DNA of 63,504 bases, counting the filler, from Lenisia limosa (taxonomy: Eukaryota; Protista; Breviatea): the NCBI GenBank assembly GCA_001655205.1. It is 10 parts of 10 records of this genome, joined end to end, with 100 filler letters (N's around TTAATTAATTAA, not from the genome) between each part and the next. Parts side by side here need not be neighbours in the genome. Positions count along the whole stretch, not along the records: positions 27,761 to 47,707 come from LPNZ01010085.1; 9 more parts are not named here. The stretch is one strand, 5' to 3'. The position numbers and the translations under genes are program-made. This document shows, in pieces, positions 1 through 63,504 of the stretch (its first letter is position 1; each line of letters begins with the position of its first letter). Below the pieces are notes generated by a model. That model saw nothing but the letters and a program-made list of their open reading frames with translations, searched no databases and was not told where the DNA came from.

Positions 1-1150
1 TCAATTTCCTTCATGAGCATCTTCTCCTCCTTCTGCGATTTGCGGTGGTTGGAGTACATGTCCTTGATCCATCGCTCGGAGTTGTTTTTATGATACTAAA
101 TGGGTTAGCTTTTTTATATAGAGCAATGAGAAATATATAAAATAAGTTAGTATCTGGCCGAAACCGTCTACACCATCAAGAGATATTGGATTCTAGTATA
201 GTATTAATTCACCCAATCATTTGCCTTACAACTCTGTGCACACAACTTTTTGCGTTAGCTTTTTTATAGTAATACAATGGTAAGCTTTCATATTGTAAAA
301 AACAATTTGTAGTATAGTCTATAATATGACATGTACCCCCATAATATAGAAAGATATGATCCAGAAGTGGTACCCCCCATATATTCCTGGGTGGAAGGAA
401 GATGAAGGGGTGTTTCAATCCATCTAAAACGAAGATTATAAAATAAATGATCTAAAAAGAAGAAGGAAGACGGTAGAGATAGTATGGCATGGAGAGGAGT
501 ATATTATGGTTAATTTGCTGAGATTTTACTGATTCAAGGGCCGAAGAATCCTTGGGCCCAGCCTTATATCTATAATATGCTTCGCACCCCCCCCCCCCCN
601 NNNNNNNNNATCCATGATTTGCAGATCTGTGGTGGTGTGAGTAATAAGAATTAAAATTTCCATTTCTCACCATGAGTGATGTTATTTAGTGTTTTTTGTT
701 TTGTTGTTCTGTCCTTTATCCCCCCCCCCCCCNNNNNNNNNNNNNNNNNNNNNNNNNNNNNNNNNNNNNNNNNNNNNNNNNNNNNNNNNNNNNNNNNNNN
801 NNNNNNNNNNNNNNNNNNNNNNNNNNNNNNNNNNNNNNNNNNNNNNNNNTTGGTGATGAGAGGGTGTGGAAAATGTTTCTTTTTCGAATGACAAGAAATT
901 TGAGTGATGATAAGCGATATTATGATATTCTGTCGCCTCTCTCCATGATGGTGGTGTGGGATAGAAATGAGAAAAAAAAAGAGTTGTACCTGGCCAAAGC
1001 CGTCCACACTATCACGCATAAAAGAGATATTGGATTATAGAATAAATACACCCAAAAATTTGCCTTACAACTCTGTGCACACAGCTTTCTGCGTGTCTCC
1101 TCAGCATACAGCAATGACACATTAAACACTATGTCCAAAATCACTCCTCG
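1..1150 (-). CDS. Hypothetical spliced gene fragment
   Basis: GC-richer exon-like blocks on the minus strand: SERWIKDMYSNHRKSQKEEKMLMKEI (1-80), GLKHPFIFLPPRNIWGVPLLDHIFLYYG (~335-425) and RGVILDIVFNVSLL followed by a GTATG donor. No family recognised. Confidence 0.45.
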
Positions 1151-1499
1151 CACTACTATAACTCCGTACTATTCAACCCTCCACGTACTTTGCAATAATG
1201 CCGCTCATTGCTTTTCCAAAAGTCACACCTGAGAGTAAAATACATTTTTTGAATCAATTGAACAGAAAAAAACAAATCCCTGAGATAACACAAGGGATTC
1301 ACTTCGTTTCGAAAAAGACTGAAATTAAATAAAAATAATATATTTTTTGAGAAATTCAGTCTTTTTCACCGAAGTAAAGCCCTGAGATGTCACAAAGGAT
1401 CAAACAGTTAATAGGTGGTATAGTGTTCAAATTAAGCAACACTTGGAGTACAAAGCTTTAAGGCTTTTCCAATACGGAAATATTGGTAAACTATCGAAA

Positions 1500-1581
1500 T
1501 ACAGTGACCAGGAGAAGTGTTGGCCGATTTTCCTTGGGAAATCAAACAACAAATTGGTCAAGACTTATCCCGGTCCCTGTA
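1500..1581. mobile_element. Tc1/mariner-like MITE (TA-CAGTGACCGGGATAAGTC...GACTTATCCCGGTCACTG-TA). Also at 50257-50321, 11103-11228; halves at ~3192, 48307, 51160
   Basis: Inverted termini beginning CAGTG and flanked by TA, as in Tc1-class TIRs and TA target duplication. Confidence 0.8.
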
Positions 1582-2566
1582 TCTATCGATGATTTTTCTT
1601 GACACTCCGTCATTTTCTGGATCGGAATGACGCCTTATATTGAGAGTATTGAAATTTTTTTTACAATAGATAGATATTGAATAATTAAATAAAGATGAAA
1701 AATAAGACAAGGTTGTATCTGGCCAAAGCCGTCCACATCATCACGCTTATACGAGATATTGGATTAAAGTAAAATAATAAAAATGCACCAATCATTTATG
1801 AGTTATAATAAGGCTTCCTTGTAATTAATTGAGAGAATATTTAAAAGACAAAATAATAAAAGAAAAAAAAAAAAAAAATAATAAAAAGAATTTGAACTGG
1901 GACATATTGTAACAAGAACTCCTTTTCAGACACTTTAATTTCAAATTATATTTCTTCAAACAAATTATGTCCTAGTTACAATATGTCCAAACTCCTACTA
2001 CAACTTTAAAAAATAATTCTCTCTCATAAATTGAACGTGGCCCTAATTATCAACATTGTATGAAATGAAACGCTCTCTGTAGTTCCAAGAAGACACTAAA
2101 TGGGTTCAAGAAGGTATAGGCCTGTATTTTTTTGAAAAGAAACAAGGCCTTGAAGAGAGATCTAAAGATAAAGATGGGAGGAACTTGCAAAAAGGCATTA
2201 TTCGGAAACAGAGCCCGATATAATATAACCCCAACCATAGTGCTATTGTGTACTATGTTGCTCTTGCTTGGAAAGCATGTTATGCGCCCTATCTTCCCCA
2301 CAAACATTGTGACTGATCGACTTAATGAAAGTTGTCCCTATTACAGTATCCACTCCAACAACTCGAATTATCAATTCAGTCTGAGAGAAGTGTTCAGTGA
2401 GTGTTCAGGCAAGTGTTCAGGAAGAGGAGGAAGAGGCACAACAAAAAACAGAGAAAAAGTGCGCGCCCTCGTTGAAAATTCACGCCACATCTTGAGCAAA
2501 CTTTTCGTGCGCAAAAACTGCAAAAACAACACACTTGAAACCCACAATCATCTACCAGGGACATAG

Positions 2567-5327
2567 GTTATCCTCTGGTGATGTCACTGCATCTAGCCTG
2601 CGCTGGCGGCACAGTAGAGGAGGTTGAAGATCTCGTTGAGGCTGGAGCGGATGTCGACGCCAGAGACAAGGTATGCCATCTTCTTGGCGATAAGTCCCAA
2701 TTGAAGCTTGTTAAGATGATGATAAGGCTTATCCTAGTATTAGGGCACAATCTTTGAAAGTTAGAGTTTTGGATTAGGATTTATAACAGTTTTTTATTTA
2801 TTATTTGAGAGCACCAAACTCCCATTATTTTGAATAGGTAATTTCCCATTTTCAGTAAAATTTACCCTGACAGAATTTAGGGGAATAATTCTGAAATTTG
2901 ATATATATTACTGGTATACTTCACTTGTACTTGTAGAGAGGGTATACTATTGGAGACAATATGAGATTGCAGGGTATGGGATTATAGTGTAGTAATAGGG
3001 AATAATTGATTTGATTAACTTTGAAAAAAGGACGATGATAACGGACTGTTCAGGCATGTATAGTATTGGAATTCCCCCCCCCCCTCCCATCTGGGATAAT
3101 CTACTTATGGCATGATATCATCATTGTTAACAGCTCTTCCAAGTATAAGTAATGCAGACCTAATTCGCATATACGCAATTAGTTACATAATATACAGTGA
3201 CAGGGATAAGTGCTGGCCGATTTGCTATGTAATTTTCCTTGTGACCCGTTTAGGCTGGGTTGGCACCCTTGGACATTGCCCTTCAGTCCGGACGCGCAGA
3301 TGTGTCGGAAGCGCTCGTAGAACTCGGTGCCGACGTGGACGCTGTTGGCTCGGTGGGCTTGGGGAGGGGGGGTGAGCGGCGGTTGCTCACCCATAAAAGT
3401 GTGATTACGAACGTTCTATTGTTGAATAACGTACCNNNNNNNNNNNNNNNNNNNNNNNNNNNNNNNNNNNNNNNNNNNNNNNNNNNNNNNNNNNNNNNNN
3501 NNNNNNNNNNNNNNNNNNNNNNNNNNNNNNNNNNNNNNNNNNNNNNNACCTTTCTCCACTTCAGGGGGATGGTGTAATTACTGAGTTTGAATCGGGAGAC
3601 AAAAGCGAGAAACAGTCGCATTGTTTTTCAGCATGTCTTGTGACAATTTTTCGCATGAAATGCAATCTCATTGTTTTCACAAGTCTCATTGTTTTTAGCC
3701 AAAACTGGCATACAAGTCTCATTGTTTTTAGCATGGATTACGTCCTCTTTTAGTAGCTATCGACCAAGGAATGGAGGGTTGGCGGGGGGGGGGGGTAAAA
3801 TTAGAAAATTTATGAAACAAAAAAGCCCAAAATCAACTCTGTTGGCTGATAACACTTGNNNNNNNNNNNNNNNNNNNNNNNNNNNNNNNNNNNNNNNNNN
3901 NNNNNNNNNNNNNNNNNNNNNNNNNNNNNNNNNNNNNNNNNNNNNNNNNNNNNNNNNNNNNNNNNNNNNNNNNNNNNNNNNNNNNNATTTAAGTAAGGCC
4001 TCTTTTCGGTTCAGAAAAACTCATTCAAATATCGATTCGAGGATTTATCGAGATATTCAGTCTTTTTTCGCAGCGGAGTGAAGCCCTAGATTTAAGATAT
4101 TCAGTCTTTTTCGGACCGTACGGAAGCCCTACCTCTATTTAAATTAGGATCATACATATACTGACATGGATACTGTAATTAGCGCTTCACTTGGGTTTAA
4201 AGAACCCCGGTTAAATATGGATAGTTTTCGAGGATTAATAGAGAAATTCAGTCTTTTTTTTTGAGCCGAAGTGAAGTCCTAATTATTATTTTTCAGGTGT
4301 GGCCCTCTTGATGATCCGATATAGCTGTGACCTCAGCGGTACTTACCCCCCAGATGGCCTGACTGGTAAGGGGGGGCTTCCCTATGTCCAAAAAACATCA
4401 GTAAAGTATCGATATTTATCGAGGGTTTATCGATCTTTTTTAGGACTCTTGGAACCCCTAGGTATAATACCTTATCATATTGCAAAAAAAGGGGGATTTT
4501 GATATATTTGGTGTGTGTGTTTATACATACCTCTGTGTGTGTGTATGTATTATGTATGTGGGTGTGTTTTGTAGATAATAATTATAATGAATATCATATA
4601 CTATATATAATATATGATTGTATATTAGATAATATGACGAAATCTCATATTTGCAGCCCTGCATCTTGCCACGCGCCGCGCAATGTTGAGCGTAATCAAA
4701 GAACTCCTCGCACGAGGCGTAGACGTGGATGTCCGAAGTCATGCTAAATCTACGCCACTCCATCTTGCGGCCCTTGATCCAACCTTACCGGTGGGAAGTA
4801 TACATTGTGTTGAAATTTTGGGCTTACTGTTCCAAAAAAACTGAGTATCACGATAAATCTTCGATATATATTTTTAAGTCTTTTCGGACCGAAAGGCCCA
4901 GTAGTAATTATATAAAATCATATGATATACTCTATCACACACATGTCTACATATTTATATACTAGTAGTAATATGTATGATATTGTGTATGTATATACAT
5001 ATCATATTGTATATTTGGGGTTTATGTATTTTTGAACTGGTGTTTGGGGATAAGTACGTCACCTGACCGTGAATCCGACCATTTCCCCCCCCCCCCCGNN
5101 NNNNNNNNNNNNNNNNNNNNNNNNNNNNNNNNNNNNNNNNNNNNNNNNNNNNNNNNNNNNNNNNNNNNNNNNNNNNNNNNNNNNNNNNGAAATTTGACTT
5201 TTGGCTCAAATAGCCCCTCATTTTTACTTAAATCCTGATATTGATTCTTTGAATATATTCATCTTTTCAGGAAGAAGTAATCCAACTTTTCCTCAGCAAA
5301 GGCGCTGACGTCAACTGCAGAAATAAG
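2567..5327 (+). CDS. Ankyrin-repeat protein (partial, at least 4 exons)
   Basis: Exons give SLHLACAGGTVEEVEDLVEAGADVDARDK (to 2670), LAPLDIALQSGRADVSEALVELGADVDAVGS (3253-3352), LHLATRRAMLSVIKELLARGVDVDVRSHAKSTPLHLAA (~4638-4790) and EEVIQLFLSKGADVNCRNK. GT-AG boundaries. Confidence 0.9.
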
Positions 5328-5393
5328 GTGTGTGTGCGTGGGTTATAGTATGGGTGAGGGGATTAGATGCTGTAGAAACGACCGGCCTGGGCT

Positions 5394-5493
5394 NNNNNNN
5401 NNNNNNNNNNNNNNNNNNNNNNNNNNNNNNNNNNNNNTTAATTAATTAANNNNNNNNNNNNNNNNNNNNNNNNNNNNNNNNNNNNNNNNNNNN
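5394..5493. other. Artificial contig linker (44 N + TTAATTAATTAA + 44 N). The 12-mer also occurs at 11346, 22029, 27706, 47752, 49081, 53437, 54763 and 58099
   Basis: Same 12-mer, giving stops in all six frames, flanked by N runs nine times; gene content changes abruptly at each one. Confidence 0.97.
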
Positions 5494-5519
5494 CCCCCCC
5501 CCCCCCTCATAAACCAACC

Positions 5520-8500
5520 ATCAGGAAGTAGAACAGCGGGTTGCCTCCGCCAGCCTTGAACGCGGCCTCACAGCGCTTAAACTCACTTTCAAGCTCGTAA
5601 ACATTCTAGGGAGAGTAAAACGAAGGAAATTTCGATGACTGTTCGCTTCTGTAGCACCGCATCCCATCACTCCAGAAATGATAATTAACAACCAATGAAC
5701 AACTCTAGGATTGGAAACAACAAACAGTGAATTTCATATTGATTCTGTGGGTGAAAAAGCAGGGCATACAATGAGAAATAAAACAAAACAGTACTATAGT
5801 ATGAAACTCCCAGGTCACAAAACAGTAGTATAGTATGAAACTCTCAGGTCACAGCGTTCCTGAGGGTGGAAAATAAGGAAGTTAAAGATTTTGGGCTTTA
5901 AAGAAAAGCATACCTTCTTAAACCTGTTGATCTGCTTCTTCTGTTTGCGGGTTCGGCTGCTGATTTTGGCTGGGAGGTTCCTTTGGATCTTCTCTCCAGC
6001 CTGGAGGGGGGCATTGTTATTGATCTGTTTTTTTTTTGTTATTTTTAGTAGTTACTCGAGTTTGGTCCTCCTCCCCACCTCAAACAGACGGTCACAACGT
6101 GATGCAATGCTGGTCTTTTGGGACTGGTACCTACACAGGGATAAGGGTAGTCCGTCAACTCCACCACTTTTCCCACCATCCCCCTAAGCAAACAACACAT
6201 TTTTTATGGCCAAGCTGCTTAATCATTGCGACCCCCCTTGTAATTATATCCCCTTGGGGGCCGAGGCCTTTTTTCAATGTGTCACTTTTTGGTAGTGGTC
6301 ATACAAAGCATAATTTTTTCCACTATAACCACGAAAACAGTATAATGTAGTTATTTACTGTGGAAATCCTTTCCAGACTGAAAAACATGAAATATTTTAT
6401 TTTCATAAGTCAATTTCACCAAATATTTAATAATATATTACGAAAAAAATTGCCTTATTTAGTAAATTCGATCAATCACACAAAGTATATTGTTTGTCCA
6501 AAGTTGGATTCGAGATTTGGACTATTTTGAACTCCATTTTCGCGTGATATAGTAAATCCACTAAATAAGGTCACCGAATAATTTTTTTTGTCAAAACAGT
6601 GAAATTGGTCGTAGGGAATGGGTAAATATTAATCTCAAAACACTTTTACTGGTAACATTATCAAAATTGGCTTGTATTTACTGTTACCATTATCAAAATT
6701 GGCTTGAATTTTTATCAAAAACCTCTGGGAGAGACGATGGGCCCCAAGGGGATACCATTGTCAGTACCCAATTCCCAATCCCCCATTTCCCGCACCGCTG
6801 TCAAATCACCCACTTTTTATGGTCGATCGGAATAGGTCTCTGGCGGAACTGGTTGATCATGTCCATGGGGAGGGCGAATAGCCCAATGCCTCCGAAGAGC
6901 ACAAACAGGAACTGCGGAGTGAAATTGGAAAATTTATGAAAGTCGCTTCTGCAGCCCCGCATCCCAAATCGAAGGAATTTCAAAGAAAGAAAAACAACTA
7001 CAACCCACCCATCCGAAGATTCCAAGAACTGCGATCAGATAGATCTGGAACTGCACCTCATAAGTCAGGTTCCCGGTGCCGGAGTCGCACTAAAGGGTCA
7101 GGGGGGGGGGTGACATGTGTAATTAATATGTTACAAAAATTGACAATTAAGCATGTGGGTATCGTAAGGCAACAAAAGACAGCGTTTTAGCTCGCCGTCC
7201 CCACGAATTCTCCAGTGCAAGGTGCCTTGAAATCGAAGCCGTCCCCAATGGGCACTAGCTCCCTCGCAACAAAGTCATAGTCAATCTGGACGTTAAGAAT
7301 GAATGTCAGGACTGGACGAATCAAATCAACAAATAAAGAAGATAAGAGAAAAAAAAGACTGAATATCTCGATAGATCCTTGGTGATTATCGATATTTCCC
7401 GTCTTTTTGGGCTGTAAAGAAGCCCTGTATACACTGTCTGCGGAGTCTTGACCGATTTAATATAATATCTTAAGGAATATCGGTCAGCACTTACCACTTA
7501 AAACAACCAATGCCACGCACCAGCCGGTATTATCAAAATGTCAATAATTTAAGAAATACTATTTTGGATATGACACGAGCTACCCCCCCCCCCCCCNNNN
7601 NNNNNNNNNNNNNNNNNNNNNNNNNNNNNNNNNNNNNNNNNNNNNNNNNNNNNNNNNNNNNNNNNNNNNNNNNNNNNNNNNNNNNNNNNNNNNNNNNNNN
7701 NNNNNNNNNNNNNNNNNNNNNNNNNNNNNNNNNNNNNNNNNNNNNNNNNNNNNNNNNNNNNNNNNNNNNNNNNNNNNNNNNNNNNNNNNNNNNNNNNNNN
7801 NNNNNNNNNNNNNNNNNNNNNNNNNNNNNNNNNNNNNNNNNNNNNNNNNNNNNNNNNNNNNNNNNNNNNNNNNNNNNNNNNNNNNNNNNNNNNATCCACC
7901 ATTCTCTCCCCCCACTATTCGCCGCCAATGCCGTCGTCAGACTCGTAGAAAAAGGTGGCAAAGGGGATGATGATGACGATGAACACGGCAATGGCAATGA
8001 GAAGGTACACCCACAGCCAGTACATCTGCAGTCCCGCCGCCGTGGTCACATTCGATACATCTGGGGGTAAAACGAAGAAAATTTTGATGAAAAATATTAG
8101 CGTAAAGGTACAGAAAAACGAAGGACATTTGTATAACTCTGTTGGCGGACAACACACGAGGGTTCAACGTGGGAAATTTCGATGAAGAATATCGACGTAA
8201 AGGTAGGAGTAAAATTGAAAATTGAAATATTAAAAATAAAACTCCATCAACTCTACTGGCAAAACATTTGAGAAAAACTGGATAAAAAAAACACACAAAG
8301 CCCAGGCCAGTCATTTCTGCAGCAACCCATCCCATCATTCCGGGGGGATGGGCGTGGGTTAAATGTACAATGTGATGGCGTGGGTAGGTGAATAAAGCGA
8401 GAGGGCTATATTCTTATAAAATGAGGAAGATATCTTCAATACAGAAGGCAACTTATCAAGTGATTATTGCACCAAATCCTATCATGCGAGGCAACTATCA

Positions 8501-8913
8501 TGTGATTATTGCACCAAATCCTATCACGCGAGGCAAAGGGCTAAAAATGAACAGCGAAGAAAAGGCAGAAAAGAGGAAGGTAAGCTGTGAAGGGCCATAC
8601 TGAGGAAGATGAACGTGTTGATTCCACAATTAAAATCGTCCATAAACCCTTCAGTTGACCTTGAGCAACACTAAACACCCATCCTGCAGCTTACCGAGAG
8701 GAAGAAGGAGGACCGTTGCTTCGGCAAGAAGGAGTCCAACAATCACAACGAACTTAGGGAAATAGGCTGCATTCTTGTCATGCTCAGACTATAACATAAG
8801 ATCCATGTCTAATAAGCAGGTAAGCGTACCGTGAAATGGACAAGGAAGTAGATATTACTGATCAGAAGCATAATCGCGACAATTGCCGCTATGCCTATGA
8901 GGAAGAAGTCCAT
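5520..8913 (-). CDS. LMBR1/LIMR-family membrane protein (partial)
   Basis: Spliced product MDFFLIGIAAIVAIMLLISNIYFLVHFT / SEHDKNAAYFPKFVVIVGLLLAEATVLLLPL / DVSNVTTAAGLQMYWLWVYLLIAIAVFIVIIIPFATFFYESDD ... NVYELESEFKRCEAAFKAGGGNPLFYFLM. These match LMBR1-like motifs (DKNxAYFPKxVV, PFAxFYYE, GGNP). Confidence 0.85.
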
Positions 8914-9075
8914 CTTTGCGACCTGGACCTAAATTCTTTTCTTCTTTACTTTCAACGCTTTTCCTTGTTTTTAAATTTGTCCACACACATATATACTTCC
9001 GGTCGCGCAGCTCTAAAAAGACGATTTCTCGTTCCACTGTGGCCTTTTTATTAGTTTTCACTAGGTAAATCTACA
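8914..9075. promoter_or_regulatory. Probable bidirectional promoter (162 bp) between the LMBR1-like gene and METAP2
   Basis: Divergent ATGs at 8913 (-) and 9076 (+). Confidence 0.6.
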
Positions 9076-10876
<1,801 letters not shown>

Positions 10877-11401
10877 GTATGAGTATATATATCATATTAT
10901 ATTAAATACCTATCTTGTACCTGCATACCGTACTGTGTTTGTGCATAATATTTAGAATGACTGTGGAATTCTTGACAGATTATTTGGAAAGATCCAAGTT
11001 AAAAATAATATATAATATATATAGTATACCATGAATATATAATATCATTTGTGTAATAGTAAAAGTGTTTGCTGGCTATTGAACATGTAGTACTATACTA
11101 TTCACAGTGACCGGGATAAGTCCTAGCCGAGTCTTTGGCCAATTTCCCTTCGATTCGAGGGCTAATACAGAATTAGGCCTTCAAATAGAGCTTTAAACAA
11201 TTGATATTCTTGTACCACTGTCACTGTACTTAATTATGTAGATTAAACATTCAAGAGTAATAATCATTTTGATATTCCGTTGGTTTCTCACCCCCCCCCC
11301 CNNNNNNNNNNNNNNNNNNNNNNNNNNNNNNNNNNNNNNNNNNNNTTAATTAATTAANNNNNNNNNNNNNNNNNNNNNNNNNNNNNNNNNNNNNNNNNNN
11401 N

Positions 11402-14400
11402 TCCTCAAGCCGTAACGCCCCATCTGAGGTATGGTGGTGGTGTCTGAGTATATGTATGTACATACATTGGGAATTTTATTTTTACTTTGCTTCTTTTTCT
11501 TTGTCCGCTCCTGTGCCCCTATAGATGGGATGCGGTGCTGCAGAAGCAACTTATCTGGGCTTTGTTGCTGTTTTCAACCCTCCTGTTTTGCTGACAATAG
11601 CTGTTTTTGTTTTGTTTCGCAAATTTCCTAATTTCACTCAACCCCTCCCCCTCCAGGAAGTGTTTTGAGGGCATATCCGGCCTGGAGTTTGTCGAAGTCG
11701 GCACCAACGTGGTGGGTGCTGGTTTTTTTTATTAGTATATTACATGGGGGGTGTATTATTACAGTAATTTTTGTAATATGAGAGGTCTTTCAATTAAGTA
11801 TATTTAAAGCAAGGTTTCAAGAAAATACTTGGGGGAATTACCAATTTCTTCAACCCCCGCCCCCATAATGCTTTAGGCATCATCTGGATTGGTGGTGACC
11901 GAAATGCACTCGTCCGAGGGTGAAAAGGTTCCCTTCCTGCAGGTTATCGACCCAACCGGTGAGAAGGGAGAGTTTTAATATATACATTTAAAATCTAGTT
12001 GAAAGAGAATGACGGTGTTGACAAACGTTAAGAAAATAAATCAAAATTAGAGAGGATGATTAGGAGTGATGGGGTGCGGTGCTCCAGGAGCGACTGGCCT
12101 GGGCTTTGTTTGTTCTGTTTTTATCAACCCTTGTGTCTTGTCAGCCAACCGAGTTGATTTGGGCTTTTTGTTAAATAAATTTTCCCATTTTACTCCCCCT
12201 TTAGACGACGTTGAAGGGTGGCTCAGGAAGGTGGAACAGCAGATGCATGCAGCAATTCAAGCGTCCGTCACTTCCGCAATTAAAAAAGCACCGGTGGGAG
12301 GGTGGGAGTGAACCTTTTTGTGTTTTTATTAATTTGAAAAGAATATGGGTCACACCTTTCTCTGTAGAATTACAAATAATAAAAACAACATGGGTTATGT
12401 TTCTCACTTTAGCTTATTTGAAACCCTTTCTCAAAGAGGCAGTCAACTAACTGCTTCAGACCTCTTTGAAGGAACGGCATAATTGGATCACCTCCCACCC
12501 TAGTCAAGTTGTCGTCGCTGTGTCCCATGTAGGGGGGTCATCTTCAATTCACTCTCCCCCTCTTATATAGTTCCCCCTTGTCAACATTCCTGTTGTGTGT
12601 TGTGCTATTCTCAACTCTCGAGTGTTGTCGTCAGCCAACAGAGTTGAATTTGGGCTTTGTTGTTTCATAAAAACAATCCAATTTTACCCCCCCCCCCCTT
12701 TTATATCTTTCCATATTTACCCCTCTCAGCTCCTCTGGACCATGGCAGTGGAGGAAGCGATTGTGGAAAATAAGGCCCAAAATGGAGCTATGAAGCGTCT
12801 TGCTACTACCTTGACCGCGTAAGGGGGGAGGGTAAGTTATGTGGCGGAAATCATTTGCGACTTACCATATAAGGTAACTCGGCGACGCACTTACCATATT
12901 AGGCAACTCAACCAAGTAATTGTGAGTGTTCGCAGACCTCTACAGCCTCTCACTCGAATGGTTCTCGAATCTCTGCTGGTAGGTTTGGCACTTTTAAACT
13001 TAATTGTGAAGATGGCCTCGGAGAGATCCTCCCTCAACTCCCAGATTCTTTATTTTTACCCCCCCCCCCNNNNNNNNNNNNNNNNNNNNNNNNNNNNNNN
13101 NNNNNNNNNNNNNNNNNNNNNNNNNNNNNNNNNNNNNNNNNNNNNNNNNNNNNNNNNNNNNNNNNNNNAGAACGTTACGTCACTGTCGTCGTTTTCGTGG
13201 ACTTCTATCTTGCGGTTGGAGAGTATTAGCTATGTTATTAGGAGGCCATTTTTCTTCTTTCAAGGTGTTGTTCTATAGCATAGTAAAAATATTACCTTAG
13301 AAATCAAAGTAATGGGTGGGTCTTCTTAAATGAGGTTTTATGGTTATTTTATTTTGGGGCGGATTTCTGATGTTTTTTTGATACATGTAACACTATACCA
13401 AAAATAAAGCTGTCATTTATAATTGGGGAAATGGATAGTAAAAATGGGGTATTATTTTTTTACTATCAATTTTTCTATTTTCATATGTACTACTAACTAC
13501 AAATTTCTTCATTTTCATTTTCACTACTTAGGTACTACCTTACAGAGTCGAAGAAACAGCCCACCTTGAGTGTTCAGCAGCTTTCGACCGTCCTCGATTA
13601 TGGCCATGAATACATTGGGGGATCAGGACGCCTTGTTGTAACGCCTCTCACAACCAGGTTGGAATGTACACTTGAATAGGATTTATTGTGACACCGTAAT
13701 TACCAATTTGAGCTCTTTTGGCTCAGAGTTGTGTCTCTTTTGTTTCGAAATAAAAAACAGTGTTTCAGCTACTGGCCTGGACTTTGTTTGGTTGTTATTT
13801 ACCCTCGTGTGCTGTCATCTAGCAGAGTTGATTTTGGGCTTTTTGTTGTTTTATATTTTTTTTTTGCAATTTTACCTCCCCCCCCCCCCNNNNNNNNNNN
13901 NNNNNNNNNNNNNNNNNNNNNNNNNNNNNNNNNNNNNNNNNNNNNNNNNNNNNNNNNNNNNNNNNNNNNNNNNNNNNNNNNTGGCGCTCCAGAGGGGCCT
14001 GCTGGAACTGGTGAGTGGAGTGGGTACTTTGCAATGTGTAAATGGTGATGGTTGTGGGATAAACAGAAACTCTCTAGTTAGCTCTCTTCTGAAATGTGTT
14101 ACTCTATAAGGCTATTTTGCACACTTTGATTCCCTATGAGGCTCTCTTCCATAATTTGTTTTTCTCAGGCTCCCTTCCAAAATTTAAATTCTCTCTGCTA
14201 ACCCCCCCCCCCCNNNNNNNNNNNNNNNNNNNAGCAGTGTATTGTGTTCAATTGTTCAGACGGACTGGACTACTTAGCTATGGGCAAAGTGAGGGGGACT
14301 ACTGGGAGGGGTTATGACTAAATTACCCTTCTTCAAATCACCTTTCCTGTTTATAATCGTCATTATTCCTTACGTCACAAGCCTTCTATGACTATATAAA

Positions 14401-17400
14401 ACCTTGTAACATTGTAGTTCTTTAAGGGTCTCACGGCATGCGGTGCTTGGGCATGTTTTGACGAGTTCAACAGAATCGGAATTGAAGTACTCTCCGTGGT
14501 CGCGTCCCAGGTTCGTCTTGTTGTTGTTGTTGTTTTTGTTTTTGTTCTTACTACTGCTGCTATTGTTGTTGTTTTTGTTCGTTTTGCTGTTGTTGTTTAG
14601 AGCTCTAGTCTTTCCGAATGTTCATATGTTTTTTTTTTATTACTATTTTTTTTTTATTGTTTTTCATTGTCGTTTTCTTCTTACCATATTTACAACTGGT
14701 GTCACTTTACTTACGATACATACTTTGCACTTACCATACTAGGCAACCATATCACTTACCATATTAGGTATTAGCCATTCAACAGGCCCTTGGGGCGGGT
14801 ATGAAGCGGTTCATGTTTGAAGGAAAAGAAATCCGACTCAACCAGACCTGTGCAATCTTCATTACCATGAACCCTGGGTAAGCGCAAATGTTGTTCAATC
14901 TCAAAACAACTCTGGATGAACAGTAGTATTTCATGACAGTTTTTGTTGTGGTATTATCATAAAGAGGGTTTTTCAAGAATGTCCTCTTTATTTTTTTGAA
15001 AAAATAGCCCAAATTAACTCACCCACCATGCACCATGCTCGCTTTTTTTAATCAATTNNNNNNNNNNNNNNNNNNNNNNNNNNNNNNNNNNNNNNNNNNN
15101 NNNNNNNNNNNNNNNNNNNNNNNNNNNNNNNNNNNNNNNNNNNNNNNNNNNNTGTTGACCTGCCTGATAACCTTAAGGTGAGGGGGGCCTCTCTCTCACA
15201 CACACACACACACAAACATTAAATATAAAGAACCTCAACTCAGGGAAAGTATTCCTTATGTAATAGAAAGAAATATCTAGTGTTTTGAGATTTCACAAAA
15301 CCCTGCGATTTGACGAAACAGGCTCTCTTCCGACCGGTTGCCATGGTGGTTCCCGACTACATTTGCATCGCCGAGGTCTGCCTTGGGTGTTAGTTTGTAT
15401 ATCATATCATCCATAATATTAATGATATTGCTTTTGGTGTTTGTTTAATGTAGAGTTTATTTGCTATTTGGTTGAATGTTGAGATTTACTGTGGTGAATT
15501 TAATTTTCGTCAAATAAAGATTAAAATTGTTCCATTCCCGTTACTCTCAATCCATCTTCCATTTCCCTCACCCCACGCCAGGTGGTGCTCATGGCACAAG
15601 GCTTCGAAACTGCCCGTGACTTGGCATCACGCGTGGTCCACGTTTTCAGTTTGAGCTCACACCAGCTGTCTACCCAGAAACACTACGACTTTGGAATGGT
15701 CAGGCGGGGGCTTGTTTTGGAATACTAACACGTAGCACCTTGTAATCAAACACTTCTCCTTCTCTACCCTCTTCAAAAACAAAATGTCTTTGATTTTGTT
15801 TTTTTTTTCTCTCAATGTGGACTGAAGGGATGCTGTGCTGCATGAGCGACTGACCTGGGCTTTGTTTTGTCATTGTTTTCTGTGATGTTTTCCCCATTTT
15901 TTTGCCAAAAGAGTTGACTCTCAATATTATTTTCATATGCTCATTTTCGAAATTCATCCTCCTCAGAGAGCAGTAAAATCCGTCCTATTCGCCGCTGGAG
16001 AGGACCGAAGAATCCGTGCAGCTAAGGATGGCGGACCCGAAGGAATTNNNNNNNNNNNNNNNNNNNNNNNNNNNNNNNNNNNNNNNNNNNNNNNNNNNNN
16101 NNNNNNNNNNNNNNNNNNNNNNNNNNNNNNATGATTATTTTCTTAATATTGTTTTTTTTTTGTTCGTATTTATTTTATTTTCATATTTTTATTAATTTTT
16201 TATTATTATATTTCCAATCTGACACCATCTTCGTCAAAACTACCAATATCCTCTAACAACCTTTTATCATCTTTTCATTTTACGCCAATATCCTGTATCT
16301 ACATTTTCTTCATTTTACCCCCTTACCCCAGACTCTCGGCGCAGGCCCCGAGGCTTCCAAAGCAGTAGCTCAATGGGAAAAATCTGTGGTGCTTCAGGCC
16401 GTTCGCAGCGCTAACATCGCAAAGCTTGTTGAAGAGGATGTTTCCTTGTTTAATGGCATTTTGAGAGACATTTTCCCTGACACTGAGGAAGATGAGACTG
16501 TGAGGGGGGCGGGGGTCTTGTTTTTTAATTAAAAAAATAGTTTATAGAGTAGGGTTCTCGGAGCTCCCCATGAGATAATTGTAGTACAGCCCCCCCCCCC
16601 CNNNNNNNNNNNNNNNNNNNNNNNNNNNNNNNNNNNNNNNNNNNNNNNNNNNNNNNNNNNNNNNNNNNNNNTGTGACCGCCCTTCATAACGCTGCTGAGC
16701 GACTTGGACTCCTTGTGAGGGGGCTACCAAAACCGGACAATGCCGAATCCCTATGAGCCTAGTTTCAATAGAAACTTCATCTCTATGAGCCTAGTTTCAA
16801 TAGAAACTTCATCTCTATGACCCTAGTTTCAATAGAAACTTCATCTCTATGACCCTAGTTTCAATAGAAACTTCATCTCTATGACCCTAGTTTCAATTTA
16901 GAATTAATAGGGTCTTATAATATTTTCTATACCTAGACGTGACAAATTCAGGTTATTCCGACTCAAATTGAGAAGGCACTTCAACTCTACCAAACCATTT
17001 CGGTAAAGGGGTTTGTTGGCAAAATACAACCCATGAAAGGAATATGTGCCTCCGCCCGCTCCTAACGCTGATATTCTTCATCAAAATTCCCTTTCATTTT
17101 ACCTCCATCCGCAGGTCCGACATGGCTTAATGATGATTGGAGGGGCAGGTTCGGCCAAATCCACCATAGTCAAACTTCTTGCTGCGGCGCTTCCGGAAGT
17201 GTTCGAGAAGGAAGCTGCGGAAAAGGCTCGGATTGAGGCCTTGAAATCCGGTGTTTCATTGACAAGCATTAAGACCTTTGATGAGGTTGAGGATGATGAT
17301 GATGATGGTGGGGGGCGTGATGAGGTTGAGGATTTTTTTTATTATTATTATTAATATTATTATTATGATTATTATTAATGGGGGTGTGATGCAGTTGGCT

Positions 17401-20400
17401 GGGTGAAGATAACGATAATAGGAGTAGAGGGATGAGAGAATGTGATTTTTTTTTATGTATAAATATACCCCCACCCACACCTTTCCCCCTCTTTTTTTTT
17501 CTTGACCTATCCAAATTTCTGGGGTATTTTTTGCTTATGACTTACCCGATTTCCAGGTGCTGCAAGCCAGGTGAAGGTCAACGTGTATCCGGTCTACTCC
17601 AAGGCCACATCCCTCAGTGCTTTATACGGCCACTTCGATGCTTCGTCTCACGAGTGGACTGATGGTTGGGAGTGGTATTGAAAAAGAAAAAAATGTGAGA
17701 GTCACGCAGGCCTCTCAATCTGTTCACAAAGACTTTTATCAAAAGTCTTCGGACAAGTCCTTACTTATTTCCTATCTAAGATCCTGCTACTTGGGGGGGG
17801 GGGGGAAGTTGGTTTTTTTTNNNNNNNNNNNNNNNNNNNNNNNNNNNNNNNNNNNNNNNNNNNNNNNNNNNNNNNNNNNNNNNNNNNNNNNNNNNCTATA
17901 CCATATATGGTCAGTTTGTATCTGTAGATAATATTATACAGATGGTCACATGTGCTTCATTAAAAATCTTGGGAAACTAACAAACACATTGGAGAATATC
18001 ATAAAAAAAAAAGGGAGGGGGGGGGAAATACGGGGTGTGATTTGTTGAAATAGTGTAAAAATATACATTTTGTTCATTAAGTGTTTTGTTAGCTAAAGTG
18101 TCGTCTCCTTCACGTATTTCCTATCTAACATCCTGCTTATTTCACCCACTTCCCAATAGGGCTCCTTGCCTCCATTCTTCGAAGCTGTGCTGCGGATACA
18201 TCTGAGGATTTACACTGGCTCCTTCTTGATGGGCCTGTTGACTCGTTAGTGGGATGTACGGCTCTTATTATCGAGCTGTTGTAATGGGGATAGTTTGTTG
18301 ACCCGGTTTGCTTCGGATTGTGTCATGATAAGTAGAAGCAATCGGAAAATGGCACACTTATCAATATTGAAATATTTCTAGATATTTAATCACCATACGT
18401 TAATGAAGACTGCTTGGTCAATAGGCGTCGCATCGTATTGGCAATCTTATTCGTTAATTACGGAGTTTCGACCTTTACTTGTATATTAGGCATTTTTGAC
18501 ACCTACTTACCATATTAGGCAATGGGTGGAGTCTCTTAACTCGGTCTTGGACGACAATAAGAAGCTCTGTTTGGCATCAGGAGAGACAATTGCGCTATCA
18601 CCACAAATGCGGATCTGTTTTGAGGTACCTGATCTTGCTGCAGCCACGCCGGCTACTGTGTCCAGATGCGGTATGGAGGGAGGGGGAGGGGGTTGTGCTA
18701 GGAGTTATATGATGGTTTGGAGGGTTCTTATGTTACTATTTCCACACCTTTCTTTGAAGGACGTTTGCGTTCTACTTACCATATTTGGAACATTTCTTCT
18801 TTCCGTATTATGCATGTTCTCCACTTTCGATATGAGGCAATAGGCTCTTACCGTATTAGGAATGATCTTCGTGAGTGAGGCTGTTGGTTGGGACGCTCAT
18901 CTCCACTCCTGGCTGGCCCTCCCCCCAGGTTAGTTGAAAATAGGGTTATTTATTTTTTCGAGTTGTGTGCTTTGTCTCCAATTCAGTACATTTTAAAAAT
19001 GATAGATTAACATCTAACCTGTTCTTCAAATTTCGACTGTATGTCTTATTACCTCCACTCAATATTTCATTTATTCGTTGATTAATTGACCCAAACGTAT
19101 AATTGTGTTTATCTCCTTGCTTTGATTAATCTTGATTGATACAATAATTTAATTATTTAACCTAAATTCACGAAAATATTATCAAAATTATTTTAATACA
19201 ATCTAGGGCCTCGAGCCTCCTCTCCAGGTGCCCTTCAGCCACCTCCCGCTGCTCTGGTATGGCTTTTCATAATAGTGTTTAATGTTTTTTTCTCCATCAA
19301 AGTTGATTTTTTATTTTTCTTATTATTATTTGTTCCTATTAACCCCCCCTCCCCCAGCTTGCATCTAAGCCCAAAAAAGTGTTCACATCACTCTGCCACA
19401 CTCTGATCCCGGCTATGCTTGATGCTCGGGCAAACATCCTCAAAAACGCCCATATTGACCTGGATGATGATCGGGGGGAAGGATGTGTGAGGGTTTTTTT
19501 TTTTTTNNNNNNNNNNNNNNNNNNNNNNNNNNNNNNNNNNNNNNNNNNNNNNNNNNNNNNNNNNNNNNNNNNNNNNAGAATGTCAGATGTTTTGTTTTAT
19601 ATCATATGTATGTAGGGCTTCACTTCGGTTCGAGAAAAAACCGTGGAAATATCGATAGTTTTCGAGGATTTATCGAGAAATTCAGTCATTTTGCTAACCG
19701 AAGTGAAGCTCTATATGTATGGATACATACCCCACCTCATCCTCCAATGGTATAACGCACACACACGTTTTCACCCACACGTATTCCCCAATATACACAT
19801 AGGATGCACCTAATAACACTAACACCCGCGCCTCACGCTTAACTCATCCCACAACATATTTGGACTATCCTTCTATTGTGTTTATTTTGACTTATCTTCT
19901 ATTGTGTTTATTTTGACTGATCTTCTATTGTGTTTATTTTGACTTATCTTCTATTGTGTTTATTTTGACTAACCGTCCACAGTGTACATGGACGTCCCCG
20001 AAGCATCCCTTGTTAACAACGGGCTCAAACTCTTCGCTGCCACAATCTCGAAATTTAAGAGCAGTGCTGATGAAGTGGACCCCCTTGCTGTCGGCCATGC
20101 CAGGAAAGAGGGTGGGAGGGGGGATCCCGGCTCGTAGTTGGGGTGAAGACCTTTATTTTGTTGTTTTTGGCCCTTATGCCTAAATATTTAGCCAATGGAG
20201 TTGATTTTGTCATGATATACTCGTGGTAGATATACAATTTACCCAGCTCCCCACAGAGCCGGAATCGAGCCCCTTAGCTGGCATTGGCTACAGATCTAGG
20301 CGATCTAAAGAGACAAACGACGGCCCGGCCGTTCACCCCCTCACTCCCGCCGGCGTGTGTTATATGGAGGCATGCCTTGTGTTTGCTATGGTGCGCGCGG

Positions 20401-21984
20401 GGGGGTGTTGTGTTTCCCATTCTGGGTATTATTTGTTATTATATTTTATGTTGGAGGCTTTGTTTCTTTGTTCTTAATTCTCATGTGCAAGAGAATTGAT
20501 TTTGTCTTTTTTATTTCATAAATTTTTCAATTTTACTCCCCCCCCCCCCNNNNNNNNNNNNNNNNNNNNNNNNNNNNNNNNNNNNNNNNNNNNNNNNNNN
20601 NNNNNNNNNNNCTGGATAGGGAAGTAAGACAGTCCTTGGAATTGTGGGCAACTTTGAGAGCAAATGTCATTCCCACTGAAGTCACGCAAGACCTTGTGGA
20701 GGTGGGAGGAGATATTATGGTATTAATATGCGACTGCCAAATAGGCAGTAATCCACCCCCAGCAATAGAGTTTATTATTTGTTTGTTTTGCTCTTACCTC
20801 AATAACGCAAATAACACAAATTCGGTTATTTTCAAAAATATTTCAGATTTGTTTTGTGTACTTTTTATTTTTTGTTTCATTTTTTTATTATAAATTTTTC
20901 ACCCTGTAGGTTGCTGGAGGTTTGCCTGAGGCCCACACCATCTTCGACCTCGTGCTAGGTGAAGGCAATATCTGGTCAACTTGGTCGGACGTCGCTCTCA
21001 GCTCCAAACACGACGTGGGAGTGGGGGCAAAATGTCTCACTCCATTTTCTTTCTTTTCCTTTTTTTTTTTTTTGTTTTTACACCCCTTAGGAGGGCCAAG
21101 ACGAAGTGGTTGTGGCCGAAGTTGCCGCAGTGGGCAAGCTTCTAGACCTTTCCATTGCAGGCATGATCCCCACACTCCTGACGGGGCCTACTGGTAGGGA
21201 GTGGGTGAGCTACTCAACGTGATGGTGTGGACGGTTTCGGCCAGTCTTATTAGGTTGGCTGAGTTCTCAAGCTCTCAGGGCTTTCATAGATACTACTTAA
21301 AAATGGACGAAGAAAAACAAATTGTAAGAACCAGAATGCAGTGTCAGGAGGACAACCATATTGGACGAATACTGTGTCTAGATTCCTGGAATACTATGAC
21401 ACTTCCAACTGGAGCCCTATTTTCTATTTATCATGTACACTATAAGACAACAGTATATTATAGAGGGACGTGGCAGGAGGGGCTCAAATTATAGAAAAGA
21501 GGCTCGGGCGGTGAAATTAATTTCAATTCAACAGATTCAAAAACGCCTTTTCATACAGAATACCAGGACCTCTATTTCCCGTAGTAACTTTCTTCAGGAG
21601 TTGGCAAGACGTTGTGTTCACAGGCCTTCGGCTCAAAATGGGCCTCCGCCACTAACCATGTTGTTGAAGTGTCCTTTAGTGCTTCGTCNNNNNNNNNNNN
21701 NNNNNNNNNNNNNNNNNNNNNNNNNNNNNNNNNNNNNNNNNNNNNNNNNNNNNNNNNNNNNNNNNNNNNNNNNNNNNNNNNNNNNNNNNNNNNNNNNNNN
21801 NNNNNNNNNNNNNNNNNNNNNNNNNNNNNNNNNNNNNNNNNNNNNNNNNCAATATCTCTCATAAGAGAAATAATGTAGATGGCTTCGACATGATACAACC
21901 TTATATTACATATTGCTACACATTACACATTGCCACTTATTTAACCGTACAGTCTGTTGATAACGACATTGAAAAGCGGCGGGC
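11402..21984 (+). CDS. Dynein heavy chain, axonemal type (linker through AAA3, partial, many exons)
   Basis: [14 protein letters not shown]; [18 protein letters not shown]; GPAGTG; [12 protein letters not shown]; FITMNPG; [14 protein letters not shown]; HYDFGMRAVKSVL; VRHGLMMIG; [31 protein letters not shown]; PATVSRCGM; LLTGPTG. The KKLCL motif is axonemal rather than cytoplasmic. Confidence 0.97.
12068..12204 (+). repeat. Intronic repeat family A, ending at the 3' splice site (gggatgcggtgctgcagaagcgactggcctgggc...tcagccaacagagttgattttggg...ttttactcccc..AG)
   Basis: At least 15 copies, e.g. 11527, 12598, 13760, 15826, 49462, 51183, 57935 (+) and 8205, 53230, 59516, 60835, 61661 (-). Many abut an exon-start AG. 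Confidence 0.9.
12891..12904 (+). repeat. Acceptor motif family D (ACTTACCATATTAG|G)
   Basis: The same 14-mer forms the intron end at ~12902, 14767, 18519, 18859 (variant) and 57466, often with tandem upstream copies. Confidence 0.85.
16752..16880. repeat. Tandem repeat, ~32-bp unit (ctatgaccctagtttcaatagaaacttcatct), about 4 copies, in a dynein intron
   Basis: Direct reading of the sequence. Confidence 0.9.
19866..19975. repeat. Tandem repeat, ~26-bp unit (tcttctattgtgtttattttgactta), about 4 copies
   Basis: Direct reading of the sequence. Confidence 0.9.
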
Positions 21985-22085
21985 NNNNNNNNNNNNNNNN
22001 NNNNNNNNNNNNNNNNNNNNNNNNNNNNTTAATTAATTAANNNNNNNNNNNNNNNNNNNNNNNNNNNNNNNNNNNNNNNNNNNNT

Positions 22086-27363
<5,278 letters not shown>

Positions 27364-27805
27364 GCCTGAAGGAAGTGATACTAAGCCTCGAAATACACCA
27401 TAAATCAGAAGGAGTGGAGGCAAACAAGAGGATAATGTACATTTTTCATTTTTTCATAGGTCCAATGTGTCTCACTTGAATTGAAGGAATACGTTTTAAA
27501 CGACAGCAGAGACCCCCCCCCCCCACCTTTATTTTGTCTTCTCAGCGAAATTAAACACATATATTCATTTAGGTGAGAAAGGTCATCAGAGAGTGTTGTG
27601 AGTTGTGAGTTCTTTTTTCTCTCTTGATTTCTTGGTCCTCTGAATCCGGTCGATTCTCTGNNNNNNNNNNNNNNNNNNNNNNNNNNNNNNNNNNNNNNNN
27701 NNNNTTAATTAATTAANNNNNNNNNNNNNNNNNNNNNNNNNNNNNNNNNNNNNNNNNNNNTTTCGGTCCCCCAGGTTTATCATATTGACCCCTGTCATTT
27801 TTGTG

Positions 27806-27820
27806 GCCCGCCCGGCACCA
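27806..27820 (+). promoter_or_regulatory. Candidate promoter element GCCCGCCCGGCACCA (second copy at 32208-32222, minus strand)
   Basis: Exact 15-mer about 120 bp upstream of PK and about 155 bp upstream of GLTP, in the same orientation relative to each gene. Confidence 0.5.
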
Positions 27821-27942
27821 CTGTCTGCAGCCCCCCCTTGGTTGCACACAAGCCCACAAGTTGACCGTTGGCTGATCGCAAGCCTGCAAGCTATTACTTT
27901 GTTACAACTTGATCTTCACCTGGTGTCACCCCTTGGAAGAGA

Positions 27943-30900
27943 ATGACAGCTTCTGAGGACTGGATGTTGTCACATGACTCTTTTTCATCAATGACTGCAT
28001 TTTATGTAGGTTAAATGGATTTTGGTCATATTGTTTTAGGGTTCTAGGCCTGTTCATTTCCAGTCAAATCGTTCTCGTACATTTGTTCAGTTGGCCGGGA
28101 CTATGTCTCCAAAAGTCTTCCTGTAAATGTTATCAGGTCAACAGCGTTCAGCTTTGGGTAAGATTAATACAAAATGGAATGACTGTTGTTCGGTTGAACA
28201 TGAGCCATGGGGTGCCTGAAGAGCATATGATTCTAGTGAAAACTTTGCGTGATGCCGAAAAAAAAAGTGGAGTGCCGCTTAGCATAGTTATTGATTTGAA
28301 AGGGCCCGAAATCCGGACTGGAAGAGTCGTTGGAGAATGTGTTTGTTAAATTTTCTTTAAAAACATGATTTTTCCTCCTACAGGTTTCAATTGTCAAGGG
28401 AAGCATTGTTAACTTAACAGTTGATGAGAAATATGCTAAGGTTTGCTTGGCATTTCTAAAAATGGCTTCAACTGCAAAGAATATTTTTGTGGATTTACCT
28501 AGTTTTGCTCAAGCCGTTTCTATTGGACAGGTATCCTCTATTTTTTCACCAGCGTGTTTTTATTGATGATGGACTTCTTGAATTGGAGGTTATTTCAATA
28601 TCAAGGGAAAATGTCATTTGTACTGCTTGTAACTCTTGTGGGTTTTGATAGGGTAATTCATTTCTGTTTGTACCAAAGGAATGATACTGTAGGTGAAATT
28701 TCTTCATTGAAGGGGGTAAATTTGCCTTCCAAGGAGAGTGGAAATGAAAATAGTATTCCGACTTTATTCAAGCATGACGAAGTTGCTCTGCAGTTTGAAT
28801 GTGATTCTTGATTGTTCAGGTTTGGAATGGAAGCTGAAGTTGATCAAGTTTATGTGTCGTTTACACGGTCATCCCATGACATCAGGTTGAGGGGAAATCT
28901 CAGTTGAATCAAGTTTTTGCGTGCATGTGCTAACTGGCTAAACAACTATTTTAAACTAATACCTGATCGGGGGCTATATGGGGGTTATGTGGTGTGAATC
29001 ATCTGTATATGTTCTCTTCACGCTCTACAAAAAGAAGAATCAATGAGTTCAACAAAAAGATTAGACTTACAAAATTTTGGTGAAAAGGAAATTCCAATTT
29101 ACAGCGGAGGTATTTTCTTGTATTTGTATTATATCATCCTGTTTGAAATTTGACATTTTTTTAGAGCGGTGAAAGAGTATTTAAAGGGATCAGCAAACCC
29201 AATTCAAGTAATTGCTAAAATTGAAAACACTGAAGGTTCTTTTTTATGTTCTGATTGTGTAGGACTTACTAATCTTGATACAATTCTTGAAGAGTGTGAT
29301 GGTGTCTTGGTTGCAAGAGGTGATTTAGGTGTTGAAATAGGTTTTTATTTTATTTTCAATATGGTCTTGATAAAGTTATTGCTTTACAACAAATCATTGT
29401 TTCAAGAGCGACTCTTGCTGGAAAAGTGTGAACCCTTTTCTGTTTATGTTGAATTTAGCCTTCAATTGTTGCTACTCATATGCTTGATAGCATGATTAAC
29501 CAACCTCGTCCAACTCGTGCAGAAGTTTCTGATATTACACATACTGTTCTTGATGGCGCTGGAACTCTGCTGTTGACTGGAGAAATTGCCAAAGTAAGAG
29601 ATATTTTTTGAAATTATCTTAGATAGTTATATAATATACTATATCGTATGATTATAGTATATGATATGTATATTGTTTTTAATTGAAGTAAATTCTGAAG
29701 ATGATCCTCAAAAATGATATGAATTAACATTATATGATCAATACTGTAATTTTCAACTTATTCTATCAAGGACAATGTTCATTTTGGCTTGTTTTCACAG
29801 ATAGAGGAAAATTCACAGATATATGGACGCTGTGATATGTCATATGTAATAATACTATTATCATCATTGTTATTGGGCTTTCTTTGTCTTCTTATCTACC
29901 CCAAAAAGGGAAGAGGGGGGGGGATCCAGGATTATTCACCACTTTCGTTTTTCTTTTTATGATCAGAATATGCTCTGTTAATGAGGTAAAGTTATCAAAA
30001 AAAAAAGGAAAATTCAGCGACTCTTAAGAGAGATGTTTTTGGGGATAATTATGGTGAACTCACACTTTTTTTTCCTTATCAGGTAAAGAAAGAAGTATTA
30101 AATTTTTCCTACTCTGGACTCATAAGATTTTGTTGTCACCACTAGTGATATGATCGTTTGACCTACTTTCGAGTCGAAATGACGAATTATGGTACACGAG
30201 GATTAATCCGAGTTTATCAGAGTGTCATTGAGGCCGGTCAATTATCACACGAGTAGATGTGAGGTATCATATCAGTGTGGACAATGGACAATGTGAAAAT
30301 GATCCAAAAAAGTGATAATAGTGCTGATTAGTAGACTTAAATGCAGCTTAGAGAGCTTCTCAGCGGCTTGCGTGGAGAGGAGAGAGTTCATAGTTTCGGA
30401 AGATAGACAAACCCCTGAGGGCCTCATTTAAGTCAGCAGGTCACCAATTAGAGTCAAAAAGAACGCAGAAGAGCCAAAAACAAAAGGAGCAACACAATTG
30501 GATACAAAAAACCTCAAAAAAAAAACTGTGTTTCTGTGGAGCACTTGCTATTTAGAAAAGTTATGATCAAATACTACCAAATTATTGATGAGATATGCCT
30601 TTTATTTTTCAGAAGAACCATAAATAATGGCTCAGTGGTTCTACCCCAATGACCGCTCTGAATAAGACTCAGTTAATATCAGATTTGGCTTCTGACACAT
30701 AATGTCTTTTTTTCGATAATCAATCAATAATTTTTTTTTAAAAAAAAAAGCAATGATCTAATTTTAAACAGGGGAAATATCCACATGAATGTCTTAATAT
30801 ACTTCGTGGAACCGCTGTTGCAGCTGAAGGAATTCTCCCTAGTCACTGCTTTAGCCTGTTACAACAAGCTTCTTTACAATCAGTTTTTATTGTTATTCAA

Positions 30901-31223
30901 CCTAGGATAAACTTGCAACAGTGGTGTTATCTACGATGGATAATTACATTCCTTCTGCAATTGTCACTTTCGACTTAAATGTTGCCGCAACCCTTTCTTC
31001 CAAAGTTTGACAAACCTTTTAACCCTGTTTTTGCTTCCAATGCCAATTTTATTTCAAACCCAAACCCTCCATCAAGCTAGAGCAACCCGGTTGTTTAGAG
31101 GGGTTTTCCCGGTTTGCTGTTTTTATTAACCAGGTCAGTTCGTGCTCAACTGCTGGTGCTATAACTGAATTTAATGAAAAGTATAACTGCAAATTGGATC
31201 AAAATAAAGTCTTAAACATTTAA
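27943..31223 (+). CDS. PK: Pyruvate kinase (complete, about 14 introns, three GT-TG)
   Basis: ICSVG; RLNMSHG; [10 protein letters not shown]; VFIDDG; KGVNLP; AKIENTEG; ARGDLGVEI; [18 protein letters not shown]; [13 protein letters not shown]; RLFRGVFP; stop TAA at 31221-31223. Confidence 0.96.
28441..28464 (+). other. 24-nt GT-TG intron (PK)
   Basis: gtttgcttggcatttctaaaaatg. Removal gives DEKYAK|[11 protein letters not shown], colinear with yeast PK DDKYAKACDDKIMYVDY (recalled). It is in frame and stop-free, so retention cannot be excluded. Confidence 0.75.
29341..29363 (+). other. 23-nt GT-TG intron (PK)
   Basis: gtttttattttattttcaatatg. Removal restores the frame: [28 protein letters not shown]|[11 protein letters not shown], colinear with [39 protein letters not shown]. 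No AG within the segment. Confidence 0.9.
31005..31027 (+). other. 23-nt GT-TG intron (PK)
   Basis: gtttgacaaaccttttaaccctg contains an in-frame TGA. Removal gives SK|[25 protein letters not shown], colinear with [27 protein letters not shown]. The next two downstream AGs give the wrong frame. Confidence 0.9.
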
Positions 31224-32053
31224 GATACATTTACATTAAACACACTTATGTCCAAAGGATCGGGGTCAACATTGTGTTCTTTAAAGAAAGCAATAATTAC
31301 CATCACAACTGATCTTAAGTCAGGAACTTACATTAAACCTGTAAACGGGTGCAAAAATTTCCATCTGTTGGTAAACCTCAGTATCACTTCCCCCTAATTT
31401 CTTTAAAAAAGTCAAGATAAACAAAGAAAAGCAACTTCTTTGTAAGGTAACGTCATGAGGGCAGTTTTAAAGATACCTCTTGACATAAAACCATGATATT
31501 TGGCGAGTGTATCCTGATATGCAGCACTGTTGGTTAAACCATCACCAAACACAACATATTGAATTGGTTACAATACCTAATAATTTCATTGAGGGTGCCT
31601 TCATCCCTGGCCGCAAATCTTAACATAAATGCCAATTTAAACTGAAGAGCTCAAATTTAGAGAATACAGTTAAACCTGTTTAACCAAAGCAGTCCCTCAC
31701 TCCCTGAATTCTTTGTTGAGGACAACTTCTTACAACTTTTTTCTTTTAAAATCAGTCCTTGAAGTGAGAGAGAAGCGCCATTAGCTTGCCACGCATCTTT
31801 GATTTTCATGTAACATAAAATATTAAACCTTAATATTGCCAGCGATATCATTTTTCACAATACTCAAACCTCTTGCTCCAAAAATATCAGTATTACTGGT
31901 AAAAAAAAAACCAAAAATTTTATTCATTTCAGAGCAGGCATCCAGGAAAACAGTCACTTCAATATCTTGGGAGAGGCTGATTTTTTGAAATAAATCAGTA
32001 AGATGAGAGAGATACTCGAAATGCATTGTTAGAGAAATCAAAATTACCTCCAT
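31220..32053 (-). CDS. GLTP: Glycolipid transfer protein (GLTP family), 6-7 introns, four GT-TG
   Basis: Spliced product FLDACSEMNKIFDIFGARGLSIVKNDIAGNIKKIKDAW...EGLLWLNRALQF...NEIISAAYQDTLAKYHGFMSRGIFKTALMTLPYKETFFKEI. All GLTP signature motifs are present (DIxGNI, LWLxR, AY..TLxKYHG, PYK..F). Confidence 0.93.
31413..31435 (-). other. 23-nt GT-TG intron (GLTP)
   Basis: gttgcttttctttgtttatcttg. Removal gives PYKE|TFFKEI (human PYKSDFLKAL). Confidence 0.9.
31652..31675 (-). other. 24-nt GT-TG intron (GLTP)
   Basis: gtttaactgtattctctaaatttg contains an in-frame TAA. Removal gives LWLNR|ALQF (human MWLKRGLRF). The AG two nt further on would frameshift into a stop. Confidence 0.9.
31807..31828 (-). 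other. 22-nt GT-TG intron (GLTP)
   Basis: gtttaatattttatgttacatg. Required to join DIAGNIK to KIKDAW (human DISGNITKIKAVY). No AG inside. Confidence 0.92.
31888..31911 (-). other. 24-nt GT-TG intron (GLTP)
   Basis: gttttttttttaccagtaatactg. Removal gives FDIFGARGLSIVKNDIAGNI, the same length as human FDCLGSPVFTPIKADISGNI (recalled). Using the internal AG at nt 15-16 leads to a stop. Confidence 0.8.
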
Positions 32054-32499
32054 GATAAGATATTTATAGTCTTATTCAAGTTTTCTGAACTGTTTTGGTG
32101 TTTTAGGTTTCGTCAAGGTTTCGTTTGGGTTTCCTCCAAACCAAAATCATGCAAAAGCTGTGCCAGTTTGGTGCCAGTGTTGCCCAAGTGTTTCAGGGCC
32201 ATGATCCTGGTGCCGGGCGGGCGTCGACAATGATCGGGGCACCTCAAAGAGACATGGGGGGTCTATACAACGTTTTTAGAGAGTAAAGAAGCTAGGTCTC
32301 GAAATAAAATTAGTTCACCTTGAAAGGCTCTATTCCACCAAAGGAGCAAAAAGAGATTTACTTCATCATAATTTCTTTTTGGATCTTTATATATATCATA
32401 TGTTGTTTATCCCCCCTTACCCTTAACCTTAGAATTTTCTGTCTCATTTGCAAGAGCATGACATGCTGATTATGTTCTGTTAAATAAATTATAAATTAC

Positions 32500-34080
32500 T
32501 CTTAGTTTCTGTGATGACAAATTCCAGAGTTTTGGGGAGTATATTACAGGACTGATGTCAAGTAAGCTTCTCATTTTAAATGGAGGGAATATCTACATTA
32601 CTTTGAAGGTGGGGAGCGGAGAGGATAAATGTACATAATTATCTTTTTTATATTGATGTTGCGCTTTTTATGTTATTGATACTCTTGTGATATACTCTTG
32701 TGCATTTCAGATAATCTTGCGCTTATTCTTGCGCACAATTCAGTACCAAACATTCCTTTTAAGGTTTGCTGGTACTAAGGATTATTGTTATGCTTTTATT
32801 TTGATTTATTCAATAGTTTGCGGACTTTCGTTCTTTGTTTATTACACTGTACTTAACCCATTAGGATGGGTTCTTTGCTGACGAAACTGCCTTCAGTCCC
32901 GCCTACTTTAAAAGTAAAGGTTTGAATGAATTGTAATTATTACAACCTGTATTTTTTTTTACAAGAGAATTCCTTACAATTCTCTAGGTTTTGGAAGTCG
33001 GCGCCATTATTGAAGGAGTCCCTCAAATTGCTGTCGTCCCTTTGTCTCCCGGAGAGCAAATTGTGTCAATTGAGGAAGAACAGGTAATTACCAAATTAGA
33101 AAACCTCAAGGAAGACAAAATTCGAAACCAAAGATTCTCAACCAAATTTGGTGGAATTGTCGGTCCGAAAGTATGTTAAAAATAGACTTTGCTTTATGAC
33201 CATTTACTCTTTCAGATTTTTTATGGCAAATAAACCAGATGCCAGCTGAATGGTCATTGAGACCAACAGCAATGCAACCTCCTTTGGCGAAAAACGTTTC
33301 AAACCGATCACAGTTCTCAGACAGAGATTGAGGTAGACGTGCCAAATAAAGAAATACTACAACTTTCTTAGCCCAGCAAAGAGAGGCACAAAATACTTCA
33401 TTGCAATTTGAAATACGGCATTATCTCTAGATCGAATTGCGTAGTACACCTCGCTTAAAACAATTAAGCTCAAGGAGGCGCCAAGTCCTTGAACCGCGTT
33501 CCAGCTGTCTGTGGGAGGTAAAGAGACATTTGGTGAACGATATCACTGGGTGGGCTGCTTTGTACTTCGAGTAAACTGTGATTAAAAACAGAAGCATACA
33601 GAAAGAGGTGAGAGACTGGTGACCAATGAAAACAAGAAAGATGGCGTCATTATATTCGAACAGGTTCTTGTTCTTGAAGTTGAACCTTGTTTTCGTAAAC
33701 AAGCAGATTTTTTGAAATAAACCTAAATCAACAAATAAAAACATAACCTTTATTCAAGAAGACGGCTGAGAGTATATGCCAGAGAAAAGGAAAAAGGCCA
33801 GGGACTTGCTAATTGATGAATACAGAAATAGCATAATTATACACAATGACAATATAATATCATACAACTATTTAAAAATTTATGATTCTGATTTTGAGCA
33901 ATTTCAAAAAAAGAAATCCACCATTATACACGGGTGCGAGTTTGAGAGACATTAACCCCGAAGACATTTTGGGCTCCGATCTCAACCTTCAGCGAGCCCG
34001 CATCGCCGACACGGATTGCGAATGCCATGAGGCCAGGCAACTTACTGTACAGGGTGCCAATGACCTGGTTGATACGTTGT
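32500..34080 (+). CDS. Hypothetical spliced gene(s)
   Basis: Exon-like blocks with GT-AG ends (LEVGAIIEGVPQIAVVPLSPGEQIVSIEEEQ; QMPAEWSLRPTAMQPPLAKTFQ; NPPLYTGASLRDINPEDILGSDLNLQRARIAD). No family recognised; boundaries uncertain. Confidence 0.4.
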
Positions 34081-34467
34081 GCCCCTTAAGAATTATATAT
34101 TGTATTGTAGCTTTCCCGCAGAAAGCTGTGTGCACAGAGTTGTGAGCCAAATAATTGGGTAAAATCATATTATTATACTGTAACATTTGATGTTACGTAC
34201 GACAGGGGCCGCAATAAAAATTCTCAGCCTTTTACCAAAATTCTTGTGTGTTTTGTAATGTTTCTTCCCTGCTTTGTTATGTATTATTACCTGTATTGAT
34301 CCATTATTGAAGTGCTACAACTCAACCAAAAAGAGGCAGAATCTGACATACCATTGTACCCGCTATACCTGTGAACCCTATCCACCAAAGTCGCTGTCTT
34401 TCCCTGTTTTTACCCTCAGTATGAATAATAAAATTGGTCAAAAACAAAACAAAGAGAAACCTTCCAC

Positions 34468-34548
34468 TATCACAGACCTATCACAGACCTATCATTACAG
34501 ACCTATCACAAACCTCTCACAGACCTATCAACAACCTATCACTATCTT
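34468..34548. repeat. Minisatellite, ~12-bp unit (ctatcacagac)
   Basis: About 7 degenerate tandem units. Confidence 0.8.
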
Positions 34549-36601
34549 GGTTCAAACAAAACCTGAAGACCTTGACGCATCGTGGGTTAATATTGCGGGA
34601 AAAGGCCGTTATAACGGATGTTCGATCAGATATTGGACTGGAAGCTTTCCAATGCATCCCAAGTGTCTCAAGATGTTGCCGCAAGGCTCAGTAGTAAGCC
34701 AGAGTCAGAGCGGTCTATTTTTCATTTTTCTTGCGCTGGTTGTGTGGAATGAGATTATTATTATTGATGTTTGTTTTTGGTTTCCTGAATGTGGTGAAAT
34801 TCAATTTATTTTCTTATAATCACATGTTGATGTCATTTGTTCAACCCCTTCCTCTGGCCATGTTGTCAAACGGTTCTCTTTCGTAGAATGGCCCATCGTC
34901 AGACAGCCCATCCGTCCGACTGCCGGCTTTGGGGTATGATGCATTTACATAAGAAGATGATAACCATTTCAGAAGAACGCTGCTACAGGCAAACTTGCCC
35001 AATTTTTATTGGGCAAGTTGCTAAACCGCCGGCAATGATCTTTGCCAATGTTAAGTTTAGAACTGGTTATTCTATGCTTTTGAAAGTTAAAGGCATGGTT
35101 CTCTTTGTTGCAATACCGGAGGAAGTCACCTATTTCTTTTGTTGTTGTATCCTCAGCCCTAAGTTCTGCTCCCTGATCAAAGACATATCAAGAAAAAAAA
35201 GGAAGGTATGAAGAAAACACTCATTTGGGACTGTGGTGATCATGTTGTCATTAAACATAATATAAATTTAATAGCATTAAATATTAGCTCCATATGACCA
35301 AACTGCTTATTCAAATATATAAAAAATGTCAGTCATATCTTGATACAGCATAACAATAACCAACATGTTAAAAGTATGAAATTGTCATTCATTTAAGCAC
35401 GCATCATACCGTGGTTGAGTGGATCTGGCTGAAAATCGGCGTAATTTGCGAAACGAAGGAGAAGTCCACAACTTGACGGGAGGGGATGGGTTCAGTGGAG
35501 GGAAGATTGGCTTGGGCAGGAGGGTAACTATATAAGAATAAGCCATATTAGCACCGTTGTGGTTTATAACAATTTACTCATATTACATAAAATGATACAT
35601 GTAGTATATATATCATACATTTTGGCTCATACCATACTCCCCTTCTTTTTATCCTTTCAGTCACTTTTACAACTCTCAGATTTGAGTATTTATGCACTGG
35701 TATGTAAAGCCTATATTCAATGTGTTCAATATTCTTGTCATGAAAATATCCTTTGAAATCAACACAATTTTGAAACAAGGTATGAAAAATACGTAAAGTT
35801 ATCACAAAAGATAAAGTTAGTAAAATGAAACAAAAAAGGGTGAAAAAGGATTTACAATGTCATTTGCACCAGTTATCATTGTTCATACAAATGGAAATTA
35901 GTAATCTGGAAATACAGTTATGGTGAAACGGTCAGAAGAAACTCTTTAATATTGCCAACCGAATGTCAAAGTCTGCACTTTCAGGAACGCGATTGGCATG
36001 ATCGTCAAAGGCATCAAGCCGCCTCATCAACTCACTTGAGTTTTCAACTTCACCTCAGTTGCGAAGATTGTACTAACACAAGGCTTAACTTCGTAAAAGA
36101 CTAAAAATAGAAAAAAAATCCTCACAAAAAGGGGAGTGAACTGGACTAACTAGACTTTTCTAAAATTTTCTACACATTCGAAAAAAAAATACAAAATTAT
36201 TTTTTTGAATTTTTAACTTTATACAAATTAGTTTTGGAGAAAATTTGAATAATGATCAGAAAAAGTGCATTTATGAGTTTACAAAATCTGGGCCCCTTTT
36301 TATGCACTGGGCCCCTATTTATTCCCTGAAATATATAGAGTACTATACTGTATGATATATTTAATAGAGTGTATGAAGGTATACTTTGGAACTATACTAG
36401 TATTTTATGATATGTTAATAAACCAATTGTTTGAAGAGGAGTATTGTTAATATCGTTATGCTTGACACTCTGACCTCTTGTTGCATTCCAAACAACTATG
36501 CTGTTGACTCCCCCCCCCCCCATGGCTTTTTAGGCTTATATCATATAGTAGTATATAATATAGCTATATATATCATATACTATATAGTATAATACATATC
36601 G

Positions 36602-36835
36602 ATGTGGAAGCACGTAGTGGTGGGTATGGCACGGGCTGTACTGCCAGGCTTCATTAGGTGCCCTAGCGGGGCTGGGAAAGGGGAGAACAGCGCTCAGGGA
36701 GTGGGACGTGCCTTCTTAAGGGGAAGAGACCGTGTTTGACAGAAACCTCCGCCAAAACGCCAGCCAAGCTGGAAACACTTTCCGGGGGGCGGCGGTTTGG
36801 GGGTCAACCAAATCGTGACGACGGATCCGGGAAGA
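36602..36835. ncRNA. Candidate structured non-coding RNA (unclassified)
   Basis: GC-rich island in AT-rich intergenic DNA. Pairings: gaagcacgt/acgtgccttc, ggcac/gtgcc, gctg/cagc, ttgac/gtcaa, ccgcc/ggcgg, ccagc/gctgg. No family motif confidently matched. Confidence 0.3.
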
Positions 36836-37111
36836 AACACAGACAAAAAAGAAAAAAACTGATGCGGGTGCGCAATTAAGGTGCGCAATTATCACCGGCC
36901 GTCAAAACTGGTCTAAAACTGGACTTTTATTAGATATGCTGATGTACATATGACTTCAAACAAAAGGAGTAACTGACATACAACTTAGTTTTACTAAGTG
37001 CCTTTAAAACTTGCTAAGTTCTATCACCAAAACATATTGTAACTAGAGTACTTCCTAGTAATTTTTTTTTCTTTTTAAATCCTTTTTAAACGTTTTCTAT
37101 TAACTGTTAGT

Positions 37112-37448
37112 ATGGATTTTGAAGGTTCCAGAGACGAATTAGCTTGCTCATATGCTGCTATGATTCTTGCTGATGAAGGTCTTGATATTGCTGTTTGCCT
37201 CATATTTTTTAACATAGGCTGATAAAATTGAAGCTATTCTTTCTGCTGCTAACATTTCTGTTGAGTCATACTGGCCTGGCATATGGTCTAAAGCTCTTAG
37301 CGGTCAATCATTAGCTGATCTTATATCAAGCGGACCATCTCAGTCCAGCTCTGCTGTAGCTATTTCTACGACTGAGGAGCCTGAGAAGAAGGTAGAATCT
37401 GAGAAGGATGAGTCTGATGACGACATGGGATTCAGCTTGTTTGATTAA
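37112..37448 (+). CDS. RPLP1: 60S acidic ribosomal protein P1
   Basis: ELACSYAAMILADEGLDIA|ADKIEAILSAANISVESYWPGIWSKAL...ESDDDMGFSLFD*. One 25-nt GT-AG intron (37193-37217). Confidence 0.98.
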
Positions 37449-38769
37449 TTTAAGAATGTATTTTCTTTTTGCTTCCGGGTAATTCTGGAGTGAAAATTAG
37501 CACTAATTTTTTTGGAGTGGATTTGGTCTCGCCTACTTGAAAGCCTGAGTAAATTTAGTTATTTTTTGTTTATTTATGCTTAAAAATTATATTCTCAACG
37601 TCTTTAAAAACCTATTAAGCAGCTTGTGGATGCAACCCAATATACTTCACTCTATTTGGAATCTGATTTTTTTAATTTGGTCGACCCGCCGGATCCTATA
37701 CTACCCAAACCCTATTATAATACTTAAAATAGGGAGTTGATGCTGCTAATAAGGATATTAAGGCAACCATGGAGGCAAAATATATACTTCGTATGCGGGC
37801 CTGACTATTCCTGCACCGCCTCCCAATCCAACGAAACAAAGGAAATTCCTTCAATAACAAAGGCGCACTTAAAAAATAGTACATACAACAAGAGATTTTG
37901 CTTGTACGGTTTAGTTTTGAACGATTTCACATTCGGAAGTGGCGCAACTTGAGCCGATCTTGTAAAAAATTTTGCTCAGGAAAAACCACCCACATATTCC
38001 TAGAACGGTGATTAGATTGGGCCTTACAAGAGAAGTGATCTACTGATCCAGCCGTTATTCCTGTCGCGCTGCCTAATATTTAAATTTATTTTGCTTGCTA
38101 CTAATAATTAAATAAAACACTCTGATACACTTGGAATGAACCTTCGTGTTATCTCCGTTATCATTTCGAACCGTAAGTCGGTCAAATGATTATTTCACAA
38201 GTGGATATGGGTCAATTTTTATAAGAAATATCATATGTTCTCTTAATCAGCGAAATTATTTGAACAACCCAATGAATAATTGGTTGAAAATTGTAGTGAA
38301 ACGTAGAATTAAAAGGCTCAACCCATTTGCTCCAAAGAGTAGTTCATCATGGGTTTACCTTTCGATTCCATGTTCTGGAGCATTTCATCTTCCTCTACAA
38401 GAAGAGATACAACCTTCTTTGTAGCCTGGGATACAAGCACTAAAATGGTTTACATCAGCTGTAAAAAGTGAAAAAACGCATAGCAATGTAGACAAGAAAA
38501 AATGATGAAATTATGTTTGGGGACATTAAATCCAACCTACTTTATTGAGACAATGTCCCCAGCCTTGATGATGGCCCCCAATGGGAGGTTGAGTTGAGAA
38601 ACAGAACGAGGGGGGAAGAAAGTTGCTTCTTATAGGCGAGTAAGGTAAGAAGTAGCCAGCCACCATCCAGGAGGTATGTTGAGTGGTGAGCAAACCACCA
38701 CATAAAAACAAACAACTTCTCTTGATTGTTCATCTCTTCCCCTTTTCAGGATATCAAGATCCGGCTCAC

Positions 38770-38880
38770 GTCACCTCTAGTCTTGGCGACCCGAACCGAA
38801 CCGACCCATTTATTCTGTACACCGATGCCTCATCTTTCGTTATTGGTGGTGTTCTCTACAAGTCCAAGAGGAAGGTCCCC
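38770..38880 (+). mobile_element. Ty3/Gypsy-type RNase H-like fragment (degenerate)
   Basis: DPNRTDPFILYTDASSFVIGGVLYKS resembles the LTR-retrotransposon RNase H motif (P D ... PF.L.TDAS...IG.VL). Confidence 0.6.
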
Positions 38881-39020
38881 GCACCGTCCGCTACATGTCA
38901 TCTCTACTCAAGCCTGCTGAGAAAAATTACACTGCATGTTCGCCTTTTCATACTGTGGAGCTTTCAAGATTGCTAGTGACCTTTGTCTTTTGTTTTCAGC
39001 ATTTCAAGCAACCGGACTCA

Positions 39021-39378
39021 TTATGGCTATCACCATTTCCCCATGGCAAGTTGTAAAGCACCTCACCGACCCTGACATCAACTTCACCATCCCCGTCCAA
39101 TACCCTCCCCGCACCACCCTCTACTCAGCCCTCACCACTGACGAAGCCATTGCAGGATACGCCGCTGCCAAGCCCATCGACAACACTGAAGCTGACTGGT
39201 CCGTCATCAAGAAGTATATCGAGAAGATTGACAATGCCAAGCGTGAGGTATTCGTTACCAACTTCAGCAACAACACTCTTCCCTGGTCAACCCGTGTCAT
39301 TGTTGAGCCCCGACCACAAGAATTGACCCCTGAAGAGAATGTCCCGCTGATCTGCCAACGTCTTCAGGCCGCCAACAT
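39021..39378 (+). CDS. Intronless hypothetical ORF (truncated by N gap)
   Basis: MAITISPWQVVKHLTDPDINFTIPVQYPPRTTLYSALTTDEAIAGY... At least 119 uninterrupted codons with strongly C-ending codon usage. Confidence 0.6.
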
Positions 39379-40705
39379 NNNNNNNNNNNNNNNNNNNNNN
39401 NNNNNNNNNNNNNNNNNNNNNNNNNNNNNNNNNNNNNNNNNNNNNNNNNNNNNNNNNNNNNNNNNNNNNNNNNNNNNNNNNTCTCAAAAATCGGTTACTA
39501 ATCCCCATTGATTCACAAGGTTCAAAAAGAAGGCCCTAATCCCACCAAGCAGCCAACTAAGGTATGCTTATTTAAACTGGAAATGTTACTGCCCGACTTT
39601 TTTTTACAGCTAATATAAACATTTTAGGCTCAACCCAAGGCTCGCAAAAAAGGACACTGTTAAAAAGCCAAAAACGGTGTACATTGATGACATTTTTTGA
39701 AAACTATTTTGTTTTGTTATCAAATTTGACTGGCTTAGACTCAACGTGCAAAAAGCGCCTGTTCGGCAAAAAGCCCGCATTGAAACCCGGGCGACAAAGC
39801 GTTGATGGTTATTGTATTATGTTGATTGTTTTCCAGGTATCTATGAAAAAGTATGAGATTTCTGAACAAATATTGAATAAATGGGGGTTTCAATCCAATA
39901 AATGAATTTTCAATACACTGAAGAGATGTGTGAACTGTTAAAAACAATTCCTAAAAAAAGTGATCCGCATTTTGTCCAGTAATCCGCATTTTGACAATAT
40001 GCTCCCGCACATAAAGTGTTACGGTTATGAAAGAGGCCTGTTTTCGTGGTTAATGCGCCATAACTTGGCTTAATATGTATGAATTTCATCCTAATAAACA
40101 GCAAATTACATACTGAAGTCATTTTCAAATGTTTTTTTGAAAAAACCCCGAGCAAATCATCCCCTGCAGTAAAAACCCTCTAGGTTATTAATCTGATTAT
40201 CTATACAATTGAAGAGAAAACAATCAGAGAGGATGAGAAGAGGAGAGCAGTGAAATATGATAGATCACAAAAGCTGCCTTTAAATATTGTCATAGCATTC
40301 ATAATCCATGCAAACTGGGTAGATAACCGGGCACAACGTCCTCTCTAAGATCTAAAGATTTGAGCACAGCTCCAAAATATAGAAATAAATAAGATATCAA
40401 GGTATGGTTCAGAGAAAGTTTTAAAAGGTCTCAGAATTATCGAGATCATATTGAATTGCGAGATAAGGGCAGTCGGAAAAGGAGCCAACGACACAGGGAA
40501 GGCCTAAACACCACACTTCCGATTGCTTATTTCAAGAAAGTGGCTAATAATTCCAATTACACGAGGAGAAGTGGGAAAGAGCAGCCTAGGTACTTCGAAC
40601 TCGCTTCAAACATTTTACATCCAAGCATACCTTCTAAAACTATAACTGTAATACCATTAAGATGTAAAGGCGCCTGCAAAGCGAACAACAAGTTAATAAA
40701 GTAAT

Positions 40706-40826
40706 GACCCGTCTAGGCAGCCCAAGGCCGCCGGCCCACACACGGTAAGCCGGAGAGACGCCTGTCGGGCGTACCGCCGTGACGGACGGCTAGTCAAGGC
40801 TGGCCGTCCGAATCATGGTAGTAGAA
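40706..40826. ncRNA. Candidate structured RNA (multibranch domain plus long hairpin)
   Basis: cccgtctaggc/gcctgtcggg encloses the ccggc/gccgg hairpin. It is followed by a ~20-bp hairpin: taccgccgtga-cggacggctag / ctggccgtccg-aa-tcatggtagta. Confidence 0.45.
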
Positions 40827-41919
40827 TAGTTATATCTGAGGACCTCGACCTGTTGAGTCTTTCTCAGCCTCTCTAGTGTGTGTTGCTATTATTTGTTTAA
40901 TAAAATAATCTCTATAAAATTTAGTTGAGAGGATATTGCAAAGCCTGATTTTTCTTAGTTTTTGATAATTTATGAGTATCCAACCCCGTTAATACATTTA
41001 TTTAGTGATTTCAAGAACATGAACTTTCGAGAAGTGAGAATCAAAATAACATGAAAATGTTGATTTATAATATAAGCCACACTGCCAGTCGTATACTTTA
41101 GTGAACGATTGGACCCAAAAAAGCCCGTGCAGGTCACAGCGTCAATAAGATTTCTTTTGACCCACGCAATCAATTTTTTTTGTCAATCGAGGAGTGGGAG
41201 ATTGTGGATGAAACCTACAAATATACTTAACAGGTCGTTGTCCCCAGATATAATATCTTCTACTACCCCTGTCCGAATCCCAAAAGAGCACAATCCTCGT
41301 CTTCAGCCCATTTTATGTAGAAATTATTGCCCCCGAAGTCCACGTAATCAAATCAGAATTATTCCATTTTCAAAAGGAATGTAAAAAACCGTGGAAGTAT
41401 CATTGTTGTTGTTATGAAGCACTTTTGAAGAGAAATAGGAGAAATAAGTAAATATACAGGAAGAGAATGGGAATGTGATGATTTTTATTAAAGAGCCCAT
41501 ATGCAAACACAGGGAATGTAACACGAAAAATTTAGGGAGTATCAAAGTCAAGATAAGGAGAATACTATTTTGACAGGCGAAATCGGTTATTCTACCATCA
41601 GTTTTATTCCAATTAGCCTAAAGAAACATAATTAGATGTACTTCTACAAGACAAAACATTCTATTCATGAGGCCCGGAAAGACGTGGACTTCATGTTGAC
41701 CTTTCGATCACTCCAAGAAAAACTCTTCGTGCTTCCATGGTGTTCTTGGTGTCTTAGTGTGGGGATTGTAGTATTGGAAAGTGGGATTGTGTGCGTGAAT
41801 TCGTAACTACTCAGTAGCTGATTGTTTTCCCGTTTTCCCCAATAAGTGGCCAAGCTTTAAACTCAGATGAATAATAATAGACTGAACCACAAGAATTGGA
41901 CACAATGGTAAGACAATTC

Positions 41920-42819
41920 CTACACTTTCAAAAAGACATTATTGTTTGAAGAAAGGTACGTTGTTTTGCCACTTTGAGATAATGATTTTGCGATAAATTT
42001 TGCTGCTTCAATACGCCTCAGTAACAACAGAGTACTACCAAATTGAAGAGCATTATTAATAAGTTTAGCTGCACAGGCTTCTCCTAATAAATCAAACAAA
42101 GAATGAACCTTCTGATCTGATCACAATTGCTTCAGTTTCACGTTTATCTTTTTCAACAATGAATTTAGCCCTTTCCGCTTCCTGTTCAGCAACCTGCTTT
42201 GATTCAATTGCATTTGTAAACTCTGCACCAAAAGTCAGATGTGTCTTAAAATAAGGAAATAAAAAAAAACAATAGATACATCATCAACCACAATATGAAA
42301 CTGCCTCAGTCGTTCAACAAGGGTTGAATTAATAGATTCAGAAACCTCTTCACGCTTAGTAATCAATTCAGCAGCCTCATATTGCGCAACTACTTGTTTC
42401 AGTACTTCATTTCCAACTGAAGGCAAAACTCTGTCTTCAAAATCTAAACCATACACCGAGAACAAATCAGACAAAAAGTGAATATCAGGTTTATACAAAA
42501 TCCTTAGTGTCAAATTAACGTTCTGTAAATCTTTTGTCCCAGTTGACGTAGGAAGATTTCTAGGTCTTGTTTTTATATCAATGACAATTGGCTTCTGCAA
42601 CCAAGGCAAAAAAAAATGTGTTCCTTCAGCAAAATTATTAAAAAGAGCAACATATAGCAATTTTGTTTAATCCAGTTGTTCGATTAAACATAATGCACCT
42701 TTCACCAGGGTTTACAAAAATAATATTTTACAATAAAAACCTGTGAAAAAGGAAGAGTGCACAATCGAAGCAGAAAGTCCTGAAAAAAGGGCCAATTTGC
42801 CCAAAAACTGAAGAGACAT
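41920..42819 (-). CDS. PHB1: Prohibitin 1 (4 introns, two GT-TG)
   Basis: [49 protein letters not shown]...[15 protein letters not shown]...[25 protein letters not shown]...DDVSI|[32 protein letters not shown]. Confidence 0.97.
42630..42651 (-). other. 22-nt GT-TG intron (PHB1)
   Basis: gttgctctttttaataattttg contains an in-frame TAA. Removal gives [15 protein letters not shown], the same length as human RFRGVQDIVVGEGTH. Confidence 0.9.
42715..42740 (-). other. 26-nt GT-TG intron (PHB1)
   Basis: gtttttattgtaaaatattatttttg. Removal gives SFFT|[12 protein letters not shown] (human LYNVDAGHRAVIFDR, recalled). The next AG gives a stop-containing frame. Confidence 0.9.
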
Positions 42820-43429
42820 TGCAACCTAAAACCAACTCAAAATGACTGGCTGGTATAGTATCCCTTATTATGTCAAGCTGAGGCCAAAGCTGCCAGATCT
42901 ATTTCTGGTAGTTTCAGCCAGGGGGGGTGACCCCCTTTGTATAGGTACCACATGATATCATATAAAAGAGGTTTATTGACTTTTAAACATAAATATATCG
43001 TGACGGCTTCGACCTGATATTTCATTTTCCATTTCTACGTAACATGCTATGTAATACTTGTACGTATGGAAACTATATCATACTTATGACCTGTGAAAAA
43101 ACGAAATCTGATGTATCCTATCAGATGTCGAGGGACAACATCATAATATATGTGAGAGGATACAAAATTTATACAATATCAGATAGATTTTAATAATATC
43201 ATCTTCTTTGTTAGATGCTGAGGGGGATATCGACTCAATTCCCAATATTCGAGGTTGAGGTTCGTAACTTGTTGAATCAAAAGTAAACGCAACTAAAAAA
43301 TATCAAAGAAAACAGCTAGTAACTTATCAATTCCTCAATTTGTAATAGCGGGCTTGTAATCGGAGAACAAATGTGAGAATCTTGTGATCACACAAGGGCA
43401 CCTACATATATAATGTTGACAGTAGAACA

Positions 43430-44716
43430 GCCTAATTGAACATGAAACCGAGGGAGGGGGTGTAAAGAAGAGAGAAACATTGAAGCGAAGGCAAAAAAAC
43501 AATGAACAGCCATTTGTGACTTGAGTGCATGAGTCTGGGCGTGAAAAACTTCGTTGAAACTTGGTTTTTTGCCCTCTTCTTTTTGGCTTGAGGGGTAGAT
43601 GCCAGTGGGATGTGGTGGTAAATCTTACGGAGGGATGTCACGAAATGCCAGTCAAGGTTGGGGTTCACTCGAAAATAGTATATCCGTAAAAAAGTGTGAA
43701 TGTTTGCAAGGAAAACTCGCTTGGTACAAGAACCACATTTCGAATGCACTAGTGAGTACAGGTTTTCACACTTGTCAGTGGTATGAGCTCGTGGCTCGTG
43801 TGGTTGTCCCTTTGGGTTAAGCCCCTTTCTTGAACTATTAATCAGTTTTGGGATGACTGACAATGACCGTGCGGCGGCAATTAGGTCGAAGGACAGATTT
43901 CGAATCGAATAGTCATTATTCTAAAAAAACGTTAGATTTTAAATGAGAAAGTTTGTATAAGAAAAGACAGCAGCAGGTTACAGTCAGGTAACCTGCAAAC
44001 ACAGGGATTGTGGCCTCGGATCCCTCTAAACGCTGGCCGTGGGACAGGCCGCGCTTGTCGTGGCATCTTAAAAGGTCACTTACAGATTGGGCCCACTGCC
44101 CCTCTCTGTTGTGGCCAAGGGAAAAATTTGGCAATCAAAACACCACTGAAGAATTCTTCTGCCTTTGGTACAGACTGGCGGTCACTACTCCAGTTGTTGG
44201 GTGTCAGTGAAGTTTTACGAGTCGTGGCTACTTCAAAGAATGCCTTGTAGAAGGGTCCATCTTCCTTCATAACTGCAAAACGACACCGCTTAAAAACATG
44301 CATTATATATTGTGTGTTCAAATATATTACCCTGACTCCACAAGAAAGGGTGTTGGAATATGGGGCAACAGGAATAAGCTGGACTGCTCCCCAACTGTCA
44401 ATCAGAGGACGCCCCCGTCATGCAGGCGGATATGAGAGGCATGACAAACTCCTCCAATCCTCTCCACTCCTGGCCAAAAGAAGATAATGAAATCTTAAAA
44501 AAGTAAAAAAATAAAGAGGTTTACAGAAAGAATTGCTTGTTATAAAAAAAAAACCAAAAAGAGCAGAACCCACGCCCACTGAGCAGCCAGTTTCCTTCCA
44601 TTCTGCATAAAGGACACATTTCACAGTAAAACCGCCCAGAATCTTCCTGAGTTCTAAAATAGATAAAACAACTGAAAATAACAAAAAGGGTGACTGAAGG
44701 GGCTGCGGTAGACATC
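43430..44716 (-). CDS. Hypothetical spliced gene
   Basis: Joinable exons WGAVQLIPVAPYSNTLSCGVR|RCRFAVMKEDGPFYKAFFEVATTRK...EEFFS|...EGQWAQSVSDLLRCHDKRG. No family recognised. Confidence 0.5.
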
Positions 44717-45729
44717 GTCTTCCTCAGTGATCAGGAGTTTGTTTTGTTTTGTCATTTTATTCACATCTAGATACCAAGACTATCATTATCGCCACATCGA
44801 GATGCTTCGAGACGATCTGCTTAAACTGGAAGGCTTTGGGGCGTATGCTCGTTCGCGTTGTTTGTGGGTAGACTTTGTTACCAATCAGACATTTTATTGT
44901 TATACTCTTATCGGATTCCAAAGAATAATTGTTCAGCTCACTACTTCAACACCCAAAGCTCAAAACAAACCCTCATTCGCAACCAAGCTCTCATTCATGA
45001 GAATGAAGGGACAATTAACGGTATGCTGTTTCATTCTTTGGATATAACCACATCTTTCCCAGGCTCAATCAAGCTCAACCAGCTGATCAAATCCCTTGCG
45101 GAATCGATATCCGCCCTTGGGTCACTTCCCATCCGGTTGGGGGGTAGGTATTCATATTACATTGGGGGCGGTGTCTAATAGAGTAGAATTGGTGATGTGG
45201 GCTCCATGTTAACTGAGAAGTCCTGCCACAGAAGGCACAGTCGCAGCGTCTACAGCCAATGCCAACAGTGCGGTGACGTATGCTGTCGGGTACATCCGTT
45301 CCCTCTTGGCTGGTAGCGTTCCTCCGCTTGACGATCCGAGCTTCGATGCTGACGCGGATGGAGTTTGCATGGGAATAATCTTCTCTTTTGCGTTTGCTGT
45401 AGCAAATGATACTTCTGCTAGTAATGTTAATGTTTGTGTTCTTCCATTTCAAGAAGCATTGTGTAGAGTTCAATTCCATGTTTAATGCCACAAAAGGTCT
45501 GGCGGGGGTGGAGTAACATTTGAAGAAACGAAAGAATAACATTTGAGTCGATGGGGAAGAGGGTGAGTAGCGGATGTTCTTTATTATTTTTTTTTATCAT
45601 GTTTTTTTTTTGTTATGAATATCACCCCCATCCCAAGATATGCTGCTTGTGGATTCGTTGCAAGAAGTCATTACGAGTAAACAATACAAGTACAGATACG
45701 TAACTAAAATACAATTACTCCTCGGTTTT

Positions 45730-47450
45730 TGGAAACAACCGCTTTCCCTCAAAAATTGGAATTCACTTCCTTATTAGTGAGCGTTCCGAGGAATTGCGTG
45801 GCGTAACACCCTTCCACTCTTTTTCACCAGACTCATTGATCACTAGTCGGTGATTTCCGTTGGGCTTGGTTGGGGTTAGTGTGTAGTCTACAATGGGGGC
45901 ATTCAGGAGCTTGCGGAATGATTGCCGGAGTGATGGCTTCCGCTGAAATGTTAACAATTAACCATCAATATTCACTACAACACGATAGTGTATACCTTAA
46001 CTTGTTGCTATTCTTGAAAAGGACCCACAACTTTTCTAAATGTTTCCACAAGAAGAGGTTCAGTTGCCGAATGGCTTGAGCCCGATACCGGATTTGTTGC
46101 CAAAACATAACCTATTATCATGATATTGTGGAACGTGTAGCTCAAACCACGATCGGAAGTAACCGTTTGGAGTACCGCCTTCAATGAGACTATCACCATT
46201 ATCGTCCAGAGCTGTTAGTGGTGATACCTAGAAAAATAATGAGTAAATAACAACATACACACGAGCCTACCACATCGAATGTCAAGTCGTGACTTGCCCC
46301 TTTCAATGGTTCAGATTCAACAAGCTTCTCAATTGCTTGAAAAGGAATAACCTTCATAGATTCTTCAAACACCACTAACAAATGATAAGGTAAAAACAGC
46401 CAACCATTCACCAAATCTTCTGTAATAAGACTATCAGTGTCAAACAAAATCTCCTTCTGGAAAACAAAGGACTCCACTGCGACATTGGGGACAATTTCGT
46501 CAACCTACAAGTTTAACCAGATTATATCCCAGGAATTTACCTCACAAGTAAGGTTAAAAAATGCCTCAAGAATACATTATAGAATATCATATCATATGTA
46601 TTATAGTTTATAAGTATGACATATGATACATTTTCAAGAACTTAGATAGAAGTTGGATATTTCGACCTCTTCGACATAAATAAAATGAAATTTCTTTCTT
46701 CAAAAGCGTCAAAAAGCAAAACAAACCAGAGCGTGAAAATAATACCTTGAAGATTCAGCAAGTCTTCGTAGCACTGGACTTGGTAAAGGNNNNNNNNNNN
46801 NNNNNNNNNNNNNNNNNNNNNNNNNNNNNNNNNNNNNNNNNNNNNNNNNNNNNNNNNNNNNNNNNNNNNNNNNNNNNNNNNNNNNNNNNNNNNNNNNNNN
46901 NNNNNNNNNNACCTACAGAAATTCCGACAATAGTTGAATGGTTGCGGCATCTGTACGATGGAAGTCGGACAACGAGAGGTCCATGTGCTGAATACACCAG
47001 ATACTCCGTGTACTTGTGTGGAGAAGGAACAATGTCGAAACAGTGGCCACCACCACAGGTAACAGGCACCATAGTTTCTAACGCATAATTGCAGTAGTAG
47101 CTGCGAAGAACCTTTAATGAGCCGCAGGTTGACTTAACAACCGAATGTGGCGTGTCAGATATGGAAAGGGCAAGGTTCTAAGCACAATCAATATTTAAAA
47201 GCAAGAATAAGCGAAGCAAATGAAACATACAGGAACGGGCAAGGGGATGTCAACATGAACCGGATCATTGTTGGTGTCTTCAGCTTCAACACAATCTGCA
47301 ACAATTTCTTCGTCCTGGTGGTGAGAAAGAAAGGAAACCATACTGAACAATCACGCTGTCTCTTTGCGGTTAACTCTCGTTCTATTCCACGCGATTTGCG
47401 TTTATCATCATGAGATCGGGTTGTGTACGGATTTTGCGTATGCACTTCAC
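45730..47450 (-). CDS. Hypothetical spliced gene(s)
   Basis: Exon-like blocks with short GT-AG introns (DEEIVADCVEAEDTNNDPVHVDIPLPVP; MESFVFQKEILFDTDSLITEDLVN; VSPLTALDDNGDSLIEGG). Function unknown. Confidence 0.4.
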
Positions 47451-49528
47451 TCAATTCAAGGCTATTTAGTAAAGAAAAGGAAGAACTATATATGATATGT
47501 AGCTACTACATATACAATATAAATATACATAGTCAGTATATTATACCAGATAAAATATACAACCTATAAAGTAAGTTTTAATACCTCTTCGGGATCATAT
47601 CAGGCAATGCACAGCTTGCAACATGTCGTGCAAAATTCAGAAGTGGACCGACAAATACAGAGGAACAACCAATCTTGGGGCACGCAGCGAGAACAAACGT
47701 CGGATCANNNNNNNNNNNNNNNNNNNNNNNNNNNNNNNNNNNNNNNNNNNNTTAATTAATTAANNNNNNNNNNNNNNNNNNNNNNNNNNNNNNNNNNNNN
47801 NNNNNNNTTAGGGTGTAGAGAGTTGGGGGATTATACAGTATTATGGGCATGTGTTATTATTTTTTATTATTTAATCTTTTTTTTTGGCTGATTTTTTATT
47901 TTCACTCACCGTCAACACTGTCTTTATTTCCCTCCCTCAGCGCACTTTCCGCAGTAGCAGTTCCAGTCGAAAGTCTGCAGGACGCTCTCAACGACTCTCC
48001 TCACCCGTCACTCATACTTGGTTGTGAAAGTGGGGAGGGGGGGGGGGCTAAAACGAANNNNNNNNNNNNNNNNNNNNNNNNNNNNNNNNNNNNNNNNNNN
48101 NNNNNNNNNNNNNNNNNNNNNNNNNNNNNNNNNNNNNNNNNNNNNNNNNNNNNNNNNNNNNNNNNNNNNNNNNTACTACTTATAATGTCCAAACAAAAAA
48201 AAGGGAATTTGCGGAGGGGGTGGCGAGAGGGGGTAATGGTGAGAGAGCTGTATGGGTTTTCTTTACATTTTAATGTCAAGATATTGTCTTTGGAAATCAA
48301 ATAAAAAATCGGTCAAGGCTTATCCCGGTCACTGTATACTGAAGGTACCACCTATAACACATCGTATAAAAACTACAGGAATTTGAAACAGGAATCATTT
48401 ATAATTTGTCGAGAGAGAGGGGGTAAAACGAAGGAAATTGTACCTGTCATCGTGTAGCTATAACTGTAAAGTTTCCACAACGCATTGACCACATAAATTC
48501 CCCCTAATCTACCCTTTAAACAGGTCTCCGCGGTGCAGTCACATCCGTCCTCTTCCTAAGACCCTCCGACGGCTTCCTCCTTCATAGATCGCATTTGGGC
48601 CCCTGTTTGAGTAATGCTGATCCTTGGGGCAAAGCTCTAGTGCCGCTTAACGTGAGATTCGCATGAGGTGTCTAATATTACTAGGGGTTCCACTACGGTC
48701 CCAAAGAAGTCTGAATTTCTCGATAAATCCTCGATAAATATCGATATTTTCAATGCACTAGCTCCCCCCCCCATACTATCAGATGTTGTTCTCCTGGAAG
48801 ACAAATTTGACTCAGGGAAAAATAATAATAGCTTATTTTGTCATTATGATGCCTTTATTCGGTATTTGTTTTATTTTCGGTGTTTACGAATTTAGCACAC
48901 CGCCAATCGCATCAAATCCAGAACTCCTGAGTCTCAGGTATGATGATTCTTCTCTCCCGTGGTGTGTACTCTTATGAGCTACCAGTCTCACCCCCATTTG
49001 TCCTGACCCCCCCTTTATATCTACATAAATTATATTNNNNNNNNNNNNNNNNNNNNNNNNNNNNNNNNNNNNNNNNNNNNTTAATTAATTAANNNNNNNN
49101 NNNNNNNNNNNNNNNNNNNNNNNNNNNNNNNNNNNNACTGAAGAGCATACTAAGGTTGGGAGAGGGGGAAAGGAGGGGTTTACACGAAGGAGGTGTATAA
49201 ACATTGCATTTAAGGGAGACGGGAGTCTGTAATGAGGCCTGTACTTAAATATGGCCTATCAAGTAGTAAGCCATCAAACAAAAATTGAACACTTATCAGT
49301 AGTGACACACAGAAACAGACCATTCCTCACCTTCCATTGAATCATTTCTCACCCTAAACATCCTCTCATAATCATCTCTCTCACCCAAATAATGTTTCTT
49401 ACATGAAACACCCAGCTCATCAAATTCCTCACCCCTCAACATCTCATCATGATATCTCACTTGTCAGCCAACAGAGTTTATTTTGGGCTTTTTTGCGTCG
49501 TAAATTTTCTAATTTTACCTTCCGTCAG

Positions 49529-51362
49529 GTGACGGGAGCATGCAATAAGAAAGTCAAAGATCTCAAGCTTTTTTCGTCAAAGATCCACACCGAATGGGAC
49601 CCTACAACTGCCGACCTCCCTCCAATCCTCTTCAAAACCGGTTNNNNNNNNNNNNNNNNNNNNNNNNNNNNNNNNNNNNNNNNNNNNNNNNNNNNNNNNN
49701 NNNNNNNNNNNNNNNNNNNNNNNNNNNNNNNNNNNNNNNNNNNNNNNNNNNATATATAGTATAATATCATATATTATTTTACAACGGGTCCTATTTTTTC
49801 AAGGCAGGGTCTGCGTTTCTGGGGAGGGGTTCGTTGACGAATCATACACAATGGGACTTTTCAAATTTTATCTTCTTTTTTGTTTTCGCTCATTTTTTAC
49901 TCAGTGTTTGCTCATTTTTTGCTCCTTTTCGTTTTTGCTTACCCCCCCCCCCCNNNNNNNNNNNNNNNNNNNNNNNNNNNNNNNNNNNNNNNNNNNNNNN
50001 NNNNNNNNNNNNNNNNNNNNNNNNNNNNNNNNNNNNNNNNNNNNNNNNNNNNNNNNNNNNNNNNNNNNNNNNNNNNNNNNNNNNNNNNNNNNNNNNNNNN
50101 NNNNNNNNNNNNNNNNNNNNNNNNNNNNNNNNNNNNNNNNNNNNNNNNNNNNNNNNNNNNNNNNNNNNNNNNNNNNNNNNNNNNNNNNNNNNNNNNNNNN
50201 NNNNNNNNNNNNNNNNNNNNNNNNNNNNNNNNNNNNNNNNNNNNNNNNNNNNNNNNAGTGACTGGTAAGTCTTGACCGATTTTCCTTGGGAAATTGGTAA
50301 AGACTTACCCCGGTCACTGTATATATATGTGGCATTTCATATTTGTTGGGAGAAATATAGTAGATACATTGAAATATAATTACATATATGCGATTGTCTA
50401 CATTTTCACGATTTTTAGAGAGGCAAAGGAGGCTCTTGGCAAGTTTGAGAGCAAGCGTGGCGGTTTCGTAAACGTCTTGGAGAACCTCCAGCGAGCTCGA
50501 CNNNNNNNNNNNNNNNNNNNNNNNNNNNNNNNNNNNNNNNNNNNNNNNNNNNNNNNNNNNNNNNNNNNNNNNNNNNNNNNNNNNNNNNNNNNNNNNNNNN
50601 NNNNNNNNNNNNNNNNNNNNNNNNNNNNNNNNNNNNNNNNNNNNNNNNNNNNNNNNNNNNNNNNNNNNNNNNNNNNNNNNNNNNNNNNNNNNNNNNNNNN
50701 NNNNNNNNNNNNNNNNNNNNNNNNNNNNNNNNNNCATAGTATATCTTTTTTTTATTTTGTGTTGGTGTTTTTTATCTTTCTTACATTGTAGATGGCCATT
50801 ATTCCGTCTGTTGTTGACTGCGAAATTCCTGACTGTCCCAAATACCGCATTCTTCCTGAATGTGGTGATGACTGCACTAAACTCTCTTTGCTGCACGATG
50901 TGGTGAGTGAATGTTGTGGAAAATCTGAAAGTCCCTCTAAGTTGGAACCCTATTCCACTAATCAAATTTGACCATTTTAGCTCAAAATAGGAACCCTTTA
51001 GCCGAAAATCTAAAATGACCAGTTTAGCTTCAACAAGTTCCCTCAAATGACAAAATCTTGATCTTCTCAAACTACACTGCCGTTATGGATAAGGTCGAGT
51101 CAGTGTGCAAAAAGTCTATGGGACGAGCGACTGGGGTGGGCGGGGCAATCATATAGCAAATCGGTCAAGACTTATCTCCGTGTATTGTCAGCCAACAGCA
51201 TTGAGTTTTGGCTTTCTTTTTTGTTTCATAATTTCCCAATTTTACTTCTACCCCTCCCAGGTTGTCCGACTAAACGGTGTGATGACTTCAAAGCAACGCG
51301 AAGAGTCCATAACTGAGTTCCAGAAGAACCGCAGAACACGCGTTATGATGCTCAATATGAAA
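49529..51362 (+). CDS. SNF2-family helicase, C-terminal region (Rad5/Rad16-like, partial)
   Basis: VVRLNGVMTSKQREESITEFQKNRRTRVMMLNMK matches the HelicC segment (RLDG.M....R...I..FQ). An upstream Cys-rich exon (CEIPDCPKYRILPECG) may be RING-like. Confidence 0.7.
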
Positions 51363-51955
51363 GTTTGGATTGTATTGCACACAAATATTCTGACCTCCTT
51401 CTATGTGATACTGTGGTAAGGTGACACGTAATTGAGTGTGAAGAGGACAGCTATGCTGACTTNNNNNNNNNNCAACACCAACAGAGTAGTTCGAGAAAGC
51501 AGACCCCCGCCCCCACCATTCCGGTTCGTGTCAGGACGGGAGCCTTCGGGGTGGTGAAGTTAACTGCGGAATGAAAGGCATGTATTATTCTTCTTGTTAT
51601 TGCACACAAATATTCTAACTTCCTTCAATGTGATACTGTGGTAAGGTGACACGTAATTGAGTGTGAAGAGGACAGCTATGCTGACTTTTCTGGTCAGATC
51701 TCTCTGAGATCCAGACCAATAGTCACTCTGGAATAAGGCTGTATTTCTTTATTGAAACAAGAATCCATTCAAAATCTAGGGTAACAATTAGGGCTTCAAT
51801 TCGGTTCGAAAAAGACCGGTAAAATATCGATAGTTACCGAGGATTTATCGAGAATTTGAGTTCAATGGGATCAGCTGGTTTACACCACCCCATGTGTAAT
51901 TCATAAGTCTTTCTGTTCCCTTTGAAAAGACAATGTGTTATTCAAAAGCTCAAAC

Positions 51956-52056
51956 TAAGGCTTCACTTCGGTTCAAAAAAAAGACTCAAATTCTCGATAA
52001 ATCCTCGGTAACTATCGATATTTTACCGGTCTTTTTCGAACCGAAGTGAAGCCCTA
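51956..52056. mobile_element. MITE family C (~100 bp, TIR TAGGGCTTCACTTCGGTTCGAAAAAGAC). Other full or partial copies at ~1296, 4006, 4185, 7350, 19613, 48690, 51790, 52590, 53555, 53725, 54557, 58657, 61838, 63127
   Basis: Near-palindromic element with ~25-bp terminal inverted repeats and TA at the ends. Diverged copies in several contigs, mostly within introns. Confidence 0.9.
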
Positions 52057-54037
52057 GTACCAATGCTGTGAGCCTAGCCTGTTTCCGCTGATTTTGGCTT
52101 CAGCAAGGCTTGAGTGTAATATAAACAATACTCAACATCAGACCACCCAATACCACTCCTAAATAAACTATGTTGGCTGACAACACACGAGGGTTGATAA
52201 CAACAAAACAGGGAGGTTAACATTCCGCTCCTTCCATAGCCATTTCTTCCCGCCTCCCAATCATTAAACAATACCTCATCATCATGGCTAAAAACACATG
52301 AGGGTTAAACAACAAAACAAAAAACCCAGGCCAGCTGCTACCATCATCACAGACAAATAGACCCAGGGTAAAGAGGGTATGGGTTAGAGGTGAGAAGGTG
52401 AGGAGAACGGTCAGGACTAGGGGTCAAGATGAGTACGTGGAGCAAAAGCAACACTTTTTCTATTATGTGTGACATTAATCATCTATATACGAATATGCCC
52501 CCCACTTGTACGTCTAGGTGAAGGGTCTGTTTTGCGTGCCTCTGGCACCTCGGGTCGAAAGGGGGGAGTTCTGAGGGGTTATTGATAGAGCTTCACTTTC
52601 GGTTCCAAAAAAGACTAAATTCTCGATAAATATCGATATTTTAGAGATGTTTCGGAATCAAAAGTAAAGCTTTAGTTATTGAAATGAGGGCGAAGTTCCA
52701 CTGGGAATATGGGTTGAAGATCGATGTCTGCTTGGTAGATTCTGTGCAACCAATTTTCTCAAAAAAAAATCCCCCTTGGACTACCGGATATCACATATAT
52801 ACAGGACCATATATCGGACATTTACCACAAGCAACTATCACCCTTCCTTGTTTGTTGAATTAGAAACTTTGCCCCCCCAACTTTTGGTATTTGGTAACGA
52901 AAGGAGACTCCGGGAGAGAACTTTTACCCAACTTGCCCGAATTGCCAAGCACGTCTCCCAAGATGTTGGCTGAGGAAAATCCTTGCGTATGTAAGGCGGA
53001 GGAGGGGAGGGGAGAGGGGGGGAGTAAAACGAAATGAAGAATATTGGCGTAAAGGTACTAACCACGAACCGAATAATCTGAAACTCCAAACAAACAAAAA
53101 ACAAAAAACAAGCAACAACAAACATGAGCAACCAACGCTAAAACTTGACAAAAGCCAGATGACAAAAACAAAAAACAAGAACAAGCCCGAGCCAGCCTTT
53201 GAAGAGTCCCACCACCGCTCGATCACAGGAGGGGGGAGAAAAAGTGGAAATTTATTAAACAAAAAGCCTAAAATCAACTCTGTCGGCTGACAACACACAA
53301 GGTTTGATAACAACAAAACAACAAACAAAGCCCAGGCCAATCGCTTCTGCAGCACCGCATCCCATCACTCCAGCATGGGGAGGGGGGGGGGGNNNNNNNN
53401 NNNNNNNNNNNNNNNNNNNNNNNNNNNNNNNNNNNNTTAATTAATTAANNNNNNNNNNNNNNNNNNNNNNNNNNNNNNNNNNNNNNNNNNNNGGTGGCGG
53501 GAATGAGGAGATAGAAGAAGGTGGGGATTGTGAGCCATCAGACAAGATTTGTTGAGCTTCACTTTTAGTTCCAAAAAGACTGAATTCTCGATAAATCTTC
53601 AATGAATATCGATATTTTATCGGTCTTTGGAGCCGAAAATGAAGCCCAAGTTTTTTGTTTCATATATTTTCCAGTTTTACAGAGTTGCGTGTGGGCCTTC
53701 GGCTCAAACTGCTTCACATCTACATAGGGCTTCACTTCGGGTCAAAAATAAGACTGAATTTCTCGATAAATATTCGATACATTTCGATATTTTATCAGTT
53801 AAGCCGTACATCTACACCATGAGAATGGAAGAGTTTTGTAAAAACAAAAAACAAATCTCTTCCGTTTGTTCCCTGTTCTCATTGTAATATTATTCAAAAA
53901 ATTTAAACACACTTCTTTAGCATTTTTGGATTGAGAGTATCCAAATGTAGAAAACTACTATCTTAAGGTGATTGTGAGCCACCAGGCAAGATTGTGGGGG
54001 TTTTGTAGAGTTTCACTCAAACTGCCTGACATATCAG

Positions 54038-54527
54038 GTTATTCCCTTCGGAGGAATTGAGCCCAACCCAGAGTACGACACTCTCATGAAGGCTGTTGAC
54101 ATTGCCAAGGTCTGGGGCGGGCCTCCTGTTTTCTATGATGATGATGATGATGACCGAGAGTTGAAGATATTGATTGTGAGAATGATGGTGAAAATGATGG
54201 CTTGATGAATTAATGATGGTGGCGATGGGATGATGAGATGATGATGATTGATGATGAGGTGATGATGGTTGAAAATGATGATTAGTGATATTGGTGATGT
54301 GATGGTGTTAGCCGTCAGAAAGAAATAATTTTGTTTTTTCTCTAATCATCACAGAAAGAAGGCTTTTACTTTGTCCATTACCCTAATCATCACAGAAAGA
54401 AGATGTTGACTTTGTCCATTACCCTAATCGTCGCAGAAAGAAGATGTTGACTTTGTTTTGGCTGTCGGAGGGGGTTCCGTTATTGACGGCTCTAAGTTCA
54501 TCACTGCCGCCGCTAGACTGCCGGAAG
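54038..54527 (+). CDS. Iron-containing alcohol dehydrogenase, YqhD/BdhA type (partial)
   Basis: FGGIEPNPEYDTLMKAVDIAK|KEDVDFVLAVGGGSVIDGSKFITAAA closely matches E. coli YqhD FGGIEPNPAYETLM...LAVGGGSVLDGTKFIAAAA (recalled). Interrupted by a GT-AG intron. Confidence 0.93.
54335..54450 (+). repeat. Triplicated 3' splice junction (~42-bp unit) in the ADH gene
   Basis: ctaatcatcacag|aaagaagatgttgactttgtccattacc is repeated three times. Only the last copy continues into the VLAVGGGS exon. Confidence 0.85.
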
Positions 54528-54818
54528 GTCGGGGGTTGAGGAAGTAGTGCATTACTAGGGCTTCACTTCGGGTCGGAAAAAGACTGAATTTCTTGATAAA
54601 TCCTCGAACACTATCTATATTTGAGCGGTTTTTTTCGAACCGAAGTGAGGCCCGATGTATAACCATGAGGAGGAGGGGGAGGGGGGTCGAAGCAGGTTCC
54701 TCAAAACTTGCACCTGGGNNNNNNNNNNNNNNNNNNNNNNNNNNNNNNNNNNNNNNNNNNNNTTAATTAATTAANNNNNNNNNNNNNNNNNNNNNNNNNN
54801 NNNNNNNNNNNNNNNNNN

Positions 54819-57800
54819 GCGCGTGACCGTTCGGAGCTTTTCGATGGTCATGCTGAGGCGGATGCCTTCTTCGCCTTCACCAATATCATGGCTGATTGCA
54901 AGTGGGGGGTACGTGGTATTGTTGTTTGTAGGGGTGGAAGGTAATGGTCAGGAAGGGAGTGAGGTTAGATTGAATGGGTGTTAACCTTGCTTTGAGACAG
55001 GTGGAGAAGGGAGAGCTTCCGGGGTGGGCGGCGTGGGGTCTCGTTCGACTGGGTGGAGGTCAGGGTAAATTATCACATTTATGAAACAAAAAAACTCTAT
55101 TGGCTGAATATTTCTGGTCACAAATGCTGGAATTGGAAATCAAAGTCTTGAGGCATTCAGTCACAATTTGTTTTATCAGAGAAAACGACATGCTTTGTTT
55201 TACTCTCAGAGAAAGCGTAATGCTTTGTTTTCCCTCTAACTCCATAGGGAAAACTTCTTGCGCTGTCTTGATGATACTCCTGAGGGCATATCGGGTCGAC
55301 TCTTGGAGGTGACCGCTCTGGTTACCAGGAAATACCCCGCGTTGGGCCATGATATGGTGGGGTGTATAATTATACCACGCAGAAAGCGGTGTGCACAGAG
55401 TTGTAAGGCAATGATTGGGTGAATTAATGTTATATAATCCAATATCTCTTATAAGCTTGATGGTGTGGACGGCTGCGGCCAGATACTACTTTATTTTTTC
55501 TTTTTTATTGCTAAATACCACTGATATGACATGGTGGTAATGGTGGTGGTAGAAGTATCCTATATTCCCCCCGTTCTTACACTGAAGAACTCGAAGACGT
55601 TGCTGCCGGAATACTATGCTTTCCGATGGGTGACGCTCATGTTTGCGCAAGACTTGTCCCTCCCGGTTGGCCTGGCTTTTGGCTTGGTTTTGGGGATGGA
55701 TGNNNNNNNNNNNNNNNNNNNNNNNNNNNNNNNNNNNNNNNNNNNNNNNNNNNNNNNNNNNNNNNNNNNNNNNNNNNNNNNNNNNNNNNNNNNNNNNNNN
55801 NNNNNNNNNNNNNNNNNNNNNNNNNNNNNNNNNNNNNNNNNNNNNNNNNNNNNNNNNNNNNNNNNNNNNNNNNNNNNNNNNNNNNNNNNNNNNNNNNNNN
55901 NNNNNNNNNNNNNNNNNNNNNNNNNNNNNNNNNNNNNNNNNNNNNNNNNNNNNNNNNNNNNNNNNNNNNNNNNNNNNNNNNNNNNNNNNNNNNNNNNNNN
56001 NNNNNNNNNNNNNNNNNNNNNNNNNNNNNNNNNNTGTATGCTGGGGAGGCACGCAGAAAGCTGTGTGCACAGTAAGGCAAATGATTGGGTGAATTCATAT
56101 TATACTATAATTCAAAATCTCTTATAAGAGTGATGGTGTGGACCGCTTCGGCCAGATAAATCTTTATTTTTATTTCTCATTGCTATATATCATATACTTA
56201 GATGTTTGTTTCATACTGCGTTCCATTGGCGGAGAGGGGTTGGGCAGAANNNNNNNNNNNNNNNNNNNNNNNNNNNNNNNNNNNNNNNNNNNNNNNNNNN
56301 NNNNNNNNNNNNNNNNNNNNNNNNNNNNNNNNNNNNNNNNNNNNNNNNNNNNNNNNNNNNNNNNNNNNNNNNNNNNNNNNNNNNNNNNNNNNNNNNNNNN
56401 NNNNNNNNNNNNNNNNNNNNNNNNNNNNNNNNNNNNNNNNNNNNNNNNNNNNNNNNNNNNNNNNNNNNNNNNNNNNNNNNNNNNNNNNNNNNNNNNNNNN
56501 NNNNCTTGTTGCAGCAGTTCCAAAATATGGTTGGGGTGGTTCGACCCTTATATGATATACATGTCTGGGAAGTATAACAAATTTGTTTCTGTCCAAACCA
56601 TGTTATTTATCTCCACATACTATATATGATATAATACATGTACGTATTACCCTTTTTGGGCAAAAGTGCCATAGTTTATCAGATACAAACACACCTCGTC
56701 CCCCCTGGCTGATATTTTAGGTTGATATTGACGTGACACGACTATTGATGCATGCATTCTCTCTTTGGGCCGAGGATCACACCATTCAACCCCCAGGTTG
56801 GCGCTGGAAAATACTAATGGGGCAAAATTAAGATACATCATGAATAAAATATTTCATATGATTTTATGGTTGCTGTGTGCACAGATTTGTAAGGCAAATG
56901 ATTGGGTGAATTAATATTATACTATAATCTAATATCTCTTATAAGCATGATGGTGTGGACGGCTTCGGCCGGATACATCCTTATTTTTTTTCTCATTGCT
57001 AATGCTATGAAATCATTTGAAATCGGTCACAGAAGATTGTTTTTAGTGTATTGGGTAGACTTCGTCAAATTCATTTTTGCGGACTTTATTTAACAAAAGT
57101 TGAAGTTAGTGTCAGAAATGGAGTTCTCGTTACACTATTTCCCATTGTTCGATTCACCGCATAGGTCCCTCCCTGTCCCTCTATCAAAACATCCCCCCAA
57201 AACCCCCAACGCCCACCCCCATCCCTGACNNNNNNNNNNNNNNNNNNNNNNNNNNNNNNNNNNNNNNNNNNNNNNNNNNNNNNNNNNNNNNNNNNNNNNN
57301 NNNNNNNNNNNNNNNNNCACTGTGAGGGGCTTAACAAGCATATTAGGCAGGTTATAAGAAACGTTTTCCTTAGTAGGCAGCTTTTAATAACCCTTATCAT
57401 ATTAAGAGCATCAACTTACCATATTAGGCAGCTTATAACACTTTCCCTAAACTTACCATATTAGGCACCTTCCCAAGTTGTCTACGTTCGCCCCCAAGCG
57501 CGACGGCCGGTTGGCCAGATACCCGAATTTCTATATCATAGTACTTACATGCATGATTTCATACTCCCATTCAGCCACCACCACCACCCGTGCAAATGCA
57601 GTCTCAAGCCTCAACAGAAGCTCCTGAGCCCACCCCTTCACCCCAGGGTATNNNNNNNNNNNNNNNNNNNNNNNNNNNNNNNNNNNNNNNNNNNNNNNNN
57701 NNNNNNNNNNNNNNNNNNNNNNNNNNNNNNNNNNNNNNNNNNNNNNNNNNNNNNNNNNNNNNNNNNNNNNNNNNNNNNNNNNNNNNNNNNNNNNNNNNNN

Positions 57801-58054
57801 NNNNNNNNNNNNNNNNNNNNNNNNNNNNNNNNNNNNNNNNNNNNNNNNNNNNNNNNNNNNNNNNNNNNNNNNNNNNNNNNNNNNNNNNNNNNNNNNNNNN
57901 NNNNNNNNNNNNNNNNNNNNNNNNNNNNNNNCAAATATTCAGCTAATAGAGTTGATTCGTGGGTCCTATTTTTGTTTCATAAATTTGATAATTGACCCTG
58001 ACCTCCACCCAGTCGAACGAGACCCCACGCCGCCCACCCCGGAAGCTCTCCCTT
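54819..58054 (+). CDS. TBC-domain Rab GTPase-activating protein (TBC1D13-like, partial)
   Basis: HAEADAFFAFTNIMAD and LLPEYYAFRWVTLMFAQDLSLP are TBC motifs. Confidence 0.88.
56036..56190 (+). repeat. Intronic repeat family B (gtatgctggggaggcacgcagaaagctgtgtgcacag...ggacggcttcggccagata)
   Basis: Copies at ~100-260, 960-1110 and 1715-1800 (minus), and at 55375, 56870, 59010, 63290. Confidence 0.88.
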
Positions 58055-59406
58055 NNNNNNNNNNNNNNNNNNNNNNNNNNNNNNNNNNNNNNNNNNNNTT
58101 AATTAATTAANNNNNNNNNNNNNNNNNNNNNNNNNNNNNNNNNNNNNNNNNNNNCCCCCCCCCCCCCCACTTTTGGGTCAAGATCCGGGTTAGCGTAGGC
58201 GCCAAGAACGCCATCACAGATGCGGTGTAGGGGAGTCTCGAGTCGGCTTGAGCGAACGTCTGAATTTCTTAGTTATAGCAAAGTAGGTTATAGTATCAAA
58301 ACCTAGCTCGGTTGAAAGTAGGGTATTTTATCGGTCTTTTTCAAACCACGTGAAGCCCAAGTTGAAAGGCAAAAAAAGAACCATTGCCGCTCACCCCCCC
58401 CCCCCCNNNNNNNNNNNNNNNNNNNNNNNNNNNNNNNNNNNNNNNNNNNNNNNNNNNNNNNNNNNNNNNNNNNNNNNNNNNNNNNGAAGGTTTTAATAAT
58501 AGATTATATGGGAACTTATCTGGTCGAAGCGATTCATCACGCGTATAAGAGATATTGGATAATAGTACAAGAGATATTGGAGGTATTGGATTATAGTATA
58601 ATAAGAGATATTGGATTATGGACGGGAGGGAGGGTGACTAAATATAGCCCCGTCATTCAGGCTTCACTTCGGTTCGAAAAAAGACGAAATTTCTCGATGA
58701 ATCCTCGAAAACTATCGAAGCTTACCGGTATTTTTCTAACCGAAGTGAAGCCCTACCCATCATTTCCCAACAGTACCAGGGTTTATACTCCCAAAATGTC
58801 CGTCTTAAAATATCCGTCTTATTGCGTAACCCATATAATATCGCCCCGTCATAAATCATCAGCCAACCTCGGCGGGCATAAACTGCTGTCGGTCGGGACG
58901 GTTCCGAAGAAAAGGAGGGCTTTTTGGTCTTTGAGGGTGATTGGGGTTGTCGTTGTCAAAAAAGATATGGCATCGCAAAAAATTGTGACATCATGATAAT
59001 ACTTGGACTATGGGGAGGCACGCAGAAAGCTGTTTGTACAGAGTTGTAAGGCAAATAATAGGGTGAGCTAATATATTATACTATAGCCCTATATCACTGA
59101 TTGCGTGATGGCGTGGACGGCTTAGCCAGATTCAAACTTGTATTTTTATTTCTCATTGCAATATATGATATACTATATATAATACATATGATATTATATA
59201 TTATAGATATTTCATATAAAAAAAAAAAAANNNNNNNNNNNNNNNNNNNNNNNNNNNNNNNNNNNNNNNNNNNNNNNNNNNNNNNNNNNNNNNNNNNNNN
59301 NNNNNNNNNNNNNNNNNNNNNNNNNNNNNNNNNNNNNNNNNNNNNNNNNNNNNNNNNNNNNNNNNNNNNNNNNNNNNNNNNNNNNNNNNNNNNNNNNNNN
59401 NNNNNN

Positions 59407-62400
59407 CCCGAAGCAAAGCTATCCAAACAAGGCACATGGACTCGAGCGGGCGGCCCGGGTTGGGTGTGTCCGGTTTGAGGCCCACTACCCCAGGTGTATA
59501 GCTCGCCTTGGCCTGGGGGGAGTGAAATATGAAATTTATGAAACAAAAAAAACCCCAAATCAACTCTGCTGGCTGATAACACAGAAAGATTGAACAACAA
59601 CAAACAAAGTCGTTTCTGCAGCACCGCGTCTCATATCAGATCAGGGAGAATAATGGTGTATTAGGGGGGTGTGAGATTGGAAAATTTATGAAAAAAAACA
59701 TAAAAAAAAAAAGGGGACCAAAATTAACTCTATTTGAAGAAGGTCAAATCAGGGAAATTACAAAAGAAACTAATGGTGAAGATAAAGGGGGGTAAAACGA
59801 TAGAATTACACATAAACACATACATACATATATGTATAGTCAAAGCTCCGGACATCATTCAAAATTCCCGGACATATCAAAACTCCCGGACAGCTTGAGT
59901 TTTTCATACAAAATCACCATAAACCACCCAGAAACCCTATTTCTCTTCTGTTTTTGAAAGTAATCTCAATCTTAATTAAATAATGAAACCCAAATTTAAC
60001 ATACTATAGGGTCAAAACCAAATTAAGTCCCTAAGCTCTCTATTTAGGGTCCAAGCAAAAACCATTATAAAAGGCCACATTCAAGGAATAAATGGCAACT
60101 GTCCGGGAAAGTTTACCCCTGTAGACAGTGCTATTTTTTAGCATTTTCCCCTCAAAATTCATCATTACAGAGCCAAAGCAAATGGGAACCCGGAACCAAT
60201 TACTCCGAGGGGTACAAATTTTTGTTTCTTAACACTAAAAGAGGGTAAGATTCAGAAAAAAATCCGTGAAAAGGCAAAAGGGGGACCCCGGGAGACCAAA
60301 TTCACGGATTTTTGACATTTGCTCAAAATTGAAAAAAAAAAGTTTGGGAACATTAGGAGGTCCATTTCTCTATGTATCTGTCTAAGCATTTTTTCAAAAA
60401 ACACTAGCAATGGCCTATACAAGGTGTCAACTTCAAGCTGTCCGGGAGTTTTGATGTGTCCGGGAATTTTGAATGATGTCCGGATCTTTGAGGACCCACA
60501 TATATGTATTATACACACACACACACACAAACCTTCAACCACAAGTACATGTAATATACATATGATATGATATAAAAGCCACAATACCCCCCTCCCCACG
60601 AGTAAGAGCGCCGGAGTGCCAGCGTCCGGCCTGAATGCCCAAAAGAGCCATGCCAAGAAGCGTATCGATGCGTCTCGGCATGTGAACGTCCGCGGCTGTG
60701 GGAGGTGAGTGAATGAAAAATTAATGAAACAACATCAAAAAAGAGGCCCAAAAATTATTATTGTTGGTAAAATGTTGGACATTTCGATGAATATTGGCTG
60801 AATGGGTGTGTGGGTGGCAGGTCAATGGGGAGTAAAAATTGAAAATGTGAAACACTAAAAAAAAACAAAAAAAAAAAGATCAACTCTAGTATTTGGGACA
60901 CACATGAGGGTCAAAAACAACAAAACAAACAAAGCCCAGGCTAGTCGCTTGTGCAGCACCGCATCCCATCATGCCTCTCCCCCCTCATGAAATAAATAAA
61001 AAAACTGCCCTCCTACGAGATCCGAACCCAAGGCGATGCGACGAGCTGCGACCCCATGAGAACACCGTATCAAGCTCTGGGGGGAAAATATTAAAAAAAA
61101 CACAATAATAAAAAAATAAAAATATTGCCCTCTTTCCCACCTGTCAGAGTTAGAGAATGAATCATCACCCCCCTAACACAACCACTTCTTTGTCTTTTCA
61201 AAAACGAATTCATTCATACAATGATGTAATATATACATGTATATACTATGTAAGTTCATACAATGATTTAAAATAAGTTCGGAATTTGATGTAATTTCCG
61301 GCAAATACCCATATTTACCTACCCCATTCATTTGAAAACGGTCCCCTCCCCCCACCAGTCATGGCAAACGAATGGAACGGTCCTGCCGTAATTGCCCTTA
61401 TTTTTCCAGTCAGGGCAGTGACGCGACTGAACGTTCGCACCATGTTGAAGTTAGGCCCGAGTCCTGGGGGNNNNNNNNNNNNNNNNNNNNNNNNNNNNNN
61501 NNNNNNNNNNNNNNNNNNNNNNNNNNNNNNNNNNNNNNNNNNNNNNNNNNNNNNNNNNNNNNNNNNNNNNNNNNNNNNNNNNNNNNNNNNNNNNNNNNNN
61601 NNNNNNNNNNNNNNNNNNNNNNNNNNNNNNNNNNNNNNNNNGTACATAAAAATGGAAAATTTATGAAACAAACAAAACCCAGAATCAACAATGTTGGGGG
61701 GGGGGGTACAATTGAAAAATTTATGTAACATAAAAAGCCCAAATAAACTTAGTTGGATGGCAACACACGAGGGTTGATAACAACAAAACAAACTGCATGG
61801 GGAGGGGGGATAAGAACGAAATAATAGTGACAAGTAGGGCTTCCCTACGCTCCCAAAAAAGACCGAATCTCTTGATTCCTCGATAAATATCGATATTCAA
61901 ATGGTCTTTTTCGGAGAGTAGGGAAGCCCAGGTGATAATTTGGATTAATTACACAGCTTTTGGATAAGAAAGTGAAGCTCTGCATAAACGTCCTACCAAG
62001 TTGGCCAGTTGCGTTGCTGCCAGTGGAGAAGACAACTCCGTTATCTGGTATAGTAACAGGGTATATTGGGAAGCAGAGGAAAATCAATTAAACCACATTA
62101 TTGTAGCCATTATTTTTGGCTTGTCTAAAAATGGGGCGGCTCTTTAAAAAAACGTCTGTTGTTGCAAAAATTAACTTTTTATTTTTTAATATTGTTTACA
62201 AAAATACCACTTTTATCAATTATTTTTTAACACAGACACTGCCATCCCCTTTTTANNNNNNNNNNNNNNNNNNNNNNNNNNNNNNNNNNNNNNNNNNNNN
62301 NNNNNNNNNNNNNNNNNNNNNNNNNNNNNNNNNNNNNNNNNNNNNNNNNNNNNNNNNNNNNNNNNNNNNNNNNGAGCAAGCGAGTGTGAGTGTCCGAGAG

Positions 62401-62450
62401 ATACATCAACAATTTTGGTGGTCTGAGGTACAGAACCGGAGAAATTCACC
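59407..62450 (-). CDS. RCC1-repeat protein (partial; probably extends on both sides)
   Basis: Repeated RCC1 units: KIVDVSLGHSHSLA; GVVFSTGSNATGQLG; IRAITAGPFHSFAMT; VFSWGRSSSHRLG; IQAGRWHSGALT; GELYTWGSGPQTG. Confidence 0.9.
59840..60491. mobile_element. Non-autonomous TIR element (~650 bp)
   Basis: ~58-bp inverted termini tcaaag(c/a)tccggacatcattcaaaattcccggaca(t/c)atcaaaactcccggacagcttga, with three internal ccggaca subrepeats. No ORF inside. Confidence 0.85.
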
Positions 62451-63504
62451 TGAAAATCAAATAGAGTTGTTAAGCTTTTTAAAACAAGACAATCATATGT
62501 ATACCATCTTCATAAAGATCAATGATATAATGATTGAAATATGACGATCGTAAAGAGACTTTACTGTAAGAATGAATAAACTTCAATGGGATAACAACAT
62601 TTGTTTACAAATAAGTGATTTTGAAAAATACCGACTTTCAGGCAAAATGACAACCGTAGATGTATAACTCGAGCTTTCCTATTGTTTTGGTGTCATACGA
62701 GCAATCTCTTCGGTCTCCACAAAACCCATCTCAATCTCTACTCCTAACCGCGATAAATTTCTTTATTTTCGGACCGAAGCGAATCTGACACTCCAGGCTA
62801 CTTCGCAATCAAAGGAACTAGAAATGATGGTCGTTCTTGCCGTCATGGCCTTTGACCCCCAGAAAAGAGGGGTGGGCCTTATCTTGAGTTCAATGAGGGT
62901 AGTTTCTTCTATGTCTTTATTGATTCTGTTCCTTTCTTCACCTTTTTTTTGTGATTTGTATAATAGGGGTAGGGCTTCACAGTAACCCCACGAACCAGGG
63001 TGGGTCCGATGATGTGAGAAGTTGAAGCAACACCGCACTGGCAATCTCCGTTCCATCCCCACATAATCTACAAAATATTAGGATGTTTTATCACCACATA
63101 ACTTACAAATGTTAGGAAGAAGACACGGGCTTCACTTCGATTCAAAAAAGACCAGTAAAATATCGATTGTTTTCGAGGATTTTTCGAGAATTTCAGTCTT
63201 TTTTCAAACCGAAGTGAAGCCCTAAAGGAAGACTAATCAACAAGGTGCCAGTATTACATGCTTTCGAAAAAAAACGTTTTGTGGATAGCTACATATCTAT
63301 TAGGATTGGGTGAATTAATATTATACAATAATCCAATATTTCTTATAAGCGTGATTGTGTGCATGGCTTCGCTGGATACAACCTTTTTTTTATTTCTCAT
63401 TGCTATATCTATTATAATACATAATCTCTGATTGTCATATTTCAAGTTGGACTCCTTTGACAGTTTACACCCCCCCTCCCCCACTTACCACTGCACCTCC
63501 AAGA

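Follow-up and report, generated by a model that had tools for sequence, protein, structure and literature searches.

The question raised by this locus is whether a set of very short segments, each beginning with GT and ending with TG within a conserved gene, represents a class of spliceosomal intron. Few signals in eukaryotic gene expression are as conserved as the 3' AG. Within the window (the whole 63,504-nucleotide stretch that was analysed, along which all positions are counted), a first-pass annotation had proposed a GT-TG intron system from nine segments in the genes for pyruvate kinase (PK), GLTP and prohibitin-1 (PHB). We consider it likely that these are genuine U2-type ultra-short (21-26 nt) spliceosomal introns with a 3' UG in place of AG. 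The proposal is carried by homology that places the boundaries of at least five of the nine exactly, one conserved intron position, a tenth intron seen in RNA and the share of genomic words found in RNA; the four other segments are ambiguous. All nine were found at the coordinates given for them, are 22-26 nt long, start with GT and end with TG. When their boundaries are slid, the only equivalents are GG..AT or TT..GG, and an AG is never reached.

The features of the PK gene are:

28091 to 31223, plus strand: PK gene with 14 introns, three of them GT..TG; 5' end provisional
28441 to 28464, plus strand: candidate GT..TG intron, 24 nt, in frame and stop-free; equivocal
29341 to 29363, plus strand: GT..TG intron, 23 nt, frame-shifting
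31005 to 31027, plus strand: GT..TG intron, 23 nt, frame-shifting

The spliced PK model is an open frame of 443 amino acids. Its exon pieces match Pfam PF00224/PF02887 and TIGR01064, and a 279-nt GT-AG intron (28886-29164) is visible as an RNA joint. Around 29341-29363, the exons on either side leave positions 255-275 of the Pfam PK profile (21 positions) uncovered, and the TG model fills them with exactly 21 residues. A deletion scan has its optimum at 23 nt, with the TG boundaries among the top tie; retention breaks the ORF and the best GT-AG alternative (35 nt, 29341-29375) scores 10 bits lower. For 31005-31027 no GT-AG alternative keeps the ORF (31005-31060 contains no AG dinucleotide), retention scores 17.6 bits lower and the exon downstream matches PK_C. 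For 28441-28464, the stretch between E2 and E5 is 41 residues long in the TG model and 40 (TIGR01064) or 43 (Pfam) positions long in the profiles; it becomes 49 residues on retention and 36 with a 39-nt GT-AG alternative (28441-28479). GT-AG alternatives of 21, 33 and 39 nt are in frame here, and the bacterial HMM cannot separate the models.

The adjacent gene, for glycolipid transfer protein (GLTP), carries four more:

31220 to 32053, minus strand: GLTP gene with six introns, four of them GT..TG
31888 to 31911, minus strand: candidate GT..TG intron, 24 nt, in frame and stop-free
31807 to 31828, minus strand: GT..TG intron, 22 nt, frame-shifting
31652 to 31675, minus strand: candidate GT..TG intron, 24 nt, with an in-frame stop that makes retention impossible
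31413 to 31435, minus strand: candidate GT..TG intron, 23 nt, frame-shifting

The stop codons of GLTP and PK overlap (TTAA, 31220-31223). The spliced GLTP model is an open frame of 229 amino acids, whose exon pieces match Pfam PF08718 at profile positions 1-36, 37-81 and 111-139. A GLTP exon searched against two protein libraries matched only the window's own ORF, and single GLTP exons found no match in PDB (phmmer). At 31807-31828 the upstream exon stops at profile position 36 and the downstream exon begins at 37; read-through meets a stop, and the sole GT-AG alternatives (67-79 nt) cost at least 15 residues. Reading through 31888-31911 places 45 residues on 36 profile positions, so that about eight residues would be an insertion; in-frame GT-AG alternatives span 21-42 nt, and judging from the reading frame the segment may be retained in the mRNA. 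For 31652-31675 an 18-nt GT-AG alternative (31650-31667) is in frame and adds two residues, and this length is below that of every intron seen in the piece. Retention of 31413-31435 breaks the ORF, while GT-AG alternatives of 29 and 35 nt (one being 31401-31435) are in frame at the expense of two or four residues. The TG version preserves a TFLKKL stretch, which we take to match human GLTP.

PHB provides two further examples:

41920 to 42819, minus strand: prohibitin-1 gene with four introns, two GT..TG and two GT-AG
42715 to 42740, minus strand: GT..TG intron, 26 nt, phase 1 in a Val codon
42630 to 42651, minus strand: GT..TG intron, 22 nt, frame-shifting

The spliced PHB model (266 amino acids) and Palaemon prohibitin 1 share 51% identity across 262 residues; the single gap, of one residue, lies away from the junctions. 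In an unbiased deletion scan 42715-42740 ranks first, as do the two GT-AG control introns at their own sites. Its retention breaks the ORF, and the sole GT-AG alternative, of 17 nt, loses 18.6 bits. Codon and phase are shared with a GT-AG intron of another organism's prohibitin gene, this being the one case in which conservation of intron position was examined. The second segment, 42630-42651, also ranks first in the scan; its sole GT-AG alternative (82 nt) is 35 bits lower, and in a MAFFT alignment one split-codon column lies exactly between the flanking exons. Protein searches with a PHB exon and a PHB profile returned foreign prohibitins only, an exact look-up of the PHB ORF returned no record, and neither the spliced nor the unspliced form of the PHB junction turned up in a metagenome scan.

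RNA contigs add a tenth case:

33343 to 33363, minus strand: GT..TG intron of 21 nt, absent from the earlier list, seen by comparing RNA with DNA

An X2 polyA RNA contig (record 12; 473 nt, depth 41.6) is without exactly these 21 nt. They are kept in the DNA contigs, where the deletion is carried by 0 of a depth of 123. Boundary sliding permits GT..TG or TT..GG only, and removal drops an in-frame TAG and leaves a 59+45-codon frame open. The strand was assigned from frame and motif because the RNA contig also bears plus-strand exons of a convergent gene. The gene concerned (33204-33790) matches no Pfam family and its upstream exons are ambiguous. Rfam and tRNA scans of the whole piece detected no RNA genes, and the retroelement fragment present is a degenerate RNase H only.

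Direct RNA evidence for TG introns is confined to 33343-33363, and for the nine listed segments the RNA evidence is indirect, in the form of word shares. RNA contigs were placed at 95% likeness, which yielded four, none of them across any of the nine; those interrupted by several 22-26-nt gaps probably did not pass this filter. X2 RNA holds 0.44 and 0.46 of the words sampled. Splicing of all introns predicts shares of 0.47 and 0.585, and retention of the TG segments predicts 0.56 and 0.86. The observed values fit complete splicing better than retention of the TG segments, a comparison confounded by incomplete transcript coverage.

The alternative that survives best, in our view an unlikely one, is that the introns are of the ordinary GT-AG kind, bounded elsewhere, and that the proteins carry small indels relative to their homologues. 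In-frame GT-AG alternatives do exist for 28441-28464, 29341-29363, 31888-31911, 31652-31675 and 31413-31435, and for the first of these one equals the score of the TG model with the bacterial HMM. However, 31005-31027 offers none, those for PHB and for GLTP 31807-31828 cost 19-35 bits or at least 15 conserved residues, the 35-nt PK alternative loses four residues where the profile length matches exactly, and the RNA-supported 33343-33363 does not permit a GT-AG reading. In five of the nine, GT-AG alternatives are absent, are 10-35 bits worse or cost at least 15 residues. An exact-length fit had been claimed for each removal; profile coordinates and deletion scans set at least five boundaries exactly at the GT..TG segments (PK 29341-29363 and 31005-31027, GLTP 31807-31828 and both PHB segments). 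The other four (28441-28464, 31888-31911, 31652-31675 and 31413-31435) fit best as TG introns, and may instead be GT-AG introns or retained segments.

It is very improbable that the genes are broken copies or that the segments are kept in the mRNA (as pseudogenes, by retention or with translational frame rescue). Such a reading draws on the two segments that are in frame, stop-free and translatable (28441-28464 and 31888-31911), and on the fact that direct RNA evidence does not extend to the nine. Against it, a frame break or a stop is present in seven of the nine: six have lengths that are not multiples of three, as had been noted, and 31652-31675 does contain the TAA described. PK, GLTP and PHB have complete reading frames only after both the TG and the GT-AG segments are removed, and are then conserved end to end. 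In addition, the nine segments start with GT(T) and match neighbouring true introns in size and composition, and the X2 word shares are far under the expectation for retention.

The letters themselves appear sound. Logan DNA contigs from run X1 show no differences from the window over 27900-29702 and 29800-32279, and an independent ENA metaSPAdes contig (L083) has identical letters at the PK and GLTP TG sites; both may share source reads with the scaffold. The DNA read assembly and L083 have TG at the seven PK and GLTP sites, the two PHB sites being represented in one assembly only. Sequencing or assembly error, or U-to-A editing before splicing, with AG as the true acceptor, can hardly be entertained: a second assembly that may rest on the same reads is all that favours it, whereas ten independent sites show the same letter at about 40x depth with no variant reported, and we know of no U-to-A RNA editing in animals. 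An assembly gap (39379-39481) lies between RPLP1 (37112-37448) and PHB, and continuity across it is irrelevant because it is crossed by no gene model. The ENA contig and the scaffold diverge at 36591, so the presence of all three genes on 'one contig' is not assured.

Dicyemids are reported to eliminate DNA and to form circles, and the shortest ciliate IESs are similar in size to the TG segments. Circular contigs have been described in dicyemids (Zverkov 2019, PMC6543705). There is nevertheless only the slightest chance that the segments are excised, in the manner of ciliate IESs or dicyemid DNA elimination, from somatic DNA rather than from RNA, given that the DNA contigs keep every segment that they cover, none (zero depth) has the 21-nt deletion of the RNA contig, and the segments start with GT and are set among GT-AG introns, one of them at a conserved intron position.

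If the segments are introns, how do they compare with their canonical neighbours? RPLP1 provides a comparator:

37193 to 37217, plus strand: RPLP1 GT-AG intron, 25 nt, canonical

TG acceptors occur in 10 of the 21 introns of 28 nt or less and in none of the eight longer ones, a census of one piece of about 20 kb, so that the term 'abundant' rests on 20 kb. In PK, GLTP, PHB and RPLP1 the GT-AG introns of 28 nt or less number 11 on recounting rather than the nine first given, and TG acceptors (nine, and one further seen in RNA) still make up about half of this size class.

All ten TG-ended segments start with GTT, as do 22 of the 29 introns in the piece, and all ten lack the AG by which U2-type introns are recognised. 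TG and AG mini-introns do not differ in composition: both are U-rich, with A enriched at -5 to -7. The probable branch site is this A-rich stretch, which lies 5-7 nt upstream of the 3' end and some 17-21 nt in from the 5' end. The association of T at +3 with a TG end is not significant (p = 0.06). U12-type motifs (/RTATCCTT donor, TCCTTAAC branch) are absent from the 21-26-nt sequences, and the donors of TG introns (GTTTG, GTTTT, GTTGC, GTTTA) are not U12-type. Nor is the arrangement of human alternative acceptors seen, since at most TG sites there is no AG within 6-12 nt; AGs lie nearby at 31652-31675 (+2) and 42630-42651 (+6), and using either breaks the frame. A homology-free count of GT..NN segments joining open frames was swamped by background, with no dinucleotide prominent.

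It had been suggested that G(-1) is kept, A(-2) is relaxed and the acceptor is chosen by distance. Distance alone is contradicted by the AG 2 nt past the TG of 31652-31675 and by the TGs at 22-24 nt that are skipped in two 27-nt GT-AG introns (28793-28819 and 29236-29262). We also tried the rule 'first AG or TG at least 20 nt from the donor', which fails for these two and for 29426-29458. In very short introns, geometry may be the main determinant of where the spliceosome sets the 3' end, which would fall a few nucleotides past the branch. G(-1) would still be required for pairing with G(+1); at -2, U would be tolerated besides A and could contact the branch adenosine; AG would still be preferred over TG when within reach; and early read-out of AG by U2AF35 would presumably be dispensable or altered. 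We lean towards the broader view that, genome-wide, the major spliceosome takes UG about as readily as AG in 21-26-nt introns, with position -2 unread and geometry setting the acceptor, and that gene sets restricted to GT-AG are systematically broken for this lineage.

If this is true, a metazoan-like genome with UG at the end of nearly half of its mini-introns would be a natural experiment on the second step of splicing and on the reading of -2 by U2AF35. Pipelines of the AUGUSTUS, BRAKER and TopHat type reject GT-TG junctions, so that a gene with one TG intron will be truncated, split or frame-shifted in the annotation. Three of the four conserved genes considered here (PK, GLTP and PHB) would be affected and RPLP1 spared. 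Published low gene numbers and extreme gene losses in parasites with ultra-short introns, dicyemid-like ones among them, would then need re-checking.

We found no published report of such TG-ended mini-introns. The GT-AG introns of dicyemids and myxobolid myxozoans are similarly short (about 21-27 nt), with many per gene and reduced splice motifs, and their descriptions rest on the canonical-only predictors and aligners AUGUSTUS, TopHat and BRAKER (PMC13644364, PMC6736024, PMC6543705, PMC2222250). A dicyemid cDNA-versus-genome study of 16 introns (PMC2222250) is not known to mention TG ends, a surprising silence if the organism is a dicyemid, which is the best guess. The 5' logo of D. japonicum is reported as 'GTa' (PMC13644364), in contrast to the GTT that predominates here; both points tell against our reading. 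Also alike are a weak A patch ahead of the 3' end, conserved positions and a small, repeat-rich genome. Dicyemid and myxobolid introns are, however, described with an AG end, whereas about half end in TG here and position +3 is usually T, not A. A larger dicyemid comparison of cDNA and genome (Ogino 2010, about 40 genes) is likewise not known to mention TG ends.

The human TG sites of Szafranski et al. reportedly lie beside a normal AG, in introns of ordinary length. These alternative 3' splice sites resemble the present ones in being U2-type with G(-1) kept, and they demonstrate that the spliceosome is able to ligate at UG (Szafranski et al. 2007, PMC2374985). They are rare (36 genes) and alternative (PMC2374985), whereas here TG is the sole productive acceptor of 21-26-nt introns and accounts for about 45% of the sample. 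Fritillaria borealis, also with an animal genome, has a large share of introns that escape the 3' AG rule, and its U2AF subunits are duplicated and divergent (PMC13326754). Such an escape implies altered 3' splice-site recognition. In Fritillaria the introns are noncanonical at both ends (95% escape GT/AG), whereas the introns described here always keep the 5' GT and depart from the rule at -2 alone. Human SPF45-dependent, U2AF-independent short introns with truncated pyrimidine tracts (PMC8363638) are a precedent for bypassing the U2AF heterodimer, which would remove the early AG check; they are about 56 nt long and AG-ended, compared with 21-26 nt and TG here. Finally, the GA/GG donors of Eurytemora affinis (PMC5714493) are a similar instance of a noncanonical dinucleotide, at about 12%, that impaired gene models as long as it went unrecognised, although that case concerns the donor of normal-length introns and the present one the acceptor of mini-introns.

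The nine segments of the first-pass annotation (28441-28464, 29341-29363 and 31005-31027 in the pyruvate kinase gene, PK; 31888-31911, 31807-31828, 31652-31675 and 31413-31435 in the glycolipid transfer protein gene, GLTP; 42715-42740 and 42630-42651 in the prohibitin-1 gene, PHB) all begin with GT, end with TG and are 22-26 nt long, as it had described, and the observation is confirmed. Its account of the reading frames is also correct: six of the nine shift the frame and 31652-31675 contains an in-frame TAA. Segments 28441-28464 and 31888-31911 are in frame with no stop. When the boundaries are slid, no equivalents other than GG..AT and TT..GG arise. At seven sites, those in PK and GLTP, the letters are identical in the Logan contigs of the DNA run X1 (no differences, at about 40x depth) and in the ENA metaSPAdes contig L083; this second-assembly agreement covers those seven sites, the two PHB sites being read from the scaffold only.

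The segments lie in a 19.9 kb piece (27761-47707; about 38% G+C) with the following genes:

28091-31223, plus strand, pyruvate kinase gene
31220-32053, minus strand, GLTP gene
32866-33233 (CDS), plus strand, small gene
3' end at 33204, minus strand, gene convergent with the small gene
37112-37448, plus strand, RPLP1
41920-42819, minus strand, prohibitin-1

The remainder consists of repeats and retroelement debris. An assembly gap (39379-39481) between RPLP1 and PHB is crossed by no gene model, so the TG-intron finding is unaffected. A degenerate Ty3/gypsy-type RNase H fragment (38683-38973; Pfam RT_RNaseH_2, E = 8e-6) adjoins this gap. The match between L083 and the scaffold spans 27766-36591 only, with 99.9% agreement, and beyond this each continues into unrelated sequence; one of the two assemblies is misjoined or crosses a repeat at 36591 (the L083:1-3847 side). 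The first-pass placement of all three genes on one contig is provisional. The 1178-nt PK intron includes a repeat of about 200 nt (29673-29869) at which DNA contig depths add up to about 18,000, compared with about 40 elsewhere. This is a very high-copy element. At 33010-33547 the X1 DNA contigs carry eight substitutions, a 6-nt insertion and a 2-nt insertion as alternative forms, consistent with heterozygosity or repeat copies.

Two pairs of genes overlap convergently. The plus-strand PK stop (TAA, 31221-31223) and the minus-strand GLTP stop (TAA, 31222-31220) share a common TTAA (31220-31223), so that each 3' UTR must extend antisense across the last exons of the other gene. In the second pair, the stop of the minus-strand gene (33204-33206) lies inside intron 3 (33171-33215) of the small plus-strand gene, whose final coding exon (33216-33233) is antisense to minus-strand coding sequence. 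Both transcripts around 33204-33233 are merged in one RNA contig.

Gene models were obtained by removing the nine segments together with the ordinary GT-AG introns. The spliced PK model has an uninterrupted frame of 443 aa, its N-terminus not having been found; GLTP gives a complete open frame of 229 aa and PHB an uninterrupted frame of 266 aa. Alignment of the PHB model with a shrimp prohibitin shows 51% identity across 262 residues, and the sole gap in this alignment is a single residue distant from the junctions.

One alternative is that the introns are ordinary GT-AG introns with other boundaries. We enumerated all GT..AG removals of 12-90 nt that preserve the whole ORF. For 31005-31027 no such removal was found. 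Upstream of 29341-29363 the PK exon extends to Pfam PK position 254, and the second exon downstream begins at 276/277; the 21 intervening profile positions correspond to exactly 21 residues in the TG model, while the best GT-AG alternative (35 nt, 29341-29375) loses 10 bits and removes four residues from this stretch of exactly matching length. For GLTP 31807-31828, the preceding exon stops at profile position 36 and the following exon begins at 37, and the GT-AG alternatives remove at least 15 residues. The exons flanking PHB 42630-42651 are one column apart in the MAFFT alignment, this column being the split codon, and for the two PHB introns the alternatives lose 18.6 bits (42699-42715, for 42715-42740) and 35 bits. 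On frame and homology, these five TG boundaries are firm.

Those of the other four are softer. Segment 28441-28464 could be retained, or a GT-AG removal of 21, 33 or 39 nt (the longest being 28441-28479) could take its place; the TG model is favoured by profile length (41 residues compared with 40 or 43 positions). Retention is also possible for 31888-31911, where the in-frame 24 nt behave as an insertion of about eight residues relative to the profile, and several GT-AG alternatives exist. There is one alternative, of 18 nt (31650-31667), for 31652-31675, and there are two, of 29 nt (31394-31422) and 35 nt (31401-31435), for 31413-31435. A separate ambiguity concerns the intron that separates GLTP exons 4 and 5 (31527-31576). 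A 26-nt GT-AG removal (31527-31552) is in frame but matches 28 profile positions with 34 residues; removal of 38 nt from 31576, with GT..GG ends, would give 30 residues, a better length fit.

The boundaries were also approached with an unbiased scan in which all deletions of 0-75 nt around a junction were tried and the resulting protein scored with a homologue HMM (built on 112 prohibitins or 78 bacterial pyruvate kinases). In PHB, both GT-AG introns were recovered exactly and both GT..TG segments likewise obtained the top score. In PK, seven GT-AG controls were recovered at their correct length and 29341-29363 at 23 nt; with this bacterial HMM, 28441-28464 and the exact length at 31005-31027 were not resolved.

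The sequence occurs in two runs, the DNA-like X1 and the polyA RNA run X2. Four X2 contigs were placed at 95% likeness, and through them five GT-AG joints, located in PK and in the small plus-strand gene, are confirmed. None of the nine segments is spanned, probably because RNA contigs with several short gaps fall below this filter. One of them (depth 41.6) lacks 21 nt (33342/33343-33363), an omission seen in no DNA contig. On the minus strand, 33343-33363 reads GTTGTAGTATTTCTTTATTTG, again GT..TG, with TT..GG as the only sliding equivalent; without it an in-frame TAG is lost and open stretches of 59 and 45 codons become continuous. Since the contig also includes the convergent plus-strand gene, we infer the minus-strand assignment, but no precedent is known for the other reading, in which a 3' UTR would carry a CA..AC intron. 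The exon upstream of this intron (33480-33600, minus strand) can be joined to a 62-codon open frame through a candidate 22-nt GT..TG segment (33544-33565), with 19-nt and 34-nt GT-AG removals as competing options. The 279-nt PK intron 28886-29164 has a second donor with RNA support: in one contig 28886-29107 is still present and 29107 is followed directly by 29163, so that a 55-nt GT..AG intron has been removed, through either alternative splicing or partial retention.

The X2 share of sampled 31-mers was 0.46 in the GLTP region and 0.44 in 28100-32100. Splicing of all TG and AG introns predicts 0.585 and 0.47, and retention of the TG segments predicts 0.86 and 0.56. The shares indirectly support splicing of the TG segments, although incomplete coverage could also depress them.

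Intron position provides another comparison. A prohibitin gene from an A+T-rich organism (sequence L001) has ordinary GT-AG introns of 90-160 nt, one of which interrupts the Val codon of an N-V-D motif after its first base. The PHB TG intron 42715-42740 occupies the identical codon and phase, as would be expected of an old spliceosomal intron with a changed acceptor. The PHB GT-AG intron 42245-42270 also has a counterpart in L001. Spliceosomal introns with a TG acceptor are well supported in at least six cases (five by exact homology and one by RNA), and the remaining candidates are likely to be of the same type.

Among the 29 introns of the piece, 10 of the 21 of 28 nt or less end in TG, compared with none of the eight longer introns (Fisher p = 0.027). 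TG and AG mini-introns are alike: both contain 50-55% T, usually have another T after the initial GT and are rich in A at positions -5 to -7 relative to the 3' end. The distance between the donor and the last A is 17-23 nt (28 nt in the sole 33-nt intron). A GTT start occurs in 10/10 TG and 12/19 AG introns (p = 0.06, not significant).

The first-pass annotation had proposed that the acceptor is chosen by distance. A simple ruler fails, as a TG at 22-24 nt is skipped in the 27-nt GT-AG introns 28793-28819 and 29236-29262, and an AG is present 2 nt past the TG of 31652-31675. Donor and branch site would instead be separated by a nearly constant minimal spacing and ligation would occur at whichever suitable NG comes first, a few bases 3' of the branch, with G(-1) required, AG preferred and UG tolerated. 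We infer this mechanism, as well as the abundance of TG introns beyond 27761-47707.

The literature searched yielded no description of TG acceptors in dicyemids, in myxozoans or in other tiny-intron organisms. Ogino et al. (2010) reportedly compared cDNA with genomic DNA for 40 D. japonicum genes; should only GT-AG introns be recorded there, the present organism would be another species or TG introns would be rarer across its genome than in this piece. The G+C content of about 38% and the abundance of repeats fit a dicyemid (PMC6736024), but the GTT-rich donors of the present piece are at odds with published D. japonicum data. Among animals, introns of less than 30 nt are reportedly restricted to dicyemids and myxobolid myxozoans (PMC13644364). 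A 2026 survey of animal mini-introns gives the D. japonicum 3' end as 'AG' only, a description based on annotation with GT-AG-only tools (PMC13644364, PMC6736024). Related phenomena are the rare TG alternative acceptors of human genes (PMC2374985), the non-canonical introns of Fritillaria with its divergent U2AF paralogues (PMC13326754), the splicing of short introns in human without U2AF (PMC8363638) and the frequent GA and GG donors of a copepod (PMC5714493).

What the first reader, a model, noticed from the sequence alone, without database searches (positions are those of the whole stretch)
31220..32053. GLTP: four of six introns in an 830-bp gene end in TG, and nearby AGs are bypassed
At 31888-31911 an AG at intron nt 15-16 is passed over for the TG at nt 23-24. 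At 31652-31675 the TG at nt 23-24 is used although an AG follows two nt later (…tttg|ag). Both AG choices lead to stops. Inference: the acceptor is set by a ruler of about 22-26 nt from the donor or branch point, with any suitable G accepted, rather than by scanning to the first AG.
Basis: partly seen in the sequence, partly recalled or inferred. Interest (0 to 1): 0.9.

Follow-up and report, generated by a model that had tools for sequence, protein, structure and literature searches.

The report
Tiny introns ending in TG
In the breviate protist Lenisia limosa, about a third of the introns on this stretch are only 21-26 bases long and end in TG instead of the near-universal AG; assembled transcripts confirm this, and it has apparently not been described as a common intron class.

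Summary
Confirmed and extended. The organism is Lenisia limosa (Breviatea). This comes from the EukProt accessions of transcript-derived proteins that match the window exactly.

The GLTP gene (minus strand, 32053-31220) has seven introns, not six. Five are GT..TG (24, 24, 22, 24 and 23 nt) and two are GT..AG (50 and 25 nt). A translation of this seven-intron model is identical to a 213-aa Trinity protein. A 634-nt ENA transcript contig matches the spliced model apart from three extra T in T-runs.

The AG at intron nt 15-16 (31911-31888) is skipped, and the TG at 31675-31652 is used although an AG lies 2 nt further on. Either AG choice would truncate the protein.

The phenomenon is not confined to GLTP. 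Pyruvate kinase has 3 TG introns of 15 (transcript-verified). A neighbouring gene has one (RNA contig). Prohibitin has 2 of 4 (homology only). In all, 11 of 31 introns are TG-type. All 11 are 21-26 nt long, and all 12 introns longer than 26 nt end in AG (Fisher p=0.0014).

The ruler idea is only partly right. Longer introns skip TTG/ATG at the same distances from the donor. A placement a few bases after a branch-like A fits better, but this is unproven.

The parts
31220..32053 (-). GLTP gene CDS (213 aa after splicing), seven introns
   Evidence: The model translation is identical to P0243. P0243 scores Pfam GLTP PF08718 at 135 bits, E=3e-39, covering profile positions 1-146 of 147.
32024..32047 (-). 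GLTP intron 1, 24 nt, GT..TG, directly after codon 2
   Evidence: The junction ATGGAG|CATTTC is present in transcript contig L001. P0242 and P0243 both start ME|HFEY.
31888..31911 (-). GLTP intron 2, 24 nt, GT..TG; the AG at nt 15-16 is not used
   Evidence: P0242 and P0243 read KIF-D-IFGARG. L001 is spliced here but has 2 extra T in the adjoining T-run. Using the AG leaves a 49-aa ORF.
31807..31828 (-). GLTP intron 3, 22 nt, GT..TG; one isoform removes 25 nt instead
   Evidence: The exact junction is in L001. P0243 reads NIKKIKD, whereas P0242 reads NIKIKD. Pfam profile positions 36|37 meet at this junction.
31652..31675 (-). GLTP intron 4, 24 nt, GT..TG; an AG lies 2 nt downstream in the exon
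   Evidence: The exact junction is in L001. P0242, P0243 and P0244 all read WLNR|ALQF. Using the AG leaves a 106-aa ORF.
31527..31576 (-). GLTP intron 5, 50 nt, GT..AG; retained in isoform P0242; skips ATG at nt 22 and TTG at nt 25
   Evidence: L001 and P0243. P0242 reads through into the intron. Internal G positions are listed.
31413..31435 (-). GLTP intron 6, 23 nt, GT..TG; the boundaries allow no alternative placement
   Evidence: P0243 reads YKE|TFLKKL. L001 is spliced here, with 1 extra T in the T-run 3 nt downstream.
31314..31338 (-). GLTP intron 7, 25 nt, GT..AG
   Evidence: The exact junction is in L001, and P0243 agrees.
27943..31223 (+). Pyruvate kinase gene, 15 introns (22-1178 nt); its stop codon overlaps the GLTP stop codon by 2 nt
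   Evidence: P0245 (EukProt, Lenisia, Trinity i2, 481 aa) maps exactly to the window. Every junction has one GT-start solution ending in AG or TG; one also allows a shifted GT..TT. Pfam PK scores 336 bits.
28441..28464 (+). PK intron 4, 24 nt, GT..TG (in frame and stop-free, yet spliced)
   Evidence: Exact mapping of P0245.
29341..29363 (+). PK intron 10, 23 nt, GT..TG
   Evidence: Exact mapping of P0245.
31005..31027 (+). PK intron 14, 23 nt, GT..TG
   Evidence: Exact mapping of P0245.
28793..28819 (+). PK intron 7, 27 nt, GT..AG; skips a TTG at nt 22 (counter-example to a donor ruler)
29236..29262 (+). PK intron 9, 27 nt, GT..AG; skips TTG at nt 22 and GTG at nt 24
29426..29458 (+). PK intron 11, 33 nt, GT..AG; skips ATG at nt 23 and TTG at nt 26
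33343..33363 (-). 21-nt GT..TG intron in an unnamed minus-strand gene
   Evidence: An RNA contig of run X1 lacks these 21 nt, while the presumed DNA run X2 has them. Removal takes out an in-frame TAG and extends the ORF.
42715..42740 (-). Prohibitin intron 1, 26 nt, GT..TG (homology only)
   Evidence: It is required to keep the reading frame. The spliced model aligns without gaps to 14 homologues at this junction.
42630..42651 (-). Prohibitin intron 2, 22 nt, GT..TG (homology only)
   Evidence: It is required to keep the reading frame, and the alignment is gap-free at the junction.

Best explanation
Shown:
- These are real introns of Lenisia limosa, removed from RNA and not from DNA.
- All start with GT, most with GTT.
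- In the ultrashort class (21-26 nt) the last two bases can be TG as well as AG. Longer introns on this stretch always end in AG.

Inferred:
- They are cut by the ordinary (U2-type) spliceosome, with relaxed recognition of the base before the final G: A or U is accepted, and the G is kept.
- The acceptor is placed by position. It is the first A/U-G a few bases downstream of a branch-like A that sits about 17-19 nt from the donor. UG is tolerated only at a very short branch-to-acceptor spacing of about 4-5 nt.
- On this reading the AG at nt 15-16 of 31911-31888 is upstream of the branch site and is never a candidate. The AG 2 nt beyond 31652 is simply not reached.
- From established structural work, recalled and not tested here: the final G pairs with the first G of the intron, and the base before it contacts the branch adenosine. 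That would explain why the G is kept while A can become U.
For: - GLTP: the seven-intron model equals P0243 exactly, and it matches L001 at nucleotide level.
- PK: 15 introns from exact mapping of P0245.
- Neighbouring gene: a 21-nt GT..TG gap in an RNA contig that is absent from the presumed DNA contigs.
- DNA holds all the GLTP introns.
- Counts: 31 introns, all GT at the 5' end. 11 TG introns are all 21-26 nt, and 12 of 12 introns over 26 nt end in AG, p=0.0014.
- The base before the final G is never C or G, in 31 of 31 introns.
- TG-type introns have T at -8 in 10/11, A at -6 in 8/11 (p=5e-4) and A at +18 in 8/11.
- The best TACTAAC-like branch A lies at nt 17-19, 4-5 nt before the 3' G, in 9 of 11 TG introns. 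The same spacing is 4-11 nt for most AG introns.
- TG and AG introns share the same GTT-rich 5' end.
Against: - No branch point has been mapped. The branch assignments come from a crude motif score.
- A branch-anchored predictor gets 18/23 short introns right, no better than the donor rule at 19/23.
- GLTP intron 5 contains TTCAATATG at nt 14-22, the same ending as PK intron 10, yet the observed transcripts use the AG at nt 50.
- Isoform P0242 removes 25 nt at intron 3. With a GT start that implies an AA end.
- Only assembled transcripts were available, not read counts, so minor use of the neighbouring AGs cannot be excluded.
- The prohibitin and P1 introns rest on homology only.
Confidence: 0.6

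Rival explanations
1. Donor-anchored ruler: the acceptor is whatever suitable G lies about 21-26 nt from the donor.
For: The rule 'first G at 19-21 nt or more from the donor' predicts 19 of 19 introns of 26 nt or less. No G used is closer than nt 21, and no skipped G in the verified short introns lies beyond nt 18.
Against: All 12 longer introns skip a G in that range, 8 of them a TTG or ATG at nt 21-26, and use a later AG. The acceptor base at -2 is restricted to A or T.
Confidence: 0.2
2. Sloppy acceptor choice plus quality control. The spliceosome uses several nearby G or AG sites. Out-of-frame products are degraded, so only productive junctions appear in assembled transcripts and ORF sets.
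For: The Trinity gene has at least five isoforms. P0242 carries an alternative 25-nt removal and a retained intron. Most skipped TG sites in longer introns would shift the reading frame.
Against: Three assemblies agree on the same junctions. TG introns show positional base preferences that pure noise would not give.
Confidence: 0.15
3. A separate splicing machinery (minor-spliceosome-like or novel) removes the TG class.
For: U12-type introns are known to tolerate varied 3' ends chosen by distance from the branch site (my own knowledge; GT-TG is listed among rare U12-type ends in PMC1557818).
Against: TG introns have no U12-type donor (RTATCCTT) or branch motif. Their 5' ends match those of the AG introns. 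An Rfam scan of the piece found no snRNA, which is uninformative.
Confidence: 0.03
4. Artefact: strain indels, misassembly, or removal at the DNA level.
For: L001 differs from the genome in two T-runs next to TG junctions.
Against: Nine sites in three genes all start with GT and are removed precisely, restoring conserved proteins. The presumed DNA run holds them at even depth with no joined form. They have no TA-bounded ends of the kind seen in eliminated DNA elements.
Confidence: 0.02

Closest known systems
Ordinary U2-type GT-AG spliceosomal introns
   Same: GT at the 5' end in 31 of 31 introns. There is an A-containing branch-like motif near the 3' end and a final G. They are removed from RNA, and they sit in the same genes beside normal GT-AG introns of 27-1178 nt.
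   Different: The 3' dinucleotide is TG in 11 of 31 introns, and in 11 of 19 of those of 26 nt or less. There is no room for a polypyrimidine tract.
Ultrashort-intron lineages: Paramecium, Stentor, the chlorarachniophyte nucleomorph, mikrocytids (16-17 nt, PMC10245619), and myxobolid myxozoans and Dicyema (22-27 nt, PMC13644364)
   Same: A narrow length peak under 30 nt, reduced splice-site motifs, and a likely branch A a few bases from the 3' end.
   Different: Those papers describe AG acceptors, and a GTa donor in myxozoans and Dicyema. Lenisia has mostly GTT donors and frequent TG acceptors. It also keeps long introns in the same genes.
Rare GT-TG introns of human and mouse (GNAS, TSPYL2, ARS2; PMC4176328, PMC1557818)
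   Same: The same terminal dinucleotides, and they are U2-like.
   Different: There are only a handful per genome, in long introns and often as alternative sites. Here they are about a third of the introns sampled and are constitutive in conserved genes.
U12-type introns with variable 3' ends placed by distance from the branch site (my own knowledge; table in PMC1557818)
   Same: The acceptor appears to be defined by position, with a tolerant terminal dinucleotide.
   Different: There is no U12 donor or branch consensus. Only one intron (28531-28552) happens to begin with GTATCCT.
Lineages with abundant non-canonical introns: Amoebophrya (PMC7789003), Euglena nonconventional introns (PMC11170887), Fritillaria (my own knowledge)
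   Same: A large-scale departure from the GT-AG rule.
   Different: Those lineages vary at both ends or lack consensus borders. Here the donor GT and the final G are fixed and only position -2 varies.

Membership tests
U2-type spliceosomal introns | GT (GU) at the 5' end | tested here: met
   31 of 31 introns. Every junction has one GT-start placement ending in AG or TG; PK intron 3 also allows a shifted GT..TT.
U2-type spliceosomal introns | AG at the 3' end | tested here: not met
   11 of 31 introns end in TG. For these, no alternative boundary placement gives AG.
U2-type spliceosomal introns | Branch-point A upstream of the acceptor | tested here: inconclusive
   A motif score places an A 4-5 nt before the 3' G in 9 of 11 TG introns, and A is enriched at -6 (p=5e-4). 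No lariat data are available.
U2-type spliceosomal introns | Removed from RNA while present in DNA | tested here: met
   The contig of the presumed DNA run X2 is collinear across GLTP. Transcript contig L001 and the Trinity proteins lack the introns.
U12-type (minor) introns | Donor RTATCCTT and branch TCCTTAAC | tested here: not met
   The donors are mostly GTTT, GTTG or GTTC. One AG intron begins GTATCCT, apparently by chance.
Ultrashort-intron systems | Narrow length peak under 30 nt | tested here: met
   19 of 31 introns are 21-26 nt and two more are 27 nt.
DNA-eliminated sequences (ciliate-type) | Absent from somatic DNA; TA-bounded | tested here: not met
   They are present in the presumed DNA run at even depth, and their boundaries are GT..TG.
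Euglenid nonconventional introns | No conserved borders; the ends pair with each other | tested here: not met
   GT and the final G are invariant. The ends (GTT... and ...TTG) are not complementary when read directly.
GLTP protein family (PF08718) | Full-length match above Pfam's cut-off | tested here: met
   P0243 scores 135 bits against a cut-off of 25.6, covering profile positions 1-146 of 147.

The most novel reading that the evidence does not exclude
Lenisia limosa, and perhaps all Breviatea, uses UG as a major, constitutive 3' splice site genome-wide in its ultrashort introns. It would be the first lineage in which the AG rule is relaxed for roughly a third of introns while the donor GU and the final G stay fixed. 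This implies a change in how the second catalytic step, or an AG-reading factor, checks position -2.
Probability: 0.6. Interest if true: 0.85.

Novelty: new variant of a known kind. Interest (0 to 1): 0.8.

Why it matters
The AG at the end of introns is one of the most constant signals in eukaryotic gene expression. A free-living protist close to the animal-fungal lineage spliced many introns at UG. That gives a natural experiment on what the spliceosome really needs at the acceptor, and on how position can replace sequence when introns shrink to about 22 nt.

There is also a practical consequence. Gene finders that allow only GT-AG or GC-AG introns will mis-predict a large share of Lenisia genes. 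Five of the seven GLTP introns would be missed, and three of those five break the reading frame. Published gene sets and presence/absence calls for breviates may therefore be affected.

Tried and rejected
**RNA read laying**
- Laying RNA run X1 on GLTP and on prohibitin gave zero depth. The run index nevertheless says X1 holds 0.38 and 0.59 of the sampled words.
- The tool silently drops contigs that resemble human genes. I therefore treated the zero depth as a hole, not as absence.

**Guesses at the organism, all dropped once EukProt accessions named Lenisia limosa**
- Myxozoa or Dicyema (PMC13644364; their donors are GTa).
- Mikrocytids (16-17 nt introns, PMC10245619).
- Other Ascetosporea (PMC11069148).
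- Foraminifera (PMC6783311, PMC3079666).

**Searches that did not help identify the organism**
- Ribosomal protein P1 search.
- Prohibitin search.
- Protein Atlas.
- Rfam found nothing on the piece.
- A PDB search with a single exon was too weak.

**My own model errors, corrected by the transcripts**
- For GLTP intron 5 I first considered 26-nt GT..TG and 32-nt GT..GG versions. It is a 50-nt GT..AG intron.
- I first modelled PK intron 2 as 32 nt. It is 22 nt.

**Other**
- A branch-anchored prediction rule did not beat the donor rule (18/23 versus 19/23).
- The original Lenisia paper (Hamann et al. 2016) is not held in the library. I could not check whether its supplement mentions these introns.
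- None of the ten full-text searches, including the GT-TG, GU-UG and Lenisia/breviate ones, found a paper describing them.

Full report
**What is there**

The finding lies in a GLTP-family gene on the minus strand. Its ATG is at 32053 and its stop codon at 31222-31220. I first modelled the gene by frame reasoning and Pfam profile coordinates. Exon pieces matched PF08718, with profile positions 36|37 meeting exactly at the 22-nt segment 31828-31807.

A protein search with the first open frame then returned a 140-aa Trinity protein identical to the exons. Its cluster held two more members:
- a 213-aa isoform, P0243;
- a 118-aa ENA protein, P0244.

The EukProt accessions name the organism as Lenisia limosa (Breviatea). 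The eLife paper PMC5953543 notes that ample genomic and transcriptomic data exist for this species, from Hamann et al. 2016.

**Check of the observation**

Translating the window with seven introns removed gives a protein identical to P0243.

| Intron | Coordinates (minus strand) | Length | Ends |
|---|---|---|---|
| 1 | 32047-32024 | 24 | GT..TG |
| 2 | 31911-31888 | 24 | GT..TG |
| 3 | 31828-31807 | 22 | GT..TG |
| 4 | 31675-31652 | 24 | GT..TG |
| 5 | 31576-31527 | 50 | GT..AG |
| 6 | 31435-31413 | 23 | GT..TG |
| 7 | 31338-31314 | 25 | GT..AG |

The ENA transcript contig that encodes P0244 (L001, 634 nt) aligns to this spliced model over 631 nt. It differs only by three inserted T, all in T-runs. 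Five of the seven 24-nt junction strings are present verbatim.

P0243 scores 135 bits on Pfam GLTP over the whole profile. The gene is therefore intact and expressed, not a pseudogene.

Run X2 carries the locus collinear, without gaps and at even depth. Its type is not on record, but it holds introns and intergenic DNA, so I take it to be DNA. Nothing suggests removal at the DNA level.

Using the AG at nt 15-16 of intron 2 leaves an ORF of 49 aa. Using the AG just past intron 4 leaves 106 aa. The count is five of seven, not four of six.

**Is it confined to GLTP?**

No.

- **Pyruvate kinase.** An exhaustive search with a PK exon returned P0245, a 481-aa Lenisia Trinity protein with 100% identity. 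It maps exactly onto the window from 27943 to 31223 with 15 introns. At every junction one GT-start placement ends in AG or TG; intron 3 also allows a shifted GT..TT placement. Three are GT..TG: 28441-28464, 29341-29363 and 31005-31027.
- **A neighbouring gene.** An RNA contig of run X1 shows three ordinary GT..AG introns (101, 68 and 45 nt) in a small plus-strand gene. It also has a 21-nt gap at 33343-33363. On the minus strand this reads GT..TG and removes an in-frame TAG from an ORF. The presumed DNA run has no such gap.
- **Prohibitin (42819-41920, minus strand).** It needs two GT..TG introns (26 and 22 nt) and two GT..AG introns (26 and 25 nt) to stay in frame. The spliced model aligns without gaps to 14 homologues at both TG junctions. 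This rests on homology only.
- **Ribosomal protein P1.** It has one 25-nt GT..AG intron, also by homology only.

**Pattern over 31 introns (26 transcript-verified)**

- All 31 begin with GT. 11 end in TG and 20 in AG. None ends in CG or GG.
- TG introns are 21-26 nt long.
- At 26 nt or less the split is 11 TG to 8 AG. Above 26 nt it is 0 to 12 (Fisher p=0.0014).
- TG and AG introns share GTT-rich donors.
- Aligned at the 3' end, TG introns have T at -8 in 10/11 and A at -6 in 8/11. The background A frequency is 0.22, giving p=5e-4. They have no G between -7 and -2.
- A simple score for a TACTAAC-like branch site puts the branch A at nt 17-19, 4-5 nt before the final G, in 9 of 11 TG introns. 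For most AG introns of 34 nt or less the spacing ranges from 4 to 11 nt.

**How it most likely works**

Shown:
- The introns are removed at the RNA level.
- The donor GT and the final G are fixed.
- Position -2 is A or U.
- TG is restricted to the shortest introns.

Inferred:
- One spliceosome handles both classes.
- The acceptor is placed by position close to the branch site.
- UG is accepted only at the tightest spacing.

On this reading, the AG at nt 15-16 of intron 2 lies upstream of the branch-like A at nt 19. It would make a 16-nt intron, below the smallest seen here (21 nt), so it is never a candidate. In intron 4 the TG comes first and the AG 2 nt later is not reached.

From established structures of the post-catalytic spliceosome (recalled, not tested here), the final G pairs with the first G of the intron and the base before it touches the branch adenosine. 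That fits a fixed G with a variable -2 base.

**Limits of the ruler idea**

'First G at 19-21 nt or more from the donor' predicts 19 of 19 short introns but none of the 12 longer ones. All 12 skip a G in that range, and 8 of them skip a TTG or ATG at nt 21-26. Examples:
- PK 28793-28819 skips a TTG at nt 22.
- PK 29426-29458 skips an ATG at nt 23 and a TTG at nt 26.
- GLTP intron 5 skips an ATG at nt 22 that sits in the same TTCAATATG context that ends PK intron 10.

My branch-anchored rule gets 18 of 23 right, no better than the donor rule's 19 of 23. The anchor is therefore not settled.

A further possibility is that acceptor choice is partly sloppy and only productive products survive. Isoform P0242 removes 25 nt at intron 3 and retains intron 5.

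**Comparison with what is known**

- Ultrashort introns are known in ciliates, nucleomorphs, mikrocytids (PMC10245619), and myxobolids and Dicyema (PMC13644364). All are described with AG acceptors.
- GT-TG introns are known only as rare individual cases in mammals (PMC4176328, PMC1557818).
- No full-text search (GT-TG, GU-UG, and Lenisia or breviates with introns or splicing) found a description of this feature.
- The original Lenisia paper could not be read.

I rate this a new variant of a known kind of system.

**Caveats**

- The evidence comes from assembled transcripts, not read counts, so the share of alternative acceptor use is unknown.
- The three transcript sources may derive from the same RNA sample.
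- No branch points are mapped.
- The sample is one 20-kb stretch.
- The zero RNA depth conflicts with the index shares.

Noticed in passing
window 31220-31223: The stop codons of the convergent pyruvate kinase gene (+, 31221-31223) and GLTP gene (-, 31222-31220) overlap by 2 nt within TTAA. Each 3' UTR must therefore run antisense through the other gene's coding exons. Trinity merged both genes into one 'gene' (DN83_c0_g2).
   Followed up: partly
window 33204-33342: The last coding exon of a small plus-strand gene (33216-33233) lies inside the last coding exon of a minus-strand gene. The minus gene's stop codon (33206-33204) falls within the plus gene's 45-nt intron. One RNA contig runs across both genes.
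   Followed up: partly
L001 positions about 131-132 and 497; window near 31912 and 31409: The ENA transcript contig has 2 extra T and 1 extra T in T-runs, at or 3 nt after two TG junctions. Both shift the reading frame. This may be homopolymer sequencing error or real slippage; I could not decide.
   Followed up: partly
window 31804-31828 (-): Trinity isoform P0242 lacks one lysine at GLTP intron 3, so 25 nt are removed instead of 22. With a GT start this intron would end in AA; the other possible placements have non-GT starts. The same isoform retains intron 5.
   Followed up: partly
window 29594-30771 (+): The pyruvate kinase gene holds one 1178-nt intron among introns of 22-55 nt (and one of 279 nt). 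I did not examine its content.
   Followed up: no
window 27943-31223 (+), P0245 residues about 362-481: The pyruvate kinase protein matches the Pfam barrel domain (336 bits), but no C-terminal PK domain is reported. At 481 aa the protein is somewhat short.
   Followed up: no
window 38683-39053 (+), up to about 41400: A frameshifted remnant of a retrotransposon, with weak RT RNase H-like Pfam hits split over two frames, lies next to an assembly gap (N run at 39379-39481).
   Followed up: partly
window 44650-46500: The presumed DNA run shows 5-8 times higher depth here, with many variant contigs. RNA contigs match with mismatches and odd joints. This is probably a multicopy expressed repeat.
   Followed up: no
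window 32024-32047, 31888-31911, 28441-28464, 29236-29262: Four introns whose length is a multiple of three contain no in-frame stop codon. Retaining any of them would add 8-9 residues silently rather than trigger quality control.
   Followed up: partly
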